Shown here in pieces: positions 1 to 64,000 of a stretch of DNA of 64,000 nt (the first letter of the stretch is position 1; each line of letters starts with the position of its first letter). Source of the DNA: Tubulanus polymorphus (taxonomy: Eukaryota > Animalia > Nemertea); the NCBI RefSeq assembly GCF_964204645.1, contig NC_134027.1, positions 15,222,485 to 15,286,484 of the forward strand, in the 5' to 3' direction. The notes below the pieces were generated by a model that saw nothing but the letters and a program-made list of their open reading frames with translations, searched no databases and was not told the DNA's origin. A program made the position numbers and the translations under genes.

Positions 1-1981
1 ACCACAGGAAGTTATGTTTGTGTGTAGAATAATAAATGACTCTCAGGCTTAACTCGACCTAACACACGAGTAAGCAATTCCCGCAACCCCGGGTGTAGAT
101 TGCTGATAGATCCAGGAACGTAACGACTGGGTCGATTCGAAAACTATCCTCCGGGAACTAAGGATCGGGCCCAACCCTATGTTAGAACCTACAGATAGCG
201 ATGCGCACCCTTCTGTTCACCCAATAACATACGACTTCGTAGCTATACATGAACCCGAATCGACCGTATCACACACCACGTCACCCACCCCCGACGTGGA
301 ATTTCCTCGCTTGAGCCTAAATTGGATAGCGGAATAAACAGAAACCGCCCGTCACCCGAACGGGATTGCCCTACGTTCCGCTGGACTCTACCATTTCCGA
401 GAGTAAGCCTCTATACAGACCATGGACGCTCCGACCAAGTCAACGGTTTTACTACCCAACATACTATTACTAAATCGTTAATACCATTACGTTCTGCGAC
501 AGCAGCTTTTATTTATCTACCGGAAACTGACATACGTCATGCTCAAATACAAGACAGGTTCATACTCCACAAATGCTTACATACTTACAAAGGGAAAAGA
601 TAATGCGATTGACACTTGCTGTTACGCTTCAAACTTATACCATGAACATAAAGACCGCGAACATTATAACACCATAAGGGTTACCTATATAAAATGTATT
701 GAAACTTAAAGATACGCGCATAAAAGCTGGCCTTAAGGGCCTACATCGCACATACACGAAGGAAGAATAATAGTTTAATAATGCTATGAGCGCAAATAAT
801 GGTCAAACCCGTCTCTATATACTTTAGTATGAACGGGGAGGAATCAGCACATGAACCCAAGACCTAGTATCAAGAATCCGTACTTAATACATAAGTATTA
901 ACGGATTATAGTACGACGTTCCTAAGGACAAACGAGAAACACAGGGCCCGTCAATAATACATAAGTATGGACGGTGAACGTAATGCCCAATGGCTTATGG
1001 CCATAAGTAAGGAAATCGTACTATGATTTTGCCGTAGCTTAATATTTAACAAGGAGCAATGCTCAAGACTAGTAACGTAATTACAGTAAGGGGGATTCTG
1101 TGGGCCTAAGGCCCTTAATTTTAACTCGGAAAGAAGGAACAGAGACAAACGGGCACAAGACCCGCAACGCCGACAGCCGGCGCTGTCCCCGGACCGACTT
1201 ACATCTTAAAAAGACGTTCTCCGAGTAACTGACTGAAAGAGAAAACTGCGCGCCTTATATTCTGATATTGCCGACTCCGACGTGTTGCATCTTCACTCTG
1301 CGTCGCTTCACTGGTCGCTCAACAATGGCCGCCCGTCGGATGTGCTTCCTAGGATTCTTCCGAGCCGCTTTGCTGCTGAACTACGTTGTCTTCTTATCGA
1401 AGTAATATACCATTAAAAAGCTTGGAACTTGTACTTTCTGATGATATGAAATTCGTATTAGATAGTTCGGTCGTAAAGTCAAGTGAGGTCCCGAAAGGTT
1501 GCCGTCATGGGTGACTGCGTTCGAGATCGCCGGTTTAACCGTCGAATACTCGTTAGTTTTTAGACACGAAGGTGCCGAAATCATCTTCTAGGTTTGTAAT
1601 AATGATAATTATCTAAGAACTTAATTTCTGTGACTAAATACTAAGGTGATATGTTATGGTGACAGTAACAAGACGTCTTCGTAGAAACTTTAACTCTCCC
1701 GCTTATCGAGCGGGCCATGTGGCCGGACCGGAAGTAAACAAACCGGCGAAATCGGTTCATCTACCAAACTACAACTCGTGTCGCCTAAAAACGATGACAT
1801 TAGTAGATGCTTTCACCGAGTCAAGTACGGCGGCGGTACTATTTACCACCGGGAACAATTTCGGGACTAAGGAGCCGCGGGTTATCGCCGGAGTTGGAGT
1901 AAGGGGAAATGTATCTTCTGTACGGTCGCTAATAAACAAGGGGATAGAGGTATCTGTCTTGAGAAATGAAATTTTGTTACA
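1..1981. mobile_element. Long LTR (partial, begins upstream of the window), same family as 26066-28518
   Basis: Diverged colinear copy of 26331-28518. Both end in GAAATTTTGTTACA. No credible ORF. Confidence 0.6.
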
Positions 1982-2139
1982 AATGTACTAGCGCATACGA
2001 AACTGCCAGTTATTTAATTAACAAGCACCATCTGTCACCGTTTGCAGTAATCGAGCGTTAATAATTCCGCTCGTAAGTAGGGAACAGGTGTTTTTCAGTT
2101 TTACAGCGTTGTATTATATAATGTTAGATATCAACGGGT

Positions 2140-2458
2140 AGTATGAATATGGCTCAATCCTTATCTCACTACTTTGTGTATCTAAGTGAGATTTAGTTTT
2201 ATTATGTCTTGCTTTTTGAGATTTATCTATATCGATTTTACATGTTGGACAGTAGTAATTCTTATTTGCTTCCATTTTAATATCCAATTTTTTATTAAAA
2301 TTGATTTTATATGTTATTCATATTCATATTTATGAATATTATAAGAGGAATATTGTTTCATATCAAAGGTTGAACGGTCGGAAAATAAATTCGAGTGCGC
2401 GAGAATTTATTTTTCGACCGTTCGACCTTTGGTATGAAACAACTTATTCCCTATTACT
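2140..2458 (-). mobile_element. Polinton end remnant: terminal hairpin plus the 5' end of a pPolB gene
   Basis: Minus-strand ATG at 2275 gives MEANKNYYCPTCKIDIDKSQKARHNKTKSHL, matching the N-termini of the other pPolBs. The palindrome at ~2340-2458 ends in CCCTATTACT. Confidence 0.75.
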
Positions 2459-2486
2459 ATCTTTAATTCAGAACTAGCTAGTGTAT

Positions 2487-3578
2487 TATTTGACTCGATA
2501 ACTTGATCGTTTATGTCTCTGTCTGCGAGATAATCGTGATATCTTAGAGAAAGTAGTACTATTAGCAGCAGGTCGAGATGACTTTGAGAAGAGTTGAGTA
2601 ATGTCAATTAGATCTTTCATAATCCAATTAATCCATATCAATCTAACAAAATCAGAATAGTTAGAAATATTCTTAAGATAAGATAATTCATTGGGAGATG
2701 AAAATACACTTGAAATATCCTTTTCATAATAGGTTGCAATGCAAGCACCAAATTATGTAGCAGGGCCACAGACAGATGAACATGTTTGGAGTGGGTAATA
2801 ACTAGTACAATTATTACCACATACATGCACTGAATTTTCAGTAACAAAATGAGGATCATGGAGGTGGATATAAACAGGATCAGGGCAATTCAAACCTTTC
2901 AAAACAGATCTTAAATGATTTTTAAATTCTCTAGGACAACCCCATGCTAATGTATCAGCATAACACAGTTTGTTACTTTTTGGGTAAAAAACTGCTAGTG
3001 CATAATGATGGGCAACAACATTTCCATTAGAATTTAGAAATACGAAATCATTTTGGGTGCCAACATGCAGGAAAAAAATTAGTTTATCACAACTTATGAG
3101 TGGATAAGGACCGAATCTTTTATATAAATTTGAAACATATTTCTTAGCATCAAATGTAAGTGGCATCATAGATGCATGAATATTACAGTACTGTTCATTT
3201 ATCATAGATGCAAAAGTATTTAACACAGACCCTTCAAACCATTTTTGATTAGTCATCGTCTGAAGTTCTGATACAGATACGCTATTATTATTACCAACAG
3301 GAAATGGTTGAGAGGGTTTTAAGGAAAATAGCATATTTGAAAATGCTCGAATCTGTTCCCAATCGACTGAATCAATGGGGCTTAAAGGCTTACTATTTAC
3401 CCAAAGATTCATGGCAAAAAGATCTTGTTGTTTGGTTTAGGCATAAAAGAAACCTATTAATCTGATCAATAGAATAGCAGCCTGTATCGAGTCTCACATG
3501 GATATTAATGGAAGGGTCACGGACAATCCTTGACTGCATCTGTGCTTTTATGTCATCCAACTGATTTTTGTGGGGCAT
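2487..3578 (-). pseudogene. Ulp1/SENP-like (clan CE) cysteine protease domain pseudogene, probably transposon-associated
   Basis: Motifs KWFEGSVLN, HHYALAVF (His), YADTL (Asp) and YPLQTCSSVCG (Gln/Cys). Frameshift near 3400; stop at 2753 with the frame continuing past it. Confidence 0.6.
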
Positions 3579-3620
3579 AGGGGGAGGGGGGCATCATCAG
3601 CCAAATGACATGAATAAGAC

Positions 3621-3809
3621 AGTAATAGGGGTAATAGGCTTTCAGATCAAAGGTCGAAGGGTCGAGCTCGTAAAAAAATGAAAATAACAATAATTTACAG
3701 TTGAATTAGTCGCGCACACTCCTAATTCAACTGTAAATTATTGTTATTTCCATTTTTTACTCACTCGCCCCTTCAACCTTTAACCTGAAAGCCTATTACC
3801 CCTATTACT
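3621..3809. repeat. Terminal hairpin (palindrome of Polinton terminal motif)
   Basis: AGTAATAGGGGTAATAGGCTTTCAG...CTGAAAGCCTATTACCCCTATTACT, ~85-bp imperfect arms. Confidence 0.9.
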
Positions 3810-4058
3810 CTTAAAATATTCACATATACATGAATAAGATATAAATGAATAACATTTAAATTGACAGATTATTCAATATAAAAGTGTAAGCTCTTATAGA
3901 ATATATAGATAGATATATTTACAACATTATTTCAATATTCATATTTGTATGAGTTAGATTTTTAAACATTAAAAGTGTTAGTAAAGTGTGATTGAAATAA
4001 TTCATATTTAAATCATTGAACTTCTAAAATCAATTTAAAAAAAAAATTTAGTATTAAA

Positions 4059-7000
4059 ATGGAAGCAAATAAGTTGTAACGGCTGATATCCCGATGACGC
4101 GAGTGACAAGTTCTTTCTTGGTACAAATATGTTTATTTCAGTTTCAATACACTTTTATTGCGGAGTTCGATTCAGTTCTCCACGACTGGAGACGACCAGA
4201 CGACAATATTCGCAATAATTCACTTCACGGTTTCTGTAAATACCAAATACAGTAATAAGTTGGAGCTAAAATGCTCCGAAATGGCCTACGAAAAAACTTA
4301 ACCGGAAATGGAAGTTCTCCGAAACCGATATCAGTGGTAGGCTAGCTGATAAATATGACTAAAAAACGACCGAGTGACATATCACTGGCCAGAATATGGA
4401 CATTCAATTGAAAATGTTTAGTATGAACGAACGATTTGTACACACCGCTGGAAACGTATTTAATCCAGAACGCATACAAATACGACGGAATTAGCCGGCA
4501 AAAGTATATTACTTAACCCGGCAAAAATGACGAAAATATTCAATAACTAATGATATTCAACAACTGAAATTAGCTGTAAATCTTACTGGAAATACGTATT
4601 AACGGAATGTGAAGACCACAGAATAATAATAAATTAAAGGTAAAACTTACGACACGTTATGATTCCGGGATAACAAAATTTACCAAGCAGCTCCTACCGC
4701 GACTTGCACGAAGAATGAACGAGGCAAGGGAAAAAGCTTCCGTTGTTACTGAAATCACGTGACAAGTACAATGCGGTCATCGAAGTGCTGTAAAGACTTG
4801 GATTATAATACGTAGGTCTATAGGTATTCTATAGGTATAATACAATACCAATTCGTGGTCTCCACATAAGTACTACTGCCCAACATGTAATATCAATATA
4901 GATAAATCCCAAAAAGCAAGACACAATAAAACTAAAACACATTTAGAGAATAAATTGAAACTAGAATATAAAGATGATATATTAGAAACTAAATTAGATG
5001 AATTAAAGAATGAAAAAGAAACATATAAATGTGATACATGTAATCAATCATTCAGTGATAAAAGATATTATAAAGAACATTTAAAATCTAAAAGTCATAT
5101 TAGAAATAAGAATAATGATATTTTAGGTGAAGATTATTTTGATAAAGATAATGATAAGAAACAGAAGACAATTAAAAGCATAAAAAATAAATTAAACAAT
5201 AAAAGACCATACATGGAAGATGTAAGAAATTATATTAATTCATTGGATAATAAAAAAGATATAGAGATAACCGAAGCATTTAAAAGTGATATTGGCCCAG
5301 CAGCTATCGAGTTTAAATTTCATAAAGGAAAAGCATTAGAAGAAAATAAAAAACATTTAGAAAATATGAAAGAAATAATAAAAATAATAACTGATGTTGA
5401 ATATCCTAAAATAAGTATATCTTCTAAAGTTAAATTCATAAAATCTGAAAATAAACCAATATTTAATATAAATTCTCATTCACAACATATTATATCTAAA
5501 CAACATATAGATGATAAATTAGATAAATGTTATAATGAAGTAAAAACTAAAATAGAAGAGAAATATTTTGAAGGATCTGGTTTAATATTCGATGAAATAA
5601 TATTTATGACTTAACATGTTTATAACACAAAATATAATAAGTTAACTAAATCAAAACCAATTGATGAAAATAATGTATCATATTATAAAGAACCAGATAT
5701 TGAAGCATCAAGTTATATTAAACTACCATTTAAAACTAATGCTGTAATAAATGTACAAAATTGTGATGATAAATGTTTTTCTATGGGCTATAATAAGTTG
5801 TTTACATCCTGCAACTTATAATATTTGTAGATTAACTCATTATAAACAATTTGAAAATAATTATAAGATAGATAAGTATCCTGTTATAATTAAAAACATC
5901 CCAAAGATAGAAAGAGATAATAATTTAAGAATAAATGTATTTGATTTAATCAAATTACCAAATACAAAAGGTAACAATATAAAACATTATACATTAGAAC
6001 CTTTATATCTATGAAAAGATTTTGATTCAAACGATGTTATAGATATATTATATTATGAGAATCATTATATGTGGATTAAACAAATAGATTTATTCTTTAG
6101 AACAGAAAGTGATCACCATAATAAAATATATCTATGTAGAAAATGTTTACATAAATTCAGTAATGAAAGTACATTATTAAATCATAAACAATTATGTGAA
6201 AATCATGATTATTGTAAATTAGTTTTACCAAATGAAAAGGATAAAATATTAGAATTCAAAAAATATGATTATAAAAAATAAAGTTCCATTTGTTATATAT
6301 GGAGATTTTGAATCATTAAATAAAGAATTAACTGATCAAGATAGAAAAGAAATATATTATAAAAGAAAGAAATTAAATTCTAATGAAAATGATTTTTCAG
6401 ATGAACCACCAAAAACAAATACTATTAAAAAGATTCATCAATCAGCTGCAGCTTTCGGGTTATATATTAAATCTGATTATCCAGAACTAATTAAAAGTGA
6501 ATATTATCATTATAGAAATGAAAATGTTATCAATCATTTTTGTGACTTATTAATTGAATATGAAATAAGATTTAATGAAAAGTTAAATAAGAATATAGAA
6601 ATTATAATGACAGAAGAAGATAAAGAAGCATTTGAGTTTGCAGATAAATGTTATTATTGTGAAAAGATATTTAATTTTAGAGATAAAAAAGTAAGAGACC
6701 ATGATCATTTGAATGGAAAGTTTAGAGGCGCTGCACATGAGAATTGCAATTTACAAGCTAAGAAAATTAATTTTGTACCAGTTATATTTCATAATCTATC
6801 AGGATATGATGCACATTTATTCATCAAACAGTTATGCCATAAAATAGAAGAAATTAATAATGAAATAGAAAGATTAAATTCAAATAGATCAAAAGATAAA
6901 ATACCAACTTATAAATTTAGAATGTTAGCTAAAACATCTGAGAATTATATATCATTCCAATTTGGTTGCCTAAGATTTATAGATTCATATAGATTTTTAA

Positions 7001-8757
7001 ATAGTTCATTAGATAATTTATCAAAATCATTAGTTGATGATGAATTGAAAATATTAAAACAACACTACCCAAATAATGATGATTTCCAATTAATGAGATA
7101 TAAAGGAGCAATTCCATATTCTTTCTATAAAAATCATAATGATTTTAACATAACTGAATTATTAAAAGAACAATTTTATGATGAATTAAAAAATGAATAT
7201 GTTAAAGATGAAGTATATAATAGAACATTGAATATTTGGAATCATTTCAAAATAGAAAATCATGGGCAATTAGTAGATTTATATTTAAAATCAGATGTAT
7301 TATTATTAACCGATATATTCGAAAGGTTTAGAGATGTAAACCTAAAATATTTCAATATTGATCCTTGTCATTGTTATTCTAGTCCAGGTTGAACATGGGA
7401 TTGTGGATTAAAATTTACAGATATAAAAATGGATTTGTTAACAAATATAGATCAATTACTATTATTTGAAAAATCTATAAGAGGAGGAGTTTCAGGTGTA
7501 TTAGGTGATAGATATTTCAATGTAAATGATAACCCTGGATATAAGTTATAATATATAGATGCAAATAATTTGTATGGTTGGGCAATGATGGAACCACAAC
7601 CTTATGGAGTATTTGAATTAACTGAAGTTTTACAGAATGAAAATAATGATAAATTTGATTGGAAGAAAAGAATCCTAGATATTGCAGATGATTCAGATAC
7701 TGGTTACTTCTTTGTTGTAGATTTAGAATATCCTGAAAATTTAAATCTTGAAATCTAGCTTACTGTCCAGAGCATAAAACTGTAACTCATGAAGAATTAT
7801 CAAATTATCAAAAAAGAATTAAACCCGAAAATCATATTCATACAGAAAAGTTAATGGTAACTCAAGAAGATAAATATAATTATGTAGTACATTATAGAAT
7901 GTTAAAGTTTTATCTAAAACAAGGAATGATCCTAAAAAAAGTACATAGTCAATTTCATTTAGTCAATCTAAGGGGTTAGAAAAATATATAGATTTTAACA
8001 CCAAACAGAGAACTGAAGCTAAAACTGATTTCGAAAAAGATTTCTTCAAGTTAATGAATAATGCATTCTATGGTAAGACTTGTGAAAATATTAGAAATAG
8101 AAATGATATTGAGTTAGTTAGTAATGGTAAAAGAATTAGACATTTACAAACATACCCTAAGTTCATTGGTAACAGAATATTTGATGAAAATTTAGCTGCA
8201 GTTAAAATGAGAAGAACATCAATGAAATTTAAAAAACTAATCTATGTTGGCGCTTCAGTTTTAGAATTATCAAAATTACTAATGTATGAATTCTATTATA
8301 ATGTATTACAACCACTTTTTGGAGAAAAACATATAGAAATATTATATTTTGATACAGATTCTTACATATTAAAGATAAAAACTGATAACATAACTGATGA
8401 TTTAAAAACATTAAAACATCATTTTGATTTCAGTAATTAACCTAAAGATCATGAATTGTTTAGCAATGATAATAAAAAAGTGTAGTAGAAAAGAATATTC
8501 ATTTCAAAGATTACATCAATTGTATATTCAATGAAGAAGTTAGAAAACATAAAATGAGATGTTTAAGATCTGAAGATCATGAAATGTTTATTGAAGAAAT
8601 TGAAAAGATAAGTCTAAACCCATTTGATGATAAAAGATATATTCTGGATGATGGAATTCATACAGTTGCTTATGGTTGTAATTTAGATGAATACTTAAAA
8701 TTTAAAAGAGGAGAAACAAAAGAGAATGAGTTTATGAAAAGAATTCTAACGTGTTAA
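4059..8757 (+). pseudogene. pPolB: Protein-primed family B DNA polymerase (pPolB-1), disrupted, intein-free
   Basis: ExoI VIYGDFES, ExoII FHNLSGYDAH, ExoIII YLKSDVLLL, motif A YIDANNLYGWAM, motif B KLMNNAFYGK, motif C YFDTDS. Multiple stops and frameshifts, an internal deletion near 8480 and a solo LTR in the 5' end. Confidence 0.95.
4075..4866. mobile_element. Solo LTR (792 bp) inserted in the start of pPolB-1
   Basis: TGT...ACA termini and 5-bp TSD TAAGT (4070-4074, 4867-4871). Removing it restores MEANKYYCPTC. Confidence 0.85.
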
Positions 8758-8786
8758 TCACATTTTAATAAAAATATGTATTATAA

Positions 8787-9139
8787 ATGGAGAGAAAAAA
8801 ACACACAGTGAGAACAACAAATTATTTCTAGATAGAATAAAAGATACTTCAAATGTCAAATCAGTAGATTATAAATTTAAGAAGTTAAAAGAATTAATAA
8901 TCCATAAGAAATATCTAATTACAAATATTGATACAGTTACTAACAAATATGGAGATAAATTAGTTATACACTTAGAATATGAAGGATTAAAAGGAAATAC
9001 ATATAAATTCAGAACATATTTACCGGATAGATTTCATAGATTATCAAGTGAAGATCTAGAAGAATTATGTTCTGGTGATTTCTATTTCGTATACAAAGGT
9101 AAGAATGAAAAAGGGCAATATGAAATAGATTTCGAATAA
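8787..9139 (+). pseudogene. Small Polinton protein, possibly OB-fold/ssDNA-binding (frameshifted)
   Basis: Homolog of ORF 20819-21151 (FKKLKELIIHKKYLITNIDTVTNKYGDKLVIHLE...YLPDRF). Frameshift in the A-run near 8795. The fold assignment is inference. Confidence 0.6.
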
Positions 9140-9156
9140 GAAAATATGTAAAATAA

Positions 9157-9915
9157 ATGATAGAATTAAAAGAACACAGAATATTTGTTGATTCAAGAAA
9201 ACTTACAAATTATAAATCTCATGATTTACTAGTACAATTAGATAGAGAATTTAAGAATTGTGTAGATTTAAAATTAGTAAATATAAGTTTATGTAATTCT
9301 TTTTACAATGTATCGGATAAAACTATTGAACATAGAGTCTTTTTAATTCATGATAGAAATAAAAGTAAATGGTTTCATCTTTATCTTAAACCAGGATTAT
9401 ATAATTTAGATACATTAGCGCAGGAAATTAATAGAAGAGCTCGGTTGAAAATGGGTGCATCTGCTGGATTTGGATTAAGACTGATTAAAAGTTATAGCTC
9501 CGATACAATAAGAATAAAATTAGGTAATGAAGATCAACATCAATTTCTAGTTAAAAAACCTTTAGCTAAAATTTTAGGAATAACCCCAGATGTAAGGATA
9601 CGCAATGCTGATGCTACACCATATATAATGCATTTTACACACTTTTATATTTATTGCAATTTAATCGATCCTACAAAAACATTCGAAGCAACAAAAGATA
9701 TAACTTGTAATTCTGGTTTATTAAACATTTTACCATTGAAGAATGTTAAAGAATTTGGAACGCAAATAAATTATAATTTAACAGAATGTGATTTCAAACC
9801 ATGCATTCCTCGTTTTAATAATTTTAAACTAGAAATTAGAAATCACAATGGATACTTAATTGATTTAAATAATTTCCCTGTAATTTATGAATTAGTTATA
9901 AGATGTAGAGAGTAA
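9157..9915 (+). CDS. Minor capsid protein (penton, single jelly-roll), putative
   Basis: 252-aa intact ORF with a penton-like pattern (IFVDSR...LKLVNISLCNSFYNVS...PGLYNL...IYCNLID...LIDLNNFPVIYELVI), in Polinton context. Confidence 0.7.
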   Translation: MIELKEHRIFVDSRKLTNYKSHDLLVQLDREFKNCVDLKLVNISLCNSFYNVSDKTIEHRVFLIHDRNKSKWFHLYLKPGLYNLDTLAQEINRRARLKMGASAGFGLRLIKSYSSDTIRIKLGNEDQHQFLVKKPLAKILGITPDVRIRNADATPYIMHFTHFYIYCNLIDPTKTFEATKDITCNSGLLNILPLKNVKEFGTQINYNLTECDFKPCIPRFNNFKLEIRNHNGYLIDLNNFPVIYELVIRCRE

Positions 9916-9931
9916 TTTTTTCACTATATAA

Positions 9932-10276
9932 ATGAATATAACTGTTGGCCCGAGTAAATGTTTTGGGTTTGATTTTAAACATGGTAAAGAAATGAGAATT
10001 AAACTAAATGATGTAATTACTGATATAAAAAGTAAATCATTTAACAATGCATCAATGATTAATAAAGAAAATTATAATATAGAAAAAGTAATTGATTTAA
10101 TTAAATCACCTTTAGAATATTATGAATTAAATGAAGATGGAATTATTGATGATATTAAAAACATATTAACCAAAATATATGATAATCATAAAAGTAGTAA
10201 TGAAATAAATGTTGAATTAATCATAAATAAGTTAACTAAATATTTTGATGATAGTAATTTTTTGATAAATAAATGA
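9932..10276 (+). CDS. Hypothetical Polinton protein (114 aa)
   Basis: TAAATG start in a tightly packed gene array. Confidence 0.55.
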   Translation: MNITVGPSKCFGFDFKHGKEMRIKLNDVITDIKSKSFNNASMINKENYNIEKVIDLIKSPLEYYELNEDGIIDDIKNILTKIYDNHKSSNEINVELIINKLTKYFDDSNFLINK

Positions 10277-10494
10277 GTGATAATAAGTGGATAATAACTG
10301 GATTATATAATGGAGCATTACTATCAGTTGGACCTGTTGGTTATTCAATGGTATTAAAAAAAGTATTCAAAATGGGAAGTGTTAATGTTGATAAATTTGA
10401 TATAAATGATATTTTAAAATTAACATTAGCAGTTACTTTATCTAATTTAACTATTGATTATTTAGAAAAACAAAAATATATTCCTCCCATATAA
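10273..10494 (+). CDS. Small hydrophobic Polinton protein (73 aa)
   Basis: TAAATG start with ATGA overlap on the previous stop; hydrophobic segments; ends DYLEKQKYIP. Confidence 0.6.
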   Translation: MSDNKWIITGLYNGALLSVGPVGYSMVLKKVFKMGSVNVDKFDINDILKLTLAVTLSNLTIDYLEKQKYIPPI

Positions 10495-10704
10495 ATACAT
10501 AATTATTTTACTAAATAAATGGCTTCTGCAGTTATAACTATTATAGGATCGGCAATTGTTAACGCTTTAGCATTTACTGGTGGTGGATATTTATTTAATC
10601 ATATTGATAAAAATGGTTCATTATCAGAACAAAAAAGGCATAACTTAGCATAAGAGAAATACAATAAAGCAGCAGAAGAATATAGAGAAAAACGACAAAA
10701 CTAT

Positions 10705-11096
10705 CACGATAGGTAGAACACAATCTCCGTGTTGACGCGATGAGGAGAGAATCCCACAATGATAATAAAAAGTCCGAAAATGAAACTTCGAGATAGTAGT
10801 TTATTTCAACGTTTCGACTATATCCTAATAGTCATCTTCAGGAATAATGAAATTATGAGATATATATACAATCCAGAGACAAAGAGACTAATTCAAGTAA
10901 TCAGAGATGATACAAACTAAAGGAAAATTAACGTAGAAACAGTTACACGCTAAAATAGATTAAAGGGAAGCAAACTAAGGGGTGATTATAAACAACAATA
11001 GTGAGTATAAATATAAATGAAACTTAAAGTCAGTAGTAAAAAGAAAGACAAACTAGGGGGCACTTAAATTAAACAAAACTAGAAAATTGGAAATTA
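10705..11096 (-). mobile_element. Penelope-like retroelement fragment
   Basis: 11-bp TSD GACAAAACTAT (10694-10704, 11097-11107). Contains the hammerhead motif typical of Penelope pseudo-LTRs. Confidence 0.65.
10798..10850 (-). ncRNA. Minimal hammerhead ribozyme
   Basis: Minus strand: uuauuc-CUGAAGA-u-gacua(loop)uaguc-GAAA-cguu-gaaauaa. Core boxes, stem II, palindromic stem III (AACGUU) and approximate stem I are present. Confidence 0.6.
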
Positions 11097-11365
11097 GACA
11101 AAACTATATGGATTATATTAACAAGGAATTATATGATCAGAAGATTTCACATAGAGATTTTCAATCAGTCGATGATGCAATGAGTTTATATAACGCGGTA
11201 GCCAATAAAGAAAAATTACATCTATACAAACCTAAATTATCAGATTATTTTACCCCAAGTAAAGAACAACAGAAATATGAAATAATTCGGATTTTAGGGG
11301 GAACAGTTATTGTTATATTTGTTGCTTATAAGTTTACTAATTAGTAATTTTTTTTTGCTAAATAA

Positions 11366-11794
11366 ATGGAAGATAAAGTTGATAATATTGATATTATTCC
11401 TCATGATATCAGTAAAACTAAATTAAAAATATATTTAGAAAAACAAATATTAGAATTTGAAAGTCACTTACAGATAAAAAAGAAAAAATATTTAAAAAGT
11501 AAAATTATATATTATTTGATTATAAGTGGTTCGGTTACAATTAGTTCTGTAATAACATTTCTAGCAATATTCAGTCCATTAACACCTTTAGCTATATCAA
11601 TTGGTGTATTAGGATTATCATCAAGTGTATTAACTGGTATAAGTTCAAAATATAAAAAGTAATAAAGAAAAAATTAAAACTAATATAAAAGAAATTAATA
11701 AATTAAAGAATACACTAGATTATATAATAAGTTTAAATGGTCATATAACAGTTGAAGAACAAGATAAATTATTAAAAGAATTAATAAATTATTA
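11366..11794 (+). pseudogene. Two-TM Polinton protein (frameshift near 11660)
   Basis: TAAATG start, two hydrophobic helices, and an open reading continuing in another frame to ~11794. Confidence 0.55.
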
Positions 11795-11811
11795 ATTTTT
11801 TAGTTATATAA

Positions 11812-13088
11812 ATGGCAGATAGTTTTCCAAAAGCTTTCCAATATAATAAATCAATTAAATATAATATTCCTGCAATAGATTTTAATAAAGATATTACATA
11901 TAGAAATGAAGTTTTAAATTCATTAATTGATTTATATATTTATGTTACTGAAAGTAATAATTTTCATGTAAAGATGGAAAATATATTTCATGTGTATACA
12001 ATTAATTTTAAAAATTTAAATGAGGCAAAACAATGGTTATTAAAATCTAATATGAAGTATTGGCAGAACCAATTAAATTTTGCTGTTTATTGCGCAACAA
12101 CAGGATGTGGAATTAGTTGGAATGATCATTTAAACAAACCAAGTTTACCATTGATGTTATCACTTTTTAGATTTCATACATATTTTCAAATAAAATTAAT
12201 ATTAAATGAATTAGAATGTCCTTTACCAGGTTCAAAATATTTTAAAGAATTGAATAATAATATTAATTTTTCTAAGTTTTATAAAATATGTAATGAATTT
12301 AATATTAATTCAAATAAAGATTTTAGAGCAAAAATTGGAACAATGGTTGGATAAGGAATATTGTATACTAAAGAATTTGGAAAAATAATGACAAATTCAG
12401 ATATAAGAACACTAAATTGGAATGAATTACCAAAATATTATAATAATATACAACAACAAAACAATAATGGTTGGGTTAATTTCATTTTAGAAAATAGTGA
12501 AGGTTTTACTTAAGCTGATATACAAAGAATAAATCAATCTATTAGAACTTATTTGATATGTATTTTAGGTGCGCAAGTTGAAACAAGATCCCCAATAATT
12601 GGAAATGATAACACTTCATTTGATGCGCAGAAACAATTCAAAGTATTATTTGAAGATTCAATTCATAATGATAAAAATAGATCGATTCCGGAAAACATTG
12701 TAAGATATCAAAATTATTTAGATAAATCACATATTAGATTAAATTATTGTATAGGCCCTAATCTATTAATTATTTCTAATGATTTAGTATTAAAGATGGG
12801 AAACATAATTGGTTACAATAATCTAATTAAAACTGCAACAATAAATAATTCATTTGGATTAAATGATATAAATAAAAAGATTATTACTGCTCCAAAATTA
12901 ATGGAAGGTGTAAAAAATAAAAAACATATTCAATCAACTGAAACTAAAACTAATAATATTAAATTAAATAATGATTCTAAAATAAAAGATTACAATACAT
13001 CAGAAAATATCCATGAAAATCCCATGAAAATACTAAATTAGCTTTAACTTGTATAGGAATTGTAATCGGAGGAATATTATATTTTTAA
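11812..13088 (+). pseudogene. Conserved Polinton-associated hypothetical protein (~420 aa), disrupted
   Basis: WQNQLNFAVYCATTGCGISW motif. In-frame stops at ~12352 and ~12511 link ORFs 11812-12354 and 12553-13041; short duplication near 13010. Confidence 0.7.
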
Positions 13089-13110
13089 TTTTAATTTTTT
13101 TATTATGTAA

Positions 13111-14528
13111 ATGGATGTAGAAGGTAGAGAAGATTATGAAATGGAAAACATGGGAAATAATAATGATGCCAATACTAACGATGATGATTATATGACTGCT
13201 GATACTAATATTGATAATGATGGTAATGAATCAGCATATAATTCTAATTTAGCAGAGAGTGGTTCTAAAGCCCCATCAACAGATGAACATGATAGAAGAA
13301 TGAGATCGAGAATACCTACTGAAAATGAAAATCCAGGTTTATTAAAGGAAGATTTAGAATATAAATTCTTTATACATAAATTCCAACCTGTATTTGAAAG
13401 ATCTGGATATAATATAAATGATAGAGGCGCCAGACTTTTAGTAAAAGAATTAAAGTTTTTAGATGGTGAATATTATTATAGGTTGAAAGATGATTCGGAT
13501 TATTATATTAATATCTCTAATAAAAAAGAAGAAAAAATAATAGTAAAATCAACTTTGCTTAAGTTTGACTCATCTAGAATTAAGAGAATAAGAAATAGTA
13601 ATGAAATAGAAGATGTAACACAAGAAGAAATTATTAAAAATAAAAGAGTATTTAAACAAAGAATTAATAAATTATTTGAAACAATCGAAGATAATCCAGA
13701 AACAGAAACAACTTCTGAACAGAATAAAACTTCCAAAACTAGTAAACTTAAATCAAATAAAGTTCCAATTGAAAAACTTTTACCGAATGGATTAATTGAT
13801 GCAACAGATCAACAATTAGAAGATTTAAATAATATATTTTCTGATGAAGCAATTAGAGAAATTATTAGTATCAGACTTGCATCTGATAAAATTGCGCATG
13901 ATAAAAGTATAAGAGATTTAAAAATTAGAACTTTAGATGATGAATTATTTAAATCAAGAAAAGAATCGGAACAACTAAAATTAGATAGAGATAATAAAGT
14001 TATTGAAGAAATCGAATTTAAAAAAAGAAATGCATATTTAGAAAAAGAAAAAGATGATTTAGAATATAACATAGAATTACAAAAAGAAGAAATTAAATTA
14101 TTATTAAAATCATATGATTATAATATAAATAGATTAAAAGTTATTTTTAAAGATTTGTTGATTAAACCAGATTCTGAAATATCATTGAAAGATAGAATAA
14201 AATTGTTATTTAAATTAGAAGGAATAACAATTCTTTCAATTCAAACAGCTGTAACTATGTTATTTACAACAATTGGTTTAGCAATATCAAATTCACTGAA
14301 ATCTACTCCTACTCCCAATAAACCAGATAAACCCCCGAATGATAATAATTCTATACAAGATAAAGTTAAGGATGGTTTAGCAATTAGAAATTAGCGTCAA
14401 TTGTTAGTTTTATATTGAAATCTGCAGGAAACATTATTAACTTTGCTGCTGAACATAATATTTTATTTTTAATTACAGTTGTAAGTGCAATTATTTTTGG
14501 ATTAGTAAACATGATTGAAAATAAATAA
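13111..14528 (+). pseudogene. Acidic/coiled-coil protein with C-terminal hydrophobic segments
   Basis: 427-aa ORF. Comparison with the homolog at 44840-45218 shows an internal deletion near 14380 that shifts the frame. Confidence 0.7.
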
Positions 14529-14548
14529 TTAATTTTTTTGTTAAATAA

Positions 14549-15796
14549 ATGAGTGGGAGTTATATCAATCCTTCTAAGAATCATAGAATATCTAATGCTA
14601 TTAAAGCAGAAAGATCACATCATATAATTACTCATAACCCTTCTAATATTAATCCCGATGAAACTTTATATGTTAGAATCCCTCGATTAACACAAAATAC
14701 TTTTTATGTTCCAAATAGTATTTATTTATCAGCCGATATAAAAGTAATCGGTAATAATAATAATTATGTTGTTGATAATGTTGGAAGATATATAATTAAA
14801 AAATTAACTATAAAGATTGGTCCAGAAACAGTTTTCTCATTAGATGATTATAATTTATTTATGCATTATAAAGATTTATGGTTAACTAAAGAAAATAGAA
14901 ATAATATGATATTTCAAGGAATCCAATCAGAAAACCAAAATAAATTAAGATCAGGAGCTAATGACGCAATAGTAACTCGTACCGCAGATGATTTGATAAA
15001 AAAGATTTATGGAAGCAAATATAAAATTCCATTAGACTTTGAATTGATAAATAATAATGCACCTTTATATAAATATGCAATTCAAGAAGATGTTATATTC
15101 GAAATAACATTTGCTCCTGTAAATGAAATTGTAATATCTAGCGTTGTTAAAGATATGAGTTATAAATTATCGAATATATGTTTAGAATATGATACTGTAA
15201 CTGATGAAAATATTTCAAGTATAATTCAAACTCAATACAATCAAGGATTTTCATTATTATATGATTATATTGATAAATTTAAAACTGTAACTATTAATGC
15301 AAATGATGAAATTATTAATGAGAATATTAACTTCCCAAGAAGATCTATTAAAGGTATATTAATATTTTTTACCATTGCAACATATTCTAATGGTGCAATA
15401 CAGGTTGATAAGTATTATAATCCTGAAATAACAAAAGTAGAAATAACTATCGAAGGAATAGCAAATAAAATATTTTGTCAAGGAATGAGAATGATTGATC
15501 AATGGCCAGAAATTAGAAAACATTTTATGAATGAAAAAGTAAAATCATCTGAAAATTGTAATATTAATCAAATTGATTATTATACCGGTAATAAATATGC
15601 ATTATGGTTAGATTTTAGAACAACAGAGGATAATTCATTACATGGTTCTGGAAAAAAATTACAAAACACTAAAGATGGAATACAATTATTCATGACAAAG
15701 AAAAAAGGAAGCCTAAATTTCAAAATGCACATTTATATTATATCTGACGCGCAATTAAATATTGTAAATTCTCAATTAAATAGTGTTATGTATTAG
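14549..15796 (+). CDS. Major capsid protein (double jelly-roll, hexon-like), intact
   Basis: 415-aa ORF with ITHNPSNINPDETLYVRIP, ICLEYDTV, NFPRRSIKGILIFF and YALWLDFRT. A second copy sits next to integrase and ATPase in element C. Confidence 0.8.
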   Translation: MSGSYINPSKNHRISNAIKAERSHHIITHNPSNINPDETLYVRIPRLTQNTFYVPNSIYLSADIKVIGNNNNYVVDNVGRYIIKKLTIKIGPETVFSLDDYNLFMHYKDLWLTKENRNNMIFQGIQSENQNKLRSGANDAIVTRTADDLIKKIYGSKYKIPLDFELINNNAPLYKYAIQEDVIFEITFAPVNEIVISSVVKDMSYKLSNICLEYDTVTDENISSIIQTQYNQGFSLLYDYIDKFKTVTINANDEIINENINFPRRSIKGILIFFTIATYSNGAIQVDKYYNPEITKVEITIEGIANKIFCQGMRMIDQWPEIRKHFMNEKVKSSENCNINQIDYYTGNKYALWLDFRTTEDNSLHGSGKKLQNTKDGIQLFMTKKKGSLNFKMHIYIISDAQLNIVNSQLNSVMY

Positions 15797-15828
15797 AATT
15801 TTAACTTTAATAAAAATGTATATAATAA

Positions 15829-16233
15829 ATGGAAGGTAAAGTATATAAACATATTCCATATATCGATACACATGAAAATAATGATGGTTTATATTATGTA
15901 ATACCTTGTAATATAGCTTTGATATTTGATCCTATTTTCAAAATTTATAAAACTAAACTAATAGAAATCGATAATAATAAAAGTGGTGTTGTGAATAGTT
16001 TAAGTAATGTAATACCTTCTACATCTAATAATGTAATACCTTCTACATCTAATAATGTAATACCTACTCCATCTAATAATGTAATACCTACTACATCTAA
16101 TAATGTAATACCCTCTACATCAAATAATGTAATACCTACTACATCTAATAATGTAATACCTTCTACATATAATAATGCAATAATATTATCATATTCATCA
16201 TTCATGTCAAATTTAGATATTGGTAAAACGTGA
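15829..16233 (+). CDS. Hypothetical protein with NNVIPSTS repeats (3' end chimeric)
   Basis: TAAATG start; includes a 24-bp tandem array and runs into the antisense of the HNH gene. Confidence 0.45.
   Translation: MEGKVYKHIPYIDTHENNDGLYYVIPCNIALIFDPIFKIYKTKLIEIDNNKSGVVNSLSNVIPSTSNNVIPSTSNNVIPTPSNNVIPTTSNNVIPSTSNNVIPTTSNNVIPSTYNNAIILSYSSFMSNLDIGKT
16004..16180. repeat. 24-bp tandem repeat, ~7 copies
   Basis: Unit AATAATGTAATACCTTCTACATCT. Confidence 0.95.
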
Positions 16234-16709
16234 TCAATATGAAAGTATTCACCATAATTATCTATATTCATTTAATCGTCGAATTGATATATAATCCATG
16301 ATTTGAGAAATTCATCTGAACAATCCACTAAATTTGTTAGTGTGTATGAGTGTTTGTCTTTACTGAATAATTTTGATAATCTAATTCTCAAACATTGTTT
16401 CAATTTAAAATTAAAATCTGTATGATATTTTTCTTTATAATAATTTTCATTATATACTTTAATATGTTCTAAATGATTTTCTTTCCATTGCTTATTTTTA
16501 TCTTTGCGTGTTTCAGTATTATTTCTATAATTTTGTTTGTCACTTAGTTTACTACAAGTTTTACAATAACTTTGCTTACCATCTTTCTGAGTTTTATAAT
16601 TATAATATTCCGAAAGTTGTTTATTTATTTTACATTTAGAACATGTCTTCTGATATATATTTATAACACTATTTGTAATATTGTTAGTTTGTGCTTGTGT
16701 ACTTTCCAT
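16185..16709 (-). pseudogene. Zn-finger plus HNH endonuclease of large-DNA-virus type, truncated
   Basis: KTCSKC...DGKQSYCKTC, then an in-frame stop at 16272-16274, then MNIDNYGEYFHIDHVLPISKFD. The C-terminal half of the HNH motif is missing. Confidence 0.7.
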
Positions 16710-16738
16710 TTATAATATATATTTTCATTAAAAATTGA

Positions 16739-19700
16739 TTAACATTTTTGTATCCTGTTCATTATTTCCTTCTCTTTTGTTTCTTCTCTTTTGAATTTTA
16801 GATATTCTTCTAAATTGCAACCATAAGCAACTGTGTGTATACCATCATCTAAAATATATCTTTTATCATCAAATGGGTTTAGACTTATCTTCTCTATCTC
16901 TTCAATAAACATTTCATGATCTTCAGATCTTAAACATCTCATCTTATGTTTTCTAACTTCTTCATTGAATATACAATTGATGTAATCTTTGAAATGAATA
17001 TTTTTTTCTACTACACTTTTAGTAATTCCTTTCAATTTCTTTGATTCATGAGCTTTAGTTTTATATGAATACATTTTAGATCTAACACCAATGAATTCAA
17101 TCATTTCTTCACCACCTAATTCATCTTTTAATTTACCAGGCACCTTTTTATTATCATTGTTAAACAATTTATGATCTTTAGGATAATTACTAAAATCAAA
17201 ATGATGTTTTAATGTTCTTAAATCATCAGTTATGTTATTAGTTTTTATCTTTAATATGTAACTGTCGGTATCAAAATATAAGATTTCTATATGCTTTTCT
17301 CCAAAATGAGGTTGTAATATGTTATAATAGAATTCATACATTAATAACTTTGATATTTCTAAAACTGTAGCTCCAACATAGATTGGTTTATTAAATTTCA
17401 TAGATGTTCTCCTCATTTTAACTGCAGCAAAATTTTCATTAAATATTCTGTTACCTATGAACTTAGGATATGTTTGTAAATGTCTAATTCTTTTACCATT
17501 ACTAACTAACTCAATATCATTTCTATTTCTAATATTTTCACAAGTCTAACCATAGAATGCATTATTCATTATTTTGAAGAAATCTTTCTCAAAATCAGTT
17601 TTAGCTTTAGTTCTCTGTTTGGTGTTAACATCTATATATTTTTCTAACCATTTAGATTGACTTAACGAAATATATCTATGTACTTTTTTAGGATCATTCC
17701 TTGATTCAAATAGAATTTTAACATTCTATAATGCACTACATAATTATATTTATCTTCCTGAGTTACCATTAACTTTTCTGTATGAATATGATTTTCGGGT
17801 TTAATTCTTTTTTGATAATTTGATGATTCTTCATGCATTACAGTTTTATGTTCTGGACAGTATGCTAGATTTCTAGATTTAAATCTTTTATCTTCAGGAT
17901 ATTCCAAGTCTACAACAAAGAAGTAACCAGTCTCTGAATCATCTGCAATATCTAGAATTCTTTCCTTCCAATCAAATTTACCATTATTTTTATGTTGTAA
18001 AACTTCACTTATTTCAAATACTCCATAAGGTTGTGGTTCCATCATTGCCCATCTATAAAGATTATTTGCATCTATATATAATAACTTATATCCAAGATTA
18101 TCATTTACATTGAAATATCTATCACCTAATACACCTGAAACTCCTCTTATAGATTTTTCAAATAATAATAATTGATCTATATTTGTTAACAAATCCATTT
18201 TTATATCTGTAAATTTTAAACCACAATCCCAAGTTAATCCTGGTGATGAATAACAATGGCAAGGATCAATATTAAAATATTTTAGGTTTACATCTCTAAA
18301 CCTTTCAAATATATCAGTCAATAGTAATACATCTGATTTTAAATATGAATCTACCAATTGTCCATGTTTTTTTATCTTAAAATGATTCCAAATATTCAAT
18401 GTTCTATTATATACTTCATCTTTAACATATTCATTTTTTAATTCATCATAGAATTGTTCTTTTAATAATTCAGTTATATTGAAATCATTATGCGATTTAT
18501 AAAATGAATATGGTATTGCGCCTTTATATCTCATTAATTGAAAATCATCATTATTTGGATAGTGTTGCTTTAATATTTTTAATTCATCATCAACTTATGA
18601 TTTTGATAAATTATCAAATGAACTACTTAAAAATCTATATGAATCTATAAATCTTAGACACCCAAATTGGAATGATATATAATTCTCAGATGTTTTAGCT
18701 AACATTTTAAATTTATAAGTTGGTATTTTATCTTTTGATCTATTTGAATTTAATCTTTCTATTTCATTATTGATTTCTTCTATTTTATGGCATAGCTGTT
18801 TGATGAATAAATGAGCATCATATCCTGATAAATTATGAAATATTACTGGAACAAAATTGATTTTCTTAGCTTGTAAGTTACAATTCTCATGCGCTGCGCC
18901 TCTAAACTTTCCATTCAAATGATCATCGTCTCTTACTTTTTTATCTTTTAGATTAAACGTCTTTTCGCAATAATAACATTTATCAGCAAACTCAAATTCT
19001 TCTTTATCTTCTTCTGTCATTATAATTTCTTTATTTGTATCTAATACTTTACTAAATTTGATTTCATACTCAATTAATAGGTCACAAAAATGATTGATAA
19101 CATTTTCATTTCTATAATTATAATATTCACTTTTAATTAGTTCTGGATAATCAGATTATATATATAACCCGATAGCTGCAGCTGATTGATGAATCTTTTT
19201 AATAGTATTTGTTATTAGAGGATCTGAAAAATCAATTATATCATTTTCATTAGAATTTAATTTCTTTCTTTTATGATATATTTCTTTTCTATCTTGATCA
19301 GTTAATTCTTTATTTAATGATTCAAAATCTCCATATATATAACAATTGGTACTTTATTCTTGTAATTATATTTTTGAATTCAAATACTTTATCCTTTTCA
19401 TTTGGTAAAACTATTTTACAATAATCATGATTTTCACATAATTGTTTATGATTTAATAATGCACTTTCAGTTCTGAATTTAGTTATACATTTTCTACATA
19501 TATATATTTTATTATCAAAATCATTTTCTGATTTGAAAAATAAATCAATACGTTTAATATTTATCCACATATAATGATTCTCATAATATAGTATATCTAT
19601 AACATCATTTGAATTATAATCTTTTGATAAGTATAGAGGTTCTAATGTATAATGTTTAATATTATTACCTTTTGTTTTTGGCAATTTGACTAAATCAAAC

Positions 19701-20768
19701 AGATTTATCTTTATATTATCTCTTTCTATTTTTGGGATATTTTTAATTCTAACAGGATAATTGTCTATCTTATAATTATTTTCAAATGGTTTGTAATTTG
19801 ATACTCTACAAATATTATCAGTTGCAGGATGTAAGCAACTAATTATTGACCATAGAAAGCATTTATCATCAGAAGTGTGTACATTTATAACAGCATTAGT
19901 TATAAATGGTAATTTGATATAACTTGATCCGTTAATATTATCATCTTTATAATATGATAAATCATTTTCATCAATTGGTTTTGATTTAGTTAACTTATTA
20001 TATTTTGTGTTATAAACATGTAAAGTCATAAATATTATTTCATCAAAAATTAAACCAGACCCTTCAAAATATTTCTCTTCTATTTTACTTTTTATTTCAT
20101 TATAACATTTATCTAATTTATCATCTATATGTTGTTTTGAAATAATATGTTGTGAGTGGGAATTTATATTATATATTGATTTATCTTCAGATTTTATGAA
20201 TTTAACTTTAGAAGATATACTAATTTTAGGGTATTCAACATCAGTAATTATTCTTATAATATTTTCTAAATGTTTTTTATTTTCTTTTAATGTTTTACCT
20301 TTATGAAATTTAAACTCGATAGCTGCTGGACCAATATCACTTTTAAATGCTTCAGTTATCTCTTATTTCTTTTTTATTATCTAATGAATTAATATAATTT
20401 CTAACATCTTCCATGTATGGTCTTTTATTATTTAATTTATTTTTTCTTTTAATTGTCTTCTGTTTCTTATCATTATCATTATCAAAATATTCTTCACCTA
20501 AAATATCATTATTGATATTTCTAATATGACTTTTAGATTTTAAATGTTCTTTATAATATCTTTTATCACTGAATGATTGATTACATGCATCACATTTGTA
20601 TGTTTCTTTTTCATTCTTCAATTCCTCTAATTTATTTTCTAATATATCATCTTTATATTCTAATTTCAATTTATTTTCTAAATGTGTTCTAGTTTTTTTG
20701 TGTCTTGCTTTTTGAGATTTATCTATATCAATTTTACATGTTGAACAGTAGTACTTATTTGCTTCCAT
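16739..20768 (-). pseudogene. pPolB: Protein-primed PolB (pPolB-2), disrupted, intein-free
   Basis: Same motif series as pPolB-1, including YFDTDS and VRSKMYS...KLKGI; several frameshifts and stops. Confidence 0.95.
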
Positions 20769-20818
20769 TTTAATATCCAATTTTTATTAAAATTGATTTT
20801 ACATATTTTATTCGAAAT

Positions 20819-21151
20819 CTATTTCTTTTCATTCTTACCTTTGTATATGAAATAGAAATTTCCAGAACATAATTCTCCTAAATCTTCACTTGATAATCTA
20901 TGAAATCTATCTGGTAAATATGTTCTGAATTTATATGTATTTCCTTTTAATCCTTCATATTCTAAGTGGATAACTAATTTATCTCCATATTTGTTAGTAA
21001 CTGTATCAATATTTGTAATTAGATATTTCTTATGAATTGTTAATTCTGTTAACTTTTTGAATTTATAATCTACAGATTTTACATTTGTGATATCTTTAAT
21101 TCTATCTAGAAATGATTTGTTGTTCTCACTGTGTACTTGTTTACTCTCCAT
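20819..21151 (-). CDS. Small Polinton protein, possibly OB-fold/ssDNA-binding
   Basis: Homolog of 8787-9139, here located upstream of pPolB. Confidence 0.6.
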   Translation of the reverse strand: MESKQVHSENNKSFLDRIKDITNVKSVDYKFKKLTELTIHKKYLITNIDTVTNKYGDKLVIHLEYEGLKGNTYKFRTYLPDRFHRLSSEDLGELCSGNFYFIYKGKNEKK

Positions 21152-21210
21152 TTTAATGACATATTTTTCATTAAAATAAATTGTAGAAGTTATTTGATTT
21201 ATATTTTAGG

Positions 21211-21362
21211 AGTAATAGGGAATATGTTGTTCTAGATTAAAGGTTGAGAGGTTGAGTGAGTAGAAAATGAAAAATAAATTCGAGTGTGTGAGAATTTATT
21301 TTTCATTTTTTACTCACTCGACCTTTCGATCTTTGATCTAGAACAACATATTCCCTATCACT
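21211..21362. repeat. Terminal hairpin
   Basis: AGTAATAGGGAATATGTTGTTCTAGAT...ATCTAGAACAACATATTCCCTATCACT. Confidence 0.9.
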
Positions 21363-21940
21363 CATATCAATATATACGTACATCTCTGAATTTCGTTCTT
21401 TGGGCTTTGGTCCGTTTCTCCGAGGCATTCCAACCACCCTTACGATTTCAACTTTTTCCGCGTTTGGAGAGGCGCCCTCCTTCGAGGATTCGTTCGACGA
21501 TTTAGCCACTCATGAATGATAATCTCCCTGACGGAGGTGGTGTGATCCACCCCTTTTCGGACTCCCTCCCTGAGTCCGTTCGACATCAGCTAACTTATGT
21601 AGCGACGTTCACCTTCCCCCACCACGAGGAATCACGTGTCCGGAAGCGTGCAAACCCGCTTCCCTGAGGAGACTTTGTGTCGCGATAGGACACCGGAGCC
21701 GCCCGCTTATAATAATTCCCCCCATTACGATACATTGAGCTCATTCAATTTAATACGTATAACTTCTAATTTCTTAAGAAATTCTCAGTTGTATCTCAGA
21801 AAATCTTCATCAGAACACACACAATGACCTACAAATAGACAATCAACAGAATATTTGTAAATAAGTATTCATTTACTGTTCACAAGTTTTAAAAGTCATA
21901 GTCATTGTGAAGTGAAATGAGTTAGGTTATCTGTCGTATA

Positions 21941-23895
21941 TGTAACGTTTTACGCGTTCTAGCATTTTGCCTAGTGTGAAGGCACATGTACCAGTTAAAA
22001 TTGTTGAAGCAAGTTCTTCATAAAAGACACCAACGTGATATCTAAAATGTATATCTATGTAAATATATGTATGGTGAGTTCATGTTTTCTGGACGAACAC
22101 TGGAGTTATACTGATGAATCCTCTTCTCTTACGAATGCCCCCTCTCTTCTTACGAATGAATCCTCTCCTCTTTTACGGATCACCAAGAGATGTATCTCAT
22201 CTCCGGGAATGAAAATCGGTATTGTAATTATCATAATTTAGGTAAGGTAAATGCTTTAGGCAATATAGGCGACGTTACGAGTCCTCCTGCGTCCACATAA
22301 CTAAGGCGAGTATAGTTAAGATAGTTGTACCTCCACAGGAAAAAAAAAGATAGTGCTCAACATTCCGGAGACTGCAGTGGCTTTAGAGAAATGCAAAAAT
22401 CCCCGACTACACTCAGGTGTGCGACTCCCGGAACTCCCACGGCTTGATGTGAGAAATGTTACTGCACACAGCATCACGCCTAGGGTGATTGGCCACTCAA
22501 CCCGAACATGATACGCGGTAACCAGCGCACGCTTACTCCGGTCCCGAAATCGCCCTATCTCATTCTATAAGGGACTCGGGTCCCAACACTCACCCGCTGG
22601 CGTGACAGCACGTCCAACGCCTCAGGATACAAAGCCGACGAACGCTGCATCGTACATCGAAGGACCCCGGGGCCTTATCCGGTGATCCTCTACTGCCGAG
22701 TCCGCAACACACCTGCTACACCACAATTCAGGGGTACTCGCACATATAAATAAGCCACAAACAACCAAAATCAACCTAAATGACCACGTGTTTAAAGGAA
22801 AATGAATCGATGTACACTTTATTTTCTATCGACTATAATTGCTCTCTGACGTATATTCTTCCACTACCGGCGACTCAGCTCTATCTATGTCGACACTAAA
22901 TTGCGAGGCTCCCATCTGCTCACCGGAGCGTACCTGTGAGAAAGGAAATAACTCGACTTTATATACGCGGACTTAATTATCCCACACCGAAACTTTCGCG
23001 AAGCACGTGACTCAAGGTTCGTCATACAAAACGTTACGGGGACATATATTTATTTCACACTATTAAACGAGGTCATCTCCCTCCACAAAATGTAACTTAA
23101 ATACTACTACTATACGCGGGCATACACACTCCCGTCCGAACGGTACAACTAGCTCGCCTCGGGCCCCGACATATTAACATTGCACGTATAAACTTTATCT
23201 ATCCACTTATTCCTACATCATAGGGCGTTAAGCATTAAACTACGACTAAGGGACACATATTTCCCTTGGAAACATATAGGGGACTTGTTTTACTATATAC
23301 ACAAAGGTACGGACGACTCAACTACGACGCGTACAAATTCCTGGCCCTCAACTAATAACGCGCCCATGCGGCGCCACAGCCCCGCAGGGCGGACACACGA
23401 CGAAACTCAACCACTTACATCTTGCAGCGACTACTTTCTTCTTCTTTACCCCACAACGGTTCAGAGAAGACTGTCCGAGTCGGCGAATCGTGCGCCTTTT
23501 ATTTCGAGATTACCGACTGCGGAGTGTCGCGTCACGCTTTTTGTTGACTTCGCGCCGCGTGAGTGACTGTGCTCGGTTCGGACTTTCGAAGTGCTCCAAA
23601 CTCCTCATTTCTTCACCGATTTCTTTCAAGTAAACATTTCCTGAAAGCTTCTTTTTGGGGTAAGCGGATAAAATAATAAGAACCATAAGAAAAATTCTTT
23701 CCTTTGTACCGGAACGGAGAGAAGGGCGCGCAGAAACCGGTCTCGGCAGCCGGCGCGCGCTTCAAACCCCGGATAAAACGCTCGTAGCAAATTATAACTT
23801 CAGATTTCTTCACCAACGTTCCAGCGTACCTCAAAACTATCTAATATTCACAGCTATTCACTCGGAAAATATCACGAGATTTCAATTTAATTACA
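21941..23895. mobile_element. LTR-like sequence distantly related to 1-1981 and 26066-28518 (right boundary uncertain)
   Basis: Starts TGTAAC where it interrupts a repeat also seen inverted at 50704-50880. Block 23460-23540 resembles 1210-1310. No TSD found. Confidence 0.35.
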
Positions 23896-24161
23896 AAAGG
23901 AAAACGCCGATTATCTGAAGCGTGACGAATGAGGACATGGGAATGATTGACAGGGTTACGTCACATTCATAAACAACTCGCACGTGGCATTCGGTTCGGC
24001 GCAACCTGATACTAAATGATACTAGACTCCACAAATCAGCACTCCCCAAATCCGACCCGACGCATAGGAGAATGGGTGAGAATGCCACGAATCGCACGTC
24101 TACTAACTCGATTTTCCTCATGACTCCGAAAAAGAAGGCAACTCACTGTTTATTGTCAAGG

Positions 24162-27100
24162 TAGGGATTTCAGGTTGAAAATTTCTATGTGTCCTATGTG
24201 TCTTTCTAATAGCTTAAAATGTAGAAGGGGATAGCATAAGCATACAGCACTTTACAGAATCAAAATTGGTCAAGCGGTTCAAAAGTTATAAGCAATCTAA
24301 GCGTGGAAATTTGGGGTATTTTTGTCATTCGAATACACTTTAGTTCATTTCCAATGAAAGTATCAGACAGGAAGTGTCTAGTTTTTGCTGCTTTTTAGCC
24401 AGATAAAGGAATTAAATTCGACATTAAAACCAATATAACTCCGAGAATTTGTATCTGTTTAAAACCAAACTTGTTGGTCAGTATGTTGTCTATACAAAGT
24501 TTGTTTAGATTCATGTAAGTAATTGCACAAATATGTAAATTAGGCTAATTTGCATACTTATTATCTAATCAATACCCACTTCTATAACCATTAACACGCA
24601 ATACTATAGTTTATTTCTCAAGATAAATGATACTTAAGACATGGAATATCAATTTTGAGATAATACACCGAAGATATCACGCATCAGGGTGATACCGATT
24701 ACCACAGTAACCATAAGGTAAGTATCAAGGCGGCCATCTTGAATCTAATTAACTACATCTTTAATGTATTTAGTTGATTCGATATGGCCTTATAGACCTT
24801 TATTATTTGAAATAACTAATCTTAGTGGATGAGTTCAATGTTTTAAAGCCTTCTGAATTAAAAGATACTAATAATATCATTATATTTCAGATACTCACTT
24901 GCCGCAGAAGAATAGGATAAAGCATTGAAGAGATTACTACATGGTTTTCCGAAATTAAATCAAATTGAAATGAAAAAGCCTTTGTTTTTCTTTAGATCCC
25001 TAGGCCCTAACAGATTTACCCATGAAATATCTATATCATGATATCTCAAATTGAGGCTCGAGGAATGGCGGCCATCTTGTTTTGCGTCGATATTTCATCG
25101 GAAAGTCAATTTTAAAAAAGTATGTCATGTTTGGTATCTAATTAAAGGTCTTTCTTTCTTGGCAAGTCATTCGAATGAAAAAGAAATATAATCCTATATA
25201 ATCCTCTAGATAATATAATCCTCTAGAATCTATTTGATTAACCATTGGTTGGTGGGTATTTTAGGCCTAGCAGCGGCAGTTATTTAGCGAAAGGGTCAAT
25301 TGGAATTGAAAAATCATGAACAAATGAATAACAACTGCTTTTCAGAGGGATATCCTAGTATTCAAGATGAGATGATTACCTAAAGGTGAAGCAGATAGGA
25401 AAAATAAAATTTCTTTTTAGCAAAAAATGAGCTAAAATTTAGACAAAACTTGGATTCTTGTGCAAAAAACTCAAATTTTTAAATTGGGTAGGCCTAACCA
25501 TTATTCGTCTTATATATTGCCGATTTCGTAATAAAGTATGAGTTTATTGAGTGAAAGTAGTGTTTTACTTGCTAAATTGACATTTAGAGTGGTAGAAATG
25601 AACCAGGAAGTGTTTTGATTGATCAGCTGACAGCCGGTGTGGAGCCGGTAGTGACCCGGATGTAAACAATTTGAAGCGCTTGCCGACTTTAGGTCAAAAT
25701 CCGCGAAAGACTACTAAATCAATCTTAAAAGTAATAATTGAAAACAATATATAAAGTATCTTATTTTATTATGTAGTAGTGTGCAAGTTGTTAAAATTAT
25801 TAATTTTAGCGTATGAGCACTTTGAATTATGTTCACGAGTTTTTCCGAGTGATACAGGGCCTACCAAAACTTGCACGCACCGACATGCTCTACTTGAAAC
25901 ATGTTCTTATAATATTCTGAGGTCAAATATCCAGCCAATCAGCAGCCGGCTCGCGGATTTGACCCAAAAAATTGCATGCGTTTTTCACGTGTTTGAAAAA
26001 TGCATGAACAAACATGGCCGCCATCTTGCGTCCTAGAAATGAACTACGACTTATTGCTCCGTAACTGTAGCGTTTCGTAGTTAGTATACATTAAAACTCT
26101 GGCATGTCTCTGCATCTACATGGTACCTGAAAAATACTCACCGGACGAGCGTGTGCACTCGCTCGTACCAGGTTTAATCATCGTGGTAGCGTGATCCTCT
26201 TTTGTATCCTCAGAGTATATATGTGTAAACGTGTACGTATGTAATAATGTATATAAAATGGCGTCGCTACTAAGGGTTCGCCTGCGTCGCGTAAACAACG
26301 GGAAAGATATTTATGAAGGGGTATACGACCACCACAGGAAGATATGTTAGTGTGTAGAATAACAAATGGCTCTCAGGCTTAACTCGACCTAGCACACGAG
26401 TAAGCATTTCCCGCAACCCCGGGTGTAGATTGCTGATAGATCCAAGAACGCAACGACTGGGCCGACTCGAAAACTACCCTCCGGGAACTAAGGATCGGGC
26501 CCAACCCTATATTAGAACCTACAGATAGCGATGCGCACCCTTCTGTCCACCCAATAACTCACGATCTCGTGGTTATACATGGACCCGAGTCGACCGTAAA
26601 ACACACCACGTCACCCACCCCCCGACGTGGAATTTCCTCGCTTGAGCCTAGATTGGATAGCGGAATAAACGGACACCGCCCGTCACCCGAACGGGATTGC
26701 ACTACGTTCCGCTGGACTCTATCCGTTCCGAGAGCGAGCCTCTACGCAGACCATGGACGCTCAGACCAAATCCACGGTTTTACTAGTTGACATACTCGTA
26801 CGAAATCGTTAATATAATTTCACGTACTGCGACAGCAGCTTTTATTTAACCACAAGAAATCAACATACGTCATGCTCAAAGACAAGATAGGTTCATACTC
26901 TGCAAATTCTTACATACTTACAAAAAGGGAAAAGACTATGCGATTGACACTTGCTATTAAACTTTAACCTCACGCAACGAACACATATAGACCGCGGACA
27001 TTACATAACCTTAAGGGTTGCCTATATGAATTTCATTTAAACTTAAGTACGCGCACATAGAAACCGGCCTTAGAGGCCTATAATAAAAACGACAACGAAG

Positions 27101-28696
27101 ACGATAATAGCTTATAATGATATCAAAAGCAATAAATATTAGACCCGTGTTAAATACTTAAGTATGAACGGGGAGAGAAGATAAGACTTAATACATAACG
27201 ATACGAATCAATCCGTCTCTAATACATGGTTGTAACTGACTAAAACAAAGCTATTTGTCACGTGACTTGTGATGCCCTTAAGAATATTTGCTAAACCACA
27301 TCTCAGTTGCTGTCGATGTGTGCGCTATGGACCTAGCGACCGGCATGAGCCACGCAGTTGCTGGTTTTTACTAAATTTTCGATGTGCGCGGGGTACTCGC
27401 TCACTAGCAACTAGTTGTCTCCAGTCGCTTTGTCGATGTGCGCTAGGCTTAAAGCTTATATACGGCCATATATATACACAATAAACAGTAATTGAATTCG
27501 CCGTAATACATAAGTATTAGCGAATAATAACGCGTAGGCCAACAACGTATTTACAACAGGAGGGATTCTGTGGGCTTAAGGCCCTTGATTTTCAACTCGG
27601 AAAGAAGGAATAGAGACGAACGGGTGCAAGAACCGAAACGCCGCCAGGCAGCGCTGTCCCCGGCCCGACTTCCATCCATCGTTAAAGGATGATCTCCGAG
27701 TAACTGACTAAACTAAAAAACCGCACGTCTTATATTCACGCATTGCCGACTCCGATGTGTTGCATCACTCCGCGTCGCTTCGCTGGTCGCTCAACAATGG
27801 CCGTCGAGGTAGATGTGCTTCTTCGCATTCTTCCATGTCGCTCTGCTGCCGGACTACGTCGTCTACTTGTCGATGCCGTATATCATTAAAAAGCTTAGAA
27901 CTTTTCTAACGGTGTGAAATGTGTGCAGGATCGTCCATTCGTAAAGATTAATAAGGTCTCGAAGGCGGTCGTCATGCGTGACCGCGTTCAGGACCGTCGA
28001 TTCAATCGTCGAATTCTCGGTATTTTTAGGATATGAAGGTGCCGAAATCATCTACTGGATTTGTAATATTGAGGATTATATAAGGACGTTAACTTCGTGA
28101 CTAGAAATTAGGGTGATAACTTATAATGATAGCCGTAAGACGTCGGTGTAGAAACTTAAACTCTCCCGCTAGTCGAGCGGGCCATGTGCTCGTACCGGAA
28201 GTAAACAAACCGGCGAAATCGTCTCAACTAATAAACTACAGCTCGTGTCGCCTAAAAATGATGAAATTCGTAGATGCTTTCACCGAGTCAAGACTTTATA
28301 ATCCTCTTTCAAACGGTATCGTACATGATAGCTTTCGATAATTATTTCGTGTGTAAAAGGCGAGATAAATGCTGCGGCGGTACTATTTACCACCGGGAAC
28401 AATTTCGGGATTAAGGAGTCGCGGGTTATCGTCGGCGCCGGAGTAAGGGGAAGGTATCTTCTGCAAGGTCGCTAATAAACAAGGGGAAGGAGGTCTTGAG
28501 AAATGAAATTTTGTTACATAACTATGCAAGATACACTCATGAAATTTACACCACAACAAATAACCGGTAAATTGAGTATACTGAGCAAGTTTGGCTTTAA
28601 TCGGATATAGACTACGTTTTTTATGAGCGATTGAAGATTTGAAGCGTGGAAAACGCTAATTATGACACATTTTGATCACGTGACCTGAAATCCCTA
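24162..28696. mobile_element. Non-autonomous hAT-like DNA transposon containing a solo LTR
   Basis: 14-bp TIR TAGGGATTTCAGGT / ACCTGAAATCCCTA flanked by direct repeat GTCAAGG (7 bp; hAT normally 8). Confidence 0.5.
26066..28518. mobile_element. Solo LTR (~2.45 kb), Gypsy-like
   Basis: TGTAGC...GTTACA termini, 4-bp TSD TAAC (26062-26065, 28519-28522), and a second copy at 1-1981. Confidence 0.7.
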
Positions 28697-29302
28697 GTCA
28701 AGGCACTGTTTATTTTGAGCCGTATTCCCGGTACTCGAGATTCCCGGAGGATCAGAAACAAATAAATATTTTTCGCAAGAGAAATCAATTTTTGTATTGA
28801 CATATCGATTTATTTCTGGCAGAAAAAAATTGTTCGATTGATGTTCAACGCGTTCCATTTTTCACGGTACCGTAATTAGAAAATTCGTAGTAATCTTCTC
28901 GTCTTCCAATTTTTCAAATGGAGCTAATCTCTAAATTAACAACCAGGTCAAAATTGTTCAATCTTGCAAAATTACCGTACCGGTATCAGTTTCACCATGT
29001 CCATAAGGTCGAAGGGTCGAGTACACTCTCCCCTTCAACCTTTGACTTGAACCCCTATTATCCCTATTACTCTTAAAATATTCATATAAATGAACATTAT
29101 TTACATGAATTTCATATATTTTAAAATCATTTATATGTTAATTACAAAAGTGTGAGTAAAGTGTGAGTAATAATTCATATTTTAACAGATTTCGAATAAA
29201 AATATAAGTAAAATAAATGGATAACTAAAAGAATATAAAAGTGTGAGTAAAGTGTGAGTGAAATAGTTTATATTTTAAACATATTTCAATATTTACATTT
29301 GA

Positions 29303-29971
29303 ATGAGTTTTAATGGAAGTTTTGTTATAAAAATGAAAACAGAAGAAGAAGAACCCAAATTCAAAATCGAAATAAAAGAAACCAATAAATTATTTTCACA
29401 GTTTAACATTAAAAATTATATATCAGCAACAAATTTAGTGTCCGCAAGATATTATAAAATTGTAAATATTACTGGAATTAATCAAATATCATCAAATGAA
29501 ACATATTTAATTACTGAACTAATTGATACTTTTGATAATGGCGTTAAAAATCCTAAACTGTTGAATACAGTTTTAAAATTAAAAGGAACTTTAGATGAAA
29601 ACATAATTAATATTCTTCCAATTCCTTGCAATGAAAGAAAAAGTGATATAATACTTTCTAAAGATTACAATGATTTGATTAACTTAAGAATTGAAAAAAG
29701 ACAATTATATTATTTCAATTTTGATAATAAACAAATCATCTATAATGAAAATTCATCAAATATTGGTATTCAATGTGAATTAGATAATGAAAAATCATTC
29801 AAAGATGTTGCAGTTCAATGTTATTTAGATGATGAATTTAGAAAATTCAATCCTAATGAGAAAGTGTATTGTTATTGTGGTGGCAAATATTTAAAATCAC
29901 ATAAATCAAAGCATTATCAAACAGTTAAACATATCAATTATGAAAAGAATAATAATTCTATATTGAAATAA
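29303..29971 (+). CDS. Hypothetical protein with C-terminal C2H2-type Zn finger (222 aa)
   Basis: Intact ORF with CYCGGKYLKSHKSKHYQTVKH; disrupted mirror copy at 38135-38800. Confidence 0.65.
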   Translation: MSFNGSFVIKMKTEEEEPKFKIEIKETNKLFSQFNIKNYISATNLVSARYYKIVNITGINQISSNETYLITELIDTFDNGVKNPKLLNTVLKLKGTLDENIINILPIPCNERKSDIILSKDYNDLINLRIEKRQLYYFNFDNKQIIYNENSSNIGIQCELDNEKSFKDVAVQCYLDDEFRKFNPNEKVYCYCGGKYLKSHKSKHYQTVKHINYEKNNNSILK

Positions 29972-30095
29972 GATTAAACTGTATGAGTAATTGGAAAATT
30001 TCAAGTATCATAACTCAAAAATAATAATTCAACTCTAAATATTCATATTCAAAATAAGATATTTCAAATTACTTTTAATTTTTTTCTTTAAATAA

Positions 30096-30332
30096 ATGGA
30101 CGATTTCAGCATTCCAACTGGGAAAAGTGATTTGAAGCATTATCTTGTAGCAGGAGGTTTAATATTGGCAGCATTATATTTTTACTATGAAATTATCAGT
30201 AAGGATCTAATGAATGAAAATAATAAATTGAGCAAGAAATTAAAGAAGCTAAATGGGAACAATCACAGAAAGAATAACAATAAAAAAGTTAATGATTTAA
30301 AAGAATTAGAGGATTTAAACAGCACCTTTTAA
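30096..30332 (+). CDS. Small single-TM basic protein (78 aa)
   Basis: TAAATG start, TM segment YLVAGGLILAALYFYY, mirror copy at 37788-38009. Confidence 0.6.
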   Translation: MDDFSIPTGKSDLKHYLVAGGLILAALYFYYEIISKDLMNENNKLSKKLKKLNGNNHRKNNNKKVNDLKELEDLNSTF

Positions 30333-30364
30333 TTTAATTTATTCTATATTTTTTGACTATAAAA

Positions 30365-30664
30365 ATGAGTGAAAATAAGGTATTAGAAATATTACATCTA
30401 ATATATAAAATTCAACAGAATATTAAATCAATTATTATGATTTCAGTTTTATTTTCATTCTCAGTTTATACTATAAAACAGTTGTTTTATGATAGCTGTA
30501 AAATTAGATATACAGAATTAAAAGATAACATAAATTATATTTCAGATAGAATTAATAATATTAAGTGTTGTGAAATATGTAATAAAAGATATAAAAGTAA
30601 AAAGAGTTTGAGAAATCACATGTTTATTCATGAACTTGATGAAAAATCATATGAATCAAAATAA
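30365..30664 (+). CDS. Small TM plus C2H2 Zn-finger protein
   Basis: MSENKVLE...CEICNKRYKSKKSLRNHMFIH; mirror copy at 37435-37740. Confidence 0.6.
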   Translation: MSENKVLEILHLIYKIQQNIKSIIMISVLFSFSVYTIKQLFYDSCKIRYTELKDNINYISDRINNIKCCEICNKRYKSKKSLRNHMFIHELDEKSYESK

Positions 30665-31682
30665 GAAATCGACTGTTAAATTAGCTGAAAATGTAAGGCA
30701 ACAAAAAGATGTCTTGTTTCTCATGATTTTGAAATCCCGCCCGCATCGGAAAAATCATCGGCAAATTAGCGATACAAATAAAGTCCGCCCTCCCGCATCA
30801 TAGCTCGAAAATAAATTTGTTTTTTTTTCTTAAATTAAAATCTGCCCGCCCGCATTGATATATAACGCATATCGTCATCTTTTTATCATTTTATTTCTCT
30901 ATGAACGTATCAAGAAAAGTTGATCGTATAAATATCATCGGCACCACACTGGTGACTCGAACCCATATCAACGGAGTCGGTTACCGTAGGCCTAAATGTC
31001 AAATGCCAAGGTCGCTGTGGTGCTTGATTTCTGGCGTGATTCTTATTTCGAAGCGATTTCTCTTGGTAAAATGTGGTGCTAATAGCGTCCAAGATGTTGC
31101 TATTTGTTCAAATAATATTCCAAAAGAAGCCAATACTACGTTGGCCAATTCTACAAGTATCTCCAGAGTCAACAGTGATGGAGTTGGCCGGTTCTTACTC
31201 AAACTTGACAGTTAGTAAAGAAATGCGTGACGTTCACGAGAAGTATATAGAGTGTCCAGATTTACTGAAAGCCGATATTTCTAGGACCGTAGGAGGTCAC
31301 TTTCAGTCAATACCTGTGACATCTGTAATCAGTGATTTAAAAGACATCGGTATATATGTAAAATATACTTTGGAGACAAAAAAGGCCAGTAGCAGTACAG
31401 TACCAGAGCGGAATGCATTCCAGACGTTAATGGCTGCAGCTGCAAGAAAATCCTGGCCCCCGATAATTGATCCAATAAGAAACAAAAAAGATGAACTGTT
31501 TAATCATGTGTTGCTAGTCTTTAAAACCATGGGTGGACCAGGCTGGCCAGCATCATCATTGACGATTGGGAATAACTTCGTCACATTATTGACCGATGTC
31601 ATGTGGATGTTAGACGGCAATCATGTAAGTAGCTGACTTATACATGTCTGTTTTTCCTTAAAACTTGCTGATTTTTATTTAA

Positions 31683-32055
31683 GGCCAAAACAAAAACGTG
31701 TGGTTACGGTCTCCCAATCGATTCAAATGAATTACGCCAAGTCATTTTATTTTATTGACTTAATTTTCGTCATCTAAAATTTTGGAGTAACCGTTTTTCA
31801 TTGTTCATGTTCAAACATCCGGAAAATGCACAACACATATAAAAGTCAGCGATAAAACTTTTTCAAAATCGACATTTAATATGAATATTGCAAGTTAATT
31901 TTCTTGCTATAGTATGTCGTAAGTTTACCCCATTAGCGCGTTCCCAATTCATTTTCAAATAAAAGGTTTTTGAAAAAATAAAACAATTTTCCTACCTACC
32001 TACCCAAAAAAAAAATTGGAGGCGATAGTAACCACACATATATTTTGTTTTGGCC
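31683..32055. mobile_element. MITE with GGCC termini and TAA TSD (Zator- or Harbinger-type)
   Basis: TAA|GGCCAAAACAAAAACGTGTGGTTAC...GTAACCACACATATTTTGTTTTGGCC|TAA. Confidence 0.8.
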
Positions 32056-32224
32056 TAAGCTGTACATAAAATTCTACAAGGTCAGAGAATACATGTTGTT
32101 ATATGCCTATTAACCAAAATGTTGCTCAATTTAGAATTGACGGCTGTCTGCCCAGTACCCCCTCCCCATTTTAGGAATTTTTCAATCAACGAGAAATTGT
32201 ATTAAATCGTCTTCCAGCATCTCA

Positions 32225-33332
32225 TTTTTAGCACACTTGGGACTTTAGTCCCAGCGGGCTATTGCGTTCACTTTTCGTCCGTCGTCCGTTCGTTCGTCCG
32301 TCCGCCCGTAGACGGAATCCAGTTATTTTGGAAAGTTTTGAAGACGCTTCAATGGATTGTCTTCGATCTTTAATTTATACATGTATCTACCCTAGATACA
32401 CCTTCTGCCCGAAAACTGGTCCGATTAGAATAAAGAGTGCTGACTGGCGGCCATTATTGTTCGCCAAAATCAGCACTTACACATTTTTGAAGTTTTCAAG
32501 GGAAATTTTAAAGATGCTTTGATCAATTATCTTGATCTTTCGTATGTATTTGTATCCCCCAAGGGCCTATCAGCATAAGACAAATTGGGTCGATCACACT
32601 CAAGATGGCCGTCCTGTGACCTTTTTTGTGCCCAAAAATGTCAATTTTCCTGTAGCTTCCTACTGGTAGCTGAGTCCTGTAGCTTCCTACTGGTTTGCCA
32701 TTTTTCATTGAAATTTGCGATGGCTATTCTCTGAAAAGGAATCTTTAATATCTAGACAGGTATTTCTGATCAGCCAATTATCATGCAATTGGCGGTTATC
32801 TTGGTGTCATCAGTACTCATTCCTAGGTGGAAAATACCTAAGCATATTTTGTTACCACAATCAATTGGAAAGTTGTAGCTCATAACATGTTCTATGATTG
32901 TGGTGAGTTTCAAGGTCATTGGTTTTTGTATATGGCCACCAGGGGTGCTGAATTATACAATAACTTAGTATTTCTATATTATATTCATACCTATGCATAT
33001 TTTGTTACCACCATCTATTGCAAAGTTGTAGCTCATGACATGTTCTATGATTGTGGTGAGTTTCAAGGTCATTAGTTTTTCTATATGGTCACCAGGGGCG
33101 TTGAATAGTAGAATAACTTAGTATTTCCTTATTATATTGGTACCTAGGCATATTTTGTTACCATAATCAATTGCAAAATTGTAGGTCATGACATGTTCTA
33201 TGATTGTGGGGAGTTTCAAGGTCATTGGTTTTTGTATATGGTCACCAGCAGGCGTTGAATATTGAAATTGTTAGATTGTTGAGCATTTGAAACCACTTCC
33301 CAAGAGGGCATGGTGTCCCTGGACCCCTATTT
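32225..33332 (+). mobile_element. Helentron-associated interspersed element (HINE/DINE-like)
   Basis: TTTTTAGC start, GGGACT..AGTCCC stem, (CGTC)n microsatellite, ~125-bp internal tandem units, 3' GGTGTCCCTGGACCCCTA. Other copies at 58120, 60592 and 62630. Confidence 0.7.
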
Positions 33333-36300
33333 GTTTCTCTTCGGATATTAAAATTCATTGTGATCAATTTGCGGAAAATGTTTTAATGCGTTTTTTCCGG
33401 AAAGCATAAAATTTCCACTAACTTTTCGCACAAGACTTTGAATGGAAGCTATATGCATGTTTAAAATGTTTCATATCTATTTTCAGGATAAATTAGCTAC
33501 TCGGAGCTGCGAAATCCCAACAGCACTCAAGCCACTAAATGGGTATAATCGCCCGGAGCTCCACAAACATAAACGTACGCAACTATCTGAAACGGAGATG
33601 TCATCATTTAGAGATATGTTATTTACTGTTTTACAACAGGTAAGCCCCCTTGAATTTTCATACTTTAAAATTATGTTTTACCGAGTTAGAGAAAATTAAT
33701 TATACTTTAGCGAATATATTCACAAACAAGATTGTAAATGTAAAATATATTCTACACAAGAACACGTCATGGGCATTATTTCAAGGATGTCTGTATTGCA
33801 TTTTTATTTTCTTTAACTGACTATGAACTATATCAATAGTTTAAATTCAATGGTGGACAGCAGACTTTGTATTTCTATGTATTACTTTGACGGACTGATC
33901 TGTGGGCAAGTCATGTATTCCACAAACAAAATTTTGACAAGGGATTATCAAATGCAAATACTTTTATATTCTAGAAATGGATTTCTACAGATGACCAATG
34001 GAAGCACATGAAGGAGATGGTAAAGAACCTAGCTATGGCATTAGACAAGTATATCGATTATCTGAATAAGAAAACAGCAGAAATGAATCGGATACACAGT
34101 TTACAGGAACCAGTACGGAGTGTTGATGACGCTTATAGTACTATAGACTTGCCATATGGTATGCCATTTCCCAAAATCCATGCTGAATATATGACATACA
34201 TTTATGAAGCTTTAACTGTATTGGGTGACAATGAACCTCTATTTCTGAACCAATACCTACCTGAAAATCCTCAACAAAGGTACAAAGTTATAAATAGCAT
34301 AAAAATTATGGTGTTGGATTTAGGTCTGTCTTGTACACTTACAGTACTGGAAACAACCTTGGTTCCTTGCATTTTGTATGGAAATGGTCAGAAAATGAAG
34401 ATACAATAGATTCAAATAGCCATGTTATCCTTAAACTGTCGGCCGACATGCCAAAATTCCATACACGTGAAATGCGCTAAGTTGTTGAAAAAATGGTCGG
34501 TTCTGTAGTAAAATTAAAACCTCTGGTATTCAGAAATATCAATAAACTTATTTCGGGTGATATGTCTGTTGGAGAAACTGCAGAGCAGGCCATAATTGAT
34601 TCACGTGTCAGGCTTATTATGGAATCTGGGGACGTAGATCTGGTGGCAGATATGAGAACCTTAAATCAAGGCCGGGAAGCCAAGTTTGAGCCGTTTTGGG
34701 TTGAGGTGGAGAAGTATTTAAATGAAATTTGTGGCGAGGTTATAGATGATCGTCGTCATGATGCTGTGTGCCATATTGCCATGTCCATCCACCACCTACA
34801 CAAAGAAGTTTCCAGCCGTTGTCCAGAATGGCTTAGACTTCAATTTTGGCCGAAGGACCCATATTCAAAATCTGCCTACCAATACACGGGTAGGTTAAAA
34901 TTGAAGTATATGGTGCAGAAAAGGCAGGCGAGGCACTCACACATTGATTCTCACTATGTATCAGCATTGTACAAGTACGAACGTGAGATGGCCATTAGGT
35001 TTAGAGATAAATGTGTCTTTATTTCAATAGATGATAAACATAAAATCAAATTAGGTGAACCGGGATATCCTGTGGCAGCGTGTGATCATGGTAAGCAGGT
35101 AATTGTAGACAATGATAAGCTATTTTCAGTTTGCGATCGTGATTTCACAGTTTGGGTTGACTCCAAGTGTGACATTGCTCATTGATGTGCCAGACTCAAT
35201 CACTGGGAGTTTCTATTCTGGGCAAGTCTTTGTAAATCTCAAAGATAGTATATTAGAACCGTCTAGCCCAATTCGACATGCCACTGAAATTATCAAGATA
35301 TTGGATACTCAGGTTAGAAAGCCAATTCTGTTTATTTATTCCTGTGGGCAGACTGGTCAATACAGTTTCTGCCATAAAAAATGTGGTGCATTCGATTGCC
35401 AGCTCTGCTCCCTTTCAACTATACCGGCAGACGACTTCAAGGAAATACATTTCCTCCCATTGCCTGTGGTGGATGATTCTGGGGAACATTACAAACCATT
35501 TACTGAGGTTTATGGTACAAAAACCACCGACAAGCCCCCATCTAGCACCCGGAAAACAGGTGGGCATGAAATTCCCTTCAATCCTACAGCACAAACTGCT
35601 AAAAATGTTGGTGAAATTGCTATTTGTAGCGAGTGTGACAAATCCCGTGTTTTATATTCGGCTAAAATGCTATCGCCTAAAGAACGGGAAAATCTTATGG
35701 TCTTGATGGAGTCTGTGCTCTATGTGTGTGGTACCACTATAAAAGAAATAGTGTTTGAATCTGAAAATGAAGATGGGAAGTTGTTAGGCGATGAGGTATA
35801 CATACGCAAAAATCTAAACTGCTTATCGCCTATTGAAGTCCCGTATTACTCCAGTCAACTGTTTGTCAATATCTGCACCAATTGTGGGGGTCAGGAGGAT
35901 TTTCCACTGCAGCTGGTTCGGTTGACTTGTACCCCATCTGTGAACCCTGCTTTGACACAAAATTAGGTCGTGTTCTCAAGCGTAAAAGGAAAGTATTTGA
36001 CAAGTAAATTTTGGCACACTTCATATGTACGTATTGCCTTGAATTAGATTCTAATTTGCAGCCTGTAGAACATTGGGCTTCAAGTAAATTTGCATTTTTA
36101 CATATTGTATTTTTATACATTTTTGTTGGTTGAAAAGTTTATACTCCATATTGGGCTTTGGCTCTAGATGGTCTCAAATCATATGAACATTATTATGTTA
36201 AAATTCTGTAATTCATTTTTATCAAGTTTGTAATTTCATTTTATAAACCAAGCCAATGTCTAGTATAAATTCCGACAAGGTCCCTTAAGTGTAAGGCCAA

Positions 36301-36849
36301 ATTGTATGTTTCCCATCAATATTGGGCGTTGCTTCTCGATGGTCTCAAATCGTATCTATATTAATATTACGTTAAAACTGTAATTCATTTTTATTAAGTT
36401 TGTAATTTCATTTTATAAATCAAGTTTGTTAATCATTCAATTAAGTTTTGTAACATTTTATGGTTAATAGAATGTTTTTATTGTTTAATTTTGAAGTTTA
36501 CTCTTTTTTTATTTGATGTGTTGCAATGGATTTTCAGGATTCACCAATCATTTTCAGGATTAAGCAGTGATTTTCCAGTTAAATAAAAATAAAAAACTAC
36601 CTCCCGCATCTGTAGAGAATATGTCAGAAGGGATATTTTTATTGATATAATAAAAATAAAAAAACACCTCCCGCATCTCCAAAAAAAATTCAAACAGTTC
36701 TTTTTATTTCTACTTTTTTTAAGTACATAAAAATAAAAACCGCCCGCCCTCGTCATGGTAAAAAACAAAAGTGTGATGAGAAACAGGGCATCTTTTTTTT
36801 TTTAAATATATTAGTTGAAATGTATGAAAATGAGAAAAAAAATAAAAAC

Positions 36850-37410
36850 ATATATAATAAATCTGTGAGATGAATAAATATTATTACTGAAAAAGTAATA
36901 TGTAATAAATCTATGATATTTATCATTATTGAAACAGTAATATATAATAAATCTGTGAGATAAATAAATATTATATTTATCATTACTGAATCAAATTTAT
37001 ATAATAAATCTATGATATTTATTACTGAATCAAATATATATGATGACTCTATGTGTGTTGGTTGGTTGTGTCTTTATTGTCCTTAGTAGTTTTAGTACTT
37101 TTAGTACATAAAGAATAAATATTTATATTATTCTTACTGAATAAAATTATTTTTAAAACTACTAAACTACTAAAGACAATAAAGACACAGATTTATCATT
37201 ACTGAAACAGTAATATTTAATAAATCTATGATATTTATTATTTTGAAACAGTAATATATAATAAATCTATGTGATAAATAAATATTATTATTGAAACTGG
37301 GTCTTTATCTCCTTAGTAGTTTAGTAGTTCTATTTTATTTTTCAACTACTAATAAAATAAATATTTATTCTTTATGTACTAAAAGTACTAAGACAATAAA
37401 GACATAAGGG
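36850..37410. repeat. AT-rich tandem and palindromic spacer of element B
   Basis: Repeated ATAATAAATCT(G/A)TG..TATTACTGAA units; palindromes TGTGTCTTTATTGTC...GACAATAAAGACACA. Confidence 0.7.
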
Positions 37411-37434
37411 GTATTATTTGAAATATCATATATC

Positions 37435-37740
37435 TTAATTTGAATTATACAGTTTATTGTTAAGCTCATGAATAAAAAAGTGATTCCTTAATGATTTTTT
37501 ATTTTTATATCTTTTATTGCATATTTCACTGCATTTGATATTATTTATTCGATCTGATGGATAATTTACGTTATCTTTTAATTCTGTATATTTAATTTTA
37601 CAGCTATCATAGAATTCTAACAACTGTTTTATAGTATAAACTGAGAATGAAAATAAACCTGAAATCATAATAATTGATTGAATATTCTGTTGATTTTTAT
37701 ATATTAGATGTAATATTTCTAATACCTTATTTTCACTCAT
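37435..37740 (-). CDS. Mirror copy of the TM plus Zn-finger protein
   Basis: Inverted homolog of 30365-30664. Confidence 0.55.
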   Translation of the reverse strand: MSENKVLEILHLIYKNQQNIQSIIMISGLFSFSVYTIKQLLEFYDSCKIKYTELKDNVNYPSDRINNIKCSEICNKRYKNKKSLRNHFFIHELNNKLYNSN

Positions 37741-37787
37741 TTTTATAGTTAAAATATATAGAATGAATTAAATTAAAAGATGCTGTT

Positions 37788-38009
37788 TTAATCCTCTAAT
37801 TCTTTTAAATCATTAACTTTTTTATTGTTATTCTTTCTGTGATTGTTCCCATTTAGCTTCTTTAATTTCTTGCTCAATTTATTATTTTCATTCATTAGAT
37901 CCTTACTGATATTTTCATAGTAAAAATATAATGCTGCCAATATTAAACCTCCTGCTACAAGATAATGCTTCAAATCACTTTTCCCAGTTGGAATGCTGAA
38001 ATCATCCAT
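37788..38009 (-). CDS. Mirror copy of the small TM protein
   Basis: Inverted homolog of 30096-30332. Confidence 0.55.
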   Translation of the reverse strand: MDDFSIPTGKSDLKHYLVAGGLILAALYFYYENISKDLMNENNKLSKKLKKLNGNNHRKNNNKKVNDLKELED

Positions 38010-38134
38010 TTATTTAAAGAAAAAAAATTAAAAGTAATTTGTAATATCTTATTTTGAATATGAATATTTAGAGTTGAATTTTTATTTTTGAGTTATGATA
38101 CTTGAAATTTTCCAATTACTCATACAGCTTAATC

Positions 38135-38800
38135 TTATTTCAATATAGAATTATTATTCTTTTCATAATTGATATGTTTAACTGTTTGATAATGCTTTGA
38201 TTAATGTGATTTTAAATATTTGCCACCACAATAACAATACACTTTCTCATTAGGATTGAATTTTCTAAATTCATCATCTAAATTACATTGAACTGCAACA
38301 TCTTTGAATGATTTTTCATTATCTAATTCGCATTGAATACCAATATTTGATGAATTTTCAATTTTAGATGATTTGTTTATTATCAAAATTGAAATAATAT
38401 AATTGTCTTTTTTCAATTCTTAAGTTAATCAAATCATTGTAATCTTTAGAAAGTATTATATCACTTTTTCTTTCATTGAAAGGAATTTGAAGAATATTAA
38501 TTATGTTTTCATCTAAAGTTCCTTTTTTAAAACTGTATTGAACATTTTAGGATTTTTAACGCCATTATCAAAAGTATCAATTAGTTCAATAATTAAATAT
38601 GTTTCATTTGATGATATTTGATTAATAACAGTAATATTTTCAATTTTATAATGTCTTGGGGACACTAAATCTGTTGCTGAAATATAATTTTTAATGTTAA
38701 ACTGTGAAAATAATTTATTGGTTTCTTTTATTTCGATTTTGAATTTGAGTTCTTCTTCTTCTGTCTTCATTTTAATAACAAAACTTCCATTAAAACTCAT
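38135..38800 (-). pseudogene. Disrupted mirror copy of the 222-aa Zn-finger protein
   Basis: Inverted homolog of 29303-29971 with frameshifts and a stop. Confidence 0.7.
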
Positions 38801-39480
38801 TCAAATATAAATATTGAAATATGTTTAAAATATAAACTATTTCACTCACACTTTACTCACACTTTTATATTATTTTAGTTATCCATTTATTTTACTTATA
38901 TTTTTATTCGAAATCTGTTAAAATATGAATTATTACTCACACTTTAGTAATTAACATATAAATGATTTTAAAATATATGAAATTCGTGTAAATAATGTTC
39001 ATTTATATGAATATTTTAAGAGTAATAGGGATAATAGGGGTTCAAGTCAAAGGGGAGAGTGTGCTCGACCCTTCGACCCTTGGCTTGAACCCCTATTATC
39101 CCTACTACTTCCATAGTACATTATGGTTTTACAAAGTTTAAACCATAAAAAATTCTTGCAGAAAATCTAATTTCATTTGATCTGTTTCCTCATAATTTTC
39201 GAATCTTATGAGCCCAAATTTCAGGTATGAATCAAACCTTAGAGTTACAGTTTTATTTTCTTTCCATCCTTCCCTTAACTCTGTGGCATAAGTTTTCAAT
39301 TTTCTAAGTTTTAACTAAACATTGATTTAATTTCTTCATTAATTTAATGCTTTGGGCCCAAATCTACAGTACGATTTCAATATGAAACAAAATTGGAGTT
39401 ATTTTCTATCCTGTTTCATTGACAACATTAAATGTGTTCCCGGTCACCGACAATATTTTGAGTGTTTTCGTTACACCCGT

Positions 39481-39943
39481 TAGTGTCCAGTGTCACATTC
39501 AGAATAATCAATCAATCATCTTCAGTGAACAGACAAATTGCCGGTGTCGTGGCCTCTGTTGCATGGCTGTCAGTGGAGATTGGTTTTTCCATCTCAAGTT
39601 CGTTGTTGTTGTCGATTGACGACCGTTCATTTACAGAACAAAGTAATATTTCGAAACCAAAACTATCAGGTAACGCTTCTGCGGGCACCTGTACTACGTG
39701 TGGCTTCGAAAATATCGATATACAATTCAAGATGTCTCCGTTACAGCGCCGTCAAAATCTACCCTGCTCGAAGGAACGGTCGTCAATCGACAACAACAAC
39801 GAACTTGATGAGACGGAAAAACCAATCTCCACTGTCTGACGTACTGAAATGAACCAGCCATGCAGCAGAGGCCACGACACCGGCAATTTGTCAGTTCACT
39901 TAAGATGATTGATTGATTATTCTGAATGTGACACTGGACATTA
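39481..39943. mobile_element. Palindromic MITE-like element
   Basis: ~150-170-bp inverted arms (TGTCCAGTGTCACATTCAGAATAATC... / ...GATTATTCTGAATGTGACACTGGACA). Confidence 0.7.
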
Positions 39944-39976
39944 GCAGTCAATTTCAGTGTCCCCCAGTTGACAGTG

Positions 39977-40321
39977 AGTAATTAGGAAATGGCGTTTTCA
40001 TACCAGAGGTCGAGAGGTCGAGACACCACTCATCACAGCTAGGCTCTAGTGAGAACGGACGATTGCTCTGTGATACACATATACAGTGAGTGCGCGTAAC
40101 AACAACTGCGCGTGGATAGATAGATACAGTGAGTCGCTACTGAGAACGGTTATTAACGCGTGTGCTATTACTGTAGTACAGTGATTGCGTGTCAACTGTG
40201 CCCGGATAAATAGATGCTGTGAGGCTTGGGTGAGAACGGTTAATAGCGTGCTTGTTATATACAAGGGGAAGTACTCCCCACTCATTACCACAAGTAATTT
40301 GTTTTCCTTATAAATGGGAGA
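39977..40321 (+). repeat. Left TIR of element C
   Basis: Near-identical inverted copy of 50353-50697. Confidence 0.95.
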
Positions 40322-40429
40322 TTGAGTACAGAGGAATTAAAAGATTTAGAAGGATTTAAAATAATCTATCATGGAAAAAATGAAGTTGGTCATCATGATT
40401 TAGAAATTGTTGATTAAATTTTAAAAAAA

Positions 40430-40919
40430 TAAATTAATAAAAATAATGAATATCTAGAATCCTAAATGACTTATCTGGACAATTTAATTGCTCCGCATAG
40501 ATAGACAAAAGTAGTGAGATATTCAATTAATTTAGAAAAATTATTTTTTTGCTTTTTTTCTAAAATATTAATCCATTTTTTTATTATCAATTTTGGAATT
40601 TCAGAAGTATTTTCATTTTTGATAGCAGTTGTTTAAGATTTATAAATATCATGAATTTTATTTGATTTCTTATACCAATTACACCCAATCAAAGTGAATA
40701 CAATTACAAATCCAACTGTAAAATATAGACATTTATCAAATATTCTATTATTAGAAGGAGTAGAAATAACAATATTTTACCATTTTTATTAACATTTTTA
40801 TTACTTATTTTTTCTTTTACAGCTTTTTTATATTCTTGTGATTTAATTCCTAATTGCCGAGACCATTCAATTTGTTTCGGACTTCTCGGTTTTTTCTTCA
40901 CTTCTTCCACCTCGCTCAT
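40430..40919 (-). pseudogene. Small basic/TM Polinton protein (likely disrupted)
   Basis: TAAATG start, MSEVEEVKKKPRSPKQIEWSRQLG; 3' extent uncertain. Confidence 0.4.
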
Positions 40920-41457
40920 TTAATATAGAAATATTTTTACTTTCAATATTTGAAAATGTTATAACTCCAGTTGATAATAATGTCATAAATCCACCTAATT
41001 GAAATGATAAATATCCAATCCATTTATTTAATTCGGTCATAACTAAATAATCATTTTTTAAATCAGCATATAATCTATTTTCATCTTGAATTGGCAGCAT
41101 ATAATTACATAATTTACTATAACCTTTTACTACATTTTCTGATATCGCGTCATTAATTCTAGCTGTTCTCGCGGTTTCATAAATCTTAAATAATCTAATA
41201 ATTTCATCTGATTTCATTGTATCTAATTCATTATAAGTTAAATTTTTACCGATAAAATTTTTACATTTTCCAGATGCTATTAATATTTCTAATTGATGTT
41301 TACAATAAAGATAATATTCATAATTATTATGTGTTGTAACATAATTTAAAGCACCATCATCTGGAGTTAATTTTGTTTCTGTTATTCCTAAATCATCTAA
41401 AGTTTTTTCAATTGGAACATCACCATTTTTAGATTTTATTTTCTTTTCACCCGCCAT
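40867..41457 (-). CDS. Hypothetical Polinton protein (196 aa)
   Basis: Intact ORF with TAAATG start and a hydrophobic C-terminal segment. Confidence 0.7.
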   Translation of the reverse strand: MAGEKKIKSKNGDVPIEKTLDDLGITETKLTPDDGALNYVTTHNNYEYYLYCKHQLEILIASGKCKNFIGKNLTYNELDTMKSDEIIRLFKIYETARTARINDAISENVVKGYSKLCNYMLPIQDENRLYADLKNDYLVMTELNKWIGYLSFQLGGFMTLLSTGVITFSNIESKNISILNERGGRSEEKTEKSETN

Positions 41458-41487
41458 TTATATAACAAAAAAATTAGTTCTGTTGTT

Positions 41488-41762
41488 GCAACTAGAATTC
41501 AACTAGAATGTAACTAGAATTCAACTAGATTAACAAGCTAGTTGAAATATTGTTGTTTTTATTTATTTCTTATTGAATTTTATTTGATTTTTGTTTCAAC
41601 TACCAATAACTAGAATTCAACTAGAATGTAACTAAAAATATACTAGATTAACAAGCTAGTAAAATATTGTTGAATTTTATTTGATTTTTGTTTCAAATAC
41701 CAATAACTAGAATTCAACTAGAATGTAACTAAAAATATACTAGAGTAACAAGCTAGTTGAAT
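41488..41762. repeat. Intergenic tandem array of AACTAGAAT(T/G)-like 10-mers in three higher-order blocks
   Basis: AACTAGAATTCAACTAGAATGTAACTA occurs at ~41490, ~41608 and ~41706. Confidence 0.9.
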
Positions 41763-42371
41763 TTAAATAAATTCATATTTAAATGGGTGTTGTAATCTAA
41801 ATAGTAATTTTGATCTTTTAATATTTTTCAATTTATCCATATATTCATTATGTAAATCATGCGGAATAATATCATTTTCCTCAAGCGCATTTTTCATAGA
41901 TTTTCTATCTTTATTGTAGAATAAAACTAAAAATCTAATGTTTTCTCTAAAATCTTTAATAATTGAATTATATTTTTGATTCAAAACCCATGTTGTTATC
42001 CCGAAATGTCTACCAGAAAAAGCTAAATAACATAACTCACTCTCTCTAATTTTTGAATCATGTAAATTTGCACAATCATCTATGATAAATAATGTATTTG
42101 ATCCTTTATAAATATCTATTGCTATTTTTATACAATTATCTAAATTTTCTTTTACTGTTTTAGGATCTAATATAATAAATTTATTATTTCTAGTAATATT
42201 TCTGTCATAAGTTTGATTAAATTCATATGTTGGACAAAATAATACTATATTATCAAAATAGTTTTTATAAACAGTTTCTAATAAATTTCATATGAAATAA
42301 GTTTTTCCACAATTTGTTACGCCAGAAATTAACATATTATGAGGCTCAAATATAAATAATTCCTTATTCAT
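41763..42371 (-). pseudogene. FtsK/HerA (A32-like) packaging ATPase with one premature stop
   Basis: Hand translation gives MNKELFIFEPHNMLISGVTNCGKTYFI*: Walker A GVTNCGKT, Walker B LFIIDD, SGRH Arg finger and LNQ sensor. TGA at 42288-42290. Only the C-terminus is in the ORF track. Confidence 0.9.
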
Positions 42372-43502
42372 TTATATATTTTTAATTTTACTTGATAATA
42401 TCCATTCATTGAATTTATCTGGCCATCCAACCCATTTTACTAAAGAATATTTTTTTCTTTTAACAGTTTTTGTTTTTAATCCTTTTTCAATTTTATATTC
42501 TTGTTCTAGATTTTCAGTAGTTAAACTTAATTCTTCTTCGTAAAAGTAGCCATCAACTTCTTCACCATCTAAATCTTCTAATTTATAGACACATGGTTTT
42601 TTTGTTGTTATTACCTTTTTTATATTATATATTTCCCTAGTAAAATTTCGATCGTATCCCTTGTCAAATATCTTTTTATACTTAGAAATTCTAACATTTT
42701 GACCAATTTTAAATTTAGGTTCACCAAAATCATCTACAAGAAATGCTCCATATAAATTATTCCAAACAATTTCAGCATTTTCAGGTTTTCTAGCATCAAT
42801 AGGTTTCATTCCAATAGAAGAATGATAAGAATTATTATATCCTTCTATCATTTTTGGTAAAACATCAATCCATTTAAAAGTATTATTTGCTGTAAAATAT
42901 TTCCACATTCTTGTTCTTAATGTTCTATTAAATCGTTCAACAACTGCTGCTTTTTTATCCGATTTTGTTGAAAAATATTTAATATTATGATTATCTAAGA
43001 GTTCATGAACTAGTGAATTATCAAATTCTTTTCCATCATCAAATTGTATTTTTTCTGGTTTCATTATATCATCCGAAAGAAATTTTCTTAAAACATTTGA
43101 TGTTTGTACAGCATATTTTCTATAAAGTGGGAAGCTCCATACATAACGACTAAAAATATCAATTATATTCAATATCCACCAATAATCATCATTATCTTTC
43201 TTAACATTTTTCATATCAATTAAATCTCCTTGCCACTGTTGATCTACATAACTTACCATAGTTTTACGAGTTTTATATTTTCTAACAATTTTTTTATGTG
43301 TTGTATATGTTGGTTGTTCTAACATAAATTCATTTATATCTTTATATTTAACTAAATTTTGTTGGATTATCTTATCTAATTTATCTTGTTTTACTTGACG
43401 CCATATATTTTTGTTAGAAAAATAAGCAACCGAACTCTCAGGGTTGTAATATAAATTTCTTAAATATTGTTCTTTAGTATTAGGGGTTTTTTTACCGCCC
43501 AT
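42372..43502 (-). CDS. Retroviral-like (rve) integrase with C-terminal chromodomain, intact
   Basis: WQGDLIDM, IQFDDGKEF and VVERFNRT (DDE), then YKIEK...LVKWVGWPDKFNEWI. Confidence 0.95.
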   Translation of the reverse strand: MGGKKTPNTKEQYLRNLYYNPESSVAYFSNKNIWRQVKQDKLDKIIQQNLVKYKDINEFMLEQPTYTTHKKIVRKYKTRKTMVSYVDQQWQGDLIDMKNVKKDNDDYWWILNIIDIFSRYVWSFPLYRKYAVQTSNVLRKFLSDDIMKPEKIQFDDGKEFDNSLVHELLDNHNIKYFSTKSDKKAAVVERFNRTLRTRMWKYFTANNTFKWIDVLPKMIEGYNNSYHSSIGMKPIDARKPENAEIVWNNLYGAFLVDDFGEPKFKIGQNVRISKYKKIFDKGYDRNFTREIYNIKKVITTKKPCVYKLEDLDGEEVDGYFYEEELSLTTENLEQEYKIEKGLKTKTVKRKKYSLVKWVGWPDKFNEWILSSKIKNI

Positions 43503-43556
43503 TTATATATCCTTAATTTTAACTTTATATTTCTAATATTGAATACTATCTAATTG

Positions 43557-44775
43557 TCAATTTACAATATTTAATTGTGCGTCAGATATAATATAAATGT
43601 GCATTTTAAAATTTAAGCTTCCTTTTTTCTTTTTCATGAATAATTGTATTCCATCTTTAGTGTTCTGTAATTTTTTTCCAGAACCATGTAATGAATTATC
43701 CTCTGTTGTTCTAAAATCTAACCATAATTCATATTTATTGCCGGTATAATAATCAATTTGATTAATATTACAATTTTCAGATGATTTTACTTTTTCATTC
43801 ATAAAATGTTTTCTAATTTCTGGCCATTGAAATATCATTCTCATTCCTTGACAAAATATTTTATTTGCTATTCCTTCGATAGTTATTTCTACTTTTGTTA
43901 TTTCAGGATTATAATAATTATCTACCTTTATTGCGCCATTAGAATATGTTGCAATGGTAAAAAATATTAATATACCTTTAATAGATCTTCTTGGGAAGTT
44001 AATATTCTCATTAATTATTTCATCATTTGCATTAATAGTTACAGTTTTAAATTTATCAATATAAACATATAATAATGAAAATCCTTGATTGTATTGAGTT
44101 TGAATTGTATTAGCAATATTTTCATTAGTTACTGTATTATATTCTAAACATATATTCGATAATTTATAACCCATATCTTTAACAACGTTAGATAATACAA
44201 TTTCATTTAAAGGAGCAAATGTTATCTCAAATATAATATCTTCTTGAATTGCATATTTATATAAAGGTGCATTATTATTTATCAATTCAAAGTCAAATGG
44301 AATTTTATATTTGCTTCCATAAATCTTTTTAATCAAATTATCTACGTCATTAGGTACTACTGCATTATTGGCTTCAGATCTTAATTTATTTTGGTTTTCC
44401 GATTGAATGCCTTGAAATATCATATTATTTCTATTTTCTTTAGTTAACCATAAATCTTTATAATGCATAAATAAATTATAATTATCTAATGAGAAAAAGG
44501 TTTCTGGTCCAATCTTTAAAGTTAATTTTTTAATCAAATACCTTCCAACATTATCAACAACATAATTATTATTATTACCAGTTACTTTTATATCGGCTGA
44601 TAAATAAATACTATTTGGAACATAAAAAGTATTTTGTGTTAATCTAGGGATTCTAACATATAAAGTTTCATCGGGATTAATATTTGAAGGATTATGAGTA
44701 ATTATATGATCTTTCTGCTTTAATAGCATTAGATATTCTAGAAATCTTAGAAGGACTTATATAACTCCCACTCAT
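43557..44775 (-). pseudogene. Major capsid protein copy 2 (N-terminal frameshift, slightly short C-terminus)
   Basis: Highly similar to 14549-15796. True ATG at 44775; small deletions near 44715-44745. Confidence 0.85.
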
Positions 44776-44839
44776 TTATTTAACAAAAAAATTAATTATT
44801 TATTTTTTATTATTTTTTCTTGATATCTTTTTGATATCA

Positions 44840-45218
44840 TGTTTACTAACCCAAAAATAATTGCACTTACAACTGTAATTAAAAATTAAATAATATGTTC
44901 AGCAGCAAAGTTAATAATGTTTCCTGCAGATTTCAATATAAAACCAACAATTGATGCAATAATTCCTGGCAATGCTGCAGCAGATTTTTTAGATAGTTCC
45001 CATAAATATTTTGCTAATTTCTTTAAACCATCTTTAACTTTATCTTGTATAGAATTATTATCATTCGGGGGTTTATCCGGTTTATTGGGAGTGGGAGTAG
45101 ATTTCAAATAATTTGATATTGCTAAACCAATTGTTGTAAATAACATAGTTACAGCTGTTAGAATTGAAAGAATTGTTATTCCTTCTAATTTAAATAATAA
45201 CTTTATTCTATCTTTTAA
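44840..45218 (-). pseudogene. 3' remnant of the coiled-coil/TM gene
   Basis: Homolog of 14186-14528; 5' part replaced by the hairpin. Confidence 0.8.
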
Positions 45219-45219
45219 G

Positions 45220-45629
45220 AGTAATAGGGGTAATGGGCTTTCAGGTTAAAGGTTGAATGGTCGAGTTCATTAAAAACAAATATTAAAAGTAATTTAAAAC
45301 TATAATATATTTTCATAACCGTGTGTATTTCAGTTGAATAATAGAATAACTATTATTATTTGAATATATTTGATTATATGAATTTGTGTATTGTAAATAA
45401 ATCAATTGGTCGCGGAGCGTAGCGGTAGCGAAGTGGAGCGACCAATTGATTTAATACAATATGCATCTAAAATTTAAATTATTGATATCTTAGAATAAAT
45501 ATTTAGTTATAATATAAAATGCACACGGTTATGAAAATATATTATAGTTTTAAATTACTTTTAATGTTTTGTTTTTTAATGAGCTCGACCGTTCGACCTT
45601 TGGCCTGAAAGCCCATTACCCCTATTACT
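45220..45629. repeat. 410-bp hairpin built from Polinton terminal motifs at a deletion junction
   Basis: AGTAATAGGGGTAATGGGCTTTCAGG...CCTGAAAGCCCATTACCCCTATTACT, ~190-bp imperfect arms, GC-rich loop. Confidence 0.9.
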
Positions 45630-48600
45630 ATTATCATTGCTAAATAGTTCATGATCTTTGGGATAATTGCTAAAATCAAAATGATGTTTTAAGGTTTTTA
45701 AGTCTTTTGTTATGTCATTTGTCTGGATTTTTAGTATGTAACTGTCAGTATTGAAGCAAATTAATGGAAATCCACAGTTGAATGTGCCATCTTCGGTTGA
45801 TAAATCATAAACATTATCTGTTGGGTTATATATGTCAAATAAATCTTTAACTTCTTCAGTTAAATCTTCTTCTGTGTGGCTTAAATTAAAGCAATTTGGT
45901 TTAGATTTAATCAATCCAATATTCATATTGAAGCCTAATGAATTACATAATATATTTAACCCTGATATTGCAACTTTTCCTTTCTGTGCAAAGGTTAACT
46001 TTTTATCCTTTGTAAATTTTTTAGCACCATCTGCTGCGTAGAATCCAATGAAGAACCATTTTCTTAAATCATTTTTTGCATTTACTACATAATCTGGAAC
46101 TATCTTTTCTTTAGTTGAAGTATTACTTTTCACTATTGCATGAATATAGAATTCATCATTATATTTTATAGCAAAATCTTTAGGGTTATTAACAAGTATT
46201 CTATAAACTGCTGATGATTTCATAACATCCATGATTTTAAATGTTTTATTTGGATAAACTTCTTCACAATATTTCTTTATTCTTTCTAATAATATCAAAT
46301 CTTGATTGCACAAATACCAACAATATTTATTACCCCAAACATATTTATACACACCTGCTGAACCATCTCCCATAAAAAAATCCTTTGATAAAATATTCTT
46401 TTTCTTCCAATGTTTCGGGTTCTATATTATAAATATTATCAATAATTTCATCGGATGACATAGGATTCATTCTTGGGTAAAATCTTTTATGTAATAATTC
46501 ATCTCCAATTTTTATATCAGTTGGTTTTATTTCATCACCATTTTGTTTAATTAAACTATGATCTTCAGTAACATCAACAAATCCTAATTTAGTTCTAACT
46601 CTATAGAATTTCTTATTTGTTTTATGCCTAATAATATTCTTTAATTTTTTCCATCCATTTCTTGTCCAAACATCCATTAATCCATTTATTTGTATTAATT
46701 CTTTTTCACCATACGAAATATAACATTCATTTTGTTTTGGAATTATTTCTGAAATTCTTCTTATCAATATTTTATCATTACATTTTAATAATATTGGGGT
46801 GTCAGCTGTTACAGAATCAAAATATAATATTTCAATATGCTTTTCCCCAAAAAGTGGTTGTAAAACATTATAATAAAAATCATACATTAATAATTTTGAT
46901 ACTTCTAAAACCGTTGAACCAATGAATATAGGTTTATTAAATTTCATTGACGTTCTTTTTAATTTAACTGCTGTTAAATAATCTTCAAATCTTTTATTTC
47001 CTAAATGTCTAGGACTTGATTGTAAATGTCTTAATCGTTCAGAATTATTTACTAATTCAATATCATTTCTATTTCTAATATTTTCACATGTTTTACCATA
47101 AAAACTATTATTCATTAATTTGAAGAAATCTTTTTCAAAATCTGTTTTCGATATGGTTCTCTGTTGAGTATTAAAATCTATATATTTTTCTAACCACTTC
47201 GATTGATTAAATTTAATATATCTATGTACTTTCTTTAATTTCATTCCTTGTTTTAGATAAAATTTTAACATTCTATAATGAACAATATAATTGTATTTAT
47301 TATTTTGAGTAAGTATTAATTTTTCTGTAAAAACATGATCTTTCGGTTTTATTTTCTTCTGGTATTCACTTAAATAACTATCATCTACGGTTAAATGTTC
47401 TGGGCAATAAGGTAAGTTTCTTGTTTTAAACTTTATATTTTCAGGATATTCTAAATCAACTACAAAGAAATAACCGATTGGTGCTTCATCTTTTAAACTC
47501 GCAATTGCGCTTTCCCAATCAGTTTTATCATCATTTTCAACTTCTGTTAATATAAAATTTTTATTTGGTTGAGGTTGCATCATTGCCCAACCATATAGAT
47601 TATTGGCGTCAATATATAATAATTTATATTCATCATTTGCTTTAAAATACCTATCTCCCATAACACCACTAATTCCACCTCTAATTGATTTTTCAAATAA
47701 TAAAACCATGTCTGGTTCTTTTAATAAATCTAATTCTACATTTGTATATTTTAAACCACATTGCCAGGTTAAACCAGGACTTGAATAACAATAACAAGGA
47801 TCAACATTAAAATGATTTAAATTTACTTCTCTAAATTTTTCAAATATGTCAGCCAATATCATAACATCTGATTTTAAATATAAATCAACTAATTCACCAT
47901 GATTTTTCATCTTAAAATGGTTCCAAATATTTAATGTTCTATTAAACACTTCATCTTTCACATACTCCTCTTTTAATTGATCATAAAATTGATCTTTTAA
48001 TAATTCTGTTACATTAAAATCATTGTGTGTTTTATAAAATGAATAAGGAATTGCACCTTTATATCTCAATAATTTAAAATCTTGTTCATTTGGATAATAA
48101 TATCGAGTTATAACAAAATCATTATCAACTAAACTTTTTGATAAATTATCTAATGAACTTGCTAGAAATCTATAAGAATCTAAAAATCTAACGCAACCAA
48201 ATTGAAATGAAATATAATTTTCAGATGTTTTAGCTAATAGTTTAAAATCATATTTTCTTACATTTACACCATTCGTAGCATTATATTCTTCTATTTCTTG
48301 ATTAATTGTGCCCAATTTCCTTGATAATTGTTTTATAAATAGATGGGTATCATAGCCTGATAAATTATGAAATAATATTGGTACGAAATTAACTTTCTTA
48401 GCTTGTAAATTACAATCTTCAGAGGCAGCTCCACGATATTTTGAATTTAAATGATCATGATCTCTAACTTTTTTATCAAATGAATAAAAACGTTTTTCAC
48501 AATAACAACAATGAGTTGCATAATTAAAATCAATTTCATCTTCTTATGTCATAACTATTCTTTTATTTTTGTTTAATAATTTTGCAAAATCACTTTCTAA

Positions 48601-50360
48601 TTCAATCATTTTGTCACAAAAATCATTAACTACATCTTCACCTCTAAAAGAAATATATTGACTTTCATATAATTCGGGATAATTTGATTTGATGTAAATT
48701 CCATAAGCAGCAGCTCTTTGATGAACTTTTTAAATTGTATTTATAATTGGCGGGTCTTGTGTTGTGTCTTCATTTAATTCATTTCCTTTATCCATTGATT
48801 TTAATAATTGCTTTTTTTATATATTTCTTTTCTATCTTGATCAGTTAATTCTTTATTCAACGATTCAAAATCCCCATAAATTACAAATGGAACAATATTC
48901 TTAAATTTATGATTAGTAAATTTCAATTTATAATCTTTTTCTGTTGGCATTATTAATTTACAAAAATCTTTATTATCACATAATTCTTTATGTTTTAGTA
49001 ACGCATTCTCAGTTCTAGATTTAGATAAACATTTTCTACATAGATAAATTTTATGACTGTTAAAATCACTTTCTGTTCTAAAGAATGAATCAATTTGTTT
49101 TAACCACATATAATGTCCATTTTCATCTTTTTTGTAATATAACAAATCTATAGCATTTTCATCATCATAATATTCTGTTAAATATAAAGCTTCCAAAGTA
49201 TAATCTTTAATATTTTCACCTTTTGTATTTGGTAATTGCATTAATTCGAATACATTTATTTTTAACTTATTAATTTTTTCTATTTTGGGTATCATTTTTA
49301 TAGTTACTGGATATTGATCAATTTTATATAATTTTTCATATTTCCGGTAATTTGTTATTCTAAAACTATGCGTAATATCTTCTGTTGGGTGTAAGCAACT
49401 AATAATTGACCATAGAAAACATTTATTATCTTCATTTGAACATTTATTACTGCTTTTGTTGTAAATGGTAATTTAATATAAGACGATGCTTTAATATCCT
49501 TTTCTGTTGTAAAGTTTGAATCATTTTTAAACATTGTTTTACTTTTTGATGTTTTATTCCTTTTTGTATTATAAACATTTAAATCTAAAAATATAATTTC
49601 ATTTAATGATAAACCAGAACCCTCAAAATATCTTTCTTCAATATGACGTTCAAATTCATTAAATATTTTTTCTAACTTCTCTTTTATTTGCGTTTTTTGA
49701 AATTATTTCTTCAGAGAGTGTTTGAATATTATAATCCATTTTCTCTTCTGACTTTAAAAAACTTACTTTCCCAGAGATACTATTTTTTGGATATTCAACA
49801 TCTGTTATCAAATCTAGTATTTTTTCTATTATTTCATTAAATTTACTATAATCTTCTATTGTTGTACCTTTAAAAAATCTAAATATAATAGCTGCAGGAC
49901 CAATTTTACTACGTAATGTTTCTAATATTTCAATTGTATCTTTTATTTCTAGTGAATCAATATAATTTCTAACATTTTCCATGTAAGGTTTATTTGAAAT
50001 GGATTTAGTTTTTGAAGTTGGATTTTTTACTTTTTGAGGTTTATCATCGAAATAATCTTTTCCTAAAACATTATTACTCAAATTTTGATGGTGTTTTTGT
50101 GATTCGAGATGTCTATTATAATTCCTCTTTACTATAAATTCATTACAAACTTCACATTTTATTTCATCCACATTCATATTTTCTAATCGTTCTTTTCTTT
50201 CATTGGAATTTTCTGAAGTTTCAAAATCTATAACATTTTTTATATGATTTGAAGATTTTTCATGACGCGATTTTTGAGATTTATCAATGTATTTTTTACA
50301 ATATGGACAATAATATTGATTTTCATTAACATCAATTTGTTCTGTCTTATTCTCTCCCAT
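45630..50360 (-). pseudogene. pPolB: Protein-primed PolB (pPolB-3), intein-containing, 3'-truncated and disrupted
   Basis: VIYGDFES, YLKSDVMIL, YIDANNLYGWAM and KLMNNSFYGK; motif C is split into YFD / TDS; the gene ends at FSNDN at the hairpin. Confidence 0.95.
45750..46815 (-). mobile_element. Intein with LAGLIDADG homing endonuclease (~355 aa, one +1 frameshift)
   Basis: Block A SVTADTPI, block B VDVTEDHSL, LAGLIDADG-1 FIKGFFMGDGS, LAGLIDADG-2 FFIGFYAADGA, block F VYDLSTEDGTF, C-terminal Asn followed by Thr+1. Excision restores YFDTDSYILKI as in pPolB-1 and -2. Confidence 0.95.
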
Positions 50361-50697
50361 TTATAAGGAAAAAAAATTACTTGTGGTGATGAGTGGGGAT
50401 TACTTCCCCTTGTATATAACAAGCGCGCTATTAACCGTTCTCACCCAAGCCTCAAAGCATCTATTTATCCGAGCACAGTTGACACGCAATCACTGTACTA
50501 CAGTAATAGCACACGCGTTAATAACCGTTCTCAGTAGCGACTCACTGTATCGATCTATCCACGCGCAGTTGTTGTTACGCGCACTCACTGTATATGTGTA
50601 TCACAGAGCAATTGTCCGTTCTCACTAGAGCCTAGCTGTGATGAGTGGTGTCTCGACCTCTCGACCTCTGGTATGAAAACGCCATTTACTAATTACT
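50353..50697 (-). repeat. Right TIR of element C (includes the pPolB start codon)
   Basis: Inverted copy of 39977-40321. Confidence 0.95.
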
Positions 50698-52184
50698 ACA
50701 GTGTGGTGAAAATATTATACGACAGGTAACTTCACTTCAATGACAATGTCTTTTAAAACTTATGAACAGTAAATGAATACTTATTTACAAATATTCTGTT
50801 GATTGTCTATTTGTAGGTCATTGTGTGTGTTCTGATGAAGATTTTCTGAGATACAACTCAATATTAAATTGAATGAGCTCAACGTGCACATAATGAATTG
50901 TCGTTGTATCATGGTAAGTTTTAAAAATGGATGAGACATGAATTGAAGTCAATCCAGGTTTAATTGTTGGTGATTTGTGTATTGATTCAATTTCAGAAAG
51001 TAACGTCAATCACGAATCAAAGAGATTAACAAATCCAGCACTAATCGTCATGAAATTAGATTCCAAATAACGATGAAACTTCTTGATTCTGAGATGATGA
51101 GGTTTAAAGAGCTGGAATTTATGAATAACTACACGAGCGAGCATGGATTTAGGCCTTCTGTCTGGTTAAGACTTGGTCTTTGTGATTCGAGTTAAGTTAG
51201 AGATATCAGTGTCATTCTGTTGTCACACAATTTGCAATGTCACAAAATACGTATCGTCTTGTCAGGCTGTCTTAATGTTGAATAAGATTTTGTACTAGAA
51301 GTGGACAATAAATATAGAATGGCAGTAAAAAAGAGTTTTTCTTGGTGGATTTTATACTCAATTTCTAGCAAAAATCATTGGTCCATGAGGAGAGGAAAAT
51401 ATTGCGAATATCCAGATGATCTGAATCATTGGTCTTACCCAAGTCTGTCCCAACTCACTGTCTGTGTCCAGAATATAAGTAGAGATGCTGCAGTGGATCC
51501 AAATATCCGATCTCGCAAAACACTGACAAAGGAGTTCAACTATTGTCAACTTTATTCAGACTTAAGTGATTTTCACATCATAAACACAACAATTCACTGA
51601 ATATATTTCACCTACGGTTTATAAAGAAAGCATGTCCCCCTTCGACCAAGTTCCTTCAGAATAACAATCGCGGCTGAGCCCTTTTTCTTACCTACAAAAT
51701 GAATAAGTATCAATTCTCAGTTGTCTGTTTGAATTCCGAGTAAATATCAGCGGATTATTTCGATACTTACAGCAATTAATGCCTATTCTTCGGTCTTTGA
51801 ATCTCCTTTTGTTTGCGGTTTACATTTATGATTCATAGATAATCAGCTGATTTACTGTAATCAATCATTCCAGCTCGATTTTGATATTACTCCTAGTTTC
51901 GCTTATTCGATGAGACGCCATTTTAACCCGGAAGTAACTCGATACTGACATGTTTGACATGCATGGAAAATGTAAAATGGAGGATGGGATCAACCAGGTG
52001 ATCAACCGGTCTCTAACTGAGGGTAGAGACCGGCAACCAGTCTAGTTTCTTAATTTCGTAGTTTCGTACTTTAGAAGTACCCGGCTTGAGTTGATTTCTC
52101 AAATTGTGAATAAACAACATTTTAGTATTTTCAAGAGTCGTTTCAAATTTGCTTTCCTTTTCTGCCTTCAAGATTCACTCTTCA

Positions 52185-52273
52185 TGACGGTGTCTGACGG
52201 TGTCTGGCGGCTCCTGGCGGTGTCTGACGGTTTCTGGCGGTTCCTGACGGTGTCTGACGGCTCCTGACGGTGT
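52185..52273. repeat. 10-bp tandem repeat, ~9 copies
   Basis: TGACGGTGTC / TGGCGGCTCC variants. Confidence 0.9.
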
Positions 52274-52724
52274 TTAGTATGACCGGTATTGGAAATCCCG
52301 ATAGTGGCAATCAATTCAAATCAAATCAATAAATTCTCCGGTTCGCGATTTAAATCATCAAAGATTTTACTATAAAACACGTTTTCAAAGTCAACAAGGT
52401 AATTAATTTATTCATTTTAGTACAAAGGTTTGATTTGACACTAAAATCAGTTGTTGCATTGCACTTAACAGGAGTTAACCTCTAGGCCCTATATGATACT
52501 TTAGCGTCAGACAGACGTTGTTGTTGTACGGAACCGAACGACGACTGGTATTCAGACTGTAAATGTCTATTTCAACCTGACTTGAGAGCATTCCAGGTGG
52601 CCTAGCTCAGTCAGTTTAAGTAGTACATACCTGATAAAAGTCTTATTAGGACCAGAAAGCACTGGCAGCTGACCAAAAATATCGTTTTTTTATCCACTTT
52701 AATTTAAAGTGGATAATTTTAGAC

Positions 52725-53267
52725 TAATGTCTATTTATTAATTGATGAGACCTGTTTTTCTGGGATATTTTGCTTACTTTTTGGGGTACATACCTCATTT
52801 ATGTCTTAACAGAATGCCAAAAATCGCGGACAACAACTGAATATCCGATATATTTCCAGTTCTGTACCAATTAGATGGATTGGCAAAAAGACTCCTCAAG
52901 TCCAGTTGAATGAGAGAGAAAATCCTCCATTTTGTCAAATTTGTTGGTTTTGAACATTGTTACCATGCCTACGCCACCCTGATTTAGTTGTTGAGACCCC
53001 ACAAGAAAAATTACTTTTCGTAGGCATGGTGACAATGTAAAAATTCAAGAAATTTCACAAAATGGAGGATTTTCTCTCTCATTCAATTGGACTTAAGGAG
53101 TCTTTTTGCCAATCCATCTAATTGGTACAGAACTGGAAATATATTGGATATTCAGTTGTTGTCCGCGATTTTTGGCATTCTGTTAAGACATAAATGAGGT
53201 ATGTACCCCAAAAAGTAAGCAAAATATCCCAGAAAAACAGGTCTCATCCATTAATAAATAGACATTA
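52725..53267. mobile_element. Palindromic MITE (~250-bp arms)
   Basis: TAATGTCTATTTATTAA..GATGAGACCTG... / ...CAGGTCTCATC..TTAATAAATAGACATTA. Confidence 0.8.
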
Positions 53268-55178
53268 AATAATCCAACGAGAATTGAGATGTTCCATTAT
53301 TGTATGAATCCGACCTATAGCCCTACTACAGACGAAACGAAAAATAGGATCCTGGCTTTGAGCCATCTGAAAGAGTTAGCCTAGTTCCGGGTCTGGAGAA
53401 TTCCCTTGTCAGTAGGCCTAACCTGTCTGTCGTTTAGTTTCACGATCGGTAGTCTAGTACCTAGCCGTTGTTCCGGAAACAACGTCTAGGGCAAAAGTGC
53501 TCATACAAGGTTAATTTTCGTCCCTCATTTTGAGGGACGAGGCTTTGAGTGTCTATTTCACCCCTTAAAACACTATCAACTTAGGCCTACCTCAAACTGA
53601 CTGTCCTGTAATCAGATGGAAGTTAACTATTGTTTGTGCATAAATTTGTAATCCTAAGTAGCTTTTGACGATTGAAGTAGCTCAAAACTTTTGACTAGTC
53701 GCCTCAAAAAATAGTTGAAGTGAAGCAACATAACAAATATGGCGGCTTTTCGTGGTGCATGATGGGAGTGTAAATTACGGATTCGAACTTAAACTCATCG
53801 AACTTGGTGCCAATGCAGATATTATTCTTGTTTCAACTTCTTAAGGTGAAAATTGACCAAAATTTATGCGTTTTATCAACAAAAAATAACATTTAGAGTA
53901 ATTTTAGAGAGATATATTGAATTTTCACATTTTATTGATTTAGTCCGTATTGGAAATCCCGATAGTGGCAATCAATTCAAATCAAATCAATAAATTCTCC
54001 GATTCGCGATTTAAATCATCAAAATCTTTATTTTAAAACACGTTTTCAAAGTCAACAAGGCAACTAATTAATTTATTTTAGTACAAAGGTTTGATTTGAC
54101 ACTTAAATCAATTGTTGCATTGCAATTAAGTGGAGTTAACTTCTATATGATACTTTAGCGTCAGACGTTGTACGGAACCGTAACAACGACTGGTATTCAG
54201 ACTACACGATCGGATATTTTCACGTTGGTATAAGCTTATCCGATTATAAAAAGCTTACCACCAACGATTAGGTAACTAACTAGAGAATTCCCTGGTGACA
54301 ACGAGACGGAACCAAAATCCAAGAATTGGATCCCAGATATTATAAGTTGAACCGCACGGGTACGGGTATGTGAAGTATAAGAATCGAAGTGGCTACTCGT
54401 ACGGACCCGTACGAATAATTCCGTAGGCTATTCGTACGCACCCGTACGGATTACTCTGGTTTGTACGGGAAGGGATAGGGTTAGGGTAAGGTGAGGCTAT
54501 AGGCCTATGTAGTTAAAACATTCGGTCGACTGTCAGCGAGCTCGGTGGTCTAGTGGCATGATGCTGCGCTAGTAATTTACTGGCCCGATTTCGAGTCTCG
54601 CTCGATCCGCTCTATTTTTCTCTAACTCTATTCTCCACACTTTCCTTGAATTTTCTTAGTCGCGCACCTCTGTCGCATGCGCGGCGTTCATCAGCCAATC
54701 AGCGACAGTTATTAGCGTACAGATCCTAGTTCCGTACGAATAGCCTCCAGAGTAATCCTTTTGAGTCCGTACGAGTCGCCACAGTGTATAAGAATGGCCT
54801 GGACAGGCGCCAAAAAATCACTATTATCAAAGCAATGTGGTGCAGCCAACATGGAAATGGAGCCCAAAAGATAGGCCTACCGAAACATTGCCAAAGAACA
54901 CCCGGCCCCATCCCAGAATACGAAGACCGGGGTACCTAAATAGGCCTAATGAGAATAGAATGGCTTAATGCTTAAAGTCAAAGTGTAGATCAAGTGTTCT
55001 CGCTGGTTCAAAATTAAAGCATGGCAGCAGAGTCCTCCTTATTACGGAGACGACACAATTTACCGAGATGAACCAAGATGACATGAAATCCTATAGGCCT
55101 AGCAGTTGTTCTACAAACAACATCTAGGGTGAAAGTGCTCATATAAGGTTAATTTTCGTCCCTCATTTTGAGGGACTA

Positions 55179-55667
55179 CTGTCTGTCACACCTACTCTCC
55201 GTGCGATGTTTGGTCTGTAATTTCGTTAATAATCGGTTTATCTCTAAATATTATGCATCAATTTGTTCCGTAAGGAATTTGCATTCAGAAATAAATCCTG
55301 AAGTGGCATAGATTTGTTTGTATTTTCATCTATCAGCGATAGTTTACCTAGCATAAGCTCGCGTAATGCTGAAAAACGGCTTTTATGGCCCATCACATGA
55401 CTGTATTTTGATATGCTAATGAGCAGGTGATGACGTCTCTGTAACGTTTCCAAGCGTCCGCGTAGCGGATTTTTTCAGCATTACGTGAGCGTATGTTAAG
55501 TAAACTATCGCTCAAATGAAAACTAAAACAACTTCAGTAAAAATTGTTGTTTATTTCTGAATGCAAAGTCCTCACTGAACAAATTGATGCGTAATAAAGG
55601 TAGATAAACTGTTTATTCATGAAATTACGGACCAAAACGTCGCACGCAGAGCATGTGTGACAGCCAG
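55179..55667. mobile_element. MITE with TA TSD (Tc1/mariner-type)
   Basis: TA|CTGTCTGTCACAC...GTGTGACAGCCAG|TA; the empty site is visible in the paralogous repeat near 53538. Confidence 0.75.
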
Positions 55668-58119
55668 TAGGCTTTGAGCGTCTATTTCACCCCTTAAAAC
55701 ACCATCAACCTACCTCAAATTGACTGTTCTGTAATCAGATGGAAGTTAACTATTGTTTGTGCTTAAATTAGTTATCCTAAGTAGCTTTTGACGATCGTAG
55801 TAGCTTAAAACTTTTGACTAGACGCCTCAAAAAATAGTTGAAATGAAGCAACATAACAAATATGGCGGCATTTCGTGGTGCATGATGGGAGTGTAAATTA
55901 CGGATTGGGACTTGAACTTGGACTGACATTGATGCCAATGCAGATATTATTCTGGTTTCAAATTCTTAAGGTTAAATTGATCAAAAGTTATGCATTTTAT
56001 CAACAAAAAAATAACATTTAGAGTCATTTAAGAGAGACGTATTGAATTTTTATTAATTTAGTCCGTAGGCCTACTTGAAATCCTGATTGTGGCAATCAAA
56101 TCAAATCAATAAATTCTCCGGTTCGCGATTTAAATCATCAAAAATATTATTATAAAACACGTTTTCGAATGGGTGAGTGCAAAAAATGGCCTGGCCCTTT
56201 GGCTTGGCCTGGCCCTTCTATTTGTTTGTTTTGGCCTACGGATTATAACCTTGGCCTTCAATCGGGAGTTCAAAACATGGCCTGGCCAAAATATTTGGGT
56301 TCGAATCCCAAATTATCAGGTCTGCTACCGTTTTTCTATGAGGCAAGTGAGGCGGCCACTTCCAAGGCATCTGCTCGGGTTTTAACGACAAAACAGAATA
56401 AACGCCCATTTATTGGAATCGATTTCAAAATATTAGGCCTATTTGTTGTTTACTTTTGTCATAATTACAAATGTAAATAGGCCTACATGTAATTATTTTT
56501 AATAGAAACCATCAGTAAAGCATCCAGGTCTTAAAGCCACGTTATTTCAAATTCAAATTTATTCATAGTAAATTTTGCTCAAATCTCAGTAATCACAACA
56601 ATTATACTATGCTTCCTTGAAACAGTAAAGCTCAGTAGGCCTACAGGTCGCGTCCAACTCAATAAACACTTCAAGCGACCTAGGAAGGATCTCCTATCCA
56701 CTGCGGCATCCGAGACGCTCACTCCGAATATGAAGCTTGAGTCCAGCTTACGTATAAGAATGTGTAATAAACAGGCATTTAGTGAATATCCCGTGGATTT
56801 GGTAAAGATCGGTATGTACTGTAGGAAAAATAGAATATTGATAAATGGTTGGGACCAGCAGCCGAATCACTGGTAATAGTAATAAATCTATTTATTGATA
56901 CCTCGTCACCACAACAGCTTTTCTCCGCTGCATCAGTTTGGCATGTTTAGTTCAGGCCTATACGACTCGGTACTCTAATGATTTATCATAGTTAATATCC
57001 GATAAAGAAACTAACCCGCGGCCAGATCACTGGCAGTAATAAATTTATTTTTGTACCTGCTTTCATTCTCATGGCGAGGAGAACTCGCAGTGGATCCGCA
57101 GAACGATATAGACACAAGTTGATTCATCGATCTTTACCGCTCCACAGTGCTTGTAATATTAAGAGTAGTAAATTATATCCTGTGGATCGGTAAATGTACT
57201 GATGAAGAAAATGGGTAATTGTTAGAATTTACTGTTTGAAGACCGCTGCTGAATGTGACGTCTTGCGGCAATAAATTTGTTTATTTACACTTGAATTGGT
57301 AATCGAAGTGACAAGCAGCCTCCGATGGATTTCAGGATGACAACTCAGAAAAACATGTTGCCTCATGGAATGGGGCCCAATTTTCGATGTTTACGGCCCG
57401 GCCCGACAGTTCTTTTGTAACGTTGATTCATGATAATGCGAGTATTTGTAGATCGAAGTGGGCTGAAGGATATCATACGGTGTCACACCCCTCTAACTAT
57501 CAATTGGTATACTGGTGTGTTCCTTCAACCAAAATGTTTAATCTACTGTAACGTCATGTATATATGAAATACTGTAACACAAATTCAGTTCTCAAACTGC
57601 TGAATAAAGCATACGAATGTCTGTACTCTGCTGCTCAGTCTTTGGTATATTTCGCTGTGGATCTCAACTGGTCATTTCTGTCCAAGCCATAACATACGGA
57701 TTGTATCAGCAACAGTGGCAAGGTAATGAAGCCTATGTTTTTTTAGTGAAAATAGTGTGACATAAAATAATGATAATAAGAAACATGCGAATCTCAATAG
57801 GGCTTTCTGTGAAGTAACAGAAAACCCTAATAATGATAGGCCTAATGCGAATATCAATAGGGTTTTCTGTGAAGAAACAGAAAACCCAAATAATCAGTGC
57901 AATTGCAATAGGGTTTCTGCTTGCAGCAGAAACCCTAATAATAAATAAACAGAAGACCTAACATTATGTTCAAACATTACACACATGGCATTTGTTTTGT
58001 AAATAGACTGTATTGGCCAATCGCGGAACAGGAATAGGGTCACGTGATCTAATCAACATTTTCTCATTCTGTCTGCCTCGTTTTCATCACATTTTTATCT
58101 GCAATCATCGGCCCATATT

Positions 58120-58463
58120 GGCACCTAGGCATATTTTGTTACTATGATCAATTGAAAAGTTGTAGCTCATGACGTGTTCTATGATTATGGTTAGTTTCAA
58201 AGTCATTGGGCTTTGCATACGGTCACCAGGGGGCATTGTAGAGTAGAATAACTTTGTATTTCCATATTATAGTGGTAACTTGGCATATGTTGTTAGCACA
58301 ATCGATTTCAAAATGCTGCTGACATCTTCTACAATTGTGGTGAGTTTCAAGGTCATTGAATTTTTCAAGGTCATTGGATAGGGGCGTTGAATATTGAAAT
58401 TGTTAGATTGTTGAGCATTTGAAACCATTTCCAAGTGGGCATGGTGTCCCTGGACCCCTAGTT
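58120..58463 (+). mobile_element. HINE 3' fragment
   Basis: Matches the 3' part of 32225-33332. Confidence 0.65.
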
Positions 58464-60590
58464 TTCGTAGTTGATAGAATGCCATGACATTTCACAAACT
58501 ACACATTAAGATGTAGGAGAATATGCCACATGATGGAGTCTGTCACCTGAATAGTCACAGTGACAGTCTACTGAAAAGCTGCAATTCTGCTGAAATAACT
58601 TTCTTATTCGGAATGCTTTGAAAGATGTGTGTTATCCTTTTACTATGACTTTTCTCATATTAACCGATTAGCACTCGGGAATTGCACTAGGTAGTGTCAA
58701 TTACTCCTCAGAAATTTCAAGGTAAAATCTAAGTTCATCGCGATACCAGATACCAAATAGGAGGATGTTGATTTCTGGTTGGTATTTGGTATTTCGAGGA
58801 CTTGGGTGTGTAGTTTATCATAAGCTATTGGGTTCGAATCCCACTATAACCGTTTTTGTGCAGCATACGAAAAAAGTGCCAGGGCGGATTCGGGCGGCTT
58901 GAGGAGTAATAGGCAGGGCGGATACGGGCGGCTTGAGTGCTAATGGGTAAAGAAGTTCAAGATGATATTCTCTATCAAGATGATATTCTCTATGTCAACG
59001 GTCTGGCTGATCAATTATCATTCGTATCCTTAATAGCCTACACTATGCTCAAATCTATTTTTAGCACACTCAAATGCAATTTCAGTAGCCTGTAATTTCA
59101 CTACTATTAGGCGAATTGAACGGATTAAGCAAAAATATATTGTTTTTCTTTATGGTGTGCAAAGTTGATAGCCGTGGGTTTCATAGAAATTTACCAAAAA
59201 GTTTCAAAAATTCGATTTATTTGAGCACGTTTTTTTATGCAGCATCTTTAACTTTCCAAAATAACACATGTGAAAATTCAATGCTATTTACGTCGGAAGA
59301 ACTTTATATCGCCAAGATCCGATGCTTTTTTCGGTAGTTATGGGCTTTCAAAGACGAAACCCCTCGAAATCTTGGTTATATAAAATTTGTGTTGACCCGG
59401 TTTTGACTTCAATCATGACGTCATAACATTGAAAGAGGTGGATCAGCTGGTGCGTGTTATTTCACAAACAAAATGGCGGCACGATTGATTAGGTTGATAT
59501 TCATCATTTCTAGCTCGAATACTGATACTCGAGGTGTATGATAAAACGATTTATTGTGTGCGATGTGTTCAATGATTCATCTAGTTTTTATTCCTGTGCG
59601 TGAGGTAACGTTGCATCAAGATATCTGACGAAAATGTGGTTCCAAAATAGGGAAATTTACTTCCGTGTTCGTCACACGGCTGATTTACTGATAGCATCGG
59701 ATTTTAGAGATGAGTTAGCTATATACACGACTGGAACACGACTGGAACTTGTTTTATCATCATTATTTAAAGCATAAGGGAGTGTTATGGAGTCTGATTA
59801 TTAGTATTAGTTTGTTAACTGTGGCACAGAAAACAGTCGTTTTTTGTGCCGTCGTTTTCAGGCAATATAGCCTTATACTCTTGTGTTCACTGCGTGTATG
59901 TATCAGTTATAGAGTATGCATGCCACGGCATAGATCGCACATAACAACGATATGTCTGAGTGAAGATGTAAGCTACTTAAAGAAATCCTATCGTGAAATA
60001 ATTAAAAACCATGTCAGTCGATAGACTTTGTTCCGTCAGTAACCGGCGCTGACTGGCCTCAAATTTGAAGAACTTCGGAGCATCTGTCCGTATTGGTCGG
60101 CATATGATAATGAAGAACCTCTGATGAAACCCAGGCTCTCACCAAGTTTGTACCGTATCTTAACAGGTCACTCATAGTTTTAAATGTTTTACATCATTCA
60201 AGGGATACATTAGAATTATGAAAATTTGTTCAGACAAAAGGCCCATAATCAATTTTTCGAAGATTTCATTCTCGTAAAGTCAGTTATCACTAAAAGTTCA
60301 CACTGACCAAAATTGAGTCCTTTTCATATATTTTTTCTTGTTTAATTTTCAATGAAATTAATTTTTTGCATACCAGTAGCCTACGTCACAGAGTTTTTAC
60401 TTCCCCACACCAGTTTGGCAAGCCACTAGACCATTGGTCCTTTATTGGTATTATTGAGTGAATCGCGATATTCACTGGTTTTGTTAGTTTTTATGTTTAT
60501 CATATTTGTTTAGCGTGAAATCAAATGATGTAACAGTTATTTTCATGTGTTGCTACAATCAAAAGTGTAAGATATTGTCTTTCATTTGGT

Positions 60591-61697
60591 TTTTAGCCCA
60601 CTTGGGACTTTAGTCCCAGCGGGCTATTGCGTTCACTTTTCGTCCGTCGTCCGTCCGTCCATAGACGGAATCCAGTTATTTTGGGAAGTTTTGAAGACGC
60701 TTTAATGTAATGTCTTGATATTTGGGTTACACATGTATCTACCCTAGACACATCTTCTGCCCAAAAACTGGCCCTGTCACAATCAAGATGGCCGACTGGC
60801 AGCCATTGTTGTTCGCCAAAATCGACACTTTTTACACATTTTTGAACTTTCTGAGGGAAGTTTTGAAGACGCTTTGATCTATTACCTTGATCTTTCGGAT
60901 GTATGTGAATCCCCCATGGCCCATCAGCATAACAAAAATTGGGTCAATCAGACTCAAGATGACCGTCCTATGACCTTTTTTAGTGCCCAAAAATGTCAAT
61001 TTTGGCCCAAATTCTAAGTCCGGTAGCTCCCTACTGGTTTGCCATTTCTCATTGCAATTTGTGATGGGTATTCTTTGAAACGGGATGTTTTATACCTGAG
61101 ACAGGTATTTTTGATCAGCCAATTATGACGCAATTGGCGGCCATCTTGGTGTCATCAGTACTCATTCGTAGGTGGGAAAAAGTTTTTCCACATTGTATTG
61201 ATACCTAAGCCTATTTTGTTACCACAATCAATAAGAAACTTGTAGCTCTAAACGTGTTCTATGATTGTGGTGAGTTTCAAGGTCATTGGTGTTTGTATAT
61301 GGCCACCAGGGGGCGTTGAATAATACAATATCTTTGTATTTCTAAATTATATTCGTATCAATGCATATTTTGTAACCACAAACAATTGCAAAGTTGTAGC
61401 TCATGACATCATCTATGATTGTGGCAAGTTTTAAGGCCATTAGTTATTCTATATGGTCACCAGGGGGCGTTGAATAGTAGAATAACTTAGTATTTCCTTA
61501 TTATATTGGTACCTAGGCATATTTTGTAACCATGATCAATTACAAAGTTATAGTTTGTGACATGTTCTATGTGGTGAGTTTCAAGATCATTGGTTTTTGT
61601 ATATGGTCACCAGGGGGCGTTGAATATTGAAATTGTTAGATTGTTGAGCATTTGGAACCACTTCCCAAGTGGGCATGGTGTCCCTGGACCCCTAGTT
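60591..61697 (+). mobile_element. HINE copy
   Basis: Colinear with 32225-33332; ends GGACCCCTAGTT. Confidence 0.7.
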
Positions 61698-61815
61698 ATA
61701 GATGAAATTATTTTTGCGTATAGTTAAGGAAACAACATGTACTTATTTTTCATGAAAATTACCAGTTGAAAGGTTGGTTCCTTTCGGGAAATACTTAAAA
61801 TTTCAATATGTGTTA

Positions 61816-62415
61816 CTGTATTTTCCGGCCAATAAGCCGACTCGGCCAATAAGCCGAGGGCAGTTTTTTAGCCTAAAATACATGGATTTCATAAAGCTTC
61901 GCCCAATAAGCCGAGGCCCTTCATCAGAGATTTTAATTCACTGATTTGTCAATTAGTTTGTCTTAATTGACGATTTAAGAGGCTGACAGTAGCGCCCGAG
62001 TGCTGTGTATACTATCATCGCCGAGTGACTGTGCTATATATAGACTCACTCAGCTGATTACTATACACACAGCCATACACGCAGTACGCGGCTCACTGCT
62101 GATTTGCATATATACTAATGAATGAACTGACACGTGGTAGTACGATGAACTTGCGCGTTATATAAATGTATACCATTGCCGCTGTGCGGTGATGGAACAA
62201 TCAAAGTAAAAATAAAATAGTTCAAAATAGATTATAATTGGAAGTAAATAAATATCGACCACTTTTCTTGATTTTGACGATCATTGAGAGCATTAGAGTG
62301 GCATAGATCAGGAAGTGATTTTTTATGTCAGATCGTATCCGCCCAATAAGCCGATCACGATATTTTGGGTAAAAATCTGAGGCTAGAAAATCGGCTTATT
62401 GGCCGGAAAATACGG
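61816..62415. mobile_element. MITE, Tc1/mariner-pogo type
   Basis: TA|CTGTATTTTCCGGCCAATAAGCCGA...TCGGCTTATTGGCCGGAAAATACGG|TA, with repeated CCAATAAGCCGA sites. Confidence 0.85.
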
Positions 62416-62629
62416 TACTAGGGAAAAAAATTTAGGGTGATGAAATCATGATTAAAAAATTTAACAAAGTGACCTAGGTTAGAATTGTTTTCAACACACT
62501 TAGTCGATCTGTTACATCTGAAGTCCAGAAATTGGTCCACCTTATTCGAAAATTGTGGTCAGTGCCAGGTTGGCCATCCATTTTGAATTTCTTATCAGCA
62601 TGATACAGCCTTCTATTTTCGATGGATTT

Positions 62630-63460
62630 TTTTTAGTCCACTTGGGACTTAAGTCCCAGCAGGATATTGCGTTCACTTTTCATCAGTCGTCTGTCTGTTC
62701 GTCCGTAGACAGAATCCAGTTGTTTTGAGAAGTTTTAAAGACACTTGAATGTAATCTACACTAGACTCATCTTCAACCCAAAAACTGGCCAGGTCAGATT
62801 CAAGATTGCCGAATTTGAAGACATTAAATGATCTTGATCTTTCTTATGTATTTGCATCCCTCAAGATGACCATCCTGTCACCTTTTTTGTACCCAAAAAT
62901 GTCAACTTCTGTCAATATTTTCATCTGAGTTCTGTACCTTTCTACTGGTTTGCCATTTCCATTGAAATTCATGATGACTATATTCTTTAGAAAGGGTTCT
63001 TCAATAATGTGACAGGTATTTTTGATCAGCCAATTATCATGCAATTGTTGGCCATCTTGGTGTCATCAGTACTCATTCGTAGGTGGAAAAGTTTTTCCAC
63101 ATTAAATTGATACCTAAGCATATTTTGTTAACACAATCAATTGAAAAAATGTAGTTCATGACATGATTTGATGATTGAGGTGAGTTTCAAGGGCATCGGT
63201 TTTGTAGGCCGATATGGCTACTAGGGGTCGAATAATACAATACATTTAGTATTTCTTTATTATACTCATACCTATGCATATTTTGTTACCACAATCAATT
63301 GCAGAGTTGTAGCTCATAACATGGTCTATGATTTTGGCGAGTTTTGTGGTCATTAGTTATTCTACATGGTCACCAGGAGGCGTTGAATATTGAAATTGTT
63401 AGATTGTTGAGCATTTGAAACTACTTTCTGAGTGGGCATGGTGTCCCTAAACCCCTAGTT
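62630..63460 (+). mobile_element. HINE copy (diverged)
   Basis: Colinear with 60591-61697. Confidence 0.7.
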
Positions 63461-63661
63461 TAACTTAATGTGAGGCTTTGGGCAGGTGTCCACCTGTGTA
63501 AAAAATAGAGGTTATCGACCATGAAATAAGGTGCCAGGTCAGCTAATTGAATTCCTTGTTAGCACGAAACAACCTGCAATTGATGGATTTTGTCAAAACC
63601 ATGTTTAATTGTTTTAACTGATGTATCTTGTAGGAATGTAAAAAAGACGAAGTAAATAACT

Positions 63662-63838
63662 ATGGTTGTTGGGCAAGGACTGTCTATATTAGCTGGAACT
63701 TTTGCTGCACTATCTGCTCTCTTTGGAAAACTTGCAGTTGCTGGACAATTGACAAATCAAGTATGCATGGCTTTTGGTTATTATATGCAAGAAGAATGGT
63801 CCTGGACAGGATTTCTCAGCAAAACTAAGTGCAATTCG
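63662..63838 (+). CDS. TMEM42: Probable host coding exon, TMEM42-like (DMT/EamA-type) membrane protein
   Basis: Acceptor TTGTAG at 63633 and donor GTAAG at 63839. LSILAGTFAALSALFGKLA resembles the recalled TMEM42 N-terminal AGxFxALxxxxxKLA motif. Confidence 0.5.
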
Positions 63839-64000
63839 GTAAGTTTTCTTATTAACTGGACGATACGTTATCAAATAAGATAAAAAATCATTGTTGCATA
63901 TGACAAAAGAAGTCGAAATTTCTCATTTATGCGTTAATTTTCTTTGAAACCACGACACGATAACGGCGAATATTTACACGTTTCTACAAAATACAAGTAT

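Follow-up and report, generated by a model that had tools for sequence, protein, structure and literature searches.

What is an intein doing in the catalytic motif of a Polinton DNA polymerase, and how did it get there? The question is raised by one of three protein-primed family B polymerase (pPolB) copies in the window, by which we mean the whole 64-kb stretch of DNA analysed here. The initial annotation had described motif C, YFDTDS, as intact in pPolB-1 and pPolB-2 and as split in pPolB-3 by an insert of 1066 nt, and both the coordinates and the junctions proved exact: pPolB-3 reads YFD/SVTADTP...LICFN/TDS (slashes marking the junctions, at 46815 and 45750), the insert beginning with Ser and ending with Asn, with Thr as the following (+1) residue. 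Its identification of D/TDS as the pol-c site agrees with what the available part of PMC549080 gives for Mimivirus, a site YGD/TDS with Ser...Asn/Thr.

The insert and the Polinton around it

The 1066 nt do not make an integral number of codons, as the frame shifts inside a 7-base homopolymer (46374-46380) within the first LAGLIDADG motif; the translation (P0001) was made with an X at this break. Once so corrected, the insert gave the profile matches that the annotation had led one to expect of a true intein with splicing blocks and two LAGLIDADG motifs: TIGR01445 (intein_Nterm) scored 30.3 bits against a cut-off of 24.5, and PI-PkoII was matched at E 8.5e-6, together with a Pfam Intein_splicing match below cut-off (E 1.9e-5) and a weak one to LAGLIDADG_3 (E 0.026). 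Each half alone gave no match in a Pfam search at E 0.01. The residues of class 1, Asn-type inteins (Ser1, TEDH, Asn, Thr) are present in the window copy and in all 23 Polinton rows listed, one of them with TKDH, and the insert lies between exteins that are contiguous in homologues, in frame except for the break in the window copy itself. With its position at D/TD of motif C and its grouping with pol-c inteins, these sequence comparisons confirm the insert as a true intein of the pol-c type, with HINT and LAGLIDADG parts, in a protein-primed PolB. A spliceosomal or group I intron is ruled out by the ends TCT...AAT and the in-frame HINT halves, and a hedgehog or bacterial intein-like (BIL) domain by the presence of an endonuclease and of empty alleles. 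The observed/expected ratio of CpG, from small counts, is 0.29 in the intein (45750-46815), 0.44-0.65 in the Polinton DNA and 0.74-1.27 in the flanks.

Polintons, or Mavericks, are defined by long terminal inverted repeats starting with AG and by a 6-bp target duplication. The Polinton context proposed for pPolB-3 was borne out by a 10,721-bp element (39977-50697) with 345-bp repeats, the duplication ACAGTG on both sides, and a pPolB, an integrase and a packaging ATPase (PF03175, PF00665, PF04665; Table 1). The open reading frame at 43557..44756 probably encodes the major capsid protein; it had no match in Pfam, PDB or IMG/VR, and its fold model reached a pLDDT of only 28.8. No cysteine protease match was obtained among the reading frames scanned, and the element is internally deleted.

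Table 1. Features of the intein-bearing Polinton and the uninterrupted sites in the window
Feature	Position	Strand	Remarks
Uninterrupted (empty) pol-c site, pPolB-1	8345..8356	+	YFDTDS
Uninterrupted (empty) pol-c site, pPolB-2	17267..17278	-	YFDTDS
Left terminal inverted repeat	39977..40321	+	345 bp, begins AGTAAT; target duplication ACAGTG just before (39971-39976)
A32-like packaging ATPase fragment	41763..42287	-	PF04665 above cut-off
Retroviral-type integrase	42372..43502	-	PF00665 above cut-off
Probable major capsid protein gene	43557..44756	-	91% identical to 415-aa ORF at 14549-15796
Imperfect palindrome	45220..45629	.	410 bp, 77% self-complementary; at the deletion removing the pPolB 3' end and following genes
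C-extein remnant	45630..45749	-	40 codons from TDS, then cut off; tblastn with P0376
Intein, about 355 codons	45750..46815	-	1066 nt; N-terminal HINT half, LAGLIDADG endonuclease, C-terminal HINT half
Second LAGLIDADG motif	46026..46046	-	GFYAADG
First LAGLIDADG motif	46360..46383	-	Split by the frame break; intact in relatives
N-terminal splicing region	46552..46812	-	Block A SVTxDTP; block B TEDH (46569-46558); TIGR01445 residues 2-88, above cut-off
pPolB-3 N-extein	46816..50321	-	Zinc finger, EndoVII-like insert, exonuclease, motifs A and B; PF03175 E 1.5e-19
Right terminal inverted repeat	50353..50697	-	97% complementary; then ACAGTG (50698-50703)

The window copy of the intein is dead: the break in the intein is joined by three frame changes upstream in the N-extein (near 49694, 49440 and 48815; tblastn with P0376) and by the 3' truncation. 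Its penultimate residue, Phe, found in 5 of 271 extracted inteins (His in 137, Lys in 99), likewise counts against its being a working intein. The 410-bp palindrome at the truncation is high-copy, with many different flanks in the reads. AT-rich hairpins with the ends AGTAATAGGG comprise this one (45220-45629), and related ends lie at 2458, 3621-3809, 21211, 29071 and 39021; read depth is 1200-2000, with about 2500 loose ends of low agreement at 45629/45630. This suggests a mini-element of high copy number that integrates into Polintons or cuts them short. The window also holds mirror-arranged Polinton halves, 4863-8482 with 17141-20761 (inverted arms 91% identical) and 29007-30669 with 37430-39078 (arms 94% identical), the latter enclosing an unrelated transposon-like segment at 31070-35966.

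Filled and empty sites among Polinton polymerases

Complete in-frame inteins occupy D/TDS in nine other pPolB clusters (P0002, P0003, P0004, P0005, P0007, P0009, P0010, P0011, P0161), so that the intact copies for which the annotation had called a search do exist. Among the longer proteins the best matches to P0001 are P0002 (62% identity), P0003 (48%) and P0004 (47%), with P0005, P0007, P0009, P0010 and P0011 at 42-46%, plus P0161/P0205; polymerases of the PF00136 type follow at no more than about 42%, and then topoisomerase II. The complete Polinton inteins measure 333-354 aa, and all possess Ser1, TxDH, both LAGLIDADG motifs, Asn and the +1 Thr; Pfam LAGLIDADG profiles are above cut-off in P0002, P0003, P0004 and P0009. 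A model of the P0002 intein (pLDDT 75.8, from a 7-row alignment) matches TliVMA, PI-PkoII and PI-SceI (Z 14.6, rmsd 10.9, 304 residues aligned), as well as PI-PfuI and viral PolB inteins, and matches I-DmoI with Z 12.4 (rmsd 4.0, 157 aligned). The HINT fold is thus indicated by TIGR01445 in the window copy and by this model against solved inteins, and the endonuclease fold by an I-DmoI-like pair of helices with acidic ends, the first motif being broken in the window copy.

The intein is uncommon, with 4 of 120 listed pPolB relatives filled (the best 120 of 6083). A profile search of 50% representatives (best 150 of 3228 matches) returned almost only PF00136-type proteins, adding one Polinton-type fragment (P0330) and no further complete Polinton member. 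When IMG/VR and JGI contigs were scanned with single proteins, no close relative emerged; alignment scans gave only giant-virus-type inteins of 30-42% identity among the best 80 of each collection. The GTDB scan gave 23 loci, two of them full-length and viral-type (35-37%) in MAG contigs and the others short or distant, and the Atlas gave only Nucleocytoviricota, phage and archaeal PolB-intein clusters, all scoring under 0.9.

Related inteins also turned up in other settings. The same superfamily interrupts topoisomerase II at D/TDG (P0006, P0059, P0083, P0086-88, P0094), and a Chloropicon primus protein annotated as DNA polymerase delta (P0071) has a full pol-c intein. In P0156, P0189, P0190, P0192 and their cluster (55 members) the intein makes up a free-standing reading frame of 362-365 aa, which has its own start 11 residues before the intein and stops a few residues after it. 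Such frames are repeated on contigs of 20-825 kb, with many copies truncated, and are possibly a derived stand-alone endonuclease gene. Polinton- or giant-virus-type polymerases under bacterial MAG names (P0010, P0381, L161 and L162; Ca. Thiodiazotropha, Sulfurimonas, Bacteroidales) are probably mis-binned.

We took advantage of the P0003 cluster (136 members) to compare filled and empty alleles directly. Among the 15 listed, 7 are filled, 6 are empty and 2 end short of the site; what the empty alleles lack corresponds exactly to the intein, and the filled and empty exteins are 94-98% identical. Only 9 of 1191 extein positions separate 6 filled from 6 empty alleles (P0127 left out), and all 9 fall in the stretch from 7 residues ahead of the site to 44 beyond it, with none in the other 1140 residues (7e-11 under a uniform model, the interval having been chosen post hoc and the copies being related). 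Co-conversion of flanks is the pattern expected of homing, and this tract points to it, though a single recombination event could have the same effect. The filled and empty alleles of the P0007 cluster are 99% identical and do not differ near the site, so that no tract is visible there. A further pointer to homing is P0004, a very different pPolB (motif A CSLYP), which we take to carry a VSR-like insert: it bears the same intein, 41-49% identical to those of the other members against only 20-28% for the extein, and this intein groups with the window copy (98/93), as a single jump into a distant pPolB type would explain.

The empty alleles of the P0003/P0005 clade have an unusual motif C, 50 of 68 being non-standard (DCDS in 28, DTDA in 12, DTDG in 10, mixed across the tree) in a tally in which 40 of the 136 rows went unscored by the parser, a separate tally showing LLFTDTDS in 30. 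In the P0003 cluster none of the 6 empty alleles is DTDS, and the 7 filled alleles of the clade all have HYMD or NYMD ahead of the site; outside the clade, 14 of 15 scored empty alleles are DTDS and one is non-standard. These variants possibly represent an escape from homing, or they may reflect a lineage-specific relaxation.

Among sequencing data, four runs of one study contained 43-51% of the window's words, no RNA run being among those listed, and Illumina reads carrying the same species label were taken from a second, independent study (1934 Mb read). In the latter, depth is 139-262 over the intein and 499-589 over the adjoining N-extein; 58 reads join the exteins across the insert site, 5 of them skipping exactly 1066 bases, and 154 further reads diverge from the reference at the N-junction, so that filled and empty sites coexist in the species. 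The sole indel listed within the intein is the frame break, where 187 of about 250 reads disagree with the window sequence, so that the majority of intein copies are without it. Among the 35 variable intein sites listed (in a table of 136 rows), leaving out the site at the break and splitting the rest at about 92% of reads, 22 are polymorphic and fall on third, second and first codon positions in the proportion 17/4/1, and 12 are nearly private to the window copy, in the proportion 3/3/6. This pattern fits selection on the intein family and decay of the window copy after insertion. For a genome of 0.3-2 Gb we infer tens to a few hundred intein copies. One serine codon type, considered as a marker of filled alleles, was dropped, since the empty pPolB-2 has the same codon type.

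Intein and extein identities go together (r 0.95, Spearman 0.69; 36 non-independent pairs from 9 sequences), with P0004 as the exception, and three groups recur in both trees: the window copy with P0002, P0003 with P0005, and P0007 with P0009-11. Since intein identity tracks polymerase identity, residence in Polintons would be old rather than the outcome of a recent capture, although repeated homing limited to close relatives could equally produce such congruence. Mapped on the extein tree, the distribution of filled sites requires a minimum of 7 changes (P0388 being wrongly labelled empty), a number that cannot separate gain from loss.

Taken together, these comparisons make it probable, in our judgement, that the insert represents a decayed member of a pol-c-type family lodged at the same catalytic site in many Polinton pPolBs, likely acquired once, long ago, from a giant-virus-type PolB, predicted to be self-splicing and likely kept by endonuclease-driven homing among Polinton copies. 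There would have been one early transfer from a Nucleocytoviricota-type PolB to a Polinton pPolB, which is possible because motif C is common to RNA-primed and protein-primed family B polymerases. An intact copy would be made as a precursor from which Ser1, the block-B Thr and His, the terminal Asn and the +1 Thr excise the intein and rebuild DTDS; as the polymerase needs DTDS restored by this class 1 splicing, the intein would be protected from loss. The freed LAGLIDADG enzyme is predicted to cut motif C in empty Polinton copies, whether these are integrated or replicating, and repair on the template of a filled copy would spread the intein and its flanking codons when many Polinton copies share a nucleus. 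The jump to the P0004 type would have come later.

One might instead see vertical inheritance of a splicing-competent intein that has lost its homing, a single old insertion being kept as imprecise loss kills the polymerase, and patchiness being due to precise loss and ordinary recombination between Polinton copies. The agreement of intein and extein distances is as expected under this scheme, the seven or more filled/empty changes serve it whether gains or losses, and the flank differences could be a recombination tract; but no mini-intein occurs among the complete Polinton members, all of full length with both LAGLIDADG motifs, the diagnostic sites lie only in the flanks, and the divergence of the P0004 extein implies a jump, so that we find this scheme unlikely.

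Host and origin

The elements could be real and their hosts a fungus, a protist or a symbiont, making this another viral intein of a microbial eukaryote. There is no host gene in the window, and for a flanking transposon-like protein the second-best cluster, with an equal score of 0.95, is from Mucoromycota; the best cluster is commonest in Cnidaria, however, the flanks are gene-poor, repeat-rich and of 37-41% GC, relatives lie on contigs of up to 1 Mb, and P0010 comes from a sequence catalogued as a symbiont MAG of the lucinid clam Ctena orbiculata, suggesting host DNA. No Rfam family and no tRNA was found within the window, reading frames of the flanks gave no informative Pfam match, and a lophotrochozoan repeat motif occurs in the window at chance level (9 against 7.35). 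Non-animal hosts are thus, in our estimation, rather improbable and an animal host highly probable, and it is in this sense that entry into an animal germ line, as originally proposed, can be upheld as an inference.

For the origin of the family, 264 inteins were extracted and thinned to 220, from which trees of 70, 89 and 55 rows were made. The Polinton inteins form one side of a branch in all three, with an SH-aLRT support of 100, of 87 under a mixture model and of 100/100 in the 55-row tree (8 of its 55 rows being Polinton). In the mixture-model tree three long-branch rows of archaeal/phage type (P0097, P0105, P0116) join as sister to the clade; these and 31 other rows were dropped for the 55-row tree and the AU test. 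Rooted with topoisomerase II inteins only, the clade is nested inside the PolB inteins (95/94 and 96/94), in a neighbourhood without internal resolution that includes the IMG/VR GVMAG loci L086, L111, L159, L093 and L095; a sister relation to a GVMAG subgroup has a support of 91 under the mixture model and is absent as a resolved branch from the 55-row tree. A placement of the Polinton inteins outside all other PolB inteins was rejected (AU test, p = 0.0186, LG+G4), the grouping tested being the one set by the initial annotation and the test having been run after the earlier trees were seen. An ultimate source among Nucleocytoviricota-type PolB inteins is thereby supported. The annotation had opposed an intein tree congruent with Polintons to one nested among Nucleocytoviricota; nesting and congruence hold together.

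Its idea of a capture from a Nucleocytoviricota PolB is supported for this ultimate origin; as a one-off event in the window element it finds no support. Direct homing from a co-infecting giant virus into the window Polinton lineage could draw on the rarity of filled pPolB relatives and on the fact that the next-closest relatives, at 30-42%, are PolB inteins of giant-virus MAGs at the same site. The closest of all are nevertheless the Polinton inteins, in a single clade with deep internal branches and with divergence tracking that of the polymerase, and the GC content of the intein (26%) is like that of the extein (24%); we consider such a recent capture very unlikely. Nor did the resemblance to the Mimivirus PolB intein hold as a close one, Megavirus courdo11 PolB reaching 24% in the fold search against 30% for a phycodnavirus.

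Homopolymers are a common site of long-read error, the frame break lies in one, and no contig piece spans the entire stretch, but an assembly chimera or a contaminating giant-virus fragment is hardly credible and is refuted for the insert by its codon-exact position at motif C, the terminal repeats and target duplication, read depth continuous over both junctions in the independent study, contig pieces crossing the N-junction and intact homologues elsewhere; the single frame break alone may be erroneous.

Known systems and significance

Polinton inteins share with the pol-c inteins of Mimivirus, other Nucleocytoviricota and archaeal PolB the D/TDS site in motif C, the Ser...Asn/Thr ends, a length of about 350 aa and the LAGLIDADG endonuclease, and are nested among them. 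They differ in that the extein is a protein-primed PolB (PF03175) rather than an RNA-primed one (PF00136), and in forming a clade of their own, multi-copy in the chromosomal DNA of an integrating element. Nuclear scaffolds of Klebsormidium, Tetrabaena and Honda, as described in the available part of PMC10710043, also have inteins in viral-type DNA polymerases, a parallel case of an intein brought into the nuclear genome of a eukaryote by the viral polymerase gene around it, but the hosts are algae and a labyrinthulomycete; in two supplements of that paper the words Polinton, Maverick, protein-primed, Metazoa, Mollusc and Cnidaria are absent, and the available main text is without 'animal', 'metazoa' and 'Maverick'.

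HNH and VSR nuclease inserts in Polinton pPolBs (Jeong et al., 10.1101/2023.08.22.554363; Krupovic et al., PMC11161782; both as available in part) also place an endonuclease domain within the pPolB, and Krupovic et al. suggested that such inserts stem from intein invasions. In the portions at hand these are permanent domains with no splicing module described, whereas the Polinton intein is a full HINT and LAGLIDADG unit in the catalytic motif with empty alleles; in the available text of Jeong et al. 'intein' and 'LAGLIDADG' occur 0 times. That an intein is possible in a virus of animals follows from Chilo iridescent virus, cited in the same part of PMC549080, though that intein is glutamine-type and belongs to a free iridovirus, and is neither pol-c nor part of an integrated multi-copy element. 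The HINT fold itself is shared by the hedgehog/Hint and BIL domains of animals (PMC5784728, in part), which are without endonuclease and empty alleles; the P0002 model matches the hedgehog C-terminal domain with Z 8.7, and true inteins score higher (Z 12-14.6).

In a literature search, with most subscription journals and InBase outside its coverage, neither a Polinton nor any protein-primed polymerase was reported to carry an intein, and the Polinton-resident pol-c family is apparently undescribed. A survey of eukaryotic inteins (PMC5784728, in the part available) states that metazoan genomes have none, which is why the family matters: should the hosts prove to be animals, their DNA would harbour true, endonuclease-bearing inteins in multiple copies. 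A bolder version, which we advance only tentatively as somewhat short of probable, is that an ancient homing-intein family is active in the germ-line genomes of animals and inhabits the Polinton populations there, one that would splice out, home between copies, have jumped between distant pPolB types, have driven the near-invariant DTDS of empty sites into the escape variants DCDS, DTDA and DTDG, and have spawned the free-standing multi-copy intein gene. The family records gene exchange between giant viruses and Polintons, and at the population level it is evidence of encounters and recombination between Polinton copies within one nucleus. It offers, at a polymerase active site, a testable arms race of parasite upon parasite, and its intact members are candidates for novel tools of splicing and cutting that are suited to eukaryotic cells.
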